The position numbers and the translations under genes were made by a program. A stretch of 64,000 bases of DNA from Rhodothermales bacterium (lineage in GTDB: Bacteria; Bacteroidota; Rhodothermia; Rhodothermales; VXPQ01), in assembly GCA_965248175.1 (NCBI GenBank), contig OZ252093.1:2517762-2581761 (forward strand), written 5' to 3'. The notes below the pieces were generated by a model that saw only the letters and a program-made list of their open reading frames with translations, was not told where the DNA came from and did not search any database. Numbering within the stretch: the first letter of the stretch is position 1; each line of letters starts with the position of its first letter. Shown one piece after another: positions 1 to 64,000 of the stretch.

Positions 1-2
1 CG

Positions 3-479
3 ATGCCGGACTTGCACAGTGCGACATGGACAACCCTTCATGACTACAGGCCCCATGAAGGAATGCGCGCATTCGAAATGTGGGAATCCAGCATGGCCAT
101 GCAACTCGGTCTGGGGGCAGCCGTCGATTATGCACTGGATCTGGGACTCGATGCCATCCGGGGACGCATCCGGGCCCTTGCCGATCTACTGCGGCAGCGC
201 CTCAATGCCCTGGACGGTATCCGCGTGCGGGATACGGGAACAGAGCGAGGGGGCATCGTGACCTTCGACATTGCAAACGTGGCGGCATCTGTTGTCAAAT
301 CATGTCTTCGGGAGCAATCCATGCATATCACCGTGTCCCTGCCCTCGCACACGCTGCTTGACGCCATGGAGCGTAACCTCCCCGAAATGGTGCGTGCTTC
401 CGTGCATTACTACAACACGGAAGCGGAAATCGACCGGTTCTGCGAAGCAGTACATGCCATCTCTTCGAAAGGCGCATGA
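3..479 (+). CDS. aminotransferase class V-fold PLP-dependent enzyme, C-terminal part (5' end outside window)
   Basis: Open from the window edge. The C-terminal VRASVHYYNTEAEIDRF-type tail is typical of class V aminotransferase/cysteine desulfurase-like enzymes. ATGA overlap with the next gene. Confidence 0.7.
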   Translation: MPDLHSATWTTLHDYRPHEGMRAFEMWESSMAMQLGLGAAVDYALDLGLDAIRGRIRALADLLRQRLNALDGIRVRDTGTERGGIVTFDIANVAASVVKSCLREQSMHITVSLPSHTLLDAMERNLPEMVRASVHYYNTEAEIDRFCEAVHAISSKGA

Positions 480-1768
480 CCTCCGATACGAAACATCCCC
501 GAGGCGCTGTCGCCGCATGGGCCACATACGACTTCGCCAACTCGGCGTTCACGACGCTCATCGTCACCTTCGTATTCGCCACGTATTTCACGGATGCGAT
601 CGCAGAAAATGCCATATCCGGCACAGCGCTCTGGTCGCGCGCCGTAGCCCTGTCCCAGGTCGCTGTTGCTTTGCTTTCTCCCTGGTTAGGCCTCCTTGCG
701 GATCGGAACGGGCTTCGCAAGCGATTCCTTTTGCTCTCCACGCTGGTGTGCATTGCCGCCTCGGCAGCCCTGTACTTTGCGGGTCCCGGAGATGTGTTGT
801 TCGCCCTCGTCGTGTTCGCGGCAGGCAATATCGCCTTTGAACTTTCGAATGTCTTCTACAACGCTTTCTTGCCTGAACTGGCCACGCCCCAGCGGATCGG
901 GCGCATATCGGGATACGGCTGGGCGCTCGGGTACGCAGGCGGGTTGTGTTGTCTTCTGATCGGCTACTTCGTTCTCGTGGCCCCTGAAACGCCTCCTTTC
1001 GGACTCGTCCGGGAAACGGGAGAACATGTGCGGGCGACTAATCTGCTCGTGGCAGCCTGGTATGGGATCTTTTCACTGCCCCTTTTCCTCACCCTGAAGA
1101 AATCCCTGCCCGCAAAACGACTCGCCGCTGGCAGGGCCCTGCAAACGTCCATACAAGACCTCGGGCGTACGTTGCGCGAAGTACGCCACTCCAAAGACCT
1201 GTTCCAGCTCCTCCTTGCCCGGCTGATCTATAACGACGGCCTCATCACGCTTTTCGCCTTCGGGGGCATCTACGCCACCGGCACGCTCGGATTCTCCACC
1301 GAAGATATTTTTCTCTTTGGCATTGCTCTGAACATTGCGGCAGGCGCCGGCGCCTGGGCCTTCGGCTTCCTGGACGACCGTATCGGTGGACGCGCCACCA
1401 TCCTTATCAGCCTTGTGGTGCTTACGCTTGGAACAATCATGGCCGTGCTCACGACGAACGTCGGCCTGTTCTGGGCTGCGGCGCTCCTCGGCGGCATATG
1501 CGCCGGCCCCAACCAATCCGCGAGCCGCTCGCTCATGGGGCGATTCATCCCTTCCGGCAAGGAAAACGAATATTACGGCCTGTTCGCCTTCTCGGGCAAA
1601 GCGACGGCATTCCTGGGGCCGGTGTTGCTGGGAATCGTAACAGGTCTGTTCAACAGCCAGCGGGCCGGCTTGGCCATCGTGGCAGCTTTCTTTATTGCAG
1701 GCGCCCTACTGCTTCTTCGTGTCAATGAAGCGCGGGGAATGGCCAGCGCCCAGGCATACGGGCAGTGA
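476..1768 (+). CDS. MFS transporter (UMF1/Atg22-like family)
   Basis: 430 aa, multi-pass hydrophobic. N-terminal WATYDFANSAFTTLIVTFVF motif is characteristic of UMF1-type MFS proteins. Confidence 0.8.
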   Translation: MTSDTKHPRGAVAAWATYDFANSAFTTLIVTFVFATYFTDAIAENAISGTALWSRAVALSQVAVALLSPWLGLLADRNGLRKRFLLLSTLVCIAASAALYFAGPGDVLFALVVFAAGNIAFELSNVFYNAFLPELATPQRIGRISGYGWALGYAGGLCCLLIGYFVLVAPETPPFGLVRETGEHVRATNLLVAAWYGIFSLPLFLTLKKSLPAKRLAAGRALQTSIQDLGRTLREVRHSKDLFQLLLARLIYNDGLITLFAFGGIYATGTLGFSTEDIFLFGIALNIAAGAGAWAFGFLDDRIGGRATILISLVVLTLGTIMAVLTTNVGLFWAAALLGGICAGPNQSASRSLMGRFIPSGKENEYYGLFAFSGKATAFLGPVLLGIVTGLFNSQRAGLAIVAAFFIAGALLLLRVNEARGMASAQAYGQ

Positions 1769-1776
1769 GTCCTGCC

Positions 1777-2226
1777 CTATTCTCCCGTTTCCTCGACCTG
1801 CCGCACACGGGCTATCTGTCGAACATTCCAGTCGTCCTCTCCGAAAGACGTATCGAACCAGCGGTCCAGGATCTCTCTCAGTATAGCCGGCGATGTAGCG
1901 CGCAGACTCAACGCCAGTACATTGGCGTGATTCCAGATGCGGGCCCCCTTTGCCGTTTCCCCATCGCTGCACAACGCGGCACGTACGCCGGGCGCCTTGT
2001 TGGCCACAATAGAGCAACCTGTGCCCGTCCAGCATAGCACGATAGCCTCATCGGCCTCACCGCTTCGAACCGCCCCGACCGCCTCCATCGTTACCTCCGG
2101 CCAATCTGCCGTATCCTGTTCTGCCTCGGGTCCGAAATACAATGGTTCATGTCCTCGTTGCACGAGTTCCTCAAGCAAGGTTTTGACAAGAGGCAACCAT
2201 TCGTCGGTACTGACCGCAATACGCAT
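1777..2226 (-). CDS. rpiB: RpiB/LacA/LacB family sugar-phosphate isomerase
   Basis: MRIAVSTDE... CWTGTGCSIVANKAPGVRAA... HANVLALSLR motifs. I place the start at the internal ATG (2226), because the upstream extension of the tracked ORF looks non-native. Confidence 0.8.
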   Translation of the reverse strand: MRIAVSTDEWLPLVKTLLEELVQRGHEPLYFGPEAEQDTADWPEVTMEAVGAVRSGEADEAIVLCWTGTGCSIVANKAPGVRAALCSDGETAKGARIWNHANVLALSLRATSPAILREILDRWFDTSFGEDDWNVRQIARVRQVEETGE

Positions 2227-2381
2227 GAAATTCAGGAAACAGATTATGAATACCGGTACCAGAGCATGGGGCATGAAACAAAACGTCAAACTCAACCGGA
2301 TACCTCCTGCTCCCTTGTGAACCAGTGGTGCGGTGATTAGTTTTTGCGGGCTTGCATTTTGAATCTTCCGACGCGTTCCCC

Positions 2382-3203
2382 ATGCCCAAGACCCCCACTA
2401 TCCGACACATTGCGGAATTTCTGGAAGCATGGGCCCCTCTCTCGTCAGCGATGTCATACGACAATGTCGGCCTGCAAGTGGGGAACCCCGATGCGGAAGT
2501 CCAGACAGCATTGCTTGGCCTGGATATGACACCAGACCTGCTCAACGAAGCGAAAGCACTCGGCGCCACGCTTATCGTCACCCATCATCCCCTCCTTTTT
2601 CGCCCCTTGCATGCCGTCACCACAGAAACCTATGTCCCGAATCTGGTCTGGCGCCTCGCTGCCGCAAACATCGCACTGTACAGCATCCATACGAACCTTG
2701 ACGCCGCCTCAGGCGGCGTATCGTTTGCCCTTGCAAAGCAACTGGGACTCACTCATACCGAATTCCTCCAGCCCTCCGAGAGCGGCGAAACCGGCTTCGG
2801 AGTGATCGGCTCATTGCCTACCCCCATTCGCTTGCAGGCCTTCCTCGAGATCGTCGCCGAGCGCCTCGAAACGCCTGCATTGCGTTATGTGGGCGACTCC
2901 GAAGCATGTATCAAGCGCGTAGCCGTGTGCGGCGGGGCAGGAAGCAACCTGATTGCGGAAGCGGCCTCTCGTGGTGCAGACGCCTACGTTACTGCGGATA
3001 TAAAATATCACGACTTTTTCAACGTACTCGACACACAAGGGCATCCGTACCCTGCCCTGATCGATGCCGGACACTACGAAACAGAAAAATTCACGGAAAG
3101 CCTGCTTGTGGAGGCACTGGCGAAGCAATTTCCCCAGACAGTCTGGCGGCGTACGCAAACCAGCACAAGCCCCGTGCGAACTTTTATCTCCCCGAAACGT
3201 TAG
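2382..3203 (+). CDS. Nif3-like dinuclear metal center protein (YbgI/GTP cyclohydrolase 1 type 2 family)
   Basis: VGLQVGN...LIVTHHPLLF...IALYSIHTNLD...DAGHYETE motifs. ATG at 2382; the track ORF starts at an upstream TTG. Confidence 0.85.
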   Translation: MPKTPTIRHIAEFLEAWAPLSSAMSYDNVGLQVGNPDAEVQTALLGLDMTPDLLNEAKALGATLIVTHHPLLFRPLHAVTTETYVPNLVWRLAAANIALYSIHTNLDAASGGVSFALAKQLGLTHTEFLQPSESGETGFGVIGSLPTPIRLQAFLEIVAERLETPALRYVGDSEACIKRVAVCGGAGSNLIAEAASRGADAYVTADIKYHDFFNVLDTQGHPYPALIDAGHYETEKFTESLLVEALAKQFPQTVWRRTQTSTSPVRTFISPKR

Positions 3204-3251
3204 CTTGTCTTGCACCCGTCAGTCCTTGAATTTGCTATCGAGATATACAAC

Positions 3252-4010
3252 ATGCCCACTGCTCAGGAGACAAGTACCGGCGTACAACTGCGGGCCTTGA
3301 TCTGTCTCCAGTACATCGACAGCCAAATAGACCAGATCGAAAAACTGCGCGGCGATCTGCCGGAGGAAATTCGCGACCTCCGGGATGAAAAGGAAGGTCT
3401 TGCTACACGCATCGAGAAATACAAACAGGAAGAGACGCAAAACAAGGAAGACAAGGAGTCATCCGGAACAAGCGTCAAGGATGCCGAGCTACTCATTGTG
3501 CGGTATGAGGAACAGCAACTCCAGGTAAGGAATAACCGCGAGTACGACGCACTTACGAAGGAAGTCGAAGCGCAAAAGCAGCGCATTGAGGAAGCGAACA
3601 AGCGCATCGAAGAAATCAGCCAGAACGAGGAGGGGCATAAGGCTGCTATCGAAGAGGCCGAGGCCCGGATGAAAGAGCTGGACGAAGTCCTTTCCACGAA
3701 GGAAAAAGATTTGCAGGAAGTGCTTGACGATACCAAGCAGGAACAGGCCCATCTGGAAGAAAAACGAGCCGAGGCTGCCCAAAAGGTGGATGCCCGCTAT
3801 TTACGCGCCTATGAACGCCTGCGAGGACGTCTACACGACGGCAGGGCAGTAGTACCCATCGAACGAGGCGCCGCGGCCGGCTTTGCCGTTCCTCCACAGC
3901 GCCAGGTCGAGGTTCGCCAGGGTAATCGCATTGTGGCCTGCGAACACACAGGACGGATCATCGTAGACAATGACCTGTTTGTCAAGACAATCGAGGCAAC
4001 AAACAAATAG
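3252..4010 (+). CDS. DUF164-type coiled-coil protein with degenerate C-terminal zinc ribbon
   Basis: Long Glu/Lys-rich coiled coil, then a ...VVPIERGAAAGFAVPPQ...ACEHTGRII tail that aligns to the C4 zinc ribbon of this family. Conserved position directly after Nif3. Confidence 0.75.
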   Translation: MPTAQETSTGVQLRALICLQYIDSQIDQIEKLRGDLPEEIRDLRDEKEGLATRIEKYKQEETQNKEDKESSGTSVKDAELLIVRYEEQQLQVRNNREYDALTKEVEAQKQRIEEANKRIEEISQNEEGHKAAIEEAEARMKELDEVLSTKEKDLQEVLDDTKQEQAHLEEKRAEAAQKVDARYLRAYERLRGRLHDGRAVVPIERGAAAGFAVPPQRQVEVRQGNRIVACEHTGRIIVDNDLFVKTIEATNK

Positions 4011-4116
4011 CCGGATCGTACGAGGGAGCACGGGTGATTTTGCACCGTTCTCTCGCCACCGGGCAGAGGCAGGGCAACAAGGTCGAGTCAATGCGTACGG
4101 CCGGCACATCCCCAAA

Positions 4117-4531
<415 letters not shown>

Positions 4532-4550
4532 CGCGATATGCCAGACGTGC

Positions 4551-4904
4551 TTATTCGTCGGCGGGAATCGGCTCCGGCATTGCCGGAAGTTCCTGCTGTT
4601 CTCCAACAGGAGGCAGTGCAGGCGCCGTTTGTTCTTCCTGCGCGCGTTGCTGGATCACGCTTTCTTGCACCTGCTCCTCTCCAATAGCGAAATTCGACAC
4701 GACGCAAAGTATGATGAACAGCGTGGCGAGCATCCAGGTCGCCTTCTCGAGCACATCCGGGGCCTGACGCGTACCCAGGATTTGTTGCGTAGCACCGCCC
4801 GCGGCAATACCGGCAAGCCCCCCTCCCCGTCCGCTCTGCACAAGCACTATGAGCGTAATCAGGACCGCAATCACCCCGATTAGCGTGATGATGAATGTAA
4901 ACAT
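4551..4904 (-). CDS. secG: preprotein translocase subunit SecG
   Basis: 117 aa, two TM segments, LIVLVQSGRGGGLAGIAAGG signature, then a Glu/Gln/Pro-rich tail. Confidence 0.85.
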   Translation of the reverse strand: MFTFIITLIGVIAVLITLIVLVQSGRGGGLAGIAAGGATQQILGTRQAPDVLEKATWMLATLFIILCVVSNFAIGEEQVQESVIQQRAQEEQTAPALPPVGEQQELPAMPEPIPADE

Positions 4905-5044
4905 GGTCGCCGTGTCGTCGAATGTCGAATGATTGCCGATCGTGCCCCGCGCCTGTTATCGATAATACCTGACGCGTCGAGGCTGTCCCGATACGCCGAA
5001 CACCCGCATCAGGATCCATACACCTACGCCGGGGATGTTTTTCT

Positions 5045-5620
5045 CTACAGCGATACGTCTACAGAAGCCACTTCCTGCAAGTCAAGGTAGTAACGCGCAT
5101 AGAGCAGAGCCAACGCAGATTTCATATCGACGATACCTCCCTCCCGTACAAGTTTCAGCGCATTGTCAAAAGATGTAGGCGCCACCTCCACAAATTCGCC
5201 TTGCTCGAGACGCTGCGCCCCAACCTTCGTAAGATCTTCAGCAAGATATAAATGAATAATCTCATTGCTGTAACCGAGGCAAGGGAAAAGGGCGCCCAGC
5301 TTCGTGAAAGAGGCAGCGCGCCATCCGGTTTCCTCTTCCAGTTCGCGGGCCGCTGCTTCGGCAGGGTCTTCTCCCGACTTGTCTAATTTTCCGGCGGGTA
5401 CTTCAAGAAACGTGCTTTTGGCCGGATACCGGAACTGGCGAATCAGCAAGGTCGAACCATCCGGAAACAGCGGCACCACAGCAGACGCCCCGGGATGGTC
5501 GATCCACTCCCGAATCCCTTCTTTTCCATCCGGCAGGAGAACGCTGTCGCGATAAACCTTGAGTAACTTGCCGTCGAGTACTTGCTCAGACGAACGTTCC
5601 TTTTCGATGAGATTCTGCAT
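5045..5620 (-). CDS. NUDIX hydrolase (ADP-ribose pyrophosphatase-like)
   Basis: Nudix box GKLDKSGEDPAEAAARELEEETG. Start placed at the internal ATG (MQNLIEKE...). Confidence 0.8.
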   Translation of the reverse strand: MQNLIEKERSSEQVLDGKLLKVYRDSVLLPDGKEGIREWIDHPGASAVVPLFPDGSTLLIRQFRYPAKSTFLEVPAGKLDKSGEDPAEAAARELEEETGWRAASFTKLGALFPCLGYSNEIIHLYLAEDLTKVGAQRLEQGEFVEVAPTSFDNALKLVREGGIVDMKSALALLYARYYLDLQEVASVDVSL

Positions 5621-5774
5621 GACGAAAAACGAAATGGACGAAACCCTCTGGCCTCGTGAGGCACATATGTTTCCTGAAATGACCCCCTCCGAACGCACAC
5701 GCCGGAATATGGGTCCCCTCTCTCTTGCCCGGCTTGTTGGCCTTCACCTATGCGCTGCTCCGCCCGCATGGCGG

Positions 5775-7439
5775 TCACAGCCCGAAAGAAACACCCGCAT
5801 GGATACGCACGTCCCCCGGCCCGCTCTCGGGATTCAAGGCAGCGCTCATATTGATAAGCCCCGCAGCGGTTTTGAACCGGATACCCACGCCGTACCCCGG
5901 GTGGACGCCCCGCATAACCTGCAAGTCCGGCGTCTTCGGACGATCCACATAGCCGAGATCGCAAAAGGCATAGGCATACGAAATCGCATCGATCAATATC
6001 CGATATTCGACAAGCGCTCTTCCAACAATGCGCCCCAGAAACCGGTCTTCATCGTATCCCCTGAGCGTCGCAGCGCCGCCGAACCGGAAAAGATCGCTCC
6101 GGTCGTATTCCGGACTCAACAAGACGCTGGCGTCTACTCCAACAACAACTACCGATCGGGAAAATGCCGGGGCAAACCAGCGCCCCGTTGCATGCAGCCT
6201 CCGCTGCTCCAGCAAGGTCCGGCTCCGAAGCGTATCCATACCAACCACCTGGTGCTCCGTGCGCTCCTTGCGCCCGCTTTCGAGGTTCATCTCCATATAA
6301 AAACCCTGTGAGGGATTCGATATGCGGTCGAGGAGCGACAAGCGCACGCCCAGACCCAGGAAACGCGCCTTTGCCATGGGGGCCACCTGCCGCCCTGACG
6401 GGCCGATCCGTACACCGGCTTGCCCGGGCGCCGTACTTTCCCGGCTGAATCCGGCGAATACCTTCATGCCTGGCGCAAGATCATAGTTCAGTTCGCCCCG
6501 GTATGCCCTTTTTCCATACGTAGAATCCTCTTCCAGTCCGGAGAAACCCGCCTCCAACCCCAGCGGAAATCCAAAGGCAAACGGCCAGGCCGCCGACACG
6601 TCGAGGCTGCTCACCTGATCCGGCAGCCGGTTCAGGCGCAAGGACATCGTACGGCCGCGCCCGAACGGATTGCGGAGCGCAAGATGCCCACTGCCCGTAA
6701 TGCTGCCGCGCTCACCATCCCCCGAGGGGGGCAAATATCCCAGCACCAGATCGAAGGCGCCGGGGGGGCCTTCTTCTACAGGAATGCGCACCACGGCCGA
6801 CGTATCGGCAGCGATACGCAATACCGGCGTGCCAACGGTCTCGAAGAGTTCCGTTCCCTCGATGCGGCGACGGAGGCGCTCCGGATCGAACCGGAGCATT
6901 TTCATCCCCGGTTTCATTCCCGCCAGACGGGTAACAAGCTGCGGCCGCGTCCGTTGGGCGCCCTCCAGATCGAAGCGCCGAAGCACTACCTCCGGACCGG
7001 ATACGATGTGTACTGTGACGGCAAGCCGATCCGGCATATCGCCGGAGCGTCCGATCATCTCCACGGAAGCTGTCGAAAGAGGAAGCCCCTCCCGCTCCAG
7101 CACCGACAACACCCGTTCAATATCCGCTTCCATCCGGAGCGGATCGAACGGCTCTCCGGTCCCGAATGCCACTTCAGTCCGGACAATGCGGAGACGCTCC
7201 GGATCCAGGCCCGTAATGTGTACCTCCCCGAGAATGACCCGCGTACTGTCGGACAGGCGGGCCGCCGTATCGGCCCCGCCAGCGCTCTCCTCCACCCCGC
7301 CTCCAGGGGCATCGGCGGGCAGAGCAGTGCGCTCCCTGTTCCCGGATTGCGCATATGCCTCCGGAAGCAGGCCTCCAGGCGCCGCGATCACCAGAACCGC
7401 AAGGGTGAGCGCCCGTACAAACTGCGTTTCGATCCGCAT
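5775..7439 (-). CDS. BamA/TamA-family outer membrane protein (POTRA + surface antigen D15 barrel)
   Basis: Signal peptide MRIETQFVRALTLAVLVIAAPGG...AYAQ when started at 7439. C-terminal beta-barrel ends ...HAGVSFGL. Alternating beta-strand pattern. Confidence 0.75.
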   Translation of the reverse strand: MRIETQFVRALTLAVLVIAAPGGLLPEAYAQSGNRERTALPADAPGGGVEESAGGADTAARLSDSTRVILGEVHITGLDPERLRIVRTEVAFGTGEPFDPLRMEADIERVLSVLEREGLPLSTASVEMIGRSGDMPDRLAVTVHIVSGPEVVLRRFDLEGAQRTRPQLVTRLAGMKPGMKMLRFDPERLRRRIEGTELFETVGTPVLRIAADTSAVVRIPVEEGPPGAFDLVLGYLPPSGDGERGSITGSGHLALRNPFGRGRTMSLRLNRLPDQVSSLDVSAAWPFAFGFPLGLEAGFSGLEEDSTYGKRAYRGELNYDLAPGMKVFAGFSRESTAPGQAGVRIGPSGRQVAPMAKARFLGLGVRLSLLDRISNPSQGFYMEMNLESGRKERTEHQVVGMDTLRSRTLLEQRRLHATGRWFAPAFSRSVVVVGVDASVLLSPEYDRSDLFRFGGAATLRGYDEDRFLGRIVGRALVEYRILIDAISYAYAFCDLGYVDRPKTPDLQVMRGVHPGYGVGIRFKTAAGLINMSAALNPESGPGDVRIHAGVSFGL

Positions 7440-7447
7440 GGCCACGC

Positions 7448-8578
7448 ATGACAAAACGAGTCCCCTCGGCACACGTTCCGTTCGGCGCAGCACACAAGCG
7501 CGCCTTTCGGGGGAGCCTGCTGGCATGGTACGACGCGGACCACCGGGATATGCCATGGCGCAACGTCTCCGATCCGTACCGAATCTGGTTGTCCGAAGTC
7601 ATGCTCCAGCAGACCCGCGTCGATCAGGCAGAGCCATATTACCAACGATTCGTAGAGCGTTTCCCGACCGTCGAGGACCTTGCCGACGCTGCCCTCGACG
7701 ATGTGCTTGCGTGCTGGGAAGGTCTCGGCTACTATTCCCGTGCCCGAAACCTGCATAAGGCTGCCCGGCGCATCGTCGAGTCCTTCGGGGGGCGCATTCC
7801 ATCCAGCGAGCAAGACATCCGTTCTCTTCCCGGCGTGGGGCCGTACACTGCCGCCGCCGTGCTGTCCATTGCCTATGGAAAAGCGCATCCGGCGCTTGAC
7901 GGGAACGCAATAAGGGTACTTACGCGAGTATTCCGGATAGGCGAAGACGCAAACCGGTCCGCAACACGCAGGCGCTTGCAGGAGACAGCGGCGTTACTCA
8001 TGGACCCGGCCCGTCCAGGCGCCTTCAATCAGGCCGTCATGGAACTGGGAGCAAGTGTGTGCAAACCCTCCGCGCCCTGTTGCGGAGTTTGCCCCCTGGA
8101 GTCCGTATGCGCCGCCGCCGAACAGGGCGATCCGGACGCATTCCCGATTACGCCTGCTCGAAAAAAAACACCCCATTTCGATGTGGCCGTGGTGATCATT
8201 TTCGACGAAGCCAGGCGTCTGCTGGTATGCAAGCGCCCCGAGGAGGCTATGCTGGGAGGACTCTGGGAGTTTCCCGGCGGGAAGCGAAACCCCGGCGAAA
8301 CACTGGAAGCAGCGTGTCGGCGTACCTTGCAAGAGAAATGGAACGTAGCCATCGGGATGGATGACCTTGTTCACCGGATATCCCATGCGTACAGCCACTT
8401 CCGCATCACGATGTATGCCTTCCAGGCTACGATCGCAGCGGGTACACCCCATTCCCCTACGGGGCGTGCCCTGAAATGGGCCGACAGCGCCGAACTACGC
8501 GCCCTGGCGTTTTCAAAGACGGGACGCCGCCTGATCGAACACCTGGAGAAACAAGAAACAGCGCGTGAAACGACCTAA
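7448..8578 (+). CDS. mutY: A/G-specific adenine DNA glycosylase MutY
   Basis: WLSEVMLQQTRV, HhH-GPD region, 4Fe-4S Cys cluster CKPSAPCCGVCPLESVC, C-terminal Nudix-like domain. Confidence 0.9.
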   Translation: MTKRVPSAHVPFGAAHKRAFRGSLLAWYDADHRDMPWRNVSDPYRIWLSEVMLQQTRVDQAEPYYQRFVERFPTVEDLADAALDDVLACWEGLGYYSRARNLHKAARRIVESFGGRIPSSEQDIRSLPGVGPYTAAAVLSIAYGKAHPALDGNAIRVLTRVFRIGEDANRSATRRRLQETAALLMDPARPGAFNQAVMELGASVCKPSAPCCGVCPLESVCAAAEQGDPDAFPITPARKKTPHFDVAVVIIFDEARRLLVCKRPEEAMLGGLWEFPGGKRNPGETLEAACRRTLQEKWNVAIGMDDLVHRISHAYSHFRITMYAFQATIAAGTPHSPTGRALKWADSAELRALAFSKTGRRLIEHLEKQETARETT

Positions 8579-8665
8579 CCGGCGGCGCGTAGGAAAAAGG
8601 TCCCCCACTACAGGATGCCTTCCTGCAAGCGGGCATCTACCACCAAACGCCAGCGCCTCATCGAC

Positions 8666-9337
8666 ATGGATTTTGGAGACCTTTTCTGGATCATTCCGCT
8701 TCTTTATGTTCTGAAGCGGGTCTTCTTCGGCTCTCGCAAGCCGGATACGGCCAAAGTGCCATCGACGCGTGAACCCCGGCAGCCACGACCCCAACGAGCG
8801 CAATCGCAGAAGAGCCGGGAAGAATTGCAGGAAGCACTTGGCGAAATCGGCCTGGCGCTGGGCTTCCCGGCAAGCACGATGCAGGAAACCGGCAGTCAAA
8901 AAGAATCCGTAGAGATAGCGGACTACCCGTTCGCCTCCTCAATGCCTCTTGATGCTGCACGCGGCCGTGGACGAAAAGCCGATATGGATCGTGGGACCTC
9001 CCTGTTTCCCATAGACCCGGTATCGGAAGAAATCGTTGCGTACGATGCCTGGCAGGAAAGATCCATGCCGGAAACGATCTATGCACCGGACGCCTCGTTC
9101 GTCGAGAAGGAATCGTTCGAAGAGAGAGGGAACGATCAGGCCCGGGGTCATAAAAACAAAAACCCGGATGCCACAGCAGCCGAATATCTATCCCCGTACG
9201 AGCGTCCGAAAGCTCCCGGCCATACACTGCGGCAGCTCGTTGCACGCACTCCGCTGCAGGAAGCGGTCGCTATGAAAGAAATTCTCGACCGGCCCGTTTC
9301 GTTACGACGGAGATCCGTATCCCCTTTCAGAACCTGA
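8666..9337 (+). CDS. hypothetical protein, N-terminal TM anchor plus charged, probably disordered region
   Basis: MDFGDLFWIIPLLYVLKRVFF anchor. Sense-like composition compared with the Arg-rich antisense ORF. No family recognised. Confidence 0.45.
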   Translation: MDFGDLFWIIPLLYVLKRVFFGSRKPDTAKVPSTREPRQPRPQRAQSQKSREELQEALGEIGLALGFPASTMQETGSQKESVEIADYPFASSMPLDAARGRGRKADMDRGTSLFPIDPVSEEIVAYDAWQERSMPETIYAPDASFVEKESFEERGNDQARGHKNKNPDATAAEYLSPYERPKAPGHTLRQLVARTPLQEAVAMKEILDRPVSLRRRSVSPFRT

Positions 9338-9362
9338 AAAGGCCCCGCTTTCACAGTTAGGG

Positions 9363-9860
9363 TCAAACCAGATCGCTGCTTTCCTGGGCTTTCTCCGCTT
9401 CCTCCCCGCGCTTGAACAGCTTGCTGCCGATAACACCTCCGATGACCCCGGCAATCACAGAGAACACGAGTCCCATCACGACCGCCACGGCGAGAAAACC
9501 GGGAGACATCATAAACTCGCCGAATCCGCCGAGTTGCGACATATCTGCGCCGCCTTGCTCAATACCCTGACGCATTTCCTCCTGCCAGCTCGGCTTGATA
9601 GCCAGCGCCCGAAGCGCGGCATCCAGAACGAACCCGGTGACGTACGCTGCGATGCACGTCAACACACCGAGACCGATGCCCTGCCCGCCCGTGAGGGTCA
9701 CGCTATGTTTGTCGGCGTAATGCCAGACCGCAAGCATCCCCGCACCTATGTACGCAATGCAACTGATGAAATCACCGGCCTGCGGTATGAAGGAGGCCAA
9801 CACCCCAACCAGTCCAGCAATGATGCCCACGAGAAGAATGGATTCTATTTTTTTCGACAT
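9363..9860 (-). CDS. multi-pass membrane protein, function unknown (possibly DUF4199-like)
   Basis: 165 aa with about 4 hydrophobic segments and an acidic C-terminal tail. Confidence 0.6.
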   Translation of the reverse strand: MSKKIESILLVGIIAGLVGVLASFIPQAGDFISCIAYIGAGMLAVWHYADKHSVTLTGGQGIGLGVLTCIAAYVTGFVLDAALRALAIKPSWQEEMRQGIEQGGADMSQLGGFGEFMMSPGFLAVAVVMGLVFSVIAGVIGGVIGSKLFKRGEEAEKAQESSDLV

Positions 9861-10121
9861 CGCGAGAAAGAGATCAGTGAAAAGGGAAGGACGAATACGC
9901 AGAAAGCCGGGGCATATGCCACATCATGTATTGCACCTATGCCGCATAGGGGATGCGCCAGCATCCTGCTTATGAAGTATAGCAGAATCTTTCGTCTTTC
10001 GCCATACCCTGACACCCTGCCGTGCAATCCCATGTTCCGCTGCACCGCCTAAAGGGATACGTATCGTCGAAGCCGGGATCGATCAGCCCGGACATGCACG
10101 GCGGATTCCCGGATCAGTGCT

Positions 10122-10706
10122 TCACGCCCCCTGCGCACCCGGTGCAGCAGCCGGATCAGGGGCGTTGAAATCATCTGCTTGTTGCCCCTCCCCGCATTTC
10201 TCTGCACTGTCCTTACCGACCGGGCGATCCATAAGCGAGATTATGGCGGACACAAGAAAATATCCTGCCACCCATCCAAACACGGCGCCCGTAAGCACTC
10301 TGCTCCACGGCGTGTTGATCCACCATCCGACAACATCACTTCCCCAGTCTATAGCCGGAACGATCAGGCTTGCTGCAACGAGGTATTTTGCATGACGTTC
10401 TATCCAGGCATTCCACGGTCTCAAGCTCAAGACCAGAAAAGGCGCCGCCGCCAGCGCCGCATACATACCAAAGCAACGGTCGCACACGGCAAGCTGCACC
10501 CCCTGAACGTGGGGCGAACGAACCGGAATCTGATGACACACCTCCGAAAACCCCAACATAATACCGTGTCGCAGGCCTTCGCCCACGAACGGAGGAGCCA
10601 TGACCATGCCGAAAACCATCCATACGAACCCAGCGGCCAGTATCCAGCCTGCCCATCTCCGATCTTTCCGGTTCATTCGTTGTAAGGCGGGTCCCGCATT
10701 GCCCAT
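10122..10706 (-). CDS. DUF2085 domain-containing membrane protein
   Basis: CHQIPVRS...CDRCFGMY motif pair typical of DUF2085. Multi-pass. Confidence 0.65.
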   Translation of the reverse strand: MGNAGPALQRMNRKDRRWAGWILAAGFVWMVFGMVMAPPFVGEGLRHGIMLGFSEVCHQIPVRSPHVQGVQLAVCDRCFGMYAALAAAPFLVLSLRPWNAWIERHAKYLVAASLIVPAIDWGSDVVGWWINTPWSRVLTGAVFGWVAGYFLVSAIISLMDRPVGKDSAEKCGEGQQADDFNAPDPAAAPGAQGA

Positions 10707-10771
10707 ACGCTGACAAGACGATTTTCACGTATTTAATTAACGTGAGTTTCATTCCTATAAGGCTTGCATGC

Positions 10772-10800
10772 CTTGACTACCCTTTTCGATCACCCTACTT
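10772..10800 (+). promoter_or_regulatory. candidate sigma-32-type heat-shock promoter for groES-groEL
   Basis: CTTGAC (10772-10777), a 14-15 nt spacer, then CCCTACTT (10792-10799). This resembles CTTGAA-N13-17-CCCCATNT and lies about 50 bp upstream of groES. Confidence 0.3.
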
Positions 10801-10848
10801 TACTTAACTGTACTCTCCGACACAATACATTCCAAACGCAACATCGTT

Positions 10849-11136
10849 ATGACCAGCATTACACCGATAGGCGACCGTGTGGTAGTGCAGCCGGAGGCTG
10901 CTGAGGAGAAGACATCGAGCGGATTGTTCATTCCCGACACGGCGCAGGAGAAGCCCCAGCGGGGCACTGTCTTGTTTGTTGGTCCCGGCCAGGTCGAGAA
11001 CGGCAAGCACGTGGGGATGACCGTCAAGGCGGGCGACACCGTGCTCTACGGCAAGTATTCGGGCACGGAGATCACCCTCGACGACCAGGACGTGCTCATC
11101 ATGCGCGAGAGCGACATCCTCGGCGTCATCGGCTAA
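10849..11136 (+). CDS. groES: co-chaperonin GroES
   Basis: 95 aa, PIGDRVVV...GLFIPDTAQEKPQRGTV... canonical. Confidence 0.97.
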   Translation: MTSITPIGDRVVVQPEAAEEKTSSGLFIPDTAQEKPQRGTVLFVGPGQVENGKHVGMTVKAGDTVLYGKYSGTEITLDDQDVLIMRESDILGVIG

Positions 11137-11157
11137 GGGCGCTTTCGTTCTCTTTGA

Positions 11158-12882
<1,725 letters not shown>

Positions 12883-12922
12883 TCCATCCGGAAGCCTTTC
12901 TTACCCGGGATCAAACAAGGGA

Positions 12923-12962
12923 AAAGGCGGAACCTGCTGCATGCGGGTTCCGCCTTTCTTAT
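12923..12962 (+). terminator. rho-independent terminator after groEL
   Basis: AAAGGCGGAACC (12923-12934) pairs perfectly with GGTTCCGCCTTT (12946-12957). A T-rich CTTATTCT follows. Confidence 0.7.
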
Positions 12963-12997
12963 TCTGGAAGGCGCCGCAAACACATTCTGGGATTATA

Positions 12998-13205
12998 GTC
13001 TACCGGCACGCGCACGAGACGGTGGCCGAGGCCGAGAAGAGGATTGCCGACTACCTGCGCTACTTCAACGAGGAACGCCCGCACCAGGAACTTGACAACC
13101 GAACCCCCGACGACGTATTCTTCGAACGAAAACCGCTCGCCAAAGCGGCATGACCCGACGCGACACTACACTTAAAGCACTGTCTAACTTTTACGGACCA
13201 TTTCT
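12998..13205 (+). mobile_element. IS3-family remnant: last ~50 codons of orfB plus the right terminal repeat
   Basis: Aligns by eye (about nine-tenths identity, one indel near the end) to 24298-24516 of the intact IS3 copy. Encodes ...IADYLRYFNEERPHQELDNRTPDDVF...; both copies end ...GGACCATTTCT. Confidence 0.85.
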
Positions 13206-13736
13206 ATGCAAATAACGAAACCGTCTTCGATCAGCCAAACCATGCAGGACGCCATCAACAATCAGATTCAGGCTGAATTCGAATCTGCCTATCTGTACCT
13301 GGCCCTGGCGGCGCGCATGGAGCAACTCCACCTCAAGGGCTTTGCGCACTGGCTGCGTTTGCAGTGGCAAGAAGAAACACAGCACGCCCTCAAGTTCTAC
13401 GATTACCTCCTCCAACGCGATGGAGTCGTGCAGTTGAAAGAACTGCCGATGCCGGTGTACGCAGCAGAGACGCCCTTCGAAATCTTCAAACTCGTCCTGG
13501 AGCACGAACAGTACATCACCCGACGCATCAACGATCTCTACGTGCTCTCCGGCGAAGAACACGACTATGCCTCGCAGACGCTGCTGCAATGGTTCGTCAG
13601 CGAGCAGATGGAAGAGGAAGAAGCCGCCCGCGACATCATTGACGACCTGCGCCTCGTCGGCGATTCCGGCGCCAGCCTTTTCTTGCTCGACCGCGAACTC
13701 GGCCAACGCCAGCCCGAAGAGGAAGCAGGACAGTAA
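13206..13736 (+). CDS. ftn: ferritin (non-heme, bacterial Ftn type)
   Basis: QIQAEFESAYLYLALAARM...EETQHALKFYDYL...LEHEQYIT ferroxidase-centre pattern. Alternative start at 13242. Confidence 0.9.
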   Translation: MQITKPSSISQTMQDAINNQIQAEFESAYLYLALAARMEQLHLKGFAHWLRLQWQEETQHALKFYDYLLQRDGVVQLKELPMPVYAAETPFEIFKLVLEHEQYITRRINDLYVLSGEEHDYASQTLLQWFVSEQMEEEEAARDIIDDLRLVGDSGASLFLLDRELGQRQPEEEAGQ

Positions 13737-13897
13737 CACAAGTTTGATTTCACGGATTGGGTTTCAGGGTGTGAACGTGCCCGGCACTTCCATAGGGTCG
13801 GGCACATCACTGTCTATAACCGCCTCATCATTTCAAATCAGTTAGAGACAGGATGATCGAGGTGATCCCGGCGGCCACAGCCCGCCAACTGTACTGC

Positions 13898-15307
13898 TCA
13901 ATGGCCGGGATCAGGGCCATCGTTTGCCACAGCTTGAATCTCGGTGATGAACCGGGCAGCCAGCGCTGAGGCACGTTCCTGCGAGGGCGCCTCGGCATAA
14001 ATCCGGACAATGGGCTCCGTATTGGATTTGCGCAGGTGCACCCATGCGTCCTCGAAGTCGATTTTGAGACCATCGACGGTATTGATATCGCACTCCCGGT
14101 AGCGCTCCGCCAGGGCAGCAAGGAGTGTTCCGGGATCACGTTCGCCGACGGACGCCTTGTTCTTGCTCAACACGTACTGTGGAAGACGCGCCTTCATAGC
14201 CGAAAGCGACTCGCTACGATTCGCCATATGCTGCAGAACGAGCGCTGCGCCCGCGAGCGCATCCCTCCCGTAATGCAGATCGGGTAAAATGACGCCTCCA
14301 TTGCCCTCCCCTCCCAGCACCGCACCTGCCTCCTGCATCTTCTTCACAACATGAATCTCTCCCACCGGCGAGCGAAACACCTGCTGACCGAATGAGGCAG
14401 CCACATCGTCGATAGCGCGCGAGGAAGAAAGGTTGGTAACAAACGAACCCTCCCGGATCTGCCACATGAACTCAGCAGCAATCACCTGTGTCAGTTCCTC
14501 GCCCATGTACGTGCCGCCATCGGCCACCAGGGCCAGACGGTCCGCATCGGGATCTACTGCAAACCCTGCATCCGCATCCATTGCCGCCACGGTTTCCGTC
14601 AATTCGGAAAGGTGCTCAGGAAGCGGCTCGGCAGGATGCGCAAAACGGCCCGTAGGTTCGCAGTGCAGGCAGTGAATACGCTCCTCCCGGACCCCCAACC
14701 GCTTTAGGAGGGCCGGCAGGGCAATACCGCCAACAGAATTGACGGCATCGACCACAACGGAAAAATCCTTGCGGGCAATGGCCTCGACGTCTATGTATTC
14801 GAGGGCAAGAATGCGGTCGATATGGTACGCAAGGAAGTCTTCCTGCCTGTATCCGCCCAGGCAATCCCATGGAGCTACGTCCGCTTTCCCGCTTTCGGCA
14901 AGGCGTAGCACTTCCCTCCCCTCCTCCAGACTGAGGAATTCGCCCTTTTCATTCAATAGCTTCAGCGCATTCCATTCGGGGGGGTTGTGCGAGGCCGACA
15001 GGACAATCCCCCCTGAAGCGCCCAGCGCGGTCACAGCCATTTCGACCGTGGGCGTGGCGGCAAGTCCGGTATCGACCACATCAATGCCCGCGCTTCGCAG
15101 CGTGGCGATTACGATGGAAGCACATACCTCCCCGGTGACGCGGGCGTCGCGTCCAACCACCACCACCGGATCCCGCCCGGTAGCGGTAGCTCGCCGCAGG
15201 CACCATGAGCCATAGGCGCCGGCATAGCGGACAAGTACTTCGGGGTCCAGTCCGTTGCCGAAAATGCCGCGAATTCCTGAAACGGAGGCGATAAGTGTCG
15301 TCGACAT
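13898..15307 (-). CDS. glmM: phosphoglucosamine mutase (alpha-D-phosphohexomutase family)
   Basis: N-terminus MSTTLIASVSGIRGIFG. Active-site loop SASHNPPEWNALKLL is typical of Bacteroidetes-type GlmM. Start at the internal ATG, 15307. Confidence 0.75.
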   Translation of the reverse strand: MSTTLIASVSGIRGIFGNGLDPEVLVRYAGAYGSWCLRRATATGRDPVVVVGRDARVTGEVCASIVIATLRSAGIDVVDTGLAATPTVEMAVTALGASGGIVLSASHNPPEWNALKLLNEKGEFLSLEEGREVLRLAESGKADVAPWDCLGGYRQEDFLAYHIDRILALEYIDVEAIARKDFSVVVDAVNSVGGIALPALLKRLGVREERIHCLHCEPTGRFAHPAEPLPEHLSELTETVAAMDADAGFAVDPDADRLALVADGGTYMGEELTQVIAAEFMWQIREGSFVTNLSSSRAIDDVAASFGQQVFRSPVGEIHVVKKMQEAGAVLGGEGNGGVILPDLHYGRDALAGAALVLQHMANRSESLSAMKARLPQYVLSKNKASVGERDPGTLLAALAERYRECDINTVDGLKIDFEDAWVHLRKSNTEPIVRIYAEAPSQERASALAARFITEIQAVANDGPDPGH

Positions 15308-15417
15308 ACGTAAAATGTAAAGTTTGACGAGGAATAGAACGGCGCTAAGCAACACACGCCGCATCGTGGTCGTTTCGACCGCCTCCGCAAGCCCTTCTTT
15401 CCGGCGACTTCTTTTGC

Positions 15418-16383
15418 ATGATGAACCTTCCGCACATGCCTGTGGATCCGCCCCGTGCCGAAATGCGGTGGCGGCATCGATTCACCGTCCTGACTGGCGT
15501 CGCCACAGTCCTGCTCATGGCGTGGGGCGCCTTCGTGACCAGTATCAATGCGGGTCTTGCCGTACCGGACTGGCCTTCGTCGTTCAATTCGTACGATCCC
15601 TTCAACCCCTGGCCGGAATGGTGGAAACTCACTCCGGTGTTGGCCGAGCATGGCCATCGTCTCCTCGGCATGTTGACGGGAATGCTGACCCTGATCCTCG
15701 CCGTATGGACCTGGATCGCCGAGCCGCGCGGATGGCTGAAAAAACTTGCCGCCGCCGCGATTGTACTCGTTTCCTTGCAAGGCCTGCTCGGCGGGCTGCG
15801 GGTCGTGTGGCTTTCCCTGGATATTGCCGTGGTTCATGCCTGCATGGCGCAACTGTTCCTCGGCCTTATCGTTGCGATGGCCCTGTTCACGTCGAACGCC
15901 TGGCTGGAGAAGAACACAAAAATTCCCGACTCCGGAAACGTGTCCGGCCTGTGGCGGGCATCGCTTGTAACCCTCGGCTTCCTGTACATCCAGATTATCC
16001 TCGGGGCCTTGCTCCGTCACCCGGGCACAGGCATCAATCCGATCCTTGCAGGCCTCCACATTTTCTGGGCTGCCTGTGTTACCATAGCGATCGCTTATTT
16101 TTTCAGGGGCGTTCTCAAAGGTTTTCGGGCCACGCGCGTGCTCTATCCCGCCGTGCGCCTTCTCGTTATTCTTGTGGCTGTCCAGCTACTTCTGGGCGTT
16201 ACGGCCTATATCGTTACCCTGGACGACGTCGGCATGTTGGAACCGAGTAATCTTCAAGTGGTGGTGAACACCTCTCATATGGTCATCGGAGCGCTCCTGA
16301 TGGCCGCCTCGGTGCTGGCCGTCCTCAGCACATTCCGACTGAAAAGGCTGCCCGAAACCAGCGCCCCCGACTACGCGAAGTAA
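15418..16383 (+). CDS. ctaA: heme A synthase (COX15/CtaA family)
   Basis: GAFVTSINAGLAVPDWPSSF motif. Eight-TM pattern with conserved His residues. Confidence 0.85.
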   Translation: MMNLPHMPVDPPRAEMRWRHRFTVLTGVATVLLMAWGAFVTSINAGLAVPDWPSSFNSYDPFNPWPEWWKLTPVLAEHGHRLLGMLTGMLTLILAVWTWIAEPRGWLKKLAAAAIVLVSLQGLLGGLRVVWLSLDIAVVHACMAQLFLGLIVAMALFTSNAWLEKNTKIPDSGNVSGLWRASLVTLGFLYIQIILGALLRHPGTGINPILAGLHIFWAACVTIAIAYFFRGVLKGFRATRVLYPAVRLLVILVAVQLLLGVTAYIVTLDDVGMLEPSNLQVVVNTSHMVIGALLMAASVLAVLSTFRLKRLPETSAPDYAK

Positions 16384-16399
16384 CGCAGAATCCGCTATA

Positions 16400-17407
16400 T
16401 TGAACTCACCGATCAACCGTCCCCGACACGTGACACTCGTGCCGCAAAGCCCTTCCGAAGACACCCCTCGCAATGCGCTTGCGCCTGGCGCAGAAACCGG
16501 CGCGGCCCATGCGGTGAATCAGGCCCGTTCGCGGTCGAACGTTCTTCGCTCCTACATCGAGCTGGCGAAACCCGAGATCACGCTGCTCGTCGCACTGTCA
16601 TCCGCAGGGGGTTTTTTCCTTGCGCCTGCAGAATTTCTTGACATGGGACGTTTTGTCCTTCTGCTCATTGGCGTTACGCTGACGAGCGCGGGCGCAGGCG
16701 CCCTGAATCACTGGATAGAACGGAATCATGACGGCGTCATGCGCCGGACGATGAACCGCCCTCTCCCCTCGGGCCGCCTCTCCCCGTCGGCAGCACTGTG
16801 CTTCGGAGGTTTCCTGGTTGCAGCGGGCGTTGGGCTGTTGTGCCCGCTCGTCAATCCACTTACCGGCGTGCTGGCGCTGGCGACGGTCTTGCTCTATCTG
16901 TTCGCGTACACCCCCCTCAAGCGCCGTTCCAGATGGAATACACTGGTGGGCACGCTTCCGGGCGCCTTGCCTGCGCTGGGCGGATGGACGGCGGCTACCG
17001 GATCGATCGGCTGGGGCGGCATTGCCGCTTTCTCCATCCTCGCTGCATGGCAAATGCCGCATTTTCTCGCCCTTGCCTGGATGTATCGTAAGGATTACGA
17101 ACGGGGCGGTTATGTCATGCTTCCCGTAGCGGATCCGTCGGGCCGTTCGACAACACGGCAAGCCCTTTTCTTCACCGTCCTTCTCTTCGTGTTGAGCCTC
17201 TGGCCTGTTGCCCTGTCTCTCGCCGGATGGGGCTATGCCATCGGCGCCGTCGTACTGGGCGCATGGTTCCTGCATGCTGCGCTCGCCTTCCACCGCAGCA
17301 GTGAAATTCAGGATGCTCGACGCCTCCTGATCGTATCGATCCGGTACATTCCGGCACTCATTCTCGTCCTCCTTATCGACCGCATCGTACTCGGCGATCT
17401 CTTCTAA
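16400..17407 (+). CDS. ctaB: protoheme IX farnesyltransferase (heme O synthase, UbiA family)
   Basis: YIELAKPEITLLV..., NHWIERNHDGVMRRTMNRPLPSGR (UbiA Asp-rich region). Directly follows ctaA. Non-ATG start, exact start uncertain. Confidence 0.85.
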   Translation: MNSPINRPRHVTLVPQSPSEDTPRNALAPGAETGAAHAVNQARSRSNVLRSYIELAKPEITLLVALSSAGGFFLAPAEFLDMGRFVLLLIGVTLTSAGAGALNHWIERNHDGVMRRTMNRPLPSGRLSPSAALCFGGFLVAAGVGLLCPLVNPLTGVLALATVLLYLFAYTPLKRRSRWNTLVGTLPGALPALGGWTAATGSIGWGGIAAFSILAAWQMPHFLALAWMYRKDYERGGYVMLPVADPSGRSTTRQALFFTVLLFVLSLWPVALSLAGWGYAIGAVVLGAWFLHAALAFHRSSEIQDARRLLIVSIRYIPALILVLLIDRIVLGDLF

Positions 17408-17451
17408 TCGTCGTGCACATCGAACCGGTTCTTTCTTCCGCAAGCGTTCCC

Positions 17452-18405
17452 ATGCCGGTTCATCCCGTCCATATCGACCGTCTCACCCATCGCTACGGAT
17501 CGCGTACGGCGCTGGATAACATCTCCCTCACCGTACCACAGGGAGCTTTCTATGGTCTCCTCGGCCCAAACGGCAGCGGTAAAACCACCCTGTTTCGCAT
17601 CCTTGCGACTCTTCTGAACCCATCGGAAGGCGCTGTGCGCATCTTCGGAGCCGACCCCCGAACGCATCCCGCCAGCGTTCGTCAACATACCGGCATCGTT
17701 TTCCAGAGCGTGGCCCTCGATGAAGAATTAACCGTGCAGGAAAATCTGCGCACCCATGCCGCCCTGTATGGTCTGCGGCGCAGCACATTACAGGAGCGCC
17801 TCGACAAGCTACTCCCGCTTTTTGGCCTGGAGGAACGGCTCCACGAACGCACGGGACGTCTTTCCGGCGGGCTGAAACGCCGCGTCGACCTGGTACGGGG
17901 TCTCCTGCATACGCCGCCGCTCCTGCTGCTCGACGAACCGGCTGTCGGGCTTGATCCGGCGGCCCGGCAAGCGTTTCGCGAAGCCATCGACCGTCTCCGG
18001 CGCCAGGAAGGCACAACCATTGTGCTGGCCACCCATGTCATGGAAGAGGCCGACCGGTGCGACCATCTCGCAATCCTGGACCGGGGCCGGATAGTAGCTT
18101 GCGGCACGCCCACTGCCCTCAAACAAGCCATCGGGGAGGAAACGCTGTGGATTGAATGCGACGATCCGCAGGACCTTGCCGAACGCATAGCAAAGCAACT
18201 CGACGTTTCGGCGCAGGTGATCGGTCTGCGCGTGCAGCTCTCCGGGCCCAATGCCCACGACCTGCTATCTCCCGTCTACGAAACAGCCGGCGACGCCATC
18301 CGGTCAGCCACCATCCGGCGCCCCACGCTTGAAGATGTCTTCATGGTGCATACAGGGCACGGCCTTCACGAAAACGGGCTGCCGCCCGAAGAAAAAACAT
18401 CATGA
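17452..18405 (+). CDS. ABC transporter ATP-binding protein (DrrA/NodI-like)
   Basis: Walker A GPNGSGKTT, signature LSGGLKRR, Walker B LLLLDEP. The track ORF starts at an upstream GTG (17413). Confidence 0.85.
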   Translation: MPVHPVHIDRLTHRYGSRTALDNISLTVPQGAFYGLLGPNGSGKTTLFRILATLLNPSEGAVRIFGADPRTHPASVRQHTGIVFQSVALDEELTVQENLRTHAALYGLRRSTLQERLDKLLPLFGLEERLHERTGRLSGGLKRRVDLVRGLLHTPPLLLLDEPAVGLDPAARQAFREAIDRLRRQEGTTIVLATHVMEEADRCDHLAILDRGRIVACGTPTALKQAIGEETLWIECDDPQDLAERIAKQLDVSAQVIGLRVQLSGPNAHDLLSPVYETAGDAIRSATIRRPTLEDVFMVHTGHGLHENGLPPEEKTS

Positions 18406-19187
18406 AAATGTATGCCGTGCCAGCGCTCTGGCGCCGGGAACTGGTCAAGTTCGTACGGGATGCGAACCGGGTTGCGGGCGCCGTACTGCAACCGCTCGCT
18501 GTATGGTTGCTCCTGGGGTTCGGTTTCCGGGACTCGTTCAGTCTGCCGACCCCTGCCGGCATGGATATGCCCTACCTGGAATTCCTGTTTCCGGGCATGA
18601 TGGCGCTCGTGGCGCTCTTCACATCCATCTTCTCGACGATCTCCATTGTAGAGGAACGGCATAGCGGATTCCTGCAGGCCGCACTGGCAACCCCGGTGCG
18701 CAGATCGTCCCTCGTGCTGGGACCGGCGCTGGGAAGCACGACACTCGCCGTAGGCCAAGGGCTGTTGTTTTTTGCCCTGATTCCCCTGACCGGCCATGTG
18801 CCGAGCCTGCTGGGCCTTGCCCTGATGGCCGGCATTCTGGCGCTTGTCGCGCTCGGTTTCACCGCACTGGGCGTCATCATCGCCTGGCGTAGCCGCACCA
18901 CACGGGGCTTCCATGCCGTGATGAACCTCTGCCTGATCCCCCTCTGGGTGTTATCGGGCGCTTTCTTTCCCGCCGAAGGCGCGCCGGGGGTCCTGCAATG
19001 GGCTATCCGGCTCAACCCGGTTTCGTACGGGGTCGACGCACTGCGAACAGCCATGTACTGGCCGCAAAACCCGCCGATCAATGCCTCGTCGTTCGCCCTT
19101 TCCCTTGCCGTAACCGGACTCTTTGTGGCAGCAATGCTTGTCCTTGCCACTCGTACCGCCGGGAAACCTATCAGGGAATTTCGGTAA
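18402..19187 (+). CDS. ABC-2 type transporter permease
   Basis: 261 aa, six TM. ATGA overlap with the ATPase gene. Confidence 0.8.
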   Translation: MKMYAVPALWRRELVKFVRDANRVAGAVLQPLAVWLLLGFGFRDSFSLPTPAGMDMPYLEFLFPGMMALVALFTSIFSTISIVEERHSGFLQAALATPVRRSSLVLGPALGSTTLAVGQGLLFFALIPLTGHVPSLLGLALMAGILALVALGFTALGVIIAWRSRTTRGFHAVMNLCLIPLWVLSGAFFPAEGAPGVLQWAIRLNPVSYGVDALRTAMYWPQNPPINASSFALSLAVTGLFVAAMLVLATRTAGKPIREFR

Positions 19188-19260
19188 AAAGAAGAAAAGA
19201 CGGCATTCGGCCTGCACTATCACTTCTGAGGCTCGCTCAGCTGCACTGCCTCCACCGGAA

Positions 19261-19623
19261 TCACTTCTTCGAGTTCGCCGAAGAATTTCCCGAAGACCCC
19301 TTGCTTGCCTCGCTGCTTGTAGCGGCTTTTTCTCCGGATGTGGAAGATTCTCCGGCGGCGGCGCCGTTTTTTTCCGAATCCTTTACGGCCGATTCCTTGC
19401 TTTCGCCGTTACCATTGGCTTCCCGCTTCTCGCTTCCGCCATTCCCCCGCACATAGTCGGTCAGGTAAAAGCCGCTTCCTTTGAAGATAAGCCCGGTGCT
19501 GCCGGTAATGATGCGTTCGACTTTCTGCCCTGTTTCCGGGCAGGTCGTCAGCGCGTCTGCAGTGATGCGCTGATCGATTTCAAATTTCGAACCGTCTTTG
19601 CGCCGGTATACGTAGGTCGGCAT
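19261..19623 (-). CDS. FmdB-family (CxxC_CxxC_SSSS) zinc-ribbon-like protein with degenerate Cys ligands
   Basis: N-terminus MPTYVYRRKDGSKFEI...LTTCPETGQKVERI aligns to the MPxYEYxCxxCG...CPxCG family pattern. Gly/Ser/Glu-rich tail. Confidence 0.65.
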   Translation of the reverse strand: MPTYVYRRKDGSKFEIDQRITADALTTCPETGQKVERIITGSTGLIFKGSGFYLTDYVRGNGGSEKREANGNGESKESAVKDSEKNGAAAGESSTSGEKAATSSEASKGSSGNSSANSKK

Positions 19624-19776
19624 ATTCGTTAGCGATCGGTCAGCAAGAAATATGATTCGCCATCATGCGGCGACAAAGTAGAAAGACGATACAGGTAAGA
19701 TGTTCCGGAGGACTTGGAAATCAGTGTATTGTATTTACCGTAACCCATTGCCCGACAACACATTATGGTGATGCGT

Positions 19777-22716
19777 CTATCTTGCCTCGAATAGGCTGTC
19801 CGGGAGTATGAAGGTGGCCGGTCCGAGTATGGAACCGTGCGCCTGATCGGCCACGCGCGGCCGGATCTCCACAATTCTCCGGTTCTCGCGTGTCGGATAA
19901 ACCCGGTTCGTGAGCAGAATGACGAACAGGTCCGTGTCGGGATCGACCCAGAACGATGTGCCGGTAAAACCGGTATGCCCGAAACTGCTCGGGCCGGAAC
20001 CTTCGCCAGCGGACGAATATCCCTCCGGGCTCTTCGTATCCCATCCAAGCGCCCGCGTGCTGAGGTCCGGATCCTGTACGGTCGTGAACAGGCGGAGGGT
20101 TTCGGGTGAAATGAACGCCTCCCCGTCCACGCGCCCTTCTTCAAGCAGCATATGGGCGAATTTCGCAAGATCCTCGGCGGTGGAAAACAACCCGGCATGC
20201 CCGGAGACGCCCCCGAGTATCCAGGCGGTTTCGTCATGCACTTCGCCCTGGACGAGCCGCCTGCGGAATGTACGGTCGTGTTCGGTAGGTACTACGTCCG
20301 GATTGGGAGAGCCGGACGACATGAATCCGGTATCGTGCATGCCAAGCGGCTCGAAAATATGCTCCTCGGCATATTCGTCGAAGGGTTGTCCGGTAATCCG
20401 CTCGATGACCAGCATGAGGGAGATCATACTGAAATCACTGTAGCGCATTTCCGTGCCCGGTTCATATTCCAGCGATTCCGCCAGTACCGAATCGATGAGC
20501 GCCTCGCGCGCGACGGTGCCTGTTTCATAAAACCGCCGGTACGGGATGAGCCCGGACGTGTGGGTAAGCAGGTGCCGGATCGTAACGCCTTCTTTGCCGG
20601 ACTGCCGAAACCTGGGGAGATAATCTGCTACCGGTGTATCAAGTCTTAGCTTACCGGCGTCGAACAATTGCATGGCTGCGGTAGTCGTCGCGATAACCTT
20701 CGTGAGCGAAGCAAGATCGAACAACGAGGTGGTGGTGACGGACCGCTCCTCGTCGTAGGTAAAGTGGCCGTACGCTTGCAGTTTGGCGATCACGCCGCCG
20801 CGGCCTATCGCAAGAGCAGCTCCCGGGAAAGCCGTGCTGTCGATGGCGTTCCGGATCAGTGTGTCGAGACGACTGATTACCGTACCGCTCAGGCCGACTT
20901 CTGCGGGGTATCCGGTTCGAATGGATTGCTGGAACAAGTCCATGCCGTCACCGAACGCGTACAGGTCGGGTATGCTGACGGGCAGGCGGCCGGTGATGTC
21001 AGCCTGCCCTGCAAACGCATCGGCAGCAGCCGTCTGGGAGACCTCTGAAGCACTGTATGCGATCAGATAGGAAGCAGGCTGCGCCATATCCCGCACCATG
21101 TACGGATCGCCGAACGAAACGAGTGCTACCGGAGGCCCGTAGTCCACAAGACGTGCAAGAAAAGCCGTTTGCGGGTCTTCGGGACCGTTTTCCTCGTCCT
21201 CGGTTTCTGCACCCCGGGGGCGGGTGCGCAGAAACGCAGACACGACGACAAACGGGTACGCGTCACTCTGCTCCAGAGCGGCTTCGTAGTCTTCCGGGCC
21301 GGACCTGCTGTCAAGACGGAGTGTGTCCACCTTGGCGCCGGGCCGGTTCCAGAGCAAGTCCGCAAGAAAACGACTTCCTGTGGACGGGTTCGAACCGTCC
21401 GAAAGGGTGATACACAGCATGCGGGCCTCCTGGGAAAGAGGGAGAATCCCGCCCGTATTCCGCAGCAGCGTGAGTGACTGCCGGGCAATACCGAGGCTCA
21501 ATGCTCTGTGTTCTTTCAAATCTATTTGCAGGGAGTCCGGGTCCTCGGCAACGCTCCTGTCCATATGCAGTCCTGACCAGGCTTTGGCGCGCAAAATCCG
21601 CATCACAGAGGCATCTATACGTTCTTCTGTGATCGCGCCTTCTCCGATAGCTTGCAACACAGCTTCTCGTGCTGCCCGGGGATCTTCGGAAAGCAGCAAC
21701 ATGTCGGCGCCTGCAACCAGGGACCGAACGGCAATCTCCCCAGTCGGAAACTGCTCTGTGACACCCGCCATATCCAGTGCATCCGTGACGACGAGGCCAT
21801 CGAAATCCAGTTCGTCGCGCAACAGCCCGGCGATGATCTGTGGCGAAAGGCTGGCTGGGAGCGTGGTATCCGGTTCGATCCGGGGAAGCGCAAGATGACC
21901 GACCATGACGCTCATCACGCCGTCCTGCACCAGTCTTCGGAAGGGAACGAGTTCCAGTGCCTCGAGCCGGTCAGGCCCGAAAAAGAGCACAGGCAACGCC
22001 ATGTGCGAATCGACGGAGGTATCCCCATGGCCCGGAAAATGCTTTGCGGTGGCGAGCACGCCGGCTTCCTGCAGCCCGAAGGCAAAGGCCGCCGCCATAC
22101 TCGCGACAACTTCCGCCCGCTCACTGAACGAACGGGTGTTGATGACAGGATTGTCGGGATTGTTGTTTACGTCGGCTACGGGAGCAAGTACGTGCCGTGT
22201 TCCGATAGCCCGTGCCTCCCGGCCTGTGATGTACCCGGCCATGCGCGCCCATTCGACGTCTCCTGTGGCGCCCATCGCCATGGCCCGTGGAAAGACAGTC
22301 GTCCCCTCAACGCGCATCCCCGCACCCCACTCCATATCCTGGGCAATAAGCAGCGGGAGCCTCGCACGACCTTGCAGGTCATTCACGAGGGCGATCTGAT
22401 CCGATGGGTTTCCCTGAAAAAAGGTGACGCCGCCGAGTCCAAATTGCTCGACCAGATCGACGAGGTCCTGGTATGCGGCATCGTCCGGGTCCATCATCCG
22501 GCCATAGGCGCGCACGGAAAACAGCTGGGAGACCTTCTCTTCCAGCGTCATGGACCGGAGCTGCTCTTCGGCCCATGCTTCCGTACCGGGCCAGAGGTCG
22601 TCCGCATCGGGAGAACCTGGGAAAATGTCTGCCAGAAGCAAGACATACGCGACGATCAATGCACCGAGCGTCAGGGCGGCGCCGAGGAGAAGGCGACGGT
22701 GGAGGAAGCGGGGCAT
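19777..22716 (-). CDS. fusion protein: glycoside hydrolase family 3 (NagZ-like) N-terminal domain + beta-lactamase-fold serine hydrolase C-terminal domain
   Basis: KHFPGHGDTSVDSH (GH3) in the N-terminal half. SLTKVIATT (SxxK) plus a YSD motif in the C-terminal half. N-terminal signal/anchor. Confidence 0.85.
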   Translation of the reverse strand: MPRFLHRRLLLGAALTLGALIVAYVLLLADIFPGSPDADDLWPGTEAWAEEQLRSMTLEEKVSQLFSVRAYGRMMDPDDAAYQDLVDLVEQFGLGGVTFFQGNPSDQIALVNDLQGRARLPLLIAQDMEWGAGMRVEGTTVFPRAMAMGATGDVEWARMAGYITGREARAIGTRHVLAPVADVNNNPDNPVINTRSFSERAEVVASMAAAFAFGLQEAGVLATAKHFPGHGDTSVDSHMALPVLFFGPDRLEALELVPFRRLVQDGVMSVMVGHLALPRIEPDTTLPASLSPQIIAGLLRDELDFDGLVVTDALDMAGVTEQFPTGEIAVRSLVAGADMLLLSEDPRAAREAVLQAIGEGAITEERIDASVMRILRAKAWSGLHMDRSVAEDPDSLQIDLKEHRALSLGIARQSLTLLRNTGGILPLSQEARMLCITLSDGSNPSTGSRFLADLLWNRPGAKVDTLRLDSRSGPEDYEAALEQSDAYPFVVVSAFLRTRPRGAETEDEENGPEDPQTAFLARLVDYGPPVALVSFGDPYMVRDMAQPASYLIAYSASEVSQTAAADAFAGQADITGRLPVSIPDLYAFGDGMDLFQQSIRTGYPAEVGLSGTVISRLDTLIRNAIDSTAFPGAALAIGRGGVIAKLQAYGHFTYDEERSVTTTSLFDLASLTKVIATTTAAMQLFDAGKLRLDTPVADYLPRFRQSGKEGVTIRHLLTHTSGLIPYRRFYETGTVAREALIDSVLAESLEYEPGTEMRYSDFSMISLMLVIERITGQPFDEYAEEHIFEPLGMHDTGFMSSGSPNPDVVPTEHDRTFRRRLVQGEVHDETAWILGGVSGHAGLFSTAEDLAKFAHMLLEEGRVDGEAFISPETLRLFTTVQDPDLSTRALGWDTKSPEGYSSAGEGSGPSSFGHTGFTGTSFWVDPDTDLFVILLTNRVYPTRENRRIVEIRPRVADQAHGSILGPATFILPDSLFEAR

Positions 22717-22844
22717 TGCTGCGGAGCCCTCAGGCAGATTCTAATCCGTATGCCGAAATATACGGGCAAGACGACTGCGTTTTACCACATGGTTCGGGCA
22801 GAACGTATTTCGAACGGGAGCGCATGACACCAGTTTTCCGCAGC

Positions 22845-23099
22845 TTACCGGTGCCGGGGTGGTTCGGGAAAATATTCCTCGTCGTTTTCCCTGGTGATGT
22901 AGCTCACCATTCTTTCGGTAAGCAGTCCTGCCAGCACAACTACCGTGATTTCGAAAAAAATGCCGAAGACCAGCCGACGAAATCCACGTCTCATGGTTTT
23001 CGGCAACAACGAAAAAGCGCCTGCCACGCCGAGAAAGCCCAGGAAGAAAGTTAATGGGCTGTAATCGGTTTGCGGGGATTCGTTCGGTGAAGCAGGCAT
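22845..23099 (-). CDS. small hypothetical membrane protein
   Basis: 84 aa with two hydrophobic segments. No family recognised. Confidence 0.4.
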   Translation of the reverse strand: MPASPNESPQTDYSPLTFFLGFLGVAGAFSLLPKTMRRGFRRLVFGIFFEITVVVLAGLLTERMVSYITRENDEEYFPEPPRHR

Positions 23100-23318
23100 C
23101 CGGATAACGGCGGAGGATGAAGGGAAAATGAGAAAACGGCGCGGCGATAAGTGCTCTTTCAGCGGTACGTGTGCAAACTAACGCGCAGGTCCCGGTTCCG
23201 CAATATTGTATTTCCTCCGCTTACTCAGAGGTGGTTCGGGTTGATTGGACAGATTTCCGGGGAATTTAAGGTGTAGTGTTGCGACCTTGTTTCGATACAA
23301 TCTAACCCGACGAGACCC

Positions 23319-23612
23319 ATGTCAAGACGCACACGCAGAACCCATAGTCCTTCGTTCAAGGCGAAGGTAGCCCTCGCCGCCGTTCGCGGCGACCGTACGC
23401 TGGCCGAACTCGCCGAGCGCTTCGAGGTGCACCCGAACCAGATACAATCGTGGAAGAAGCAGCTGGTAGAGACCGCCGAGGAGGCTTTCACCCGAGGCCG
23501 CGGCGGCGCTCCGGACGAGCGCGACGACCGGATAAAGGTGCTTCACGCGAAGATCGGAGAGTTGTCGATGGAGAAGGATTTTTTATCGAAGGCGCTCGGT
23601 CGAGACCTCTAG
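23319..23612 (+). CDS. IS3-family transposase OrfA (HTH)
   Basis: 97 aa, SFKAKVALAAVRGDRTLAELAERFEVHPNQIQSWKKQL helix-turn-helix region. Confidence 0.9.
   Translation: MSRRTRRTHSPSFKAKVALAAVRGDRTLAELAERFEVHPNQIQSWKKQLVETAEEAFTRGRGGAPDERDDRIKVLHAKIGELSMEKDFLSKALGRDL
23579..23585 (+). other. candidate -1 programmed ribosomal frameshift heptamer T TTT TTA
   Basis: In the orfA frame it reads GA[T TTT TTA] TCG. The -1 frame continues FFIEGARSRPL... into OrfB. Confidence 0.6.
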
Positions 23613-24454
23613 CCGAGCGCCGGGCGAGGATAGATCGCGCCCATACCATGCCCGTGGTTCGCCAGTCGAGGCTCTTGTCGTTGAGTCGTTCGACGGCCTA
23701 CTATACCCCTCGCGCAGAGAGCGAAGAGAACCTTGCGGCGATGAAAGAGATCGACAGGCTCTATATGGAGCGTCCCACAAGCGGATCGCGCACGATAAAG
23801 AGCATGCTCGAGGCGCGAGGCGTCCGTGTCGCCAGAAGCCGCGTCGTTCGCCTCATGCGCCTGATGGGCCTTAGGGCCATTTACCCCAAGCGCCGCACGT
23901 CGTCTCCGGGAGAAGGGCACAGGATTTATCCTTATCTGCTCAGAGGCATGAAGGTGACGAGACCCCGGCAGGTCTATGCGGCGGACATTACGTACATCCC
24001 TATGGCGAAGGGCTTTCTTTATCTTGTGGCCGTGATCGACTGGTATAGCCGCAAGGTGCTCGCCCACCGGCTATCGAACACGATGGACGCCGCCTTTTGC
24101 GTCGAAGCGATGGAAGAAGCCATTGTCCGCTACGGTGCACCTGAGGTCTTCAATACCGATCAGGGAGCGCAGTTTACCTCCGAGGCGTTCACCGGTGCGC
24201 TCAAGGAGCATGGCGTGCGCATCTCTATGGACGGCAAGGGCCGCTGGCTCGATAACGTGTACGTGGAGCGCCTCTGGCGCAGCCTCAAGCAGGAAGAAGT
24301 CTACCGGCGCGCGTACGAGACGGTGAGCGAGGCCGGGAAGGGGATTGCCGATTACCTGCGCTACTTCAACGAAGAGCGGCCTCACCAGGGACTTGACAAC
24401 CGGACCCCCGACGACGTATTCTACAAACGAAAACCGCTGCCCAAAGCGGCATAA
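23579..24454 (+). CDS. IS3-family transposase OrfB (DDE integrase domain; made as an OrfAB fusion by -1 frameshift)
   Basis: ADITYIP...VIDWYSRKV (D), FNTDQGAQFTS (D), VERLWRSLKQEEV (E). The frame is -1 relative to orfA. Confidence 0.9.
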   Translation, partial: FFIEGARSRPLAERRARIDRAHTMPVVRQSRLLSLSRSTAYYTPRAESEENLAAMKEIDRLYMERPTSGSRTIKSMLEARGVRVARSRVVRLMRLMGLRAIYPKRRTSSPGEGHRIYPYLLRGMKVTRPRQVYAADITYIPMAKGFLYLVAVIDWYSRKVLAHRLSNTMDAAFCVEAMEEAIVRYGAPEVFNTDQGAQFTSEAFTGALKEHGVRISMDGKGRWLDNVYVERLWRSLKQEEVYRRAYETVSEAGKGIADYLRYFNEERPHQGLDNRTPDDVFYKRKPLPKAA

Positions 24455-25524
24455 CCCGACGCGACAGTACACTTAAAAACGCAAAAAAAACTGTCCAGTT
24501 TTTTCGGACCATTTCTCTCCTCTCCACCCCACACATTCCCCCCCGCATCGAAGTTGAACGCATGAACCGCGTAGCCGGCGAAAACGCCCAAGCCCTGCTC
24601 GATATTCGAATGTAAATGGACCGGTGGGGTTTGCAGTAAGGCCGCCCCGATATCTATATCGCCCACCGTATCGGTTTGCAAAAGAGCCGTATGGTGATAG
24701 GTGAAATAGTCATCGCTCAGCACAGACAGCACCAGTCTGTATCGGGATTCCACCGTTTCGAAAGGAAGCTCTGATGCAGTGATTTTGAACGATTTCGTTT
24801 GGCCGTCGAACAATTCGTCCGAAAAAAGAACACCCTGGAAATAGTTGTCTTCTACGGACACGTCCGGGGAATCGAAAAAATACGCGTAGTCCTTGTACCG
24901 GAACGAGGTTTCGTTGCCTGCGAACGGAATCTCCCATAATGCCAGAGGACGGCCCGGCTCGTCCACGATGGGACGATACCCCCACTCATTCTCTTCCCCA
25001 ACGGGAGACCACCGAAACAGTTCGAGTTTGTAGTAATTCGTTCCCGGGGGATCCTCGATCCGTACGCGGAGCCGGTAGATTTCGCGACCGAACCGATCAT
25101 CCGGATCGTCGAGACGCTCCAGTTCGTCAATGCCCGCCGTCACGGCCGGAATGGAGGAAACGGCGCGTACTGCAGGCAAACCGGGCGCCTCCGCCCGGAG
25201 CGTATACATGGCGCCGGGAACCGGGTGCGCACCGGGGGGCGCCGTATAGATTCCCTCGCCCATGTGGGCAAGCGACGCCGAAAAATTCCCCGCCTCATCC
25301 GACACGCTTACTGTCGCATCGGTGACAGCCAGCTTCCTGGCGTTCTCGGCCCCTGTGATGTCCGCACTCCGGTTTAGCCGGACTGTCCACACACTGTCGG
25401 AAGAGAAAAAACCATGCACTACGAGTTGCGGAGTATGTTCGGGAACCGCAACCTCCACCACCGTCTCGCAGGCGCTCAATGCGCCCGCCGCAAGCAAGAC
25501 AACGAATAGCGATCGTACGGACAT
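24421..25524 (-). CDS. DUF4249 family lipoprotein (TBDR partner); native part 24517-25524, last 31 codons read from IS3 sequence
   Basis: Lipoprotein signal LLAAGALSAC. Immediately downstream of the TBDR gene, as is typical for DUF4249. The ORF crosses the IS3 right end at 24516. Confidence 0.7.
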   Translation of the reverse strand: MSVRSLFVVLLAAGALSACETVVEVAVPEHTPQLVVHGFFSSDSVWTVRLNRSADITGAENARKLAVTDATVSVSDEAGNFSASLAHMGEGIYTAPPGAHPVPGAMYTLRAEAPGLPAVRAVSSIPAVTAGIDELERLDDPDDRFGREIYRLRVRIEDPPGTNYYKLELFRWSPVGEENEWGYRPIVDEPGRPLALWEIPFAGNETSFRYKDYAYFFDSPDVSVEDNYFQGVLFSDELFDGQTKSFKITASELPFETVESRYRLVLSVLSDDYFTYHHTALLQTDTVGDIDIGAALLQTPPVHLHSNIEQGLGVFAGYAVHAFNFDAGGNVWGGEERNGPKKLDSFFCVFKCTVASGYAALGSGFRL

Positions 25525-25526
25525 GG

Positions 25527-27971
25527 TCAGAACGAGATGCGGTACGCGAAAGCAGGAAGCACCGGAAACAGACTCAACTGCCGGAAAGTGAAGGTGGAAT
25601 CATCCGTGTCGTCGTATCCCCGGCTACTTTCCGGAACAGGATACACCACGAAGGGATTCCTCCGGTTGTAGGCATTATAGGCACCGAATGTGAGCGTGCG
25701 GGTCCCCCAAGAGCGTTCCTTGCGGAAATGCACGGCGAGATCAAGCCGGTGGTAAGACCCAATCCGGGACGCATTGCGGGGGCCGTAATCCACCAGTATC
25801 CGATCTTCTTCGTCTCGGCGATAGCTATAGTCGTCATCCAGCGTAACCACATGACGACCCACCGGCAGCCACGCAGGATACCCGCTGCCGTATACCCAGG
25901 CCGCCGATATTTCCTTGTTTTTAGTCAGGCGGTACTGCGCCACGAGCGATACGTCGTGACGCCGGTCGTAGCGGTACGGGAAGGGTTTTCCATTATTCAG
26001 ATTCCTGAAATCCCGTACGGCCTTGGCCCATGAATACCCGAGCCATCCGTTCAAGCGGCCCGTTTTCTTCTGCACGAACACTTCAAGACCATACGCAGCG
26101 CCACGGCCCGTTTCGATCAGATCGGGCCAGTTTCTGAACACCGAATCGAAGGTTTGCGTGCCCGCCTTGTATTCAATGAGGTCGGCCATCCATTTGTAAT
26201 AGCCTTCGAGGGACGCTTCGTAACGCCCCGCCTTCATGCTTCGCACGGCGCCGGCCGCTATCTGATGACTCTTTTGCGGAGGCATGCGATCCATCGCCGA
26301 AACCCAGAAATCCGTAAAGGGATTTCCTGTGCTGGCTGTCAGGAAGTGTACCGGCTGCTGCATCCGCACGTATGATAATTTTGCCGACATGCGCCTCGCA
26401 ATGCGCCGGCTCATGCTCAGGCGCGGCTCGATCGAGGGATACCACTTGTTATCCACGAAATAATGTGCAAAGCGAAGACCTGCATTCACCCTGAGTCCAG
26501 AAAACAACGTCATGTCGTCTTCGGCATACAGCGCGGCTTCTCCGGAACGCACTACGCCGATCGGCGAGGTTAAGGTAGTGTCCGTCTCAGTTTCTCCCGA
26601 ATACACCGACCATAACCAGAGCCTGCCCGGACTGAAACGATGCAGAATGCCCTCCGCGCCGAAACGCATATAGTGCCTCGGAGAAGGTCGATGTTCCACA
26701 TCCGCTTTCGCCGTGAAATCAAGGATGTCGGATACGTAAGAAACACTTGATTCATCTTTCTCCGACGGTGGCACTGACGTGTCTTCTTCGCGTACGCCGA
26801 TGGAGAAACTGTAATTCGTCACGCCCACCAGGACGTTGGAAAATGTGCGGCTACCGAGCAATCGGTTCCACCTGACGGCGCCGAGACGGTTACGCCAGCC
26901 GAGGTCCCCACTGGCTTTCCCATCGTCCCATTTGTCCTTGACATAGAACAGGTCGCGCCCCGAATAGCCGCTCAGGTAGACGCGATCCTTCCTCGATACG
27001 ATATAGTTGACCTTGAAATTCAAGTCGTAAAAAAAGTAGCCTCCCGTTGTATTTCCAGGCAGAAAAGGACGCACCAGCAGATCTGCGAGCGTACGCCGGC
27101 CGGTAACGAGAAAAGAGGCCTTGTCCTTTACGATCGGCCCTTCCAGCGTCACTCGCGACGCTATAATCCCGGTCCCCACTTCTCCGCTGTACTTTTTCAG
27201 GTTACCCTCCTTCATGGTGAGGTTCACCACGGACGAAAGGCGGCCTCCGTACCTCGCAGGGAAGCCCCCCTTGATCAGTTCGACGTGTTTCATCGCGTCC
27301 GCATTGAAGACGCTCAGAAAGCCGAACAAGTGGGTGGGATTGTACAGCGGAAGTCCATCCAGCAGGATGAGATTCTGGTCGGGGCCCCCGCCCCGTACGT
27401 AAAATCCGCTCCGGCCTTCGGATCCCGACTGCACGCCCGGCAACAGTTGCAGCGTTTTCTGTATATCCACTTCGCCGAGCAGAGCCGGCAGCGACTGTAT
27501 CTGCTCCACCGCCACTTCGTGGCGCCCCATCTGCGGCTCGTCGATGGGGGAATCCGCTTGCGCAACAACTTCGATCTCCTCCAGACCTATGGCATAGGGT
27601 ACAAGCGCAACGTCGAGCGTCGTATTTGCTGCCAGCGACAGGGCATACGTAGCGGTCTCGTAGCCGAGGTAGGAGAACGCGAGCATCAGGGAGTCGCGCC
27701 GGACCGTCAGGCTGTAAAAGCCATACTGGTTGGTGACCGCGCCAATGCCCAGTTCCGGAACGCTCACCGTGGCGCCCGGAAGCCGCTCACCGCTCGAAGC
27801 GTCCTCTACGTACCCATTGACGGTGCGGGGCAAGGACTGCGCCTGTCCGGTATCCTGAGCATGCGCTGAAGCCGCAGCGAGCCCCCCTGCCCAAAGACAC
27901 ACTGCGAGAAGGAAACCCGCGCCGGACCTAATCCCGGCGCATGAACCTGTTCTAAAGGAGAAAAACAACAC
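25527..27971 (-). CDS. TonB-dependent receptor with N-terminal carboxypeptidase-regulatory-like domain
   Basis: 814 aa. Signal peptide, CarbopepD_reg-like beta-sandwich (GYVEDASSGERLPGATV), plug region (DGLPLYNPTHLFGF), C-terminal aromatic ...AYRISF. GTG start. Confidence 0.9.
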   Translation of the reverse strand: MLFFSFRTGSCAGIRSGAGFLLAVCLWAGGLAAASAHAQDTGQAQSLPRTVNGYVEDASSGERLPGATVSVPELGIGAVTNQYGFYSLTVRRDSLMLAFSYLGYETATYALSLAANTTLDVALVPYAIGLEEIEVVAQADSPIDEPQMGRHEVAVEQIQSLPALLGEVDIQKTLQLLPGVQSGSEGRSGFYVRGGGPDQNLILLDGLPLYNPTHLFGFLSVFNADAMKHVELIKGGFPARYGGRLSSVVNLTMKEGNLKKYSGEVGTGIIASRVTLEGPIVKDKASFLVTGRRTLADLLVRPFLPGNTTGGYFFYDLNFKVNYIVSRKDRVYLSGYSGRDLFYVKDKWDDGKASGDLGWRNRLGAVRWNRLLGSRTFSNVLVGVTNYSFSIGVREEDTSVPPSEKDESSVSYVSDILDFTAKADVEHRPSPRHYMRFGAEGILHRFSPGRLWLWSVYSGETETDTTLTSPIGVVRSGEAALYAEDDMTLFSGLRVNAGLRFAHYFVDNKWYPSIEPRLSMSRRIARRMSAKLSYVRMQQPVHFLTASTGNPFTDFWVSAMDRMPPQKSHQIAAGAVRSMKAGRYEASLEGYYKWMADLIEYKAGTQTFDSVFRNWPDLIETGRGAAYGLEVFVQKKTGRLNGWLGYSWAKAVRDFRNLNNGKPFPYRYDRRHDVSLVAQYRLTKNKEISAAWVYGSGYPAWLPVGRHVVTLDDDYSYRRDEEDRILVDYGPRNASRIGSYHRLDLAVHFRKERSWGTRTLTFGAYNAYNRRNPFVVYPVPESSRGYDDTDDSTFTFRQLSLFPVLPAFAYRISF

Positions 27972-28121
27972 TCCTGCCTGTGCGGTGAATAATTACTCGA
28001 ATCTGCTAAAAACAGTAGCGATTTCTATATCGAGTGCACAGGGTGTGTTAAGAATGGAAAATACGGAGGTGATACCTCACATACGGCGAACGATGGGACA
28101 GGTTTCCTGCAATCCTTTCCA

Positions 28122-28865
28122 CTATTCCAGGCGGAACCGGAACGTGACGATGCCCGTCTGCGGCTCCTGCGGCGCGTTGGGCGGCAGGGGATTGAAGCGC
28201 CAGCGCTGCAAGATGTCCATTGTGGCCTTCTCCAGAGTGGCATCGCCCTTCAGGAGCAGAAAACGCTGCACGATCCGACCTTGCGGATCGACGGTAATGC
28301 GCACCCGGATCGTCGCATTCACCTGCTCCCGGTACTCGGGAATCGGAGCATACATAGGGTCGCGATTCAGCCCTTCTATTTCGAAGGGGGCAGTGGTCAA
28401 TTCGTCCAGGCCTTCTCCCGTTTCAGCAGGGCGCGTTTCACCCGTTTCGCTGGGCACGGCGCTACCAAGCGGGCGAACGGGGGGTGGTTCGGGCTCCGGA
28501 TCGGGCTCTTCCGTCGCTTCCTCGCTATCCTGCCGTTCGGGAGAAACCTCCTCTATCTCCGGCGTCGTTACCTGATCTTCCTCGACGACAGGTTGCGTCT
28601 GGTCCGGCAAATCCACCTGTCTGGCTTCTTCCGGCGCAGGCGCAGGTTCCTTCGGGGGTTCCTGCGGCTCTTCCGGAGCGACGGTTTCCTCCGAAGCGCG
28701 GCTCTCCGCATAGGGGCCGAATTCCACCTCTACAAATCCTATTTGCCGGGAATCAGCCTGCGACACCGTAAGAAAAGCGAAACCGAGGAGAACCCCGGCG
28801 TGCAGTACAATGCTGGCCCCCAAACCGATCCAGTCGTTCTTGTTCATGCGATCCGCTGGTTGCAA
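28122..28865 (-). CDS. tonB: energy transducer TonB
   Basis: N-terminal anchor, Pro/Glu-rich spacer, C-terminal TonB domain (...RVRITVDPQGRIV...ILQRWRFNP...). Alternative start at 28847. Confidence 0.85.
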   Translation of the reverse strand: MQPADRMNKNDWIGLGASIVLHAGVLLGFAFLTVSQADSRQIGFVEVEFGPYAESRASEETVAPEEPQEPPKEPAPAPEEARQVDLPDQTQPVVEEDQVTTPEIEEVSPERQDSEEATEEPDPEPEPPPVRPLGSAVPSETGETRPAETGEGLDELTTAPFEIEGLNRDPMYAPIPEYREQVNATIRVRITVDPQGRIVQRFLLLKGDATLEKATMDILQRWRFNPLPPNAPQEPQTGIVTFRFRLE

Positions 28866-29105
28866 ACGCCCCTGTCAGAGGGCATTGAAGCGTTTGAAGA
28901 GAAGAATGCCGGAAAAGAAAGAAAACGACATAACAACAACATAACATAGAACACGCCAGGAGGGTTCGGGATCCCCCCAGACCTGTATTGACTGCGCCCG
29001 TTTTATACGCAAAACGGTCGCGCGAAAACGCAGATTCCTTGTTACTTTATCATGTCTGTCGCATGCTATCACAATTTTCCCGAACCCGCCCGGCCACGAA
29101 AAATC

Positions 29106-30014
29106 ATGAACACCCCCCGGCATCAGGCCGATCTGCCCCGCATGCGTGAGCAGCTCCTGACATGGATTGCCCGGCAAGCCAGTGAGGAAGCCATGCAATG
29201 GCTGCGCACCCGTCATGCAGAAATTTCAGGGGGCGCTCCCGCTTCCAAATGTTTTATGGCGTTCAGTGGCGCGCCTCGCCGGATTACCAAAGAAACGCTG
29301 GCCCTCGACAAGGCGGACCTGCAGAAAGCCGACGCCCTGCGTCCGGGTTGGAACCCGTCTGCCTGGAGTGTCGACGAAGCCGCCCGCGCCCTGTTGATCC
29401 TGTCTTTCCCCGCAGTCGACGAAAACGTATATGTCGGCATGGTCGAGCAAGTATTCTCGACTGCCGATGTCCGCGAATCGGCGGCGCTTTACCGGATGTT
29501 GCCGCTCTACCCCTTTCCCGAACGTTTCCAGGCACGCGCTGCAGAGGGCATTCGCAGCAATATGACCTCTGTATTCCAGGCCGTCGCCCACCACAATCCC
29601 TATCCCTCGGAGTATTTCGACGAGGGTGCATGGAATCAGATGGTGCTGAAGGCCCTCTTTACCGACAGTCCCCTGTACAAGGTGAGCGGGTTGGACGCAC
29701 GCGTGAACCCACCCCTTGCACGTATGCTTGTGGATTACGCACACGAGAGATGGGCTGCCGGACGCACCGTTTCTCCCGAACTCTGGAGACCTGTGGGACC
29801 CTTTGCGGCCGATGGGTATTTGCACGACCTCGAACGGGTCCTGACCGGCGGCGAAGAGATGGAACAGGAAGCCGCCGCGCTGGCGCTCGCGGATGCGAAC
29901 ACGCCCGCCGCCACCGAACTTCTTGACAGATTTTCCATCCTGAAACAACGCATCGGAGCCGGCGAACTGAACTGGGAATCGTTCAGCCGGAACCGTATCC
30001 GGGGCTCCGCATAG
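29106..30014 (+). CDS. eboA: putative EboA-family protein (first gene of the ebo cluster)
   Basis: No enzymatic motif recognised. The call rests on its position immediately upstream of eboB and on cluster context. An alternative ATG lies at 29052. Confidence 0.5.
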   Translation: MNTPRHQADLPRMREQLLTWIARQASEEAMQWLRTRHAEISGGAPASKCFMAFSGAPRRITKETLALDKADLQKADALRPGWNPSAWSVDEAARALLILSFPAVDENVYVGMVEQVFSTADVRESAALYRMLPLYPFPERFQARAAEGIRSNMTSVFQAVAHHNPYPSEYFDEGAWNQMVLKALFTDSPLYKVSGLDARVNPPLARMLVDYAHERWAAGRTVSPELWRPVGPFAADGYLHDLERVLTGGEEMEQEAAALALADANTPAATELLDRFSILKQRIGAGELNWESFSRNRIRGSA

Positions 30015-30089
30015 GTTTCCGCACACATAACAGACGCTCCCCGGTACCGATTTCGTTTTTACAGGCTCCGATTATACATCCATCCCGTT

Positions 30090-31010
30090 ATGCCGACCCG
30101 CCCTTCCCTGTTTATCGATCCGCATGTCCACATGATTTCCCGGACAACGGACGACTACGAGGCCATGCGCGCCGCCGGCGTCGTAGCCGTGATAGAACCG
30201 GCTTTCTGGCTGGGACAACCGCGCACCACACTTGGGGCCTTCAAGGATTACTTCTCCATGATCGTGGGCTGGGAACGGTTCCGGGCAGGACAATTCGGCG
30301 TTCGGCACTACTGTACCATCGGACTCAATTCAAAAGAGGCCAATAACGAACCTCTTGCAGACGAAGTGATGGAACTCCTGCCGCTCTATGCCGCCAAGGA
30401 AGGGGTCGTTGCGATCGGGGAAATCGGGTACGATGACATGACGCCCGCCGAAGACAAGTATTTTCGGCTGCAACTCGAACTGGCGAAAGAACTCGACATG
30501 CTCGTGCTGATTCACACCCCGCATCGTAACAAAAAAGAGGGTACGAGTCGAAGCATGGATGCCTGTGACGATATCGGACTTGCCCCCGACCGGGTCATCG
30601 TGGATCATAACAACGAGGAGACGGTCCAGGAAGTCCTTGACCGGGGCTACTGGGCCGCATTCACCATCTACCCCTTCACGAAAATGGGCAATGAGCGGAT
30701 GGTCGAAATTGTCCGCGAATACGGCGCCGAGCGCATTTTCATCGACAGTGCGGCGGATTGGGGCATCAGCGACCCGCTGGCCGTACCCAAAACGGCCCGG
30801 CTCATGGCTGAGCGGGGCATCGCAGAGGACCTGATCCGCACGGTTACGTACGACAACGCCCTCAAGGCATACGGGCAAAGCGGGCAGTTTTCGGAAAAAG
30901 ACTGGCTGGAGCCGGCGCCGATCGACCAGCGTGATCTGTACGGCGGCAACTCGGTGCTGCGAGGCGGACAAGCCCCTGTCGTGAAGGAGAAAGGATTGAT
31001 CATCGAGTGA
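30090..31010 (+). CDS. eboB: TatD-family metal-dependent hydrolase, EboB-type
   Basis: FIDPHVHMISRTTDDY (HxH), ...EIGYD..., LIHTPH..., ...FIDSAADWG motifs of the TatD/amidohydrolase fold. ebo context. Confidence 0.8.
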   Translation: MPTRPSLFIDPHVHMISRTTDDYEAMRAAGVVAVIEPAFWLGQPRTTLGAFKDYFSMIVGWERFRAGQFGVRHYCTIGLNSKEANNEPLADEVMELLPLYAAKEGVVAIGEIGYDDMTPAEDKYFRLQLELAKELDMLVLIHTPHRNKKEGTSRSMDACDDIGLAPDRVIVDHNNEETVQEVLDRGYWAAFTIYPFTKMGNERMVEIVREYGAERIFIDSAADWGISDPLAVPKTARLMAERGIAEDLIRTVTYDNALKAYGQSGQFSEKDWLEPAPIDQRDLYGGNSVLRGGQAPVVKEKGLIIE

Positions 31011-32154
31011 TTGGCCCGTCCTGTGCCGCCGCACCGTCCGGGGACCGGAAATCCACAAGATCGTAACTCGTGCTGCGCCCTCCTCCCGGGTTGCGAAGAA
31101 GGATACCGCGCTCAATGAGTTCCGTTATATCCCGCAGCGCGGTGTCCTGGGAGCATTTCGCAAGCTTCCCCCATTTCGATGTGGTGATCTTGCCCTCGAA
31201 CCCATCGAGAAGGCGGGTGAGAACATAGTGCTGGCGCTCGTTGAGAGCAAACCCCGCAATGCGCTCCCGGAACCGAGCCTTGTCGAACACTGCGTCAAGG
31301 GTTGTCCCGGCGCCGTCAATGGCCCGTTTCAGACAATCCAGAAACCAGTACATCCATAAGGAAATGTCCGTCGAGCCTTGCTGGGTTACTTCCAGTATCC
31401 TGTAATAGCCTATGCGCTCCTTCCGGATTTGCGACGACATGCTGTAGAAGCGTTGCGAACTCCTTTCGGAACGGGCCAGCGCCATATCCGCAATGGCCCT
31501 GGCGATACGCCCGTTGCCGTCGTCAAAAGGGTGGATAGTGACAAACCAGAGGTGGGCCAATCCGGCCCTGAGCACACCATCCATTTCGCCGGACGCGTTG
31601 AACCACTCGAGAAAACGTTTCATTTCCTGATCGAGCCGCTCGGCAGGCGGAGCCTCGAAATGTACCTGCTCATGACCGACAGGGCCGGAAACCACCTGCA
31701 TGGGGCCGGTGCGATCATCACGCCAGGCCCCTGTAACAATCCGTCTCAAACCGCTGTAGCCGTCAGGGAACAACAAGGCATGCCAACCCCATAGCCGCTC
31801 GACAGTCAGGGGCAAGTGATAACAGCCCGTAGCGTCAAGCATCATCCGGACCATACCTTCTACATTGCGGTCCACACGGCCAAGGCCACCGATATCTATC
31901 CCAAGATGACGGGCAAGCGAGGAGCGAACCTGCTCCGTGTCCAACTTCTCCCCTTCGATGTCACTACTCTGAAGGACATCCTCAGTAAGCGTTTGGAGAA
32001 CCGCTTCCTGTCGAAGGTCGAAACTCAGCGCCTCCATGCGGCCAAGGAGACGCCCCTGACGGTACCGTACGGTAGCCAGCATCTTGGTCAATGCCTCCTG
32101 ATTCCAGTGGAAGCAAGGCCAATCAGGATGCTCATGGAGATATATTCTACGCAT
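31000..32154 (-). CDS. Fic family protein (DUF4172 N-terminus, Fic domain, C-terminal winged-helix)
   Basis: Active-site HPFDDGNGRIARA. N-terminal HEHPDWPCFHW (DUF4172). SSDIEG matches the (S/T)xxxE(G/N) inhibitory motif. Start at the internal ATG, 32154. Confidence 0.9.
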   Translation of the reverse strand: MRRIYLHEHPDWPCFHWNQEALTKMLATVRYRQGRLLGRMEALSFDLRQEAVLQTLTEDVLQSSDIEGEKLDTEQVRSSLARHLGIDIGGLGRVDRNVEGMVRMMLDATGCYHLPLTVERLWGWHALLFPDGYSGLRRIVTGAWRDDRTGPMQVVSGPVGHEQVHFEAPPAERLDQEMKRFLEWFNASGEMDGVLRAGLAHLWFVTIHPFDDGNGRIARAIADMALARSERSSQRFYSMSSQIRKERIGYYRILEVTQQGSTDISLWMYWFLDCLKRAIDGAGTTLDAVFDKARFRERIAGFALNERQHYVLTRLLDGFEGKITTSKWGKLAKCSQDTALRDITELIERGILLRNPGGGRSTSYDLVDFRSPDGAAAQDGPITR

Positions 32155-32405
32155 AATATGCGGTGATTGTACGTCATAGTCGCCGCAAATGCAAATAATC
32201 GCCGCAAAATTTGCATAGAAAAGAAATATTGGCGAATTCGTCCACCCCTTGCACAGCGCTCGTAGCCTACCCCGCGAAACATGAGGCAACGCCCCCTTGT
32301 TTCTTGATCTTTTCGGCAGCGAAGGGGTATCATACCGCAAAAGCCGGTAAAATCGGGCCGGCCAACCTTGTGTACAGCCATATCATAGCAGGAAAGCCCT
32401 TGCCG

Positions 32406-33623
32406 ATGCAAACAATCCGGCAGGATATTCACGTAACGTTTCGATACGACGTACATTTCGTCACGGACGCTTTCAACCCGGAAAACGACCTGCTCGGCCG
32501 CATCGTTGAAACGGAAGAGGACCTTGCCTCCCGCAAGATACTGACCGTTATCGACGAGGGGCTGCTGCCCCACTATCCGGACCTCCCCGAGCGCGTGGGC
32601 GCCTACTTTTCGCGCCGGGCCGTTGCGTTGAGCCCGCCCCCCACCGTATTTGCGCCTGCGGGAGAAGCGGCCAAAAATGACCCGACGCTTGTCAGTGATC
32701 TGCACGCCGCCATACGACAAGCCGGGCTATGTCGACACTCGTACATCCTGGCGATCGGGGGCGGCTCCGTTTTGGACCTTGCAGGGTACGCCGCCGCCAC
32801 CGCACACCGGGGCATCCGCCTGATTCGCATGCCTACTACGGTACTCGGCCAGAACGATTCAGGCGTGGGTGTAAAAAACAGTGTGAATGCATTGCACGCC
32901 AAGAACTTCCTGGGGACGTTCGCGCCTCCGTACGCCGTAGTCAACGACCTTTCGTTCCTGGCCTCGTTATCCGACCGCGACTGGCGGAGCGGTATCGCCG
33001 AAGCAATCAAAGTAGCGCTTATCAAAGACACCGCTTTCTTCGACGAACTCGAAGCGAATGCAGAGCGCCTTGCGCCGCCCCGGCGGGATGCGAACGCAAT
33101 GACCCGGCTCATTTACCAGTGCGCCACCCTCCATCTCGACCATATCGCCACGTCCGGGGATCCTTTTGAGATGGGCGCCTCCCGTCCCCTCGACTTCGGC
33201 CACTGGGCCGCGCACCAGCTGGAGCAACTCACAGACTACGAACTCCGGCACGGGGAAGCTGTGGCTATCGGTATTGCGCTCGACGCAACCTATTCGCACC
33301 TGTGCGGCCTCCTCCCCACAAGCGACTGGGGAAGAGCCCTGGACCTCCTTGATGCAGTGGGTTTCAACTTGTACGTACCCGAAATCGACGAACACATGGA
33401 TGATCCGGAGCATCCGCGATCTGTTTTCCGAGGTCTCGAAGCCTTCCGGGAACACCTCGGCGGCGAGTTGACCATTATGTTGCTGGCAAACATCGGCCGG
33501 GGCATAGAGGTGCACGATGTCGATCTGGCCGTGTACCGCCGTGCAATGACCCTCTTGCGCACGCGGAAAACCGGCGCCAATGTCCGGAACGCCGCCGAAA
33601 ACATCGTCGCAAATACCCCCTGA
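32406..33623 (+). CDS. eboD: 3-dehydroquinate synthase-fold sugar phosphate cyclase, EboD-type
   Basis: GGGSVLDLAGYAAATAHRGIRLIRMPTTVLGQNDSGVGVKNSVN and HGEAVAIG motifs of the DHQS/EEVS superfamily. ATG at 32406. Confidence 0.8.
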   Translation: MQTIRQDIHVTFRYDVHFVTDAFNPENDLLGRIVETEEDLASRKILTVIDEGLLPHYPDLPERVGAYFSRRAVALSPPPTVFAPAGEAAKNDPTLVSDLHAAIRQAGLCRHSYILAIGGGSVLDLAGYAAATAHRGIRLIRMPTTVLGQNDSGVGVKNSVNALHAKNFLGTFAPPYAVVNDLSFLASLSDRDWRSGIAEAIKVALIKDTAFFDELEANAERLAPPRRDANAMTRLIYQCATLHLDHIATSGDPFEMGASRPLDFGHWAAHQLEQLTDYELRHGEAVAIGIALDATYSHLCGLLPTSDWGRALDLLDAVGFNLYVPEIDEHMDDPEHPRSVFRGLEAFREHLGGELTIMLLANIGRGIEVHDVDLAVYRRAMTLLRTRKTGANVRNAAENIVANTP

Positions 33624-33630
33624 CGCTCCC

Positions 33631-34875
33631 ATGCGCATTCGGCAAGGCGATAGCCTGGAACTGACCTACTGCGCCAACATCCATCCCGGAGAAACGCTCG
33701 ACGAGGTGGAGGAAAACATCCGCACGTATGCAACCGCCGTCAAGAAACAGGTGGCGCCCGAGGCTTCCATGGGAATTGGCCTGCGGCTCTCCAACCGTGC
33801 GGCAGAGGAACTGACCGGAAACGAAGCCGGACTGGAACGTTTTTGCAGCCTGTTCGAAGACCATGGGCTGTATGCCTTCACGATCAACGGTTTCCCGTAC
33901 GGCAATTTTCACCGGCAGCGTGTCAAGGACGAGGTATACAAGCCGGACTGGCGTACTGCCGAGCGGCGTGTCTATACAGAGCGCCTCGCAGAGATCCTGG
34001 CGCGGCTTCTCCCTGACGGCGTCGAGGGCAGCATTTCGACTTCCCCCATCTCCTACAAACCGTGGCTTGCGAACCAGGATGCACGGGACGACGCCCTGCG
34101 TGCGGGAGCCGGACACCTCGCAGAAATCGCCTTCCGGCTTTTCGAACAACGCGAACGAACCGGACAGCTCATCCACATCGGCATGGAGCCGGAGCCGGAC
34201 TGCCTGATCGAAAACACCGCCGAAACCGTGTCCTTCTTCGAGGAATGGCTCTGGACGCACGGTGCAAGACGTCTGACACAGGAACACGGTTTGGCTTCGA
34301 CCCAGGCGGAAGATATCCTGCGTGAGCATATCCGCCTGTGCTACGACACATGCCATTTTGCGGTAGAATTCGAATCACCCGGTGAGGCCCTGTCCGCTTT
34401 TGGGCGAGCGGGAGTCCGGCTCAGCAAAATCCAGATCAGCGCCGCATTACGTGTCCCGCTGGAAAAACCGGATGCTGCGGGTCGACGGACGTCCCGGAAC
34501 GAATTGGCTGAGGCGCTGGAACCCTTCGCCGAATCGACCTACCTGCACCAGGTGGTGGCCCGGTCTGAAGACGGTACGTTACACCGCTACCGGGACCTGC
34601 CCGACGCCTTGCCCTGCCTTATGTCCGAGGATGCGGAAGAATGGCGCATCCATTACCATGTGCCCGTTTTTATCGACCGGTTTCCGCATTTCTACTCGAC
34701 GCAGGAAGACATTACGGCCACTTTGGCGCAGGTACTTCGGGATGCGTCGTGCCCTCACCTCGAGATAGAAACCTACACCTGGGAAGTGCTTCCCGACCGG
34801 CTCAAAACGGACATCGTACCCTCCATCGTGCGCGAGTACGCATGGGTGATGGACTGCCTCGAAAAAGCCGCATAA
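33631..34875 (+). CDS. eboE: xylose isomerase-like TIM-barrel protein, EboE-type
   Basis: About 414 aa. Starts 8 nt after the eboD stop. Sugar-phosphate isomerase/epimerase-like pattern. Assigned mainly from cluster order. Confidence 0.7.
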   Translation: MRIRQGDSLELTYCANIHPGETLDEVEENIRTYATAVKKQVAPEASMGIGLRLSNRAAEELTGNEAGLERFCSLFEDHGLYAFTINGFPYGNFHRQRVKDEVYKPDWRTAERRVYTERLAEILARLLPDGVEGSISTSPISYKPWLANQDARDDALRAGAGHLAEIAFRLFEQRERTGQLIHIGMEPEPDCLIENTAETVSFFEEWLWTHGARRLTQEHGLASTQAEDILREHIRLCYDTCHFAVEFESPGEALSAFGRAGVRLSKIQISAALRVPLEKPDAAGRRTSRNELAEALEPFAESTYLHQVVARSEDGTLHRYRDLPDALPCLMSEDAEEWRIHYHVPVFIDRFPHFYSTQEDITATLAQVLRDASCPHLEIETYTWEVLPDRLKTDIVPSIVREYAWVMDCLEKAA

Positions 34876-34897
34876 GGCCGTCTGTCGCCGCACCGCC

Positions 34898-36277
34898 ATG
34901 CCGAAACTCGCCGTACTGAATGTCGTCGGACTGACCCCCCGCCTCTTGCCGCAGGCGCCTTTTCTGGCATCCTGGACACGACGAGGAAAGGCGGCGGCGG
35001 TGATACCCGTCCTGCCCGCCGTCACCTGCTCCATGCAGTCCACCCTGTTGACCGGCGCAATGCCCTCGGAACATGGCATCGTCGGCAACGGATGGTATGT
35101 TCGGGACGAGGGCGAAATTCGATTCTGGCGGCAGTCGAACCGGCTCGTGCAGCATGAAAAAATATGGGAAAAGGCACGGCGCCTCGGTATCCCGGACTTC
35201 ACCTGCGCCAACATGTTCTGGTGGTACAATATGTACTCGTCCGTGGACTATGCGGCCACGCCACGCCCCATGTATCCCGCCGATGGGCGCAAAATTCCGG
35301 ATATCTGGACGGAACCGGTTGAACTGCGATCGGAACTCCGCCAAAAATCAGGATCGTTCCCGTTATTCAAGTTCTGGGGACCCGGAACGACCATCCGTTC
35401 GAGCGAATGGATTGCACGGGCGGCTCTGCACGTGGATGCCCGTCACAATCCCGGCATGACGCTCATCTACCTGCCCCATCTCGATTACGTACTGCAGCGC
35501 GAGGGTCCGGCAGGAGCAAGCGTAGCCGAAGAAGTGGCACAGATTGACGGGGTCTGCGAGGAACTCATCACGCACTACGAATCGCAGGGAGCCGCTGTCA
35601 TCGTCCTGTCGGAATACGGCATTACGCCGGTGCATCGATCCGTGTCGCTCAACCGCATTCTCCGGCGGGAAGGATTCCTGCAGGTACGTGAAGAACTGGA
35701 ACGGGAACTCCTTGACGCAGGCGCCAGCCAGGCCTTCGCTGTCGCGGATCATCAGGTGGCGCACGTATACGTGAACAACCGGGATGTGCTGGAGGACGTA
35801 CGCACACTCGTCGAAGCGACAAACGGAGTTGCTGCCGTCCTGTACGGGGAAGAGCGCGCCGCCCACGGACTGGATCACCCCCGGGCCGGCGATCTCGTAG
35901 CCGTTGCCGACCAGGATGCCTGGTTCACATACTACTACTGGCTGGATGATGACCTGGCGCCCGATTTTGCGCGGACTGTGGACATCCATCGGAAACCGGG
36001 CTACGATCCCTGCGAACTCTTCCTGGACCCGGCCCTGCCCTCGGCCCGATTGCGGGCGGGGTTCCGGCTATTGCAAAAGAAACTGGGTTTCCGCTACCTG
36101 CTGGATGTGATCCCGCTGGACCCATCGCTTGTCAAGGGATCGCATGGGCGGCTGCCCGACGATCCGCTGGACGGGCCGCTCATCCTATCCAACCACCCCG
36201 AACTACTCCCCGGCTCGCCCCTGCCTGCAACAGACATACAGGACATCATGCTGGCGCATCTTCAGGTTCCCCTTTAG
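34898..36277 (+). CDS. eboF: alkaline phosphatase-superfamily nucleotide pyrophosphatase/phosphodiesterase, EboF-type
   Basis: LNVVGLTP...PAVTCSMQSTLLTGAMPSEHGIVGNGW (nucleophile loop), ...LYLPHLD..., ...SEYG... motifs of type I phosphodiesterases. Confidence 0.8.
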   Translation: MPKLAVLNVVGLTPRLLPQAPFLASWTRRGKAAAVIPVLPAVTCSMQSTLLTGAMPSEHGIVGNGWYVRDEGEIRFWRQSNRLVQHEKIWEKARRLGIPDFTCANMFWWYNMYSSVDYAATPRPMYPADGRKIPDIWTEPVELRSELRQKSGSFPLFKFWGPGTTIRSSEWIARAALHVDARHNPGMTLIYLPHLDYVLQREGPAGASVAEEVAQIDGVCEELITHYESQGAAVIVLSEYGITPVHRSVSLNRILRREGFLQVREELERELLDAGASQAFAVADHQVAHVYVNNRDVLEDVRTLVEATNGVAAVLYGEERAAHGLDHPRAGDLVAVADQDAWFTYYYWLDDDLAPDFARTVDIHRKPGYDPCELFLDPALPSARLRAGFRLLQKKLGFRYLLDVIPLDPSLVKGSHGRLPDDPLDGPLILSNHPELLPGSPLPATDIQDIMLAHLQVPL

Positions 36278-37235
36278 ACCTCCACACGTCCCGAAGCAGG
36301 TATCGCGGGCGTCCCTTCACTTCTTCATACACTCGCGCCAGATACGCTCCCGTAACGCCGAGAAAGAACAACTGCACCCCCCCGAAAAAAAACGCGGCAA
36401 AGATAAGCGATGTCCAGCCGGGGACTACGCCGCCGAATACATATTTCTGCAGCAGCGCCCAGGCGATGCCCACCATCGACAGGAGCGAAATAGTCATTCC
36501 GATGCCTACGGCATACCATAGCGGCTTCTGAGAAAACGACGTAATGCTATCGACGGCAAGGCGGAGAGATTTACGGAAAGAGTATTTGGCCTTGCCTGCC
36601 GCACGGGGAGGTCGTCGATACCGGATCCCCGTCTGCTCGAAACCGAGCCAGGCAACCAACCCCCGCACAAACGGTTGGCTCTCGCCAAGGCGGCGGTAGG
36701 CATCCAGTACGGGGCGGCTCACCAACCGGAAATCCCCCGTATCTCTCGGGGCCTGCACATCCGTCATATGGTTGAAGAAGCGGTAGAACAGCCAGGCGGC
36801 GGTGCGCTTGAAAACCGTTTCGCCCTCCCGCTCCTCACGGAGCCCATAGACGACATCGTATCCTTCCCGCCATTTGTCGATCATTCTCGCGGCCACCGAA
36901 AGCGGGTCTTGTAAATCCGCGTCCATGATAATAGCGGCATCCGCGGTCACGAATTCCATGCCCGCCGTAATGGCGATCTGGTGGCCGAAATTGCGTGAAA
37001 ATTGCGCCAGAACGTAGCCGGGCCTGCCGGCAGCGAGTGTGCGCACCTTGTCCACAGTGCCATCCCGGCTGCCGTCGTCAACGAGAATAACTTCAACGAC
37101 TTCCGGATGCTCTCCCCGAAAAGCCTCAATCTCCCCGATAAGGAGTGGCGCTACCGCCTCCTCGTTGTAGAGGGGCACAACAAGTGCTACCGTACGGCGG
37201 GGTACGGATTCCGATGTGTATTCCGAGTTGTCCAT
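36246..37235 (-). CDS. glycosyltransferase family 2, polyprenyl-phosphate glycosyltransferase type (GtrB/ArnC/DPM1-like) with two C-terminal TM helices
   Basis: VVPLYNEE...LVDDGSRDGT...SRNFGHQIA...MDADLQDP motifs. Start at the internal ATG, 37235. Confidence 0.85.
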   Translation of the reverse strand: MDNSEYTSESVPRRTVALVVPLYNEEAVAPLLIGEIEAFRGEHPEVVEVILVDDGSRDGTVDKVRTLAAGRPGYVLAQFSRNFGHQIAITAGMEFVTADAAIIMDADLQDPLSVAARMIDKWREGYDVVYGLREEREGETVFKRTAAWLFYRFFNHMTDVQAPRDTGDFRLVSRPVLDAYRRLGESQPFVRGLVAWLGFEQTGIRYRRPPRAAGKAKYSFRKSLRLAVDSITSFSQKPLWYAVGIGMTISLLSMVGIAWALLQKYVFGGVVPGWTSLIFAAFFFGGVQLFFLGVTGAYLARVYEEVKGRPRYLLRDVWRSKGEPEDAPA

Positions 37236-37278
37236 GCCAGGATATCCGGGAGAGCAGAGGCCCCGCAATATACGGCAA

Positions 37279-38376
37279 TCATTCGGCAGCGCGCCGCCAT
37301 GCCCCGCGCGCAAGTACGACTCGAGCCGATATGCGATGGGTATAGCCGAGATCGGAAGCAAGGCCCGCAAAATTTCCGAACCCGTAATTGATGGCCAATC
37401 GGCCGAGATGCAACCCGGCCCCTACCGTCGGGGCAGCGTCCCATCCCTCTCGTTCGGATTTGAGGATATCCGTTAAACCTGCGCGCAGCGCCATGACCTT
37501 CCGAAAGCCGTATTCCACGCCCAGGCGGGGATGATACGATACCCCTCCTGTGTGCAGCGCATAGACTTGCTGCCCCTCGAAAGCCATATCCACATCCAAT
37601 CCAAGGGTGATGCGGTGTGCCCCAAAGTCCAGGACATACCCCGATCCGAGCCGCAGAAGCGGTAACACGGTCTCCACGCCGCCCTTGGGAATCGTTTGGC
37701 CAAAAACATCCTGGATGTTCGAAAGGAGATCGCGGTTTACGTTCCAGGATTGTCTCATCCCGGCAGCATCCTGCAAGTTGACCCCTGCCATGAAAGCTCC
37801 GCGCCGATACAGCCCCCCCACATCGAAACTGTATCCCCAGGCATCGGCAAAATCACCGATGCTTCGGCGGATGATCTTCGCGGTCACGCCGGCGGCAAGG
37901 TCCGTGCGTACAAGGCGGGCATAGCTTACGAAGAACGCCGCATCCGCCGCAGAAAAGCTGGTAATGTGCTCTTCGGGATGAGGTCGAGGCTGGTTGCGCT
38001 CAGGATCCCAAGCGTCAAGCGTGTTTTTTATATCGTTCACCCCACTCCGGAAGAACGATGCTCCCAGCGTTGAGCGGGCATTGACAGGCCATGCAACAGC
38101 CCCGTAATCGAACGAAACAATCCCGGCAAAACGCTCCGCATGCATGTATTCCACTTCGGGAAACACCGTCCGGCTGAGGCCGGCGGGATTCCAGTAGCCT
38201 GCACTCACGTCGTCCGCCAACGCAATATGGGCCCCTCCCATACCCAGTGCCCGCCCGCCTGCACCGGTTGCGAGAAAATCAGCTCCATAGCTAACCACTT
38301 GCTGTCCCTTGGCAGGCGCCGCCGTAAGCAGGGCCACAAAAAGGCTTGCGCAAAAAAACCATCGGCCTGCGGTCAT
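37279..38376 (-). CDS. PorV/PorQ-family outer-membrane beta-barrel protein
   Basis: Signal peptide. GGRALGMGGAHIALADDVSAGYWNPAGL motif is typical of the PorV/PorQ (UPF0164-like) family. Confidence 0.6.
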   Translation of the reverse strand: MTAGRWFFCASLFVALLTAAPAKGQQVVSYGADFLATGAGGRALGMGGAHIALADDVSAGYWNPAGLSRTVFPEVEYMHAERFAGIVSFDYGAVAWPVNARSTLGASFFRSGVNDIKNTLDAWDPERNQPRPHPEEHITSFSAADAAFFVSYARLVRTDLAAGVTAKIIRRSIGDFADAWGYSFDVGGLYRRGAFMAGVNLQDAAGMRQSWNVNRDLLSNIQDVFGQTIPKGGVETVLPLLRLGSGYVLDFGAHRITLGLDVDMAFEGQQVYALHTGGVSYHPRLGVEYGFRKVMALRAGLTDILKSEREGWDAAPTVGAGLHLGRLAINYGFGNFAGLASDLGYTHRISARVVLARGAWRRAAE

Positions 38377-38428
38377 GAAGTTCTCGCTTGCTAAGGTGAA
38401 GTGTTACCGTTGATCAGGGCGCCCGTAG

Positions 38429-39139
38429 CTATGTCGCCTGCGGTACACTCCGGTCCGGATTGCGATCCACGCCCCGGTGCCGTATATCCACGCCTTCCAC
38501 CAGAAAAACGACAATTTTGCCGATGTTCTTTGCATGATCAGCCATGCGTTCGACCGACTTGCCGATATGAACGAGATGTATAATCTCGTCGGCCTGATCG
38601 GAATAGGTCCGAATAAGCTGCCCGATCATGGTGATCATGTCCTCGTACAGCCGATCCACGCGCTGGTCATACGCTATGATTTTGCGCGCCAGGACCTGAT
38701 CTCTCTGGAAAAAAGCCTCGTGCGCACTTCGCAACATCCAGCGCACCTCGTCCGCCATTTCCCGCATGTTCGTCTTCGACACCAGCTCCACGGGAAGGCC
38801 GGTCACGCACACATGCTTGGCAAGGTTTTTGGCGTGATCGCCTATCCGCTCCAGATCCGTATTGATCTTGACCGCCGAAATAATGAATCGCAGATCGACC
38901 GCAACAGGGGTGAACAAGGCAAGGATGCGCTCGCACTGATAATCCACCTCCAGTTCGAGCCGGTCTACCTCGTCATCCCGTGCCCGCACCTGCTGGGCCA
39001 ACTCCAGATCGTTGCTGGACACAGCATTAATGGCATCGGCTACCTGCTCCTCAACCAGTTCCGACATGCCGGAAAGCAACTGGCGAAGAAGCGCCAACTC
39101 GTCGTCGAGGTGCCGACTTGATTGTGTACGTATCGCCAT
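38429..39139 (-). CDS. phoU: phosphate signalling complex protein PhoU
   Basis: Two PhoU repeats with ...DLERIGDHAKN... and ...SVERMADHAKN.... Confidence 0.9.
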   Translation of the reverse strand: MAIRTQSSRHLDDELALLRQLLSGMSELVEEQVADAINAVSSNDLELAQQVRARDDEVDRLELEVDYQCERILALFTPVAVDLRFIISAVKINTDLERIGDHAKNLAKHVCVTGLPVELVSKTNMREMADEVRWMLRSAHEAFFQRDQVLARKIIAYDQRVDRLYEDMITMIGQLIRTYSDQADEIIHLVHIGKSVERMADHAKNIGKIVVFLVEGVDIRHRGVDRNPDRSVPQAT

Positions 39140-39211
39140 GAATCAATTTTCGCCTTGACTGAGGAACAGGCGACAAAACGTCAGGCAAAACAACCGGATC
39201 GGCATCCCGAC

Positions 39212-40009
39212 CTAACCGAACCTACCAGTGATATAATCTTCCGTGCGCTTCTGTGTGGGGCGAGTGAAAAGTTGATCGGTGGCGTCGGCCTCAACTAACT
39301 CGCCGATGTAGAAAAATGCGGTACGGTCGCTAATCCTTCCGGCCTGTTGCATGTTATGGGTAACGATAATGATCGTATAGCGTTCCTTCAGTTGCAGAAT
39401 TGTTTCCTCCAGTTTGGCCGTGGCGATCGGATCCAGGGAGCTCGCCGGTTCGTCCATCAACACAACATCCGGGGCAACAGCCAGTGTACGGGCAATACAC
39501 AGGCGCTGCTGCTGCCCCCCACTGAGTTCGTAGGCCTGCGCATTGAGCCGATCCTTCACTTCGTCCCATAGTGCCGCTTTCCGAAGACACTCCTCCACAA
39601 GCTCGGCTTCATTGCCTTTGTAGCCATTGACGCGCGCGCCCCAGATAACGTTTTCGGAAATGGTCTTGGGGAACGGGTTCGGCTTCTGAAACACCATCCC
39701 GACACGTCGGCGCACCATGACCGGGTCTGCATTACGGTAAATATCCCGCCCGTCAATGAGCACCCTGCCTTCGAGACGGGCGCCCGGAATAAGCTCGTTC
39801 ATTCGGTTCAAACAACGCAAAAGCGTGCTCTTCCCGCAGCCGGAAGGACCAATGAATGCGGTCACTTCGTTGGCCCGGATGTCCAGTGAAACATTCTTAA
39901 GTACATGGTTCGTGTCGTACCAGAAGTCAAGGTTCTCCACACGCACCTTGGCGGCCTCCGGCGCAGATTGCCCGTTGATCGGCAACACGTTTCGTTCGTT
40001 CATTTCCAT
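39212..40009 (-). CDS. pstB: phosphate ABC transporter ATP-binding protein PstB
   Basis: [28 protein letters not shown]. The typical PstB N-terminus and ...[11 protein letters not shown]-terminus. Confidence 0.95.
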
Positions 40010-40027
40010 AAAATATATTGCGTCTCG

Positions 40028-40906
40028 TTATCTCACCCGGTACTTCTCGAAGTGATTCCGCAGCAGAATCGCACTCAGATTCATAAGAAAAAGCACGATC
40101 ATCAGGATAACGATGCCCGCGGCGGCCAAACCCTGAAAGTCCGCTTGCGGACGCGCCGTCCAGTTGAATATCTGTATGGGCAACACCGTGAACGGGTCCA
40201 GCACACTGGTGGGAAGGAACGCGATGAATGTCAGGGCGCCGATCATAATGAGGGGCGCTGTTTCTCCGATAGCCCGGCTCAATGCAAGAATCACCCCGGT
40301 CATGATACTCGGGGCCGACATGGGCAATAGATGACTCCAGATGACCTGTCGACGCGTAGCGCCAAGCGCAAAGGCGCTCTCCCGAATACCCAAAGGAATA
40401 GCGCGCAACGCCTCCTGGGCACTGATGACGATAATGGGCAAAATCAACAAAGCCATTGTCAAGGCGCCTGCAAGCAGGCTGCGGCCGAGGGCAAAGAAGC
40501 GCACGAAGAGCGCCAGACCCAGAATGCCGTAGACCACCGAGGGAATACCTGCAAGGTTATTGATGTTGATCTGGATCAGTTTCATAAACCAGCCCCGGGG
40601 CGCATACTCTTCAAGATACAGGGCCGAGGCCACCCCGATGGGTACCGATATAGCCGCTGTCAGCAGAATCATCCAGATGGAACCGACAATAGCCGATTTG
40701 ATACCGGCCCGCTCCGGGATACGCGAGGGGAAATGGGTCAGGAAGCCCCAGTCAAGCCATTGCGCCCCCTGCATGACGACATCCACGATCAGCGTGATGA
40801 GCACCACCAGTCCAGACACCGTGGCCACAAACAGCAAGGCGCTGAACATCAGCCCCCTGCGGCGCCGGCTCTCAAGGCGTTCGTCATATTGTTGCGAAGA
40901 GGTCAC
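40028..40906 (-). CDS. pstA: phosphate ABC transporter permease PstA
   Basis: Permease with an EAA-type loop (...RESAFALGATRRQ...). Position in the pst operon. Confidence 0.9.
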   Translation of the reverse strand: MTSSQQYDERLESRRRRGLMFSALLFVATVSGLVVLITLIVDVVMQGAQWLDWGFLTHFPSRIPERAGIKSAIVGSIWMILLTAAISVPIGVASALYLEEYAPRGWFMKLIQININNLAGIPSVVYGILGLALFVRFFALGRSLLAGALTMALLILPIIVISAQEALRAIPLGIRESAFALGATRRQVIWSHLLPMSAPSIMTGVILALSRAIGETAPLIMIGALTFIAFLPTSVLDPFTVLPIQIFNWTARPQADFQGLAAAGIVILMIVLFLMNLSAILLRNHFEKYRVR

Positions 40907-40909
40907 AGA

Positions 40910-41860
40910 TCAGTACTGTTCGCGGTATTTACGAATGATGAGGTTCGCCAGGAAATTCATGCTCAGGGTCATCAGAAACAGCATCAGGCCGACGGCAAAA
41001 AGGCTGTAGAACTCGACGGTCCCCTGCGGCGTGTCCCCCAGGCTCACGTTTACGATGAAGGCCGTCATGGTCTGCACCGATTCCATGGGATTCGCCGTGA
41101 GGTTAGGCATGGCCCCGGCAGCCAGTGTTACGATCATCGTCTCGCCGATAGCGCGGCTAAGCGCCAGAATAAAACTCGCCACGATGCCACTGATCGCACC
41201 CGGAACCATGACCCGCAACACCACCTCAATCCGGGTAGCGCCGAGTGCATAGGCCCCCTCGGCAAGCGAGCGGGGCACCGCACGAATCGCATCTTCGCTC
41301 AATGAAGACACCATGGGAATGATCATGACGCCTACCACAATGCCCGCGCTGAGCGCATTGTAGATATTGAGACCCGGGATGAACGTCTGCAGCAAGGGCG
41401 TCACGAAGGTCAGCGCGAAATAGCCGTAGACGACTGTCGGTATGCCTGCAAGCAGCTCAAGGCCCGGCTTCAGCACCTTGCGTACCCTTGAGGGGGCGTA
41501 CTCGGCGATGAAAATCGCGCTCATGAGCCCGATCGGAAGCGCCACAAGGGCTGCAATGACGGTAACGAGAAGGGTGCCCGATAACAGAGGCCATATCCCG
41601 AAATGCTTCTCTATGAACTGCGGAGTCCATCGCGTTTCGGTCAGAAACTCGACGATGGAAACCTCTGCAAAGAAATTCAGCGATTCGAAAATGAGGACGC
41701 CGGCGATTCCCAGCGTGGTCAGAACACTGATCAGCGCACAGAAGCCCAATACATACTCGACTGCCCGTTCTTTCGGACTACGAAACAAGTTGACGGAGAG
41801 GTCCGCACCACCGTGCATCCTCGCGAGCGATCTTTTCGACACGTGCTGTGAGCCCGCCAT
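40910..41860 (-). CDS. pstC: phosphate ABC transporter permease PstC
   Basis: Permease, ...AEGAYALGATRIE... loop. Position in the pst operon. Confidence 0.9.
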   Translation of the reverse strand: MAGSQHVSKRSLARMHGGADLSVNLFRSPKERAVEYVLGFCALISVLTTLGIAGVLIFESLNFFAEVSIVEFLTETRWTPQFIEKHFGIWPLLSGTLLVTVIAALVALPIGLMSAIFIAEYAPSRVRKVLKPGLELLAGIPTVVYGYFALTFVTPLLQTFIPGLNIYNALSAGIVVGVMIIPMVSSLSEDAIRAVPRSLAEGAYALGATRIEVVLRVMVPGAISGIVASFILALSRAIGETMIVTLAAGAMPNLTANPMESVQTMTAFIVNVSLGDTPQGTVEFYSLFAVGLMLFLMTLSMNFLANLIIRKYREQY

Positions 41861-41876
41861 ACGCCCGTGAAATACC

Positions 41877-43004
41877 CTATTCGCTTACAGGTTGGGAGAA
41901 AAGCGAATCGGACGCCTCGGAGTCAAGTTCCCCGGATGATAATTCCGCAGGCATGTACCGCGTCAATAGTTCACGCATAGTAACGCCCACATGCGCTTCT
42001 TCGCCGAACATAGTGCCTGTGACACGGCGCTCGAAGCGCTCCAGCGCGAGATCATATTCCTCGTCGGTGAGCGGGACATAACCCACTTCCCGGACCAACC
42101 CGCCGGCACGGGCAAGGTAAAAACGGACAAACTCCCGGACAATCTCTTGTTCTGCAGAACCGGGGCGCACATAGATGAACAGCGCACGGGAAAGCGGCGC
42201 ATACGTGCCGTTTTCGACCGTCGCGACCGAAGGCGCCACACACCCCTCCCCATTCTCCGGATCGCCGTCATCAATGCCCAGCAATTTGAGCCGCTCCGCG
42301 TTTTCCTCGTAATAGGCGATGCCGAAGAATCCAAGGGCATCGGGATCGCCGGAAACACCCTGCACAAGCACGTTGTCATCCTCACTCGCCGTGAAATCGG
42401 ATCGGCTGGCGCCTGACGCGCCACCCACGGCTTCGGTAAAATAATCGTACGTACCGCTGTCCGTACCAGGACCATACAAGGCAAGCTCGCGATCGGGAAA
42501 ACCGGGACGTACCTCGTTCCAGTTGTTGATACGGCTTCCGGGCTCCCAGATCGCCCGCAGTTCGTCCACCGTCAGGCATTCGGCCCAATCATTGTCAGGA
42601 TGCACAACCACCACCAAACCGTCGTATGCCACCGGCAACTCGATAAAATCGATATCCCCGCGTGCAGCCAGCTCCATCTCACTGGATTTTATGGCCCGGG
42701 AAGCGTCGTTTATATCGGTCTCGCCCCGGAGAAATTTACTGAATCCGCCGCCCGTGCCGCTAACGCCCACCGTGATCCGGGCTTGCCGATGGGCGATCAT
42801 GAATTCCTCGGCAACGGCCTCCGTAATCGGATACACGGTGCTGGAACCGTCTATTTGAACAGCGCCGGAGAGTTCGCCCTCGGCGGACTCCACTCCACAG
42901 CCGCTTGCTACCATCAGATAAACGGGCAACAGCAAAAGCAGCGTACTATGCAGTACGGAACGTTTCGTCGATACTGTCAGGATAGCGGTCGGGAAAAATA
43001 ACAT
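41877..43004 (-). CDS. pstS: phosphate ABC transporter substrate-binding lipoprotein PstS
   Basis: Lipobox ...[26 protein letters not shown] and GVSGTGGGF motifs. Start placed at ATG 43004; the tracked ORF extends to 43094. Confidence 0.85.
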
Positions 43005-43110
43005 AGCGGCCGGGAAAGAAAGGATAGAGCGCAGGAGCAGGCTCGAACGCTCCCTGGCGCAGGAATCAGACAGAACTGTGCACGATAATAGCAAGCAACA
43101 AGTCAGGAAG

Positions 43111-43128
43111 TGTTACCGCAATGTTAAT
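43111..43128. promoter_or_regulatory. candidate Pho-box-like tandem repeat upstream of pstS
   Basis: TGTTACC-GCAA-TGTTAAT: two 7-bp direct repeats with 11-bp periodicity in the pstS upstream region. Confidence 0.3.
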
Positions 43129-43308
43129 TTGCCTCATATTGACAATAAGCCGGGGCGCGTGGCATCGCCCTCTCCCGGTCAAGCCAAAGCAATATAGTGC
43201 ACGGGGGCATCCCGGCATACGGACGGAACGGGATATGCCGCCTCCCGTTCCATGCGCACACAGCATGCAAACAGACACGCTGCCCCTTCGGACCATGCCA
43301 CGGCCATC

Positions 43309-44235
43309 ATGCTCCGCCTTGACCATGTCGGTATAGCAACGGCAGATGCCGACCGCGCACTCGAAGTGCTCCGCGATCTGCTGGGCGAATCATGCTACTT
43401 ATCCGAAACGCTCGAAAGGGATGGGGTACATATCTCTTTCGTGTCGAGCGGAGCCGTACAACTCGAGCTGCTTGAAGCGCTCGACGAAACTTCGCCTGTT
43501 GCCCGCTTCCTTCGCCAGCGGGGATCCGGCCTGCATCACCTCGCCTTTGAAGTCGAGGATATCGACGATATGCACCGGCGCGCCCGCGAGGCGGGCTACG
43601 AACCGCTCGAACCGGCGCCGCGCCTCGGCGCGGGCGGCAAAAGGATATTCTTTGTACACCCCGGGAAGACGTCAAATATCCTGATCGAGTTTTGCGCCCA
43701 TGCGAAACCCTGCCTGGCGCCTGTAAAAAGTTCTCTGCCGAAAGGGATCCAACGTGTTTCCCTTGCACCCGGATCTCCGACGCAGACACCCTGTCTGTAC
43801 GTAACGGCTTTGTCCCCGCCTTCCCTGGACCCGCATCAACTTGCCCGACGTTTGACGCCGGGCAGAGTCTGTATGGCAGCGCACATCGAAACCGGCGCCG
43901 TCCCGGATATTACAGCGCTTATCAATATGCTCGGCGCTCGATCCGTTCATCTGCTTGCACAGGGCCTGTCCGCAAAAACGGTTCTTCATACGGCCAAGAC
44001 CGATTCCCGCGTCCATACGGTCATACTGACGGATCCGGACCCGGACGAATTCGAGGACCTGCAGGATCTCCCCACAAACCTGCTCCTCCTAACCGGGAAC
44101 AATGAAGCAGGCCTTCGCACAGCAATGGCCCTGCGCGCTCGACACTCCGCTGTTGCGATCGCCGCGATTTCCGATCCTTGTCTGCGCATGGCCCTTATTG
44201 AACAGCATTTGGCAACGCAATCCGGCCCGGCGTAA
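43309..44235 (+). CDS. VOC-family (methylmalonyl-CoA epimerase-like) domain fused to a ~170-aa C-terminal domain of unknown function
   Basis: N-terminal LDHVGIAT...GLHHLAFEV...RIFFVHP...ILIEF (glyoxalase/MCE fold). C-terminal half not recognised (weak alpha/beta-hydrolase-like HLLAQGLSAK). Confidence 0.7.
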   Translation: MLRLDHVGIATADADRALEVLRDLLGESCYLSETLERDGVHISFVSSGAVQLELLEALDETSPVARFLRQRGSGLHHLAFEVEDIDDMHRRAREAGYEPLEPAPRLGAGGKRIFFVHPGKTSNILIEFCAHAKPCLAPVKSSLPKGIQRVSLAPGSPTQTPCLYVTALSPPSLDPHQLARRLTPGRVCMAAHIETGAVPDITALINMLGARSVHLLAQGLSAKTVLHTAKTDSRVHTVILTDPDPDEFEDLQDLPTNLLLLTGNNEAGLRTAMALRARHSAVAIAAISDPCLRMALIEQHLATQSGPA

Positions 44236-44237
44236 CC

Positions 44238-46100
44238 ATGAACCCGGAGCTGGAAAAGAAAATTGAGCGCCTTCCCCGACTCCCGGGCATCTACCAGCAC
44301 AAGGATGCCGAGGGAAACGTGCTCTACGTAGGCAAAGCCAAAAACCTGCGTAGCCGTGTCCGCTCCTATTTCCGGGAAAGCCAGCCGCATGACGGGCGTC
44401 TGCGCATCATGATCCGAAAAGTCGAGGATGTGGAAGTTATCGTGACGGACACGGAGGCCGAAGCGCTCATTCTCGAAAACAATCTGATCAAGCATCTCAA
44501 GCCGCGTTACAACGTCCTCTTGCGCGACGACAAGACATTTCCCTTCATTTGCATTCGAAACGAGCGATTCCCGCGCGTTTTCCCCACGCGTCGTATTGTG
44601 CGGGACGGATCGAAATACTTCGGCCCGTATACCGACGTGAAGAATATGCACCTGATGCTGCGCACCATCCGTTCGATCTTCCAGTTACGCACCTGCAATC
44701 TGAATCTTGCGCCAGAACCCATCGCCGCCGGCAAATACGATGCCTGTCTCGAATATCACATCAAAAAATGTGCGGCTCCGTGTACGGGACAACAATCCGA
44801 AGCAGACTACAACCGAACGATCGAGCAGGTCGAAAAACTACTGAACGGGCACACGAAAGAGTTGATCGCCCTGCTCCGCGACGAAATGGAGCGCCTCTCT
44901 GAGGAAATGTTGTTCGAGGAGGCCGCCGGATTGCGCGATCGCATCCTCGCCCTCGAAAAATACGCCCGGAAACAGAAGGTCGTGAGTGAAGACGAAGCCG
45001 ACCGGGACCTCTTTGCCATAGAGATCGACAAAAGAGAAAATGTGGCCTGCGGCGTCGTCTTTCAAGTGCGCGAAGGCAAAGTCATCGGGCGGCGTCATAC
45101 CTATATCCATCCGATCGAAGGGTTGCCCGGCAGCGCCCTGATGCAACGACTCGTCGAGGACTATTATGCGGACGCCGTCTTCTTCCCCGGGGAAGTACTG
45201 CTGAGCAGCGAGATCGCCGAACCGGAACCGGTAAAAGAACTGTTGGCGCAACAGCGCGGCAGGAACGTACCTCTCGCCGTACCGCGCCGGGGCCCCAAGG
45301 CCAACCTGATGCGCATGGTGAGCACGAATGCAGCCATGCTCCTCGGGGAATGGAAAATACGAAAGATGAAACGCGGCGAGGATCGTATTCCGCATGCCGT
45401 ACGATCACTGGAGGAAGATTTGCGACTGGAAATATTGCCCCGGCGCATCGAATGCTTCGATATTTCGCACCTTGCCGGTACAGGCACGGTGGCTTCCTGT
45501 GTGGTTTTTCGTGATGGGCGTCCCCGCAAAAGCGAATACCGCCACTACAATATCCGTTCCACCACGTCCGGAAAACCCGACGACTATCAGAGCATGCGTG
45601 AGGTCGTAACGCGCCGATACGCAAACCGGGAAGACATCGACTGGCCCGACCTTGTTGTCATTGATGGAGGAAAAGGACAGCTTTCGGCGGCCGCCGACGC
45701 GCTCCGGACAATCGGAGCCTACGGCAGGTTTCCGCTCATCGGTCTCGCCAAACGACTCGAAGAGGTGTTCTTTCCAGGCGATTCCGCACCGCTGCACATT
45801 CCGAAAGCCAGTACGTCGCTTCAGCTCTTGCAACGCATCCGTAACGAGGCGCACCGCTTTGCCGTCACCTTCCAGCGCACCCAGCGGAAGAAGCGCACAC
45901 TGCACACCTCCCTGCGAGAGATAGACGGCGTCGGCGAAAAGACAGCGCAGAAACTGATCCGGCGCTTCGGATCCGTCAAGCGAGTCGAAGCCGCCGGCGA
46001 AGAAGCCCTGCGCGAAGCCGTCGGCGCGGCAACCGCACGCAAGATCGCCGCCTTTTTCGAGGCCAAACGAGGGGATGCAACTTCGCAACGCTCTGCGTAA
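44238..46100 (+). CDS. uvrC: excinuclease ABC subunit UvrC
   Basis: GIY-YIG N-terminus (PGIYQHKD...VLYVGKAKNLRSRV), UVR domain, C-terminal (HhH)2. Confidence 0.95.
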   Translation: MNPELEKKIERLPRLPGIYQHKDAEGNVLYVGKAKNLRSRVRSYFRESQPHDGRLRIMIRKVEDVEVIVTDTEAEALILENNLIKHLKPRYNVLLRDDKTFPFICIRNERFPRVFPTRRIVRDGSKYFGPYTDVKNMHLMLRTIRSIFQLRTCNLNLAPEPIAAGKYDACLEYHIKKCAAPCTGQQSEADYNRTIEQVEKLLNGHTKELIALLRDEMERLSEEMLFEEAAGLRDRILALEKYARKQKVVSEDEADRDLFAIEIDKRENVACGVVFQVREGKVIGRRHTYIHPIEGLPGSALMQRLVEDYYADAVFFPGEVLLSSEIAEPEPVKELLAQQRGRNVPLAVPRRGPKANLMRMVSTNAAMLLGEWKIRKMKRGEDRIPHAVRSLEEDLRLEILPRRIECFDISHLAGTGTVASCVVFRDGRPRKSEYRHYNIRSTTSGKPDDYQSMREVVTRRYANREDIDWPDLVVIDGGKGQLSAAADALRTIGAYGRFPLIGLAKRLEEVFFPGDSAPLHIPKASTSLQLLQRIRNEAHRFAVTFQRTQRKKRTLHTSLREIDGVGEKTAQKLIRRFGSVKRVEAAGEEALREAVGAATARKIAAFFEAKRGDATSQRSA

Positions 46101-46159
46101 GTTATGGACCGGCTCCCCGGTGCGCCGCCGAACAAACGTTCATCACGTCTCGCTGCGAC

Positions 46160-47170
46160 ATGCTCAACTACATATGGGCCGGCCTGATTATCGCCGCCCT
46201 CGCATTCGCTATCGTTTCCGACCTGCGAGACGCTGCAAGCGACCGGTTCCGAAATGACGCCTCGCTACCGGTCGTCCTGGAGTATCCCGAGGGATACCAG
46301 GACGAGGCACGCCGCGTCCCGGTGCATATCCGGATCGATGCGGAAACGTACCGCTCATTTTACAGCGTCGCGGCCGCCCCCGATTCCGTCTATGAGGGCC
46401 ATATCGTCCGTACGCAAGCCGGCGCCCGCCTTTTTTTCGCCGATGACGCATCGCTGCCGGAACCGCTTCTCCGCATCCGGGACTTTTCCGGGGGCGATGC
46501 CCTGCAAGGGACACTGGACAAGGAAAACGTGTCGAGCGATACGCTCCCTATGGCGCCTGTCGCCACCACTGCGGTCCGGTTCGAGCCTGTGCGTTTCCCA
46601 CACCTGCAGGACATTGCCCAGGCCGCTTTCGATTTTGCAAACACCGCCGTGCAGATTGCGATCAGCCTCATCGGAGTGCTTGCGCTTTTTCTCGGATTGC
46701 TCAAAATTGCCGAGGCCGGGGGGCTCATTCGCCAGATGTCCCGTGTCGTCGAACCTCTCTTGCGCCCGCTCTTTCCCGGTATTCCCAAAGGGCATCCGGC
46801 CTTTGCGATGATCGTACTGAACCTCTCCGCCAACGTACTGGGCCTCGGCAACGCCGCCACACCACTCGGTATCAAGGCTATGGAGGAATTGCAAACGCTG
46901 AATCCCGTCAAGGATACGGCCACAAATCCCATGGTCATGCTGCTTGCGATGAACACGGCCAGCGTGCAGCTGGTCCCGCCGGCGCTACTTGTGGCCGTCA
47001 TAGGGCTTCAGGTAAACGCACTGATCTTCCCCATCATCATTGTCACCGGCGCCTCACTCATCGTTGCCATCGGAACCACCTGGTTCCTTGAACGCACGCC
47101 GCTCTGGAAACGAAGCGACCCGAACGCCGATCCTGGCGACGATACCGAAACCGGGGAGGCGCCGCAATGA
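46160..47170 (+). CDS. nucleoside-recognition (GATE) domain membrane protein, SpmA-like, with a large loop insertion
   Basis: MLNYIWAGLII... and ...NLSANVLGLGNAATPLGIKAMEELQ motifs. About 125 extra residues follow TM1. Confidence 0.75.
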   Translation: MLNYIWAGLIIAALAFAIVSDLRDAASDRFRNDASLPVVLEYPEGYQDEARRVPVHIRIDAETYRSFYSVAAAPDSVYEGHIVRTQAGARLFFADDASLPEPLLRIRDFSGGDALQGTLDKENVSSDTLPMAPVATTAVRFEPVRFPHLQDIAQAAFDFANTAVQIAISLIGVLALFLGLLKIAEAGGLIRQMSRVVEPLLRPLFPGIPKGHPAFAMIVLNLSANVLGLGNAATPLGIKAMEELQTLNPVKDTATNPMVMLLAMNTASVQLVPPALLVAVIGLQVNALIFPIIIVTGASLIVAIGTTWFLERTPLWKRSDPNADPGDDTETGEAPQ

Positions 47171-47715
47171 CCTGGTTCCGCCACTTCATTGATTATTTCT
47201 CCATCTTTGTGCTGCCGCTCATGATCGTGGGGTTGCCGATCTACGGCCTCATCCGGGGCGTGAAGGTCTATGAGGAATTCGTGGAGGGCGCCAAAGAAGG
47301 ATTCCGGGTGGCCGTCATGATCATTCCCTATCTCGTCGCGATTCTCTTCGCCATCGGCATGTTCCGGGCCTCCGGCGCTATGGATTTTCTTGTGGAGACC
47401 CTTGAGCCGGTGCTCGGAGCGCTGGGTTTCCCCCCCGAAATGCTTCCCATGGCGATCATCCGTCCCCTGACCGGATCCGGTTCCGCCGCCGTCGTAGCCG
47501 AAATGGTCACCGTATTCGGCGAGGATTCGATTCTGGTCAAGATGGCGGGCGTCATGTTCGGCTCCACCGAAACCACGTTCTACATCATCGCCGTGTATTT
47601 CGGGGCCGTCAATGTCAAGAAAACCCGCCACGCCGTACCCGCCGGGCTGACCGCTGACATTTTCGCCATGATCTTCGCAGTCTACCTGGTGCAGTGGCTC
47701 TTCGGCAGTGCGTGA
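47167..47715 (+). CDS. nucleoside-recognition domain membrane protein, SpmB-like
   Basis: 182 aa, ...RPLTGSGSAAV...FGSTETTFY... motifs. ATGA overlap with the preceding gene. Confidence 0.75.
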   Translation: MTWFRHFIDYFSIFVLPLMIVGLPIYGLIRGVKVYEEFVEGAKEGFRVAVMIIPYLVAILFAIGMFRASGAMDFLVETLEPVLGALGFPPEMLPMAIIRPLTGSGSAAVVAEMVTVFGEDSILVKMAGVMFGSTETTFYIIAVYFGAVNVKKTRHAVPAGLTADIFAMIFAVYLVQWLFGSA

Positions 47716-47724
47716 GCGGCGCCT

Positions 47725-48825
47725 TCAGCCTTCCCCTGCCACGACCTGTTCCAGCGCCGCGGACAACGTACGCAGTTGCATCCGAAGCGCCGCTGCGAGC
47801 GGCAGTGTACGAATGTCCAACTGCTCCATCTCCTCGTCGATATGCCCGCCCTGCGCAATCCGAAGACGAAGTTTTGCAATGATCTGTTGGGATCCGGTCG
47901 CAGACGACATCCCCCGAACCAGAAAAAGAGGCAGTTCCGTGACGTAGCACAAGGGATCGCCGCCGAGACCCCGTACGTATTCCATAGAACTGCTTCGAAA
48001 AAGCGCCGCCGTTTCCTTATCGTCTCGCGCTTCGAAAAACGCCCGCATAGCACTTCCTTCCGGCGTCGTCCAGAAACCGGGGCCGAGATAGAAAAATCCT
48101 TTCTCCCCTTGCCGGTTGCGATCATAGAGTGACAGGTCCTCGACCTGAGCGGCCTGCCGAAAACGTTCCTGCAAGAGAGCCGCACGGTACCCCCAATGTT
48201 TTTCGATGAGCAGAAGCGCTCCGGCGCTAATACCCATCCCGTGCAAACTCCCGTGCAACACGAAGGGGCCGTGTTTCTGAAGCCACGCAGCGACCGCTCT
48301 GTTCTCCGGGCGCATATCCGGAAAACCGAACTCTATGTCGCGCCCTGGAGGCTCCCGTACCGCATGGCGCAAATATGCCGTCACAATGCCCCCCGCATGA
48401 TCTCCCGGGGCCAGTGTCTCTGATCGGCCCCAGCCCTGCCGCCATGTGCGATTTCGGAACGCTCCGTCGGGATTTGTTTGCGGAATGATAAAGAATCGGA
48501 AGGCATCCAGTAGCGCACTGCACTCGTCCGGATGATTCAGCACACCCGTTACGAACCGCCTCAGAAAGTCCGGACCCACCGGCTCGTCGGCATGATTGCC
48601 TGCGAGCAAACTGACATGCCGGTTTCCTCTTCCCAGCACGACTCCGTCGATCGGGCGGCCTTCCTCGCTCTCGCCTATGCGAACCCAATGCGCCGTGCCC
48701 GGATAAGCCGCCGCCATGCGCCGTATCCGCTCCGCGGCATCGTCAGGTTCAAGAAACTGCTCCGCATCCGCCGAAACAGGAAGGTCGTTCAGGGCATCCA
48801 GCGAAACCCTCAATGCATCGGACAT
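47725..48825 (-). CDS. M14-family zinc carboxypeptidase-like protein
   Basis: LLAGNHADEPVG (HxxE), IIPQTNPDG, a later SLHGMG His ligand. Confidence 0.7.
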   Translation of the reverse strand: MSDALRVSLDALNDLPVSADAEQFLEPDDAAERIRRMAAAYPGTAHWVRIGESEEGRPIDGVVLGRGNRHVSLLAGNHADEPVGPDFLRRFVTGVLNHPDECSALLDAFRFFIIPQTNPDGAFRNRTWRQGWGRSETLAPGDHAGGIVTAYLRHAVREPPGRDIEFGFPDMRPENRAVAAWLQKHGPFVLHGSLHGMGISAGALLLIEKHWGYRAALLQERFRQAAQVEDLSLYDRNRQGEKGFFYLGPGFWTTPEGSAMRAFFEARDDKETAALFRSSSMEYVRGLGGDPLCYVTELPLFLVRGMSSATGSQQIIAKLRLRIAQGGHIDEEMEQLDIRTLPLAAALRMQLRTLSAALEQVVAGEG

Positions 48826-48841
48826 ACTGGTCTCTCCGGAA

Positions 48842-49018
48842 TTATCTGCGGCTCTTTCGCTCCTGGATATCCATGCGGATGTCCTGCGCCAGACGCTTCA
48901 GCGCCTGCATCCCCTTGCGCACGCGTATCCCCGCGGTCTTGTTGCCTTTCTCATAGAACCTGGCAAAATCGCTCTCGAGGCTGTTCAGTAATTCCTGTAA
49001 TTCTGAAAATCGGTTCAT
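48842..49018 (-). CDS. histone H1-like DNA-binding protein (58 aa; absent from the ORF track)
   Basis: My own translation: MNRFSELQELLNSLESDFARFYEKGNKTAGIRVRKGMQALKRLAQDIRMDIQERKSRR. The FYEKGN..AG.RVRKGMQ core matches the small Bacteroidetes histone H1-like family. Confidence 0.7.
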   Translation of the reverse strand: MNRFSELQELLNSLESDFARFYEKGNKTAGIRVRKGMQALKRLAQDIRMDIQERKSRR

Positions 49019-49228
49019 ATCGACACCTCATGGGGACGCAAATCATGAGAAAAGTAATCGTACCGCCTCCGGGTGTCAAGAGAGACCTGCAAAGGTCCAA
49101 CTACGGCATGCCCGCTTGCCCGCCCCCACGGAAACTCCGGGAATATCCCGCGTATTTATCCACATGCCTTGAAGACGACGTTCCCGATGCGTTCTTTCAA
49201 ATCGGCGTCAAGGCCCAGCAAACATCCC

Positions 49229-52200
49229 ATGTGCGATTTCAACCACCTGCATTGCCATACCAGGTTCTCGTTACTCGACGGGGCCGCCAATATCAAACTC
49301 CTCGCTAAAAAAGCGAAGGAACTGGGGATGGCGGGCGTGGCCATTACCGATCACGGCAATCTCTACGGGGTGCCGGAATTTTACGAAAAAGTCCAGGAAG
49401 CCGGCGTAAAGCCCATCATCGGATGCGAGTTCTACCTTACGCCCTCCGGTATGCAGGACCGGACCGACAGAACACGCTACCATCAGGTGCTCCTTGCGAA
49501 AAACAAGCAAGGCTACCGGAATCTGACCAAACTCTCCTCCCTCTCCTTTACGCACGGTCATTATTACAAACCGCGTATCGACAAGGAAACGCTGCGCACG
49601 TACAGCGAGGGACTCATCGCCACGACGTGCTGCCTCCAGGGAGAGGTTCCGCACGCAATCCTCGCACACGGTGAAGAAAAGGCGCGCGCCGTCTTCGAGG
49701 AATGGTTCGACATCTTCGGGGAAGATTATTACATCGAGATCCAGGATCACGGTCTCGAGAAGCAAAAACGCTGCAATGCCGTCCTGTTGCGCTGGGCAAA
49801 GGAATACGGCGTACCCGCCGTCGCCACAAACGACGTGCACTATATCGGGCAGGAAGACGCCGAAGCGCAGGATGTACTCCTGTGTCTCCAGACGAGAAAA
49901 GACTTCCTCGACCCGGACCGGCTGCGCTTCGACAACAATCAGTTCTTCTTCAAGTCCGCCGGGGAAATGCGCGCTGCGCTCAAAGATCTCGACCCGATCA
50001 CGCGCGATGCAGCGCTCGATACCACGCGCGAGATCGTGGACAAGTGCACGGTAGAGCTGCCGAAAATCGAGATGCTCATGCCGTCCTATCCCATCCCCGC
50101 CGAATTCAAGGGCGACATGGACGCCTGCCTGCGCAGCATCGTCATGGAGCGGGCCAGGGAGCGGTATCCGGAAATCCGTCAGGATATTGCCGAGCGGCTC
50201 AATTATGAACTCGGGATCATCCGGGACATGGGGTTTGCCGGCTACTTCCTTATCGTGCAGGATATTACGACCGCCGCCCGAAAACTCGGAGTGCACGTAG
50301 GCCCGGGCCGGGGATCGGCGGCGGGAAGCGCCGTGGCGTATTGCCTTGGCATTACGAATATCGACCCCTTCAAGTACGACCTTATCTTCGAGCGTTTTCT
50401 GAATCCGGAACGCATCTCGATGCCGGATATCGACATCGATTTTGACGACCGGGGCCGATCGCGGGTGATCGATTACATTGTGGAGCAATACGGCCGCGAA
50501 AATGTGTGCCAGATCGTCACGTTTGGCCATATGGGAGCGCGCTCGGTAATCCGGGATGTCGCCCGCGTCCTCGATATTCCCCTGAACGAGGCCGACCGGA
50601 TTGCAAAGATGATCCCGGAAGCGGTAGGCATGACGCTCGAAAAAGCCTGTAAAGAGGCCTCGGACTTCCGTGCGCTCAAACAACACGAGGATGCAAAAAT
50701 CCGCAACCTGATGCATTATGCGGAGGTGCTGGAAGGTTCGCCCCGCCATACGGGCGTGCATGCCGCCGGCGTCATCATTGCACCCGGGGATGTGAGCGAG
50801 TACGTGCCTATAGCGGTATCCCGCAATAGTCAAAAGGAAGAAATCGTCACGACGCAGTACGACGGTAGCCGGGTCGAGCATTTCGGACTCCTGAAAATGG
50901 ACATCCTTGGCCTCAAAACGCTCACCATCCTGAACGACGCGCTGCAAATCATCGAAGAAGAGTACGGCGAAAGCATCCGGCTGGAGGGTATTCCGCTGGA
51001 GGATCAGAAAACCTTCGAACTGTTTCAGCGAGGCGACACCGCCGCTATTTTCCAGTTTGAATCCTCCGGCATGAGAGAATGGCTGCGCAGCTTGAAGCCA
51101 ACCCGGCTGGAGGACATCATTGCCATGAACGCGCTCTACCGGCCGGGCCCGATAGATATCATTCCGAGCTACATCGCACGTAAACACGGTAAGGAAACCG
51201 TCGAGTATCCACATCCGATGCTCGAACCCGTTCTGAAGCCCACCTACGGCCTGTTCGTATATCAGGAACAGGTAATGCAGATAGCGCAGGTAATGGGTGG
51301 GTATTCGCTCGGCGGCGCAGATATCCTGCGGCGCGCCATGGGTAAAAAGAAGCGGGCGGAGATGGACAAGCAGCGCAGCATTTTCGTCGAGGGTGCGGTA
51401 GCACGAGACGTCGAGGAAAAAACCGCCCACGCAGTGTTCGATATAATGGCGAAATTTGGAGAATATGGCTTCAACAAAAGCCATAGCGCGGCCTATTCCG
51501 TCCTGGCCTATCAGGCTGCCTGGATCAAGGCGCATTACCCCGCTGCCTTCATGGCCGCCGTCATGACCAGCGAGCAGAACGACACGAAGAGGCTGTCGAG
51601 CATGCTGCAGGAAGTCAAGCACATGGGCCTGGATATCCTGCCTCCATCCATCCACCGCAGCCGCAAACATTTTACGGTGTCCGGGGGCAGTATTTGCTTT
51701 GGGCTCGGGGCCATCAAGGGCGTGGGTTCCACCGCCATCGACCATATCGTGGAGATGCGCGAGGAACACGGCCCTTTTCAGGGTTTCTTCGGGATGGTGC
51801 GGGAACTGGACCCGCATATCGTGAACAAAAAGGCGCTGGAAAGCCTCGTGCGGGCCGGCGCCCTCGACGAGCTCGAAGGACATCGCGCCCAACTGTTCGA
51901 AGCTATTGACCTTGCCGTCCGGTATGCGAAACAGGTGCATGGAGACCGCGCGGCCGGGCAAAGTAACCTGTTCGGAACGGACACCGGAAACGAAACCCAG
52001 ACGCCGCTCCTTCCCGCCGTAGAGCGATGGAAACGCTTCAGGATTCTGAAGGAAGAACGAGAATTGCTGGGATTTTATGTATCCGGGCATCCGCTCGAGG
52101 AATTCGCACCGGAAGCACGAGCTTTCGCGACCGCAAGCCTGGGCCATATCAGCGAAGAAGACCTGGTGCAGAACAGCAAGCGCGATCATGCCGGGCGAAA

Positions 52201-52747
52201 CGGCTTCGCACGCCACGACGCCCGGCGCCATACGTTCTTCGGCATCGTCACCAGCGTGCAACGGCGCACGAACAAGTCCGGCAAACCGTTCGGATTCGCT
52301 ACCATCGAGGACTTTACCGGGCAGGGCGAAGTCATATGCTTTTCCGATGTCTATGACAAAGCGCAGAATTATCTGGACCCCGACGAAATCGTGATGGTCA
52401 CCGGCGAACCCGAACTCCGGGGTGGCAAAGTCAAGATCATTGCCCGTGACGTGTTACCCATGTGGAAAGTGCGCGCCACGATGGTAAAGGCCATCGTGCT
52501 GCGCATCGAAAGCGACCGTGTCCGGCAGGAAACCATCGGCGCCTTGCGAGAACTATGCGAACAGAATCGGGGAAAATGCGGGTTGTATTTCGACATACAG
52601 GCCGACGATCTTCCCGGTAAGACACAGCGTATACACAGCCGCTCATACGTAGTCGATCCTACCCCCGAACTGATGAATGGCATGGCGCGGCTTATCGGCG
52701 GCGCCAACGTGGCGGTGGAAGGTCGAAACGGGCACGCAAGAACATGA
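49229..52747 (+). CDS. dnaE: DNA polymerase III subunit alpha
   Basis: PHP domain start FNHLHCHTRFSLLDGA, polymerase core, OB fold. Start at the internal ATG, 49229. Confidence 0.97.
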   Translation: MCDFNHLHCHTRFSLLDGAANIKLLAKKAKELGMAGVAITDHGNLYGVPEFYEKVQEAGVKPIIGCEFYLTPSGMQDRTDRTRYHQVLLAKNKQGYRNLTKLSSLSFTHGHYYKPRIDKETLRTYSEGLIATTCCLQGEVPHAILAHGEEKARAVFEEWFDIFGEDYYIEIQDHGLEKQKRCNAVLLRWAKEYGVPAVATNDVHYIGQEDAEAQDVLLCLQTRKDFLDPDRLRFDNNQFFFKSAGEMRAALKDLDPITRDAALDTTREIVDKCTVELPKIEMLMPSYPIPAEFKGDMDACLRSIVMERARERYPEIRQDIAERLNYELGIIRDMGFAGYFLIVQDITTAARKLGVHVGPGRGSAAGSAVAYCLGITNIDPFKYDLIFERFLNPERISMPDIDIDFDDRGRSRVIDYIVEQYGRENVCQIVTFGHMGARSVIRDVARVLDIPLNEADRIAKMIPEAVGMTLEKACKEASDFRALKQHEDAKIRNLMHYAEVLEGSPRHTGVHAAGVIIAPGDVSEYVPIAVSRNSQKEEIVTTQYDGSRVEHFGLLKMDILGLKTLTILNDALQIIEEEYGESIRLEGIPLEDQKTFELFQRGDTAAIFQFESSGMREWLRSLKPTRLEDIIAMNALYRPGPIDIIPSYIARKHGKETVEYPHPMLEPVLKPTYGLFVYQEQVMQIAQVMGGYSLGGADILRRAMGKKKRAEMDKQRSIFVEGAVARDVEEKTAHAVFDIMAKFGEYGFNKSHSAAYSVLAYQAAWIKAHYPAAFMAAVMTSEQNDTKRLSSMLQEVKHMGLDILPPSIHRSRKHFTVSGGSICFGLGAIKGVGSTAIDHIVEMREEHGPFQGFFGMVRELDPHIVNKKALESLVRAGALDELEGHRAQLFEAIDLAVRYAKQVHGDRAAGQSNLFGTDTGNETQTPLLPAVERWKRFRILKEERELLGFYVSGHPLEEFAPEARAFATASLGHISEEDLVQNSKRDHAGRNGFARHDARRHTFFGIVTSVQRRTNKSGKPFGFATIEDFTGQGEVICFSDVYDKAQNYLDPDEIVMVTGEPELRGGKVKIIARDVLPMWKVRATMVKAIVLRIESDRVRQETIGALRELCEQNRGKCGLYFDIQADDLPGKTQRIHSRSYVVDPTPELMNGMARLIGGANVAVEGRNGHART

Positions 52748-53451
52748 TTCGCATTGGTATTACCACATCATTCGAGCACGGCGAACAGCAACTGCGACGT
52801 GACTACGTGCAGGCCGTGGAATGCGCGGGGGGAATCCCCTTGATCGCACCCATGGCCGGGAAGCAAGCCATGTATTCCTTCGCTAACCTGCTTGACGGCT
52901 TGATCGTCACCGGAGGCCCCGCCATCACAGAGGGGCTGATCGGAGACCTGCCGGACGATATAGAAGAACCCGACCCTGTGCGCGCCTGCTCCGATACCGC
53001 ACTCCTCCGCGCTTGCCTGGGCATGCACTGCCCCGTTCTGGGCATCTGTTACGGAATGCAACTGCTCAATGCCTTGTACGGGGGCAGCATATACGCTGAT
53101 GTTCAACGGGACATGGTCGGCGCACTTGTACACAGCGACAAGCGGGGCGCAAGCGCCCATGCTGTCGAGCTGGAGGAGGCCTCGCACCTGCGCAACATCC
53201 TGGGCGTGCGAAGTCTCGTGGTCAACACCCGCCACATTCAGGCTATCGCCAGCGTGGCGCCCCTTTTCCGCGTAGCGGCCCGCGCGCCCGATGGGGTTGT
53301 AGAGGCTATCGAAAACGAGGATGCCACGATTCTCGGCGTACAATTTCACGCGGAAAGAATGGGAGAAATCATGCAACCTCTCTTCAAACACTTTGTTGGT
53401 CAGGCCGACCTCGCCAAACAAAAACGGGAAAATCCGATTCATGCCGCGTAA
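52744..53451 (+). CDS. class I glutamine amidotransferase, peptidase C26 (gamma-glutamyl-GABA hydrolase-like)
   Basis: GICYGMQLLN nucleophile elbow, GVQFHAE. ATGA overlap with dnaE. Confidence 0.85.
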   Translation: MIRIGITTSFEHGEQQLRRDYVQAVECAGGIPLIAPMAGKQAMYSFANLLDGLIVTGGPAITEGLIGDLPDDIEEPDPVRACSDTALLRACLGMHCPVLGICYGMQLLNALYGGSIYADVQRDMVGALVHSDKRGASAHAVELEEASHLRNILGVRSLVVNTRHIQAIASVAPLFRVAARAPDGVVEAIENEDATILGVQFHAERMGEIMQPLFKHFVGQADLAKQKRENPIHAA

Positions 53452-53567
53452 CCCGCTTCGCTCCAGTATACTCCGGGCCTCCATAGGAGCAACCTGCACC
53501 ATCCTGCTCCTGCTCCTCGTTTCGGGCGAACTGGCCCCGCTGGCGGGGCGCACCCTGCATTTCATGG
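53441..53567 (+). pseudogene. 5' fragment (signal peptide, 42 codons) of an exported SLT-like protein gene split by IS5
   Basis: MPRNPLRSSILRASIGATCTILLLLLVSGELAPLAGRTLHFM. Joins in frame to 55058 onward when the IS and one target duplication are removed. Confidence 0.65.
53560..53567. repeat. 8-bp target-site duplication TTTCATGG (left copy)
   Basis: Identical 8-mer immediately flanks both IS5 ends (53560-53567 and 55050-55057). Confidence 0.85.
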
Positions 53568-55049
53568 GGGACTTATATACCAAAGGATACTCTGATTAAC
53601 GACCGGTTTATTATCTTACGATATAGTCTATCCCCAAGCGAGGAAAATCCGATGCTCCAGTTTTCATTCGAGGACGTGACCTACCAAAGCCGGACCAGAA
53701 AGACGCGTAACCAGCGATTTTTGGAGCAGATGGATGCGGTGCTTCCCTGGAAGGTTTTTCTCTCGGAATTAGCGCCTTTCTATCCGAAGGGCGCCAAGGG
53801 TCGTCCTCCGGTCGGTCTTGAGGCGATGCTTCGAATCTACTTCATGCAGCAATGGTTCGGGCATTCGGATCCGGGCATGGAAGACGCCCTGCACGACAAT
53901 ATTGCGATGCGTCGTTTCGCTCGTCTGGAGGCGGGCTACGCGCCGGACGAGACGACGATATGCAAGTTTCGTCACTGGCTCGAAGAGCGCGAGTTGACGA
54001 AGACGCTTTTGTCGATTAGCGGCAAGCACCTTCGTTCTCGTGGCGTCATGGTTCGCGAGGGCAGCATCGTGGACGCGACGATCATTTCTGCTCCGACGTC
54101 TACGAAGAACCGCTCCGGTCAGCGCGATCCTCAGATGCAGTCTACTCGCAAGGCGAACAAGTGGCATTTCGGGATGAAAGCGCATATCGGCACGGACACG
54201 CAGGGCTATGTGCACAGCGTAGAGGTAACGGCGGCGAACGTGCACGACGTGACGATGATGGAGCAGTGTCTTCACGGCGAGGAGAAGGAGATTTACGGCG
54301 ACAAGGGCTACGCGTGCCGAAAGCGCAAGGAGCAGGCCGAGTCGCAAGGCGTCGCCTGGCGGGTGCTGCGCAAGGCGGCCAGAGGCAGGAAACTGACATG
54401 TGCGGACGCTTCGTTCAATCGCAAGAGCAACCGCACTCGTGCGCGCGTAGAGCATCCCTTCGGGGTGGTCAAGCATCTTTGGGGTTACCGCAAGACGCGC
54501 TACCGGGGGTTGCGCAAGAACGCGGCGCAGGTCTATACGCTGTTTGCGCTGGCGAATTTCTACATGGCGCGCAAGAAATTGATAGCGGTCGCGGGATAAG
54601 TACGCCCGGGCGCCCCGTTTTGAGGCGTCCGGGGCGCTAAAACGCAACAATATCGTAGATTCGGCCTTGAATCCGACCCCTGACGGCCCCTGTCCAACCT
54701 GAAATCGCCCTTCCCCGGTCTCGAACCTTCAATTCGACTCCCAGTGATGGATTGATCAGAACTTCCCAAAGTAACCATCAAGGCAGGTCTGGCAGATCGC
54801 ACAAAAATTCGGCATCCGAAGTTCGGCACTCTGCGGGAAGGCAGGCACATCCACATAAATCAGCATTGATGCATATGTTCGTGTCGCTATGATAGCCTTC
54901 GTGATGCCCACATGGGCACATCTTCGGGGTGTTATTGGGGTAACACCACGAGGGCACATACGGCGAACGGCATCCAGGGCCGTGTGAGCTTTCGCTAACT
55001 TGTCCGGGCATGGTCCTTTAGAGTTTGGTTACTTTGGTATATAAGTCCC
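53568..55049 (+). mobile_element. IS5-family insertion sequence (1482 bp) with a ~450-bp non-transposase tail
   Basis: Perfect 18-bp terminal IRs: GGGACTTATATACCAAAG (53568-53585) and its reverse complement (55032-55049). 8-bp flanking direct repeat. Single DDE transposase ORF. Confidence 0.9.
53652..54599 (+). CDS. IS5-family DDE transposase
   Basis: 315 aa. ...DATIISAP...NKWHFGMKAHIGTD...YGDKGY...ARVEHPFGVVKHLWGYRKTRYRGL... is typical of the IS5 group. Confidence 0.92.
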   Translation: MLQFSFEDVTYQSRTRKTRNQRFLEQMDAVLPWKVFLSELAPFYPKGAKGRPPVGLEAMLRIYFMQQWFGHSDPGMEDALHDNIAMRRFARLEAGYAPDETTICKFRHWLEERELTKTLLSISGKHLRSRGVMVREGSIVDATIISAPTSTKNRSGQRDPQMQSTRKANKWHFGMKAHIGTDTQGYVHSVEVTAANVHDVTMMEQCLHGEEKEIYGDKGYACRKRKEQAESQGVAWRVLRKAARGRKLTCADASFNRKSNRTRARVEHPFGVVKHLWGYRKTRYRGLRKNAAQVYTLFALANFYMARKKLIAVAG

Positions 55050-55057
55050 TTTCATGG
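55050..55057. repeat. 8-bp target-site duplication TTTCATGG (right copy)
   Basis: See the left copy. It contains the ATG (55054) that now heads the downstream fragment. Confidence 0.85.
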
Positions 55058-56673
55058 AGATGCGGGGGGAAAAGGATGAGAACAGCTTTACCCTCAAACA
55101 ACTCGACACCCACCCGGATATAGTTTTCCATTCCTGGTTCAGCGACCCGCTGGTTGAGGAGGAGGATGCCGAAGAGCACGAAACGGTAATCCGTAACCGA
55201 CTTGTTCGCGCTTTCCGGGACTTCCTTGCCCTGTACGTCCAGCGTCAGGGGGAAGACAACAACTTCACGTTGCGCGTGGTGGATAACCGGACCGACGAAT
55301 TACTCGAAATCCACGAGCTGAACCGGGAAGATTGGGAAAATCGTGCGCTGGACACTCCCTGGGACTGGGACCTCGTTGACGAACAACGACGGCGACAAAC
55401 ACGCGTGCTCGTTGACAAGTACGTGGACCAGGGCATACCGCGCAGGGCGGTCACCGTAAAATGGGGGCGCAGGAATCAGGTGGTCGAGGCTCGTATGCGA
55501 GAACTGGCTTACATCGAATACGAAGTCCGCCTGGCAAAACTGCTCGGCTTGAGCCTGCTGGTCACCGAAACGGGCACCGTGGAAACCTTCAACCGGGATG
55601 ATCTCGTGTCTGCGGCAGGCGCACGGGGCCGCTACCAGATCATGCCCTTCCTGCTACGTTTGAACGACATCTACCGGTACCGCCTCACCACGGCGAAAGG
55701 AAATACCATCCGGGTGTACGAAGAACGGCACCTCCTCCTGACCATGGAGACTGCGTTCACGACCATCGCAGGGTACCGCAACGCCGTCGGGCACGAAATA
55801 CCCGGGTTATCGGCCTATCATTCAGGCCCTGGCAACATCTTCATGCTATACCGTACGTTTCTTGAGGAAGGCGGGGATTTCCACACACGGGAGTCCACCG
55901 TAATGGACGCATACATATGGGCCATCACCGATGGATTCGACAAACTCTCCTCCAGCAGCTTCCGGAATAACTCGCGAGGCTACGTTGCATCAGCCTATGG
56001 TTCGCTGCGCGCCACAGAATCGCTCCCTGTGGATAAAACCGCCACTGCGCAGGTGGAACGCGTACAGCTTCGCAGCGGAGAACGCATCACGCTGAACCGC
56101 CTGCTGCAACTCCTTCCAGGCACTGATCTCGAGGAAGCAAACGCCTACGACCGCTTCCGCGAGCATAACCCGCACTTTCTACTGCCGGAACGCTCCGAAA
56201 ACCAATCGGGCGTGCCGCCCGAAGGCGATGTACAACTCGTTTCTCGCTCCGGGAACACCCCTGTGCGCTTCTTCCTTCCGGCCGGCTCGATCAAAGCCCT
56301 GTTTGCTGCAGGTTTCGACGGCATCGATCCGGAAAAAACCTTCCACTTCGGACAGGATACGTATGGCGGAGCACCCTGGTCCTACAGTGCACCCGACCCA
56401 CCTGATGCGTTTCCAGGCACCGTCTGGGATCGGCAGTACGACGAACTGGTGCAGGAAACAGCCCGATTCGGCTTCACGAACGAAAACAGGGAACGCCTTG
56501 CAACCCTTACCGAACGCTTCGAAGCACTGGCCAGGGAACAGCCTTCGTTCTACAGAGACATGCAATGGAAGATCATCAAAACACACCACCGCCTGTGGCA
56601 TTCGGAAGTGTTCGATCGACTCGCCGCCGTGGTACGTGAAACCGCCATATCCGAAGAGGCATATCCAGAGTAA
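55054..56673 (+). CDS. 3' part (539 codons) of the IS5-split gene; protein with a diverged lytic-transglycosylase (SLT/GH23)-like segment
   Basis: ...LVTETG...VSAAGARGRYQIMPF...LSAYHSGPGNI resembles ES...S.AGA.GLMQIMP...AYNAGPG. Lacks its signal peptide in the present configuration. Confidence 0.6.
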   Translation: MEMRGEKDENSFTLKQLDTHPDIVFHSWFSDPLVEEEDAEEHETVIRNRLVRAFRDFLALYVQRQGEDNNFTLRVVDNRTDELLEIHELNREDWENRALDTPWDWDLVDEQRRRQTRVLVDKYVDQGIPRRAVTVKWGRRNQVVEARMRELAYIEYEVRLAKLLGLSLLVTETGTVETFNRDDLVSAAGARGRYQIMPFLLRLNDIYRYRLTTAKGNTIRVYEERHLLLTMETAFTTIAGYRNAVGHEIPGLSAYHSGPGNIFMLYRTFLEEGGDFHTRESTVMDAYIWAITDGFDKLSSSSFRNNSRGYVASAYGSLRATESLPVDKTATAQVERVQLRSGERITLNRLLQLLPGTDLEEANAYDRFREHNPHFLLPERSENQSGVPPEGDVQLVSRSGNTPVRFFLPAGSIKALFAAGFDGIDPEKTFHFGQDTYGGAPWSYSAPDPPDAFPGTVWDRQYDELVQETARFGFTNENRERLATLTERFEALAREQPSFYRDMQWKIIKTHHRLWHSEVFDRLAAVVRETAISEEAYPE

Positions 56674-56693
56674 CGGACAGGCAGCGCCGGATA

Positions 56694-58877
56694 TTAACGG
56701 GCTTGTATGGCTTGCTTAGCCTGCCGCATCAACAGTTCCTGCACCCCATCCTCCTCGTCCCGTGACGTCGGCTGTCGCTGCACATACTGGCCGTCAGGGC
56801 CAAGGTCCCAGGCAAGACGACGATCCTCGAAATACAATTGCAAGATATCCCTGCACCGCTTCCGCAATGCAGGGTCCTCGATTGGAATGATGACCTCCAC
56901 ACGGTCTTCAAGATTCCTTCGCTGCCAATCGGCACTGCCCAGATACACAAGCGGGTTCCCTGCGTTATGGAAACAGAAAATGCGGCTGTGTTCAAGAAAC
57001 CGGCCCACAACGCTGCACACCCGGATGTTTTCGCTATAGCCCGGCAAGCCGGGGCGCAAACGGTTATGGCCCCGCACGATGAGATCAATCTTCACACCCG
57101 CCTGGGATGCTCTGTATAGCTTACGGATCATCCCCGTATCGTCGAGCGCATTCATCTTGGCAATGATGTGGCCATTGCCGTGCGCCTTATGATGCGCCAC
57201 CTCCTGTTTCACGAGTGCGGCGAACATATTGCGCATGTCCCGTGGCGCTATCAACAGTTTTTTGTAATGCTGCTCCGGAGCGTATCCGGTCAGAAAATGG
57301 AACAGGTTAATCGTATCGTAACCGATATCCGCCCGGCAGGTGAGTAGCCCTACATCCGTGTAAAAACGGGCCGTAGCCGGGTTGTAATTACCCGTGCCGA
57401 TGTGACAGTAAGCGCGCAGGCTCCCGTCTTCCTCCCGAATCACGAGCGTCACCTTGGCGTGCGTCTTGAGGCCCACAAGGCCATAGGTCACATGCACCCC
57501 CGCATTTTCGAGCCGCCTCCCCCATTCAATATTGTTTTCTTCGTCAAACCTTGCCTTGACCTCAACCAACACGGCCACTTGCTTACCCCGCTCGGCAGCG
57601 TGAATCAGGGCGTCGATAATCGAAGATTTTTCGGAGGTGCGGTACAACGTCTGCTTGATGGCCAGCACGCGAGGGTCTTCTGCGGCCTCCTCGATGAATC
57701 GTTGCACGCTGCTCCGAAACGATTCATAGGGATGATGCACAAGGACATCTCCGTTACGGATGACCGAAAAAATGTCAGGGCTGTCCTCGGATTCGCCTTC
57801 GAACTGTAACCGCACTGGTATCACGGAACGAAATGGCTTGTACTTGAAGCCGATCCCATTCAGATGGTAGAAAAATGCACAATCCGAATGATCGATCAGA
57901 CCAGTACTCACGTACACATCGTCGGCCGAAAGACTCAATTCGCGCATGAGCAATTTCCGGACACGGGGGGGCATGTCTTGCTCGACTTCGAGCCGGACAA
58001 CGGGAGCGAATCGGCGTTCACGTAATTCATCGGACATCATCTCGATCAGATCGTCCGCTTCTTCCTCGTCCCGATCGATGTCGGCATTGCGCGTGATCTG
58101 AAAGGCATGCGCATGTTCGACTTCCATACCGCGAAGCAATTCATGCAGGTTGTGCTGGATAACCTGTTCCAGCGGCACGTAGTGATTAGGCTCTTCCAGC
58201 GGCACCCACCGCCCCTGACTGGTCGGCACTTTGACGCGGGCAAAGTGTTCGGTGCCGCGCTTGGGGTGGCGTAACAGAATGGCCAGCGAAAGGCTCAGAT
58301 TGGAGATGAACGGAAACGGATGTCCGGGATCTACAGCAAGAGGCGTCAGGATAGGAAAAATATTGGCCTCAAAGTACCGGTGCAATCGCTCCTTCTGCTG
58401 CTGCGAGAGATCGTCGTAGGACAGAATGCGAATGTTCGCACACTCGGCCAACTGCGGGCGCAACGACTTCTCCCATAGAGAAGTCATGGTTGCGTACATG
58501 GGCAACACCGCCTTCCGGATAAGTTGCAACTGCTCGCGGGCCGTCCGCCCGTCCGGAGACAAGGCATGCACCCCGGCGGCTTCCTGCCGTTTGAGGCCGC
58601 CCACGCGCTTGCGAAAAAATTCGTCGAGATTGCTCGAAACAATGGAAAGAAAATGTACACGCTCCATGAGCGGAATACGCTCATCGATGGCCTGATACAA
58701 CACCCGCCAGTTGAAATCGAGCCAACTCAACTCCCGGTTGAAGAACAGATGCGGGTGTTTTTCCACCCGGCCCTTCGGCGCCGGACGAGGAGATGTGGCG
58801 TGCGACACAGGAAACACCGGCGCCGCGCCATCGCCGGAAGATATACTATCCGCGATAACCGGAGTATGGCTACTCAT
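56694..58877 (-). CDS. ppk1: polyphosphate kinase 1
   Basis: 727 aa. FFNRELSWLDFNWRVL N-terminus and two PLD-like HKD-type regions (...THAKVTLV..., ...EHSRIF...). Confidence 0.95.
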   Translation of the reverse strand: MSSHTPVIADSISSGDGAAPVFPVSHATSPRPAPKGRVEKHPHLFFNRELSWLDFNWRVLYQAIDERIPLMERVHFLSIVSSNLDEFFRKRVGGLKRQEAAGVHALSPDGRTAREQLQLIRKAVLPMYATMTSLWEKSLRPQLAECANIRILSYDDLSQQQKERLHRYFEANIFPILTPLAVDPGHPFPFISNLSLSLAILLRHPKRGTEHFARVKVPTSQGRWVPLEEPNHYVPLEQVIQHNLHELLRGMEVEHAHAFQITRNADIDRDEEEADDLIEMMSDELRERRFAPVVRLEVEQDMPPRVRKLLMRELSLSADDVYVSTGLIDHSDCAFFYHLNGIGFKYKPFRSVIPVRLQFEGESEDSPDIFSVIRNGDVLVHHPYESFRSSVQRFIEEAAEDPRVLAIKQTLYRTSEKSSIIDALIHAAERGKQVAVLVEVKARFDEENNIEWGRRLENAGVHVTYGLVGLKTHAKVTLVIREEDGSLRAYCHIGTGNYNPATARFYTDVGLLTCRADIGYDTINLFHFLTGYAPEQHYKKLLIAPRDMRNMFAALVKQEVAHHKAHGNGHIIAKMNALDDTGMIRKLYRASQAGVKIDLIVRGHNRLRPGLPGYSENIRVCSVVGRFLEHSRIFCFHNAGNPLVYLGSADWQRRNLEDRVEVIIPIEDPALRKRCRDILQLYFEDRRLAWDLGPDGQYVQRQPTSRDEEDGVQELLMRQAKQAIQAR

Positions 58878-58883
58878 GTTGCT

Positions 58884-60905
58884 TCAACGTATGATTTGCC
58901 CTTTCTCTAAACGACTCCGCAAAGCTTGTAACTGGATAATATCCTGCTGATACGTACGAATGTCATCGCCACTTGCTTCAGCCCGGGATTGTTCCTCGGC
59001 TCTGCACGCTATGGCTTCATCCACGCGGACAATCTTCAGGCGTTTCATCGCCTGAAGGGCTGCCTCTTCAGGGTTTTCGTCCAGACGGGGTACGACAACG
59101 CCCTTTTTTTGCTCCCAGTTCTCCGACGGTTCTTCCTTGCGCACGGCTACCTCCGCAACGAGCTGCTGTACCTCCGCACCATAGGCCCCGTCAAGAAATG
59201 CCTGCCGGTTCATGGATCCCGCCCGGTGTTGCTCGGCAAAGCCTTCCACCGTACGGCGCGGCGCCCCGGGAGAAAATTCGCCCAGGCTCGTGTTTCCCAG
59301 AATGTAGGTAACCATTGGCAGGCCCTGTTCGAACATCAGGCGGATCAGTATTTTTTCGGTGGAAAGCGTTGTAGAAACAGACGCTCCTTTTCCGGAGGCT
59401 TGCCTGCGCGCCCCCCTGGCAAATGCGTCGCCACTCCGGCTGACGGATCTACCCGTCGGCTGTCTGCCTGCCTCAGACGCCGGACGCCCCGTACGAGCAG
59501 ATCGTCGAAATTCCTCACGTTGTCGGGAGGTCGCCATGCTTTCCAACACATCGTATAGCCTGCCCTCGGGTACGCTGAATATCTCACTTGCCCGGGGCAG
59601 CCATGCCTCTCGCGTCAGGACATCGGGTATACACGCAATGGCCTGGAGTACGGTGCGCATGCCGGCAGCCCGTCCTTCAGGGGTATCGAGCCGCCCGGCG
59701 CGGCGGTCGGCATCATGCAACCAGCGCACGAAATCGACCCGGTGCGTTGCCAGGTAATCCTTGAGAGACGCTCCTTCCCGCTGCGCAATCGAATCGGGAT
59801 CCTCGCCCGCAGGAAGTTCAACCACGTAGACGCTCATGCCTTCTGCGAGCACGATGTCGATACCGCGCCGCGCCGCTTTTTCACCCGCCCCGTCCGCATC
59901 GAACACAAGCACGATACGCTGTGCATACCGGTGCAACAACTGTACCTGCTCGCGGGTCAGCGACGTACCGCAAGACGCAACCGTATTCCGAACGCCGACC
60001 TGGTGCAACGAGATAACATCCGTATAGCCCTCGACGAGCACCGCTTCTTCCTGCTCGCGGATGACTTGCCGGGCCTGATGAAGCCCGTACAATACCCGTC
60101 GCTTGTCATATACGAGCGTTTCCGGGGAATTGATGTATTTCGGCTGGGTATTTCCCTGTTCGCCCGTGGAATCGTCAAGCACCCTGCCCCCGAACCCCAG
60201 CACTTTGCCCATGTGCGAAAAGATGGGAAACATTATGCGGTCCCGGTAGCGATCGTAATGCCCCTCGCCGCTTGTCCGGGGGATGACGAGCCCGGCCTGC
60301 TCCAGCGTTTCGGCGGATATATGTTTCGCTTCCGCCTCCTTAAGCAATCGATCCCAGCCATCCGGAGCGTACCCGGCGCCGAACTCCCTGATCATGGCCT
60401 CCGAATACCCGCGGCGCTGCATATACGCCAGCGCCTTTGGGCCGGAATCGGCCTGGGTCAATTGGGTATAAAAGAACCGGGCGGCAAAACGCAGGGCGCC
60501 GTAGACGGCTTCCATGGCGTCGGCTCGCTCGCGGGACGTCGCCCCCTCCTCCGGCAACTCGATACCCTCTTTTTCCGCGAGGGTACGCACCGCCTCCGGA
60601 AACGACATCCCTTCCACTTCTCTCACGAACCGGAACACGTCGCCTCCTGCGCCGCAACCAAAACATTTAAAAATCCCCAGTTCGGGATTCACACTGAATG
60701 ACGGCGTTTTTTCCTGGTGAAAAGGACATAGCCCGAAAAAACTGGAGCCTTTCTTCTTCAGGCGCACATAGCCGCTCACGACATCGACGATATCCGACGC
60801 CGCACGTACTTCAGCGATTGTGTCGTCCGAAAAATACATGCCGGGGCGCATGTCTTGAAGAATCGGGAAGTTTGTGCCCGGCAGACTTGCCGGAACCGCT
60901 GCCAT
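58884..60905 (-). CDS. dnaG: DNA primase DnaG
   Basis: CHC2 zinc finger CPFHQEKTPSFSV...FKCFGCGAGGDVF, TOPRIM (EGYTDVISL). Start among ATGs at 60905/60851/60839. Confidence 0.92.
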   Translation of the reverse strand: MAAVPASLPGTNFPILQDMRPGMYFSDDTIAEVRAASDIVDVVSGYVRLKKKGSSFFGLCPFHQEKTPSFSVNPELGIFKCFGCGAGGDVFRFVREVEGMSFPEAVRTLAEKEGIELPEEGATSRERADAMEAVYGALRFAARFFYTQLTQADSGPKALAYMQRRGYSEAMIREFGAGYAPDGWDRLLKEAEAKHISAETLEQAGLVIPRTSGEGHYDRYRDRIMFPIFSHMGKVLGFGGRVLDDSTGEQGNTQPKYINSPETLVYDKRRVLYGLHQARQVIREQEEAVLVEGYTDVISLHQVGVRNTVASCGTSLTREQVQLLHRYAQRIVLVFDADGAGEKAARRGIDIVLAEGMSVYVVELPAGEDPDSIAQREGASLKDYLATHRVDFVRWLHDADRRAGRLDTPEGRAAGMRTVLQAIACIPDVLTREAWLPRASEIFSVPEGRLYDVLESMATSRQREEFRRSARTGRPASEAGRQPTGRSVSRSGDAFARGARRQASGKGASVSTTLSTEKILIRLMFEQGLPMVTYILGNTSLGEFSPGAPRRTVEGFAEQHRAGSMNRQAFLDGAYGAEVQQLVAEVAVRKEEPSENWEQKKGVVVPRLDENPEEAALQAMKRLKIVRVDEAIACRAEEQSRAEASGDDIRTYQQDIIQLQALRSRLEKGQIIR

Positions 60906-61001
60906 CCCTTAAAATGGGGTAGGAATGGATAAGGTACGGCGCTCAGCAGCGCTGCATCCGTCCGCCTTCATGCATCCGTAAGGCCAAGATACGATTCTGT
61001 C

Positions 61002-61754
61002 GTGGAAATTTTTGGGATTGATGTCGGCGGTTCCGGAATCAAGGGCGCTCCGGTAGACGTCCGTACCGGTCGCCTCACTACCGAGCGCCTGCGCATACCG
61101 ACCCCGGAGGGAGCTTCTCCAAAAGAGGTCGCCGCCGTAGTGGTGTCCATGCTGGATCATTTCCGCTGGAAAGGCCCGGTCGGATGCGGCATTCCCGCTC
61201 GCGTCAAGCAGGGCGTGGCGCACACTGCCGCAAACATCAGCGACTCCTGGATCGGTAAAGATGCCGCCCGGCTTTTCTCCAAAGCGTCCGGCTGCCCGTT
61301 TGCCATCCTCAACGATGCCGATGCAGCCGCCCTGGCGGAAATGCATTTCGGTGCAGGCCGCGGCCTGAAAGGCGTCGTCCTGATGCTCACCCTCGGCACA
61401 GGGATCGGGTCGGCGCTTTTCGTGGACAACATGCTGATTCCGAACACGGAATTCGGGCATTTCTGGCTGCAGGGCCGAGTCGCCGAGCACTACGCCTCCG
61501 ATCGGGTACGCAAGGAGGAAAATCTGGATTGGGAAACCTGGGCTGCGCGTATGCAGGAATACCTGAGCCACCTCGAACGCCTGCTGGATATCGACACGAT
61601 CATCCTCGGGGGCGGCATCAGCAAACCGAGTCGGAGTGAAAAATTCCTCCACTTGCTACATACGAAGGCCGATCTCCTGACCGCAGAACTCAGAAACGAA
61701 GCGGGCATTGTGGGTGCTGCATGGACGGCCCGCCGTCTGGTGGCAAGCAAATAA
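61002..61754 (+). CDS. ppgK: ROK-family polyphosphate glucokinase
   Basis: [22 protein letters not shown]...RIPTP is the typical PpgK N-terminus. GTG start. Confidence 0.85.
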
Positions 61755-61795
61755 TCCGCCTTGCACGACATTCTTGCGGACATTCCTCTGTATAT

Positions 61796-62638
61796 ATGAC
61801 CACTTCCGAACTCGAAATCCGCATCGACGAACTGGCCGGTATGCAGGCGAACGAGGCGCCCCCGGACATCGCGCGGAAAGCCGTAGGCGAAGCGCTGGCA
61901 GCACTTGACCGAGGGGCTGTGCGTGCCGCGTCACGAGACGAAGATGGCGCATGGACCACGCATACCTGGGTGAAACGCGCTATCCTGCTGGGCTTTCGCA
62001 TCGGCATACTCACCGACTATTCCAGTGGTCCCTTTTCATTTCTCGACAAGGATACGTATCCGCCAAGAGCCTTCGATGCGGGGCATCGGGTACGTATCGT
62101 ACCGGGTGGTTCCACGATTCGAACCGGGGCCTACCTCGCCCCCGGCGTCGTTTGCATGCCCCCCATGTACGTGAATACGGGCGCCTACATAGACGAGAAC
62201 ACCATGATCGATTCCCATGCGCTCGTGGGAAGCTGTGCGCAAATCGGCAAACGTGTCCACCTGTCGGCGGCAGCACAGATCGGGGGCGTACTCGAACCGG
62301 TCGGGGCGGTACCCGTCATTATCGAGGACGATGTGTTCGTGGGTGGCGGGTGCGGCGTATACGAAGGGTGCCTTATCCGGGCAGGGGCGGTGCTCGCACC
62401 AGGCGTGGTGCTTACCGGATCGACGCGCGTTTACGATCTCGTGCGGAAAAACATCATCAGACGCAACGAGCAAGGTGTCCTCGAAGTGCCCGAAGATGCA
62501 GTCGTGGCGCCGGGTGCACGCGCCGTCTCGGGAATCTTCGCCAACAAACACCGGCTATCGCTGTACGCCCCCGTCATCGTAAAGTACCGGGACCGGAAGA
62601 CGGATGCAGCCACCGCACTTGAAGAGACGCTTCGATGA
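61796..62638 (+). CDS. dapD: 2,3,4,5-tetrahydropyridine-2,6-dicarboxylate N-succinyltransferase
   Basis: Left-handed beta-helix hexapeptide repeats. ...WVKRAILLGFR..., ...PPMYVNTGAYIDENTMIDSHALVGSCAQIG.... Confidence 0.9.
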   Translation: MTTSELEIRIDELAGMQANEAPPDIARKAVGEALAALDRGAVRAASRDEDGAWTTHTWVKRAILLGFRIGILTDYSSGPFSFLDKDTYPPRAFDAGHRVRIVPGGSTIRTGAYLAPGVVCMPPMYVNTGAYIDENTMIDSHALVGSCAQIGKRVHLSAAAQIGGVLEPVGAVPVIIEDDVFVGGGCGVYEGCLIRAGAVLAPGVVLTGSTRVYDLVRKNIIRRNEQGVLEVPEDAVVAPGARAVSGIFANKHRLSLYAPVIVKYRDRKTDAATALEETLR

Positions 62639-62864
62639 GTTTGTTCGAACCCCTCAATGTCTATTTGTAAAATTTACAATCTGGATTGCTTGTGTAGTAT
62701 CAGATATACCTCCCAATAGAACACCTCGCTCATTCCAACTGGTCAAACCGATACGCCGGTACGTGCATGAAGTATCACGTTACATCTTAATCCCAACACA
62801 ATCTGTCCTGTCAGGCCGAACCACCTCTAACTTCCACAGCGCAAAGATAGTATGTGGAAGAACT

Positions 62865-62915
62865 GCAAAAGACAGAAAGGCGGACCGTATCACTGAAAAG
62901 CGATGCGGCCCGCCT
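62865..62915 (-). terminator. rho-independent terminator of the minus-strand gene 62939-63259
   Basis: On the minus-strand RNA, AGGCGGGCCG pairs with CGGUCCGCCU (10 bp, one G-U), followed by UUCUGUCUUUUGC. On the plus strand the same position is an A-C mismatch. Confidence 0.55.
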
Positions 62916-62938
62916 GAGATTGAAGTTGATTATACCGC

Positions 62939-63259
62939 TCACGCCTTTTTCGCGTAACTCCGTTTCGGCGGCAAATCCTGGCGAAAGACGAAGGCCGTCA
63001 CCTCCTCTCCGCTTTTCGGCGCGGTTTTGACTGTGAATATGCGCCCGTGATGCTTCATCAGATACGCTTTCAGCGGTTGCACCTGCTTCCTGGGGATAAC
63101 AACCCGGAGAACGGTATCTTGCGTTAACAGAGCAGCCCTTTCGGATATGCCGGCATACTTGCTCCGGCGGCCAGGGCGGGTATCGCCACTGCGCGAGCGC
63201 ATGGATGCAAGTTGTGACAGTGCATCATCCCTGGAAAGCGTGGAAGTACGAAATGCCAT
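62939..63259 (-). CDS. hypothetical small basic protein (106 aa)
   Basis: ORF followed by a strand-specific terminator. Sits in a visibly AT-richer stretch. No family recognised. Confidence 0.5.
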   Translation of the reverse strand: MAFRTSTLSRDDALSQLASMRSRSGDTRPGRRSKYAGISERAALLTQDTVLRVVIPRKQVQPLKAYLMKHHGRIFTVKTAPKSGEEVTAFVFRQDLPPKRSYAKKA

Positions 63260-63520
63260 GGTCGGGGTAGGTAGATGAATATGGAATACATGATGCGAGG
63301 TGTGTTGTCAGTATGAAATCCAAAGCGATAGCCCGGACCGGGACACCTCTATAAGATTTTCACACACTCACCACACAAAACGCCCTAACAATTAGCTAAT
63401 ATAAAATACGCCAGCGAACAGTGCAAATATCCAGAGTAGAAGGAACCATACTTTCCCTTAAATCATATCATGGCAATGTTTATTCGGGACAGCAAGCGTG
63501 GTTATCAGGACCTGAAAACA

Positions 63521-64000
63521 ATGATGAATGCGATGCGATACGGCGTGGTAGCGCTGCTGATTGCAACAACATGGGGCTGTGCTTCTACCGAGAGGAGCAC
63601 CAACGTTGATGTAAGCGCCCTGCCGACGCCGGTCATCGATATGTCTCGCTACGAAGACTTCGATCCTTCGCCATATCCCGACGCACCCCTCGACACGCTC
63701 GCGACCATCATGCACGACGTTCCGGCACATCTGATGGAAGGCCGCGCTGCCGAGGGCATCCGATCGGAAGTGCCGGGATTCCGCGTACAGATATTTTCGT
63801 CTATCGAACGCAATGCAGCCATGGAGGCACAAGAAAGCGTACAGGTCTGGTGGCGGGAACAGCACGACGAGGGCGCTGTCCCCGAGGAAACTTTTCCCGA
63901 GGGACTCCCTGTCTACAACGTATACAGCCAGCCGTATTACCGCGTTCGCGTCGGGGACTTTCTGTCGCGCGAGGAAGCCCAAGTGTTGCATAGCGTGCTT
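63521..64000 (+). CDS. SPOR domain-containing lipoprotein (3' end outside window; absent from the ORF track)
   Basis: My own translation: MMNAMRYGVVALLIATTWGCAS... (lipobox), then ...GFRVQIFSS...YNVYSQPYYRVRVGDFLSREEA (SPOR). In-frame upstream ATGs at 63470/63476. Open to the window end. Confidence 0.75.
   Translation, partial: MMNAMRYGVVALLIATTWGCASTERSTNVDVSALPTPVIDMSRYEDFDPSPYPDAPLDTLATIMHDVPAHLMEGRAAEGIRSEVPGFRVQIFSSIERNAAMEAQESVQVWWREQHDEGAVPEETFPEGLPVYNVYSQPYYRVRVGDFLSREEAQVLHSVL

Follow-up and report, generated by a model that had tools for sequence, protein, structure and literature searches.

An ebo-type biosynthetic cluster without eboC, and with a Fic gene in its place, in a clade of uncultured Rhodothermales

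Thousands of bacterial genomes, and the plastids of some algae, carry the ebo cluster, and the eboABCDEF operon has been described for Bacteroidota, Cyanobacteria, and the plastids of eustigmatophytes (Yurchenko et al. 2016, PMC5133447). No genuine cluster without eboC was found in that survey, its single case being a sequencing gap (PMC5133447), and the lineage-specific absences recorded in a 2026 survey concern eboA and eboD only (10.64898/2026.05.21.724671). The same preprint, of May 2026, ties the ebo genes to thallusin/saccharoquinoline, with eboB, eboC, eboE, and eboF as the core genes of the biosynthesis (10.64898/2026.05.21.724671); a preliminary description of the present locus, which regarded the ebo product as chemically undefined, is outdated on this point. 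The connection of ebo with chemistry, by way of DEI synthase, hydroxyquinaldic acid farnesylation, and thallusin, is recent. EboC (Ubi-297) farnesylates hydroxyquinaldic acids (PMC9235831), and because ΔeboC Stieleria makes no thallusin (10.64898/2026.05.21.724671, preprint), EboC is normally indispensable. DEI, the product of EboD, is a free-standing cyclitol (for pathway roles, see 10.64898/2026.05.21.724671, PMC9235831, and PMC12904256). In Planctomycetota, the ebo genes are split or scattered (10.64898/2026.05.21.724671, preprint).

We analyzed an ebo-type locus in a Rhodothermales genome within a 64-kb window, by which we mean the whole stretch of 64,000 nucleotides under study. Five ebo-type genes, all on the plus strand and in the canonical order A-B-D-E-F, span 29106-36277. 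The product of eboA (29106-30014, 302 aa, within a maximal ORF that begins at 29052) matches the NF035938 EboA domain at 181.8 bits (cut-off, 50) and NF035937 at 313.1 bits, slightly below the cut-off of 320, and its orthologues in relatives are gene calls of 302 aa with PF28008 EboA. EboB (30090-31010, 306 aa) is a TatD-like metal-dependent hydrolase (PF01026 TatD, 65.5 bits), 69-88% identical to EboB from canonical, eboC-containing clusters. The DHQS-fold sugar-phosphate cyclase encoded by eboD (32406-33623, 405 aa) is of the EboD (DEI synthase) type, scoring 547 bits against NF004852 (cut-off, 333) and 213.1 bits against the aroB model TIGR01357, below the cut-off of 305 for AroB; it is 54-68% identical to canonical-cluster EboD. 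The xylose-isomerase-like TIM barrel EboE (33631-34875, 414 aa) matches the NF035939 TIM_EboE equivalog at 477.9 bits (cut-off, 250), and its gene is directly followed by eboF (34898-36277, 459 aa), encoding a type I phosphodiesterase/alkaline-phosphatase family protein (PF01663, 215.3 bits) 54-72% identical to canonical-cluster EboF. Family HMM and Pfam scores thus bear out all five genes of the A-B-D-E-F cluster first proposed from the DNA; the EboA and EboE assignments are confirmed by matches to the respective families, and the DHQS-fold gene goes with EboD and not with AroB. At the level of sequence, these matches establish the locus as a genuine ebo (thallusin-type) biosynthetic cluster.

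The five genes do not form a single co-directional operon, as a minus-strand Fic gene splits eboAB from eboDEF. The interval between eboB and eboD holds only this gene, with its DUF4172 and Fic domains, and a 251-bp spacer. Searches of the interval by tblastn with three EboC proteins and with an HMM profile of 51 EboC sequences returned no EboC remnant, in agreement with the original observation that eboC is missing from its slot, with no visible membrane-protein coding remnant there. Nor was an EboC detected within ~28 kb on either side of the cluster in the window. The sole match to the EboC searches in the 64 kb is weak and falls on the UbiA fold of the heme O synthase CtaB (16400-17407), which scores 281 bits against TIGR01473 and just 30 bits against the EboC model NF035940 (cut-off, 250); the window encodes no other UbiA protein. 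This UbiA gene, considered as a displaced eboC, was rejected as being the heme O synthase gene adjoining CtaA. A downstream GT2 gene (polyprenyl-phosphate-type glycosyltransferase) was rejected as an eboC substitute because it also adjoins the canonical clusters L005 and L018 of our comparison set. In the rest of the window, Pfam annotation identified two transposases alongside housekeeping genes; prenyltransferases, polyprenyl synthases, and terpene cyclases are all absent from it.

The arrangement is shared by other genomes and was inherited across a clade of Rhodothermales with 10 or more genomes at the species level. The eboC-less clade comprises 10 species-representative genomes, six of which are complete chromosomes, and in a bootstrapped neighbor-joining tree (computed with numpy) these split from canonical genomes at 100% bootstrap. 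The order A-B-Fic(-)-D-E-F occurs at L008-L011, L013-L016, and L088, and A-B-D-E-F without Fic at L012 alone in the clade, whereas the sister Rhodothermales L005, L018, L019, and L020 have A-B-C-D-E-F; EboC-bearing loci in the comparison set total 51. Clade and canonical sisters have common flanks, with TonB upstream and PorV2-like, PhoU, and pstBAC genes downstream. The closest relative in the comparison collection is OZ244993.1, its EboE being 97% identical to that of the window. Genome sizes in the clade are small, at 2.7-3.4 Mb. The SB0662 MAG series, of which other bins are sponge-associated Poribacteria, is the source of at least one close relative.

Because L012 is nested beside the Fic-bearing L014, to which it is sister at 100% bootstrap, its lack of Fic is a secondary loss. 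The loss of eboC and the gain of Fic both fall on the stem branch, since the sisters are canonical and all clade members except this secondary loser carry Fic. An earlier eboC loss followed by a later Fic insertion, the order drawn from L004 without Fic and L001 with it, was refuted by the wider sampling and the tree (L004 is the same as L012). All clade members are metagenome-assembled genomes, and eboC could in principle be missing through a mis-join in assembly or binning. We give this negligible weight, as divergence among clade members fits vertical inheritance and identical junctions recur in at least six complete chromosomes and several short-read MAGs; the same structure in independently assembled complete chromosomes excludes an assembly artefact.

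A different possibility is that the pathway is complete, eboC having been relocated or another UbiA/ABBA-type prenyltransferase having taken over, such that the product is still a prenylated meroterpenoid. The Stieleria result argues in this direction, as does the documented dispersal of ebo genes in Planctomycetota, some Balneolaceae, and cyanobacteria; our locus comparison places eboABC and eboDEF at separate loci in Balneolaceae L025, L060, and L087 and in some cyanobacteria. However, besides the ~28 kb either side searched in the window, no clade locus has an EboC between eboB and eboD or within 10 kb of the cluster. L013 and L015 have extra DNA separating Fic from eboD, and no UbiA-like ORF is present in it. 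Moreover, none of the best 120 EboC homologues (≥53% identity, ≥303 bits) lies on seven large clade contigs (3,245,449, 2,878,570, 2,817,622, 2,686,407, 3,162,098, 3,069,934, and 3,074,883 bp), a list outside which copies below ~53% identity and non-orthologous prenyltransferases would fall. The same database does contain those contigs, having returned EboE and/or Fic from every one. A vertically inherited copy is expected at ~59-65% identity to the query, as for L018, L019, and L020, and would therefore rank high among the best 120. The result is suggestive of the absence of eboC from the clade chromosomes, and the earlier proposal that eboC is encoded elsewhere gained no support from this limited test of the best 120 homologues. 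A complete pathway thus strikes us as possible, if unlikely.

The five ebo genes that remain are intact, are under purifying selection like their housekeeping neighbors, and keep nearly all family-invariant residues. Their ORFs are full length in 10 of 10 clade genomes, at dS of up to ~0.8. Within the clade, dN/dS is 0.02-0.27 overall (eboA, 0.15-0.27; eboB, 0.02-0.11; eboE, 0.13-0.27; eboF, 0.14-0.20), compared to 0.17-0.33 for PhoU, 0.06-0.29 for PstB, and 0.10-0.20 for TonB. Of 516 columns with ≥97% conservation among canonical clusters, 487 show no change in any clade member, with 118 of 124 near-invariant columns kept in all clade members for EboB and 112 of 114 for EboD. Clade-wide changes at otherwise invariant positions number just two, EboD T19V and EboF L187M.

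These data bear on whether the cluster is a decaying remnant, in which loss of a core pathway gene inactivated the pathway and set the other genes on course for pseudogenization. Genome reduction is plausible given the small genomes and the relative from the SB0662 series, but full-length genes in 10 species diverged to dS of ~0.8, dN/dS values not above those of housekeeping neighbors, and retained invariant residues make decay very improbable. Strong purifying selection would be equally expected of a complete pathway. Alternatively, with eboC truly absent, the remaining Ebo enzymes may have been repurposed for a non-thallusin pathway, for instance toward a DEI-derived cyclitol with a role of its own. 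The free-standing nature of DEI, the putative status of the roles of EboA, EboB, EboE, and EboF in the thallusin route, and the two clade-wide substitutions are consistent with such a change. Against it, the nearly unchanged family-invariant residues argue that the chemistry of each Ebo enzyme is likely unchanged, and Fic is the sole gene to have joined the cluster, with no new biosynthetic gene. Repurposing is, in our estimation, distinctly doubtful.

The Fic gene (31000-32154, minus strand; 384 aa from the likely ATG start, with a maximal ORF of 31000-32340) occupies the eboC slot, as the preliminary description had noted, and Pfam identifies its domains as DUF4172 (PF13776, 113.9 bits) and Fic (PF02661, 60 bits). 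Its 3' end and the eboB stop overlap by 11 bp. The active-site motif HPFDDGNGRIAR at residues 208-219 fits HxFx(D/E)GNGRxxR, as is canonical for the Fic/Fido AMP-transferase family, and the N-terminal SSDIEG at residues 63-68 fits the inhibitory-type motif (S/T)xxxE(G/N), which we take to be auto-inhibitory. The protein matches PDB 8cil at 338 bits and has the same domain architecture, active site, and N-terminal motif as this and the more distant DUF4172-Fic proteins SoFic (3eqx) and FICD. Orthologues are in the same slot in L008-L011, L013-L017, and L088. Within the clade, Fic dN/dS is 0.17-0.33, and its dS of 0.76 (window versus L014) matches the 0.70-0.87 of the ebo genes. Homologues at 70-72% identity lie in unrelated contexts and phyla, and the DUF4172-Fic family is not known to be associated with ebo. 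We regard Fic as most likely a passenger with no functional relation to the cluster, given that it was lost from one clade member in which every ebo gene remains.

The divergent fic/eboD spacer (32155-32405) has a GC content of 50.6%, compared to 58.3% for the whole window. It contains, on the plus strand, a promoter-like element, TTGATC-18 nt-TATCAT (32304-32333), that is a sigma-70-like match with the core motif ATCTTTTC-N-GGTAT (32307-32330). Sigma-70 and terminator scans of 28800-36600 gave matches no more numerous than the shuffled expectation, and this eboD-proximal match gains weight solely through its conservation across species. The element is invariant across the clade, and the eboD-proximal part of the spacer is conserved in the clade alignment. 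Across 2.7 Mb of loci, ATCTTTTY-N10-15-GKTAY occurs 15 times, and 14 of these occurrences are 93-150 nt upstream of eboD, among them those in the canonical L005, L018, and L019. Since the canonical clusters of the sisters already have the promoter-like motif in the gap that separates eboC from eboD, it is, judged by this comparison of sequences, older than the loss of eboC. An Rfam scan of the cluster found no RNA element. Synteny, with the minus-strand Fic gene in between, upholds the suggestion that the cluster was remodeled and split into eboAB and eboDEF units, although the split needed no new promoter, as the promoter-like motif is already in the canonical sisters.

We put at about an even chance the account that this is a genuine ebo cluster in which eboC was lost and Fic gained in the clade ancestor, leaving genomes without eboC and a pathway that stops before farnesylation. 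The comparisons show that the common ancestor of this uncultured marine Rhodothermales clade lost the UbiA-like prenyltransferase gene eboC. On the same branch, a Fic gene whose family is spread very widely across phyla was gained in exactly the eboC slot, in reverse orientation. The deletion was clean, retaining the 3' end of eboB and the pre-existing promoter-like element ~100 nt before eboD. The outcome is that eboAB and eboDEF now form two units, the second of which has fic as its divergent neighbor. If, as we infer, the clade genomes lack eboC, the pathway would consequently end before farnesylation. Under the preprint pathway model, EboA, EboB, EboE, and EboF, in putative roles, would convert its intermediates with L-aspartate toward a non-terpenoid hydroxylated quinaldic-acid core, and our guess is that this core or an earlier cyclitol derivative is the predicted end product, replacing saccharoquinoline/thallusin. 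A pathway running without prenylation is our favored, if unproven, reading; that the clade is without any EboC and has kept up an ebo pathway free of prenylation over long evolutionary time is a tentative reading, to which we give somewhat below an even chance.

If this is true, the EboA/B/D/E/F module has a selectable function of its own and probably makes a soluble metabolite, either DEI-derived or of a hydroxylated quinaldic-acid type, rather than a membrane-anchored or meroterpenoid product, possibly acting as a metal chelator or host-directed signal. The clade would then represent a natural ΔeboC experiment that contradicts the view of eboB, eboC, eboE, and eboF as one indivisible core. 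Purifying selection on eboABDEF without eboC suggests that the early pathway may give a useful product alone, and the clade genes offer a ready gene set for heterologous expression toward the pre-prenylation intermediate. Surveys of thallusin potential from ebo genes should demand eboC explicitly. The locus also illustrates that an operon may tolerate insertion of an opposite-strand gene where an internal promoter pre-exists.

Compared to canonical eboABCDEF, the clade cluster has five of the six families, the order, the orientation, the flanks of its sisters, and the promoter-like motif before eboD in common; protein identity to the canonical clusters is 42-88%. It differs in that the locus, and apparently the genome too, is without eboC, which counts among the four core genes, and in that the operon is interrupted by a Fic gene in convergent or divergent orientation. 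Planctomycetota, Arenibacter, Adhaeribacter, and the Balneolaceae with CBA/DEF and isolated DEF loci resemble the clade in having more than one transcription unit, but in these split or scattered systems the genome retains every ebo gene or, at a minimum, the core ones, and in the divergent arrangement of Balneolales eboC remains with eboAB. The Actinomycetota-type cluster without eboD (10.64898/2026.05.21.724671) and the ABCEF cluster of Leeuwenhoekiella (PMC5133447) are likewise lineage variants minus one enzyme. In Actinomycetota, the eboD step is bypassed by co-located ino1-3, whereas the eboC-less clade has no candidate substitute alongside. The two variants thus differ in the step that each misses, early cyclisation in the Actinomycetota type and late prenylation in the Rhodothermales clade.

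Six long open reading frames occupy positions 29052-36277 of the window, and five of them, all on the plus strand, are identified by NCBIfam and Pfam models as ebo proteins. EboA (29106-30014) scores 181.8 bits against the EboA domain model (cut-off, 50), EboB (30090-31010) is a TatD-like hydrolase (PF01026, 65.5 bits), EboD (32406-33623) is a DHQS-fold cyclase (NF004852, 547 bits; cut-off, 333), EboE (33631-34875) matches NF035939 at 477.9 bits (cut-off, 250), and EboF (34898-36277) matches PF01663 at 215 bits. Between eboB and eboD, the usual slot of the prenyltransferase gene eboC, lie a minus-strand DUF4172-Fic gene (31000-32154, from its likeliest start) and a 251-bp fic/eboD spacer (32155-32405) with 50.6% GC versus 58.3% for the window. 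Model scores and GC content agree with the preliminary description, which had read an A-B-D-E-F order with Fic and an AT-rich spacer in place of eboC; its EboA and EboE assignments are matched by the family models, and the DHQS-fold gene is indeed distinct from genuine AroB, whose model it fails (213 bits; cut-off, 305). Downstream, a GT2 polyprenyl-phosphate-type glycosyltransferase gene (PgfS/ArnC-like; 36246-37370, minus strand) overlaps the eboF stop by 32 bp at its 3' end, followed by a PorV2-like outer-membrane protein gene (37279-38376, minus strand). As the GT2 gene sits beside some canonical clusters (loci L005 and L018) and is missing from one of the two eboC-less subclades described below (subclade B), it does not belong to the ebo variant.

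Seven of the window's stop-to-stop open reading frames (≥150 residues) have at least four predicted membrane helices; only one of the seven encodes a UbiA protein (16343-17407). This is heme O synthase CtaB, not EboC (TIGR01473, 281 bits; EboC model, 30 bits; cut-off, 250); it is the sole UbiA-superfamily protein in the 64 kb and explains a weak EboC-HMM match. It forms a plus-strand pair with CtaA (COX15) at 15418-17407. EboC proteins of three relatives, used as tblastn queries, found nothing beyond CtaB in the 64 kb, and a profile HMM of 51 EboC sequences detected no EboC remnant between eboB and eboD, either in the window or in ten related loci, which bears out the earlier remark that no membrane-protein remnant is visible there. 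Pfam annotation of the window's remainder contains no other prenyltransferase or terpene gene; it comprises housekeeping genes (GroEL, DnaE, DnaG, UvrC, PPK, MutY, and the pst operon) and two transposases.

One transposase, of the IS3 family (rve integrase core plus HTH_21; 23450-24454, plus strand), lies between a GH3/beta-lactamase fusion gene and a DUF4249 gene. It looks like a recent insertion private to the window's genome, since L001, from a 92%-related genome, has just an 84-aa open reading frame at that position. The fusion protein (19777-22716, minus strand; 979 aa) joins GH3 N- and C-terminal domains to a beta-lactamase-fold domain and is conserved in L001. The second transposase (DDE_Tnp_1/DUF772, IS4/IS5-like; 53652-54599, plus strand) is flanked by unannotated genes. 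Bacterial RNase P RNA class A (4119-4534, plus strand; 251 bits) is the only Rfam family at gathering score in the window. A phosphoglucomutase/phosphomannomutase gene (13898-15364, minus strand) is located ~14 kb upstream of the cluster; the reported EboD substrate is mannose-6-phosphate, but we saw no evidence linking this gene to the cluster.

Homologues of the window's EboE number in the thousands; to place the arrangement among relatives, we collected genomic contexts by exact look-up and by scanning a single genome for each GTDB species, followed by tblastn. The A-B-D-E-F order without eboC occurs in ten species representatives, each labelled "MAG: Rhodothermales bacterium," six of them as complete chromosomes of 2.7 to 3.2 Mb (OZ244993.1, OX638293.1, OZ220746.1, OX638295.1, OZ246975.1, and OZ220686.1), and it recurs in L088, a circular contig of 3.07 Mb, and in the fragment L017. 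In all of these but OZ246975.1 (L012), eboB and eboD are separated by the opposite-strand Fic gene. Among other Rhodothermales, the closest (L005, L018, L019, and L020; EboE, 59 to 66% identical) have canonical A-B-C-D-E-F clusters, and they share with the window, partly or wholly, an upstream TonB and downstream PorV2-like, PhoU, and pstBAC genes. Altogether, eboC is present in 51 loci. Where it went undetected outside the clade, no locus combines all five of the other ebo genes: three (L049, L058, and L064) are broken by a contig end, and five (L025, L060, and L087; L039 and L048) have just eboDEF or eboEF on an uncut stretch, with eboA and eboB missing too, and look like split clusters. Balneolales such as Fodinibius and Rhodohalobacter have divergent eboCBA (minus) and eboDEF (plus) units (L028, L033, L043, L050, L052, L062, L077, and L078), and in Balneolaceae L025, L060, and L087 eboDEF has no further ebo gene within ~8.7 kb upstream, indicating that splitting at the C|D boundary recurs in this part of the tree. 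The eboC-less arrangement is thus a clade-wide inheritance and not one genome's oddity.

Whether eboC is encoded elsewhere in these genomes was addressed indirectly, by searching EboC of L005, the closest canonical relative, against a collection of 5.8 billion proteins. The best 120 matches listed all had ≥53% identity and ≥303 bits, and none of these 120 lay on a contig matching any clade chromosome in length. EboE and/or Fic of seven clade contigs (3,245,449, 2,878,570, 2,817,622, 2,686,407, 3,162,098, 3,069,934, and 3,074,883 bp) were retrieved from this collection, so clade proteins are represented in it, and a vertically inherited eboC, expected to be ~59 to 65% identical as in L018 to L020, should have appeared near the top. 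By this search, which would miss a xenologous or highly diverged copy as well as any prenyltransferase not homologous to EboC, eboC is likely truly absent from the clade.

A neighbor-joining tree of the five concatenated Ebo proteins (1,845 columns) separates the eboC-less genomes from their canonical sisters at 100% bootstrap and resolves two subclades among them. L012, which lacks Fic, groups as sister to L014, which has it, also at 100% bootstrap. The most parsimonious history would involve a single eboC loss and a single Fic gain, both on the stem branch of the clade, with Fic lost later in L012; it contradicts a reading from the first few loci, in which eboC loss preceded Fic insertion. 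Between subclades, Fic has diverged to the same extent (dS, 0.76) as the adjacent ebo genes (0.70 to 0.87).

The window's Fic protein combines the canonical active-site motif HPFDDGNGRIAR with an SSDIEG motif in its N-terminal part, and its best solved relative is PDB 8cil. Homologues 70 to 72% identical occur in Terriglobales, Chloroflexota, Acidobacteriota, Rokubacteria, and Syntrophobacteraceae, and one (71%; L089, 6001-7143), in an unrelated 3.4-Mb genome, lies in a variable region beside a DNA methyltransferase, two PaREP1 proteins, a MazE antitoxin, and NurA. DUF4172-Fic proteins in general remain ~70% identical across very distant phyla, an unusually high level that points to frequent horizontal transfer or else to very strong constraint. 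Our data fit insertion of a horizontally mobile gene into the ebo cluster. Fic is under purifying selection (dN/dS, 0.17 to 0.33), but we saw no sign of a functional tie to the ebo pathway, and its absence from L012, where the ebo genes are kept, makes it dispensable for their retention. In subclade B, L013 (6954-8761) and L015 (7958-8759) have 0.8 to 1.8 kb of additional DNA separating Fic from eboD, apparently AT-rich with small open reading frames, some hydrophobic; the EboC HMM has no match there.

The remaining ebo genes are not decaying, as judged from open reading frame integrity, dN/dS, and conserved columns. All five are full length in 10/10 genomes. Pairwise Nei-Gojobori dN/dS within the clade is 0.02 to 0.11 for EboB, 0.15 to 0.27 for EboA, 0.16 to 0.27 for EboD, 0.13 to 0.27 for EboE, and 0.14 to 0.20 for EboF, with flanking PhoU, PstB, and TonB at 0.17 to 0.33, 0.06 to 0.29, and 0.10 to 0.20, respectively. 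Among columns conserved at ≥97% in 41 to 50 canonical clusters, 487 of 516 show no change in any clade member; substitutions elsewhere are mostly conservative, and only EboD T19V and EboF L187M are clade-wide. Some function of the cluster without a neighboring eboC is under selection.

With a gene on the opposite strand separating eboB from eboD, read-through from eboA to eboF is implausible. A sigma-70-like match, TTGATC-18-TATCAT (32304-32333), lies in the spacer; alone it is no better than chance, but it falls within a block invariant clade-wide, Fic-less L012 included. A motif, ATCTTTTY-N10-15-GKTAY, has 15 matches in 2.7 Mb of fetched loci, a partly circular count as it was derived from these same sequences, and 14 of the 15 lie 93 to 150 nt upstream of eboD, including those between eboC and eboD in canonical sisters L005, L018, and L019. 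Direct comparison of sequences indicates that this putative eboD-proximal promoter-like element is older than the eboC loss, and eboC was thus cleanly excised between the eboB stop and the element.

The premise that the ebo product is chemically undefined is outdated, as a May 2026 preprint ties the ebo genes to thallusin and saccharoquinoline (bioRxiv 10.64898/2026.05.21.724671). EboC (Ubi-297) is a farnesyltransferase for quinoline-like acceptors, with 8-hydroxyquinaldic acid as its preferred substrate (PMC9235831). The preliminary description stands as an observation and only partly as an interpretation, its product premise having fallen and the single-genome anomaly having become a clade-wide one. 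Our analysis establishes the anatomy of the cluster, its evolutionary history, the selective constraint, and a conserved internal promoter-like element. Without EboC, the pathway would end before farnesylation, and under the preprint's model the product may be a non-terpenoid core, a hydroxylated quinaldic acid made from L-aspartate and DEI, the reported cyclitol product of EboD (2024 work cited in PMC12904256), or a DEI derivative from an earlier step. A close relative with 88% identical EboE is "Bacteroidetes bacterium SB0662_bin_6," of an SB066x series listed with sponge-associated Poribacteria MAGs, so sponge association of the clade is plausible. Hydroxylated quinaldic acid-type compounds chelate metals and the cluster adjoins TonB and a TonB-dependent receptor, but we give this hint no weight because TonB is also adjacent in canonical sisters.

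Among 148 taxa, Yurchenko et al. recorded eboD-less cases and a range of rearrangements; none of their clusters genuinely lacked eboC, the sole candidate being a sequencing gap (PMC5133447). The preprint assigns eboB, C, E, and F to a "core" set, each of ΔeboB, ΔeboC, ΔeboE, and ΔeboF abolishing thallusin in Stieleria, and reports lineage-specific absence for eboA and eboD only among 3,403 clusters (10.64898/2026.05.21.724671). The eboC-less clade, made up of uncultured organisms and a natural source of a ΔeboC gene set, would challenge the indivisibility of that core; relative to both surveys, a clade that lacks "core" eboC and has kept all else is new.
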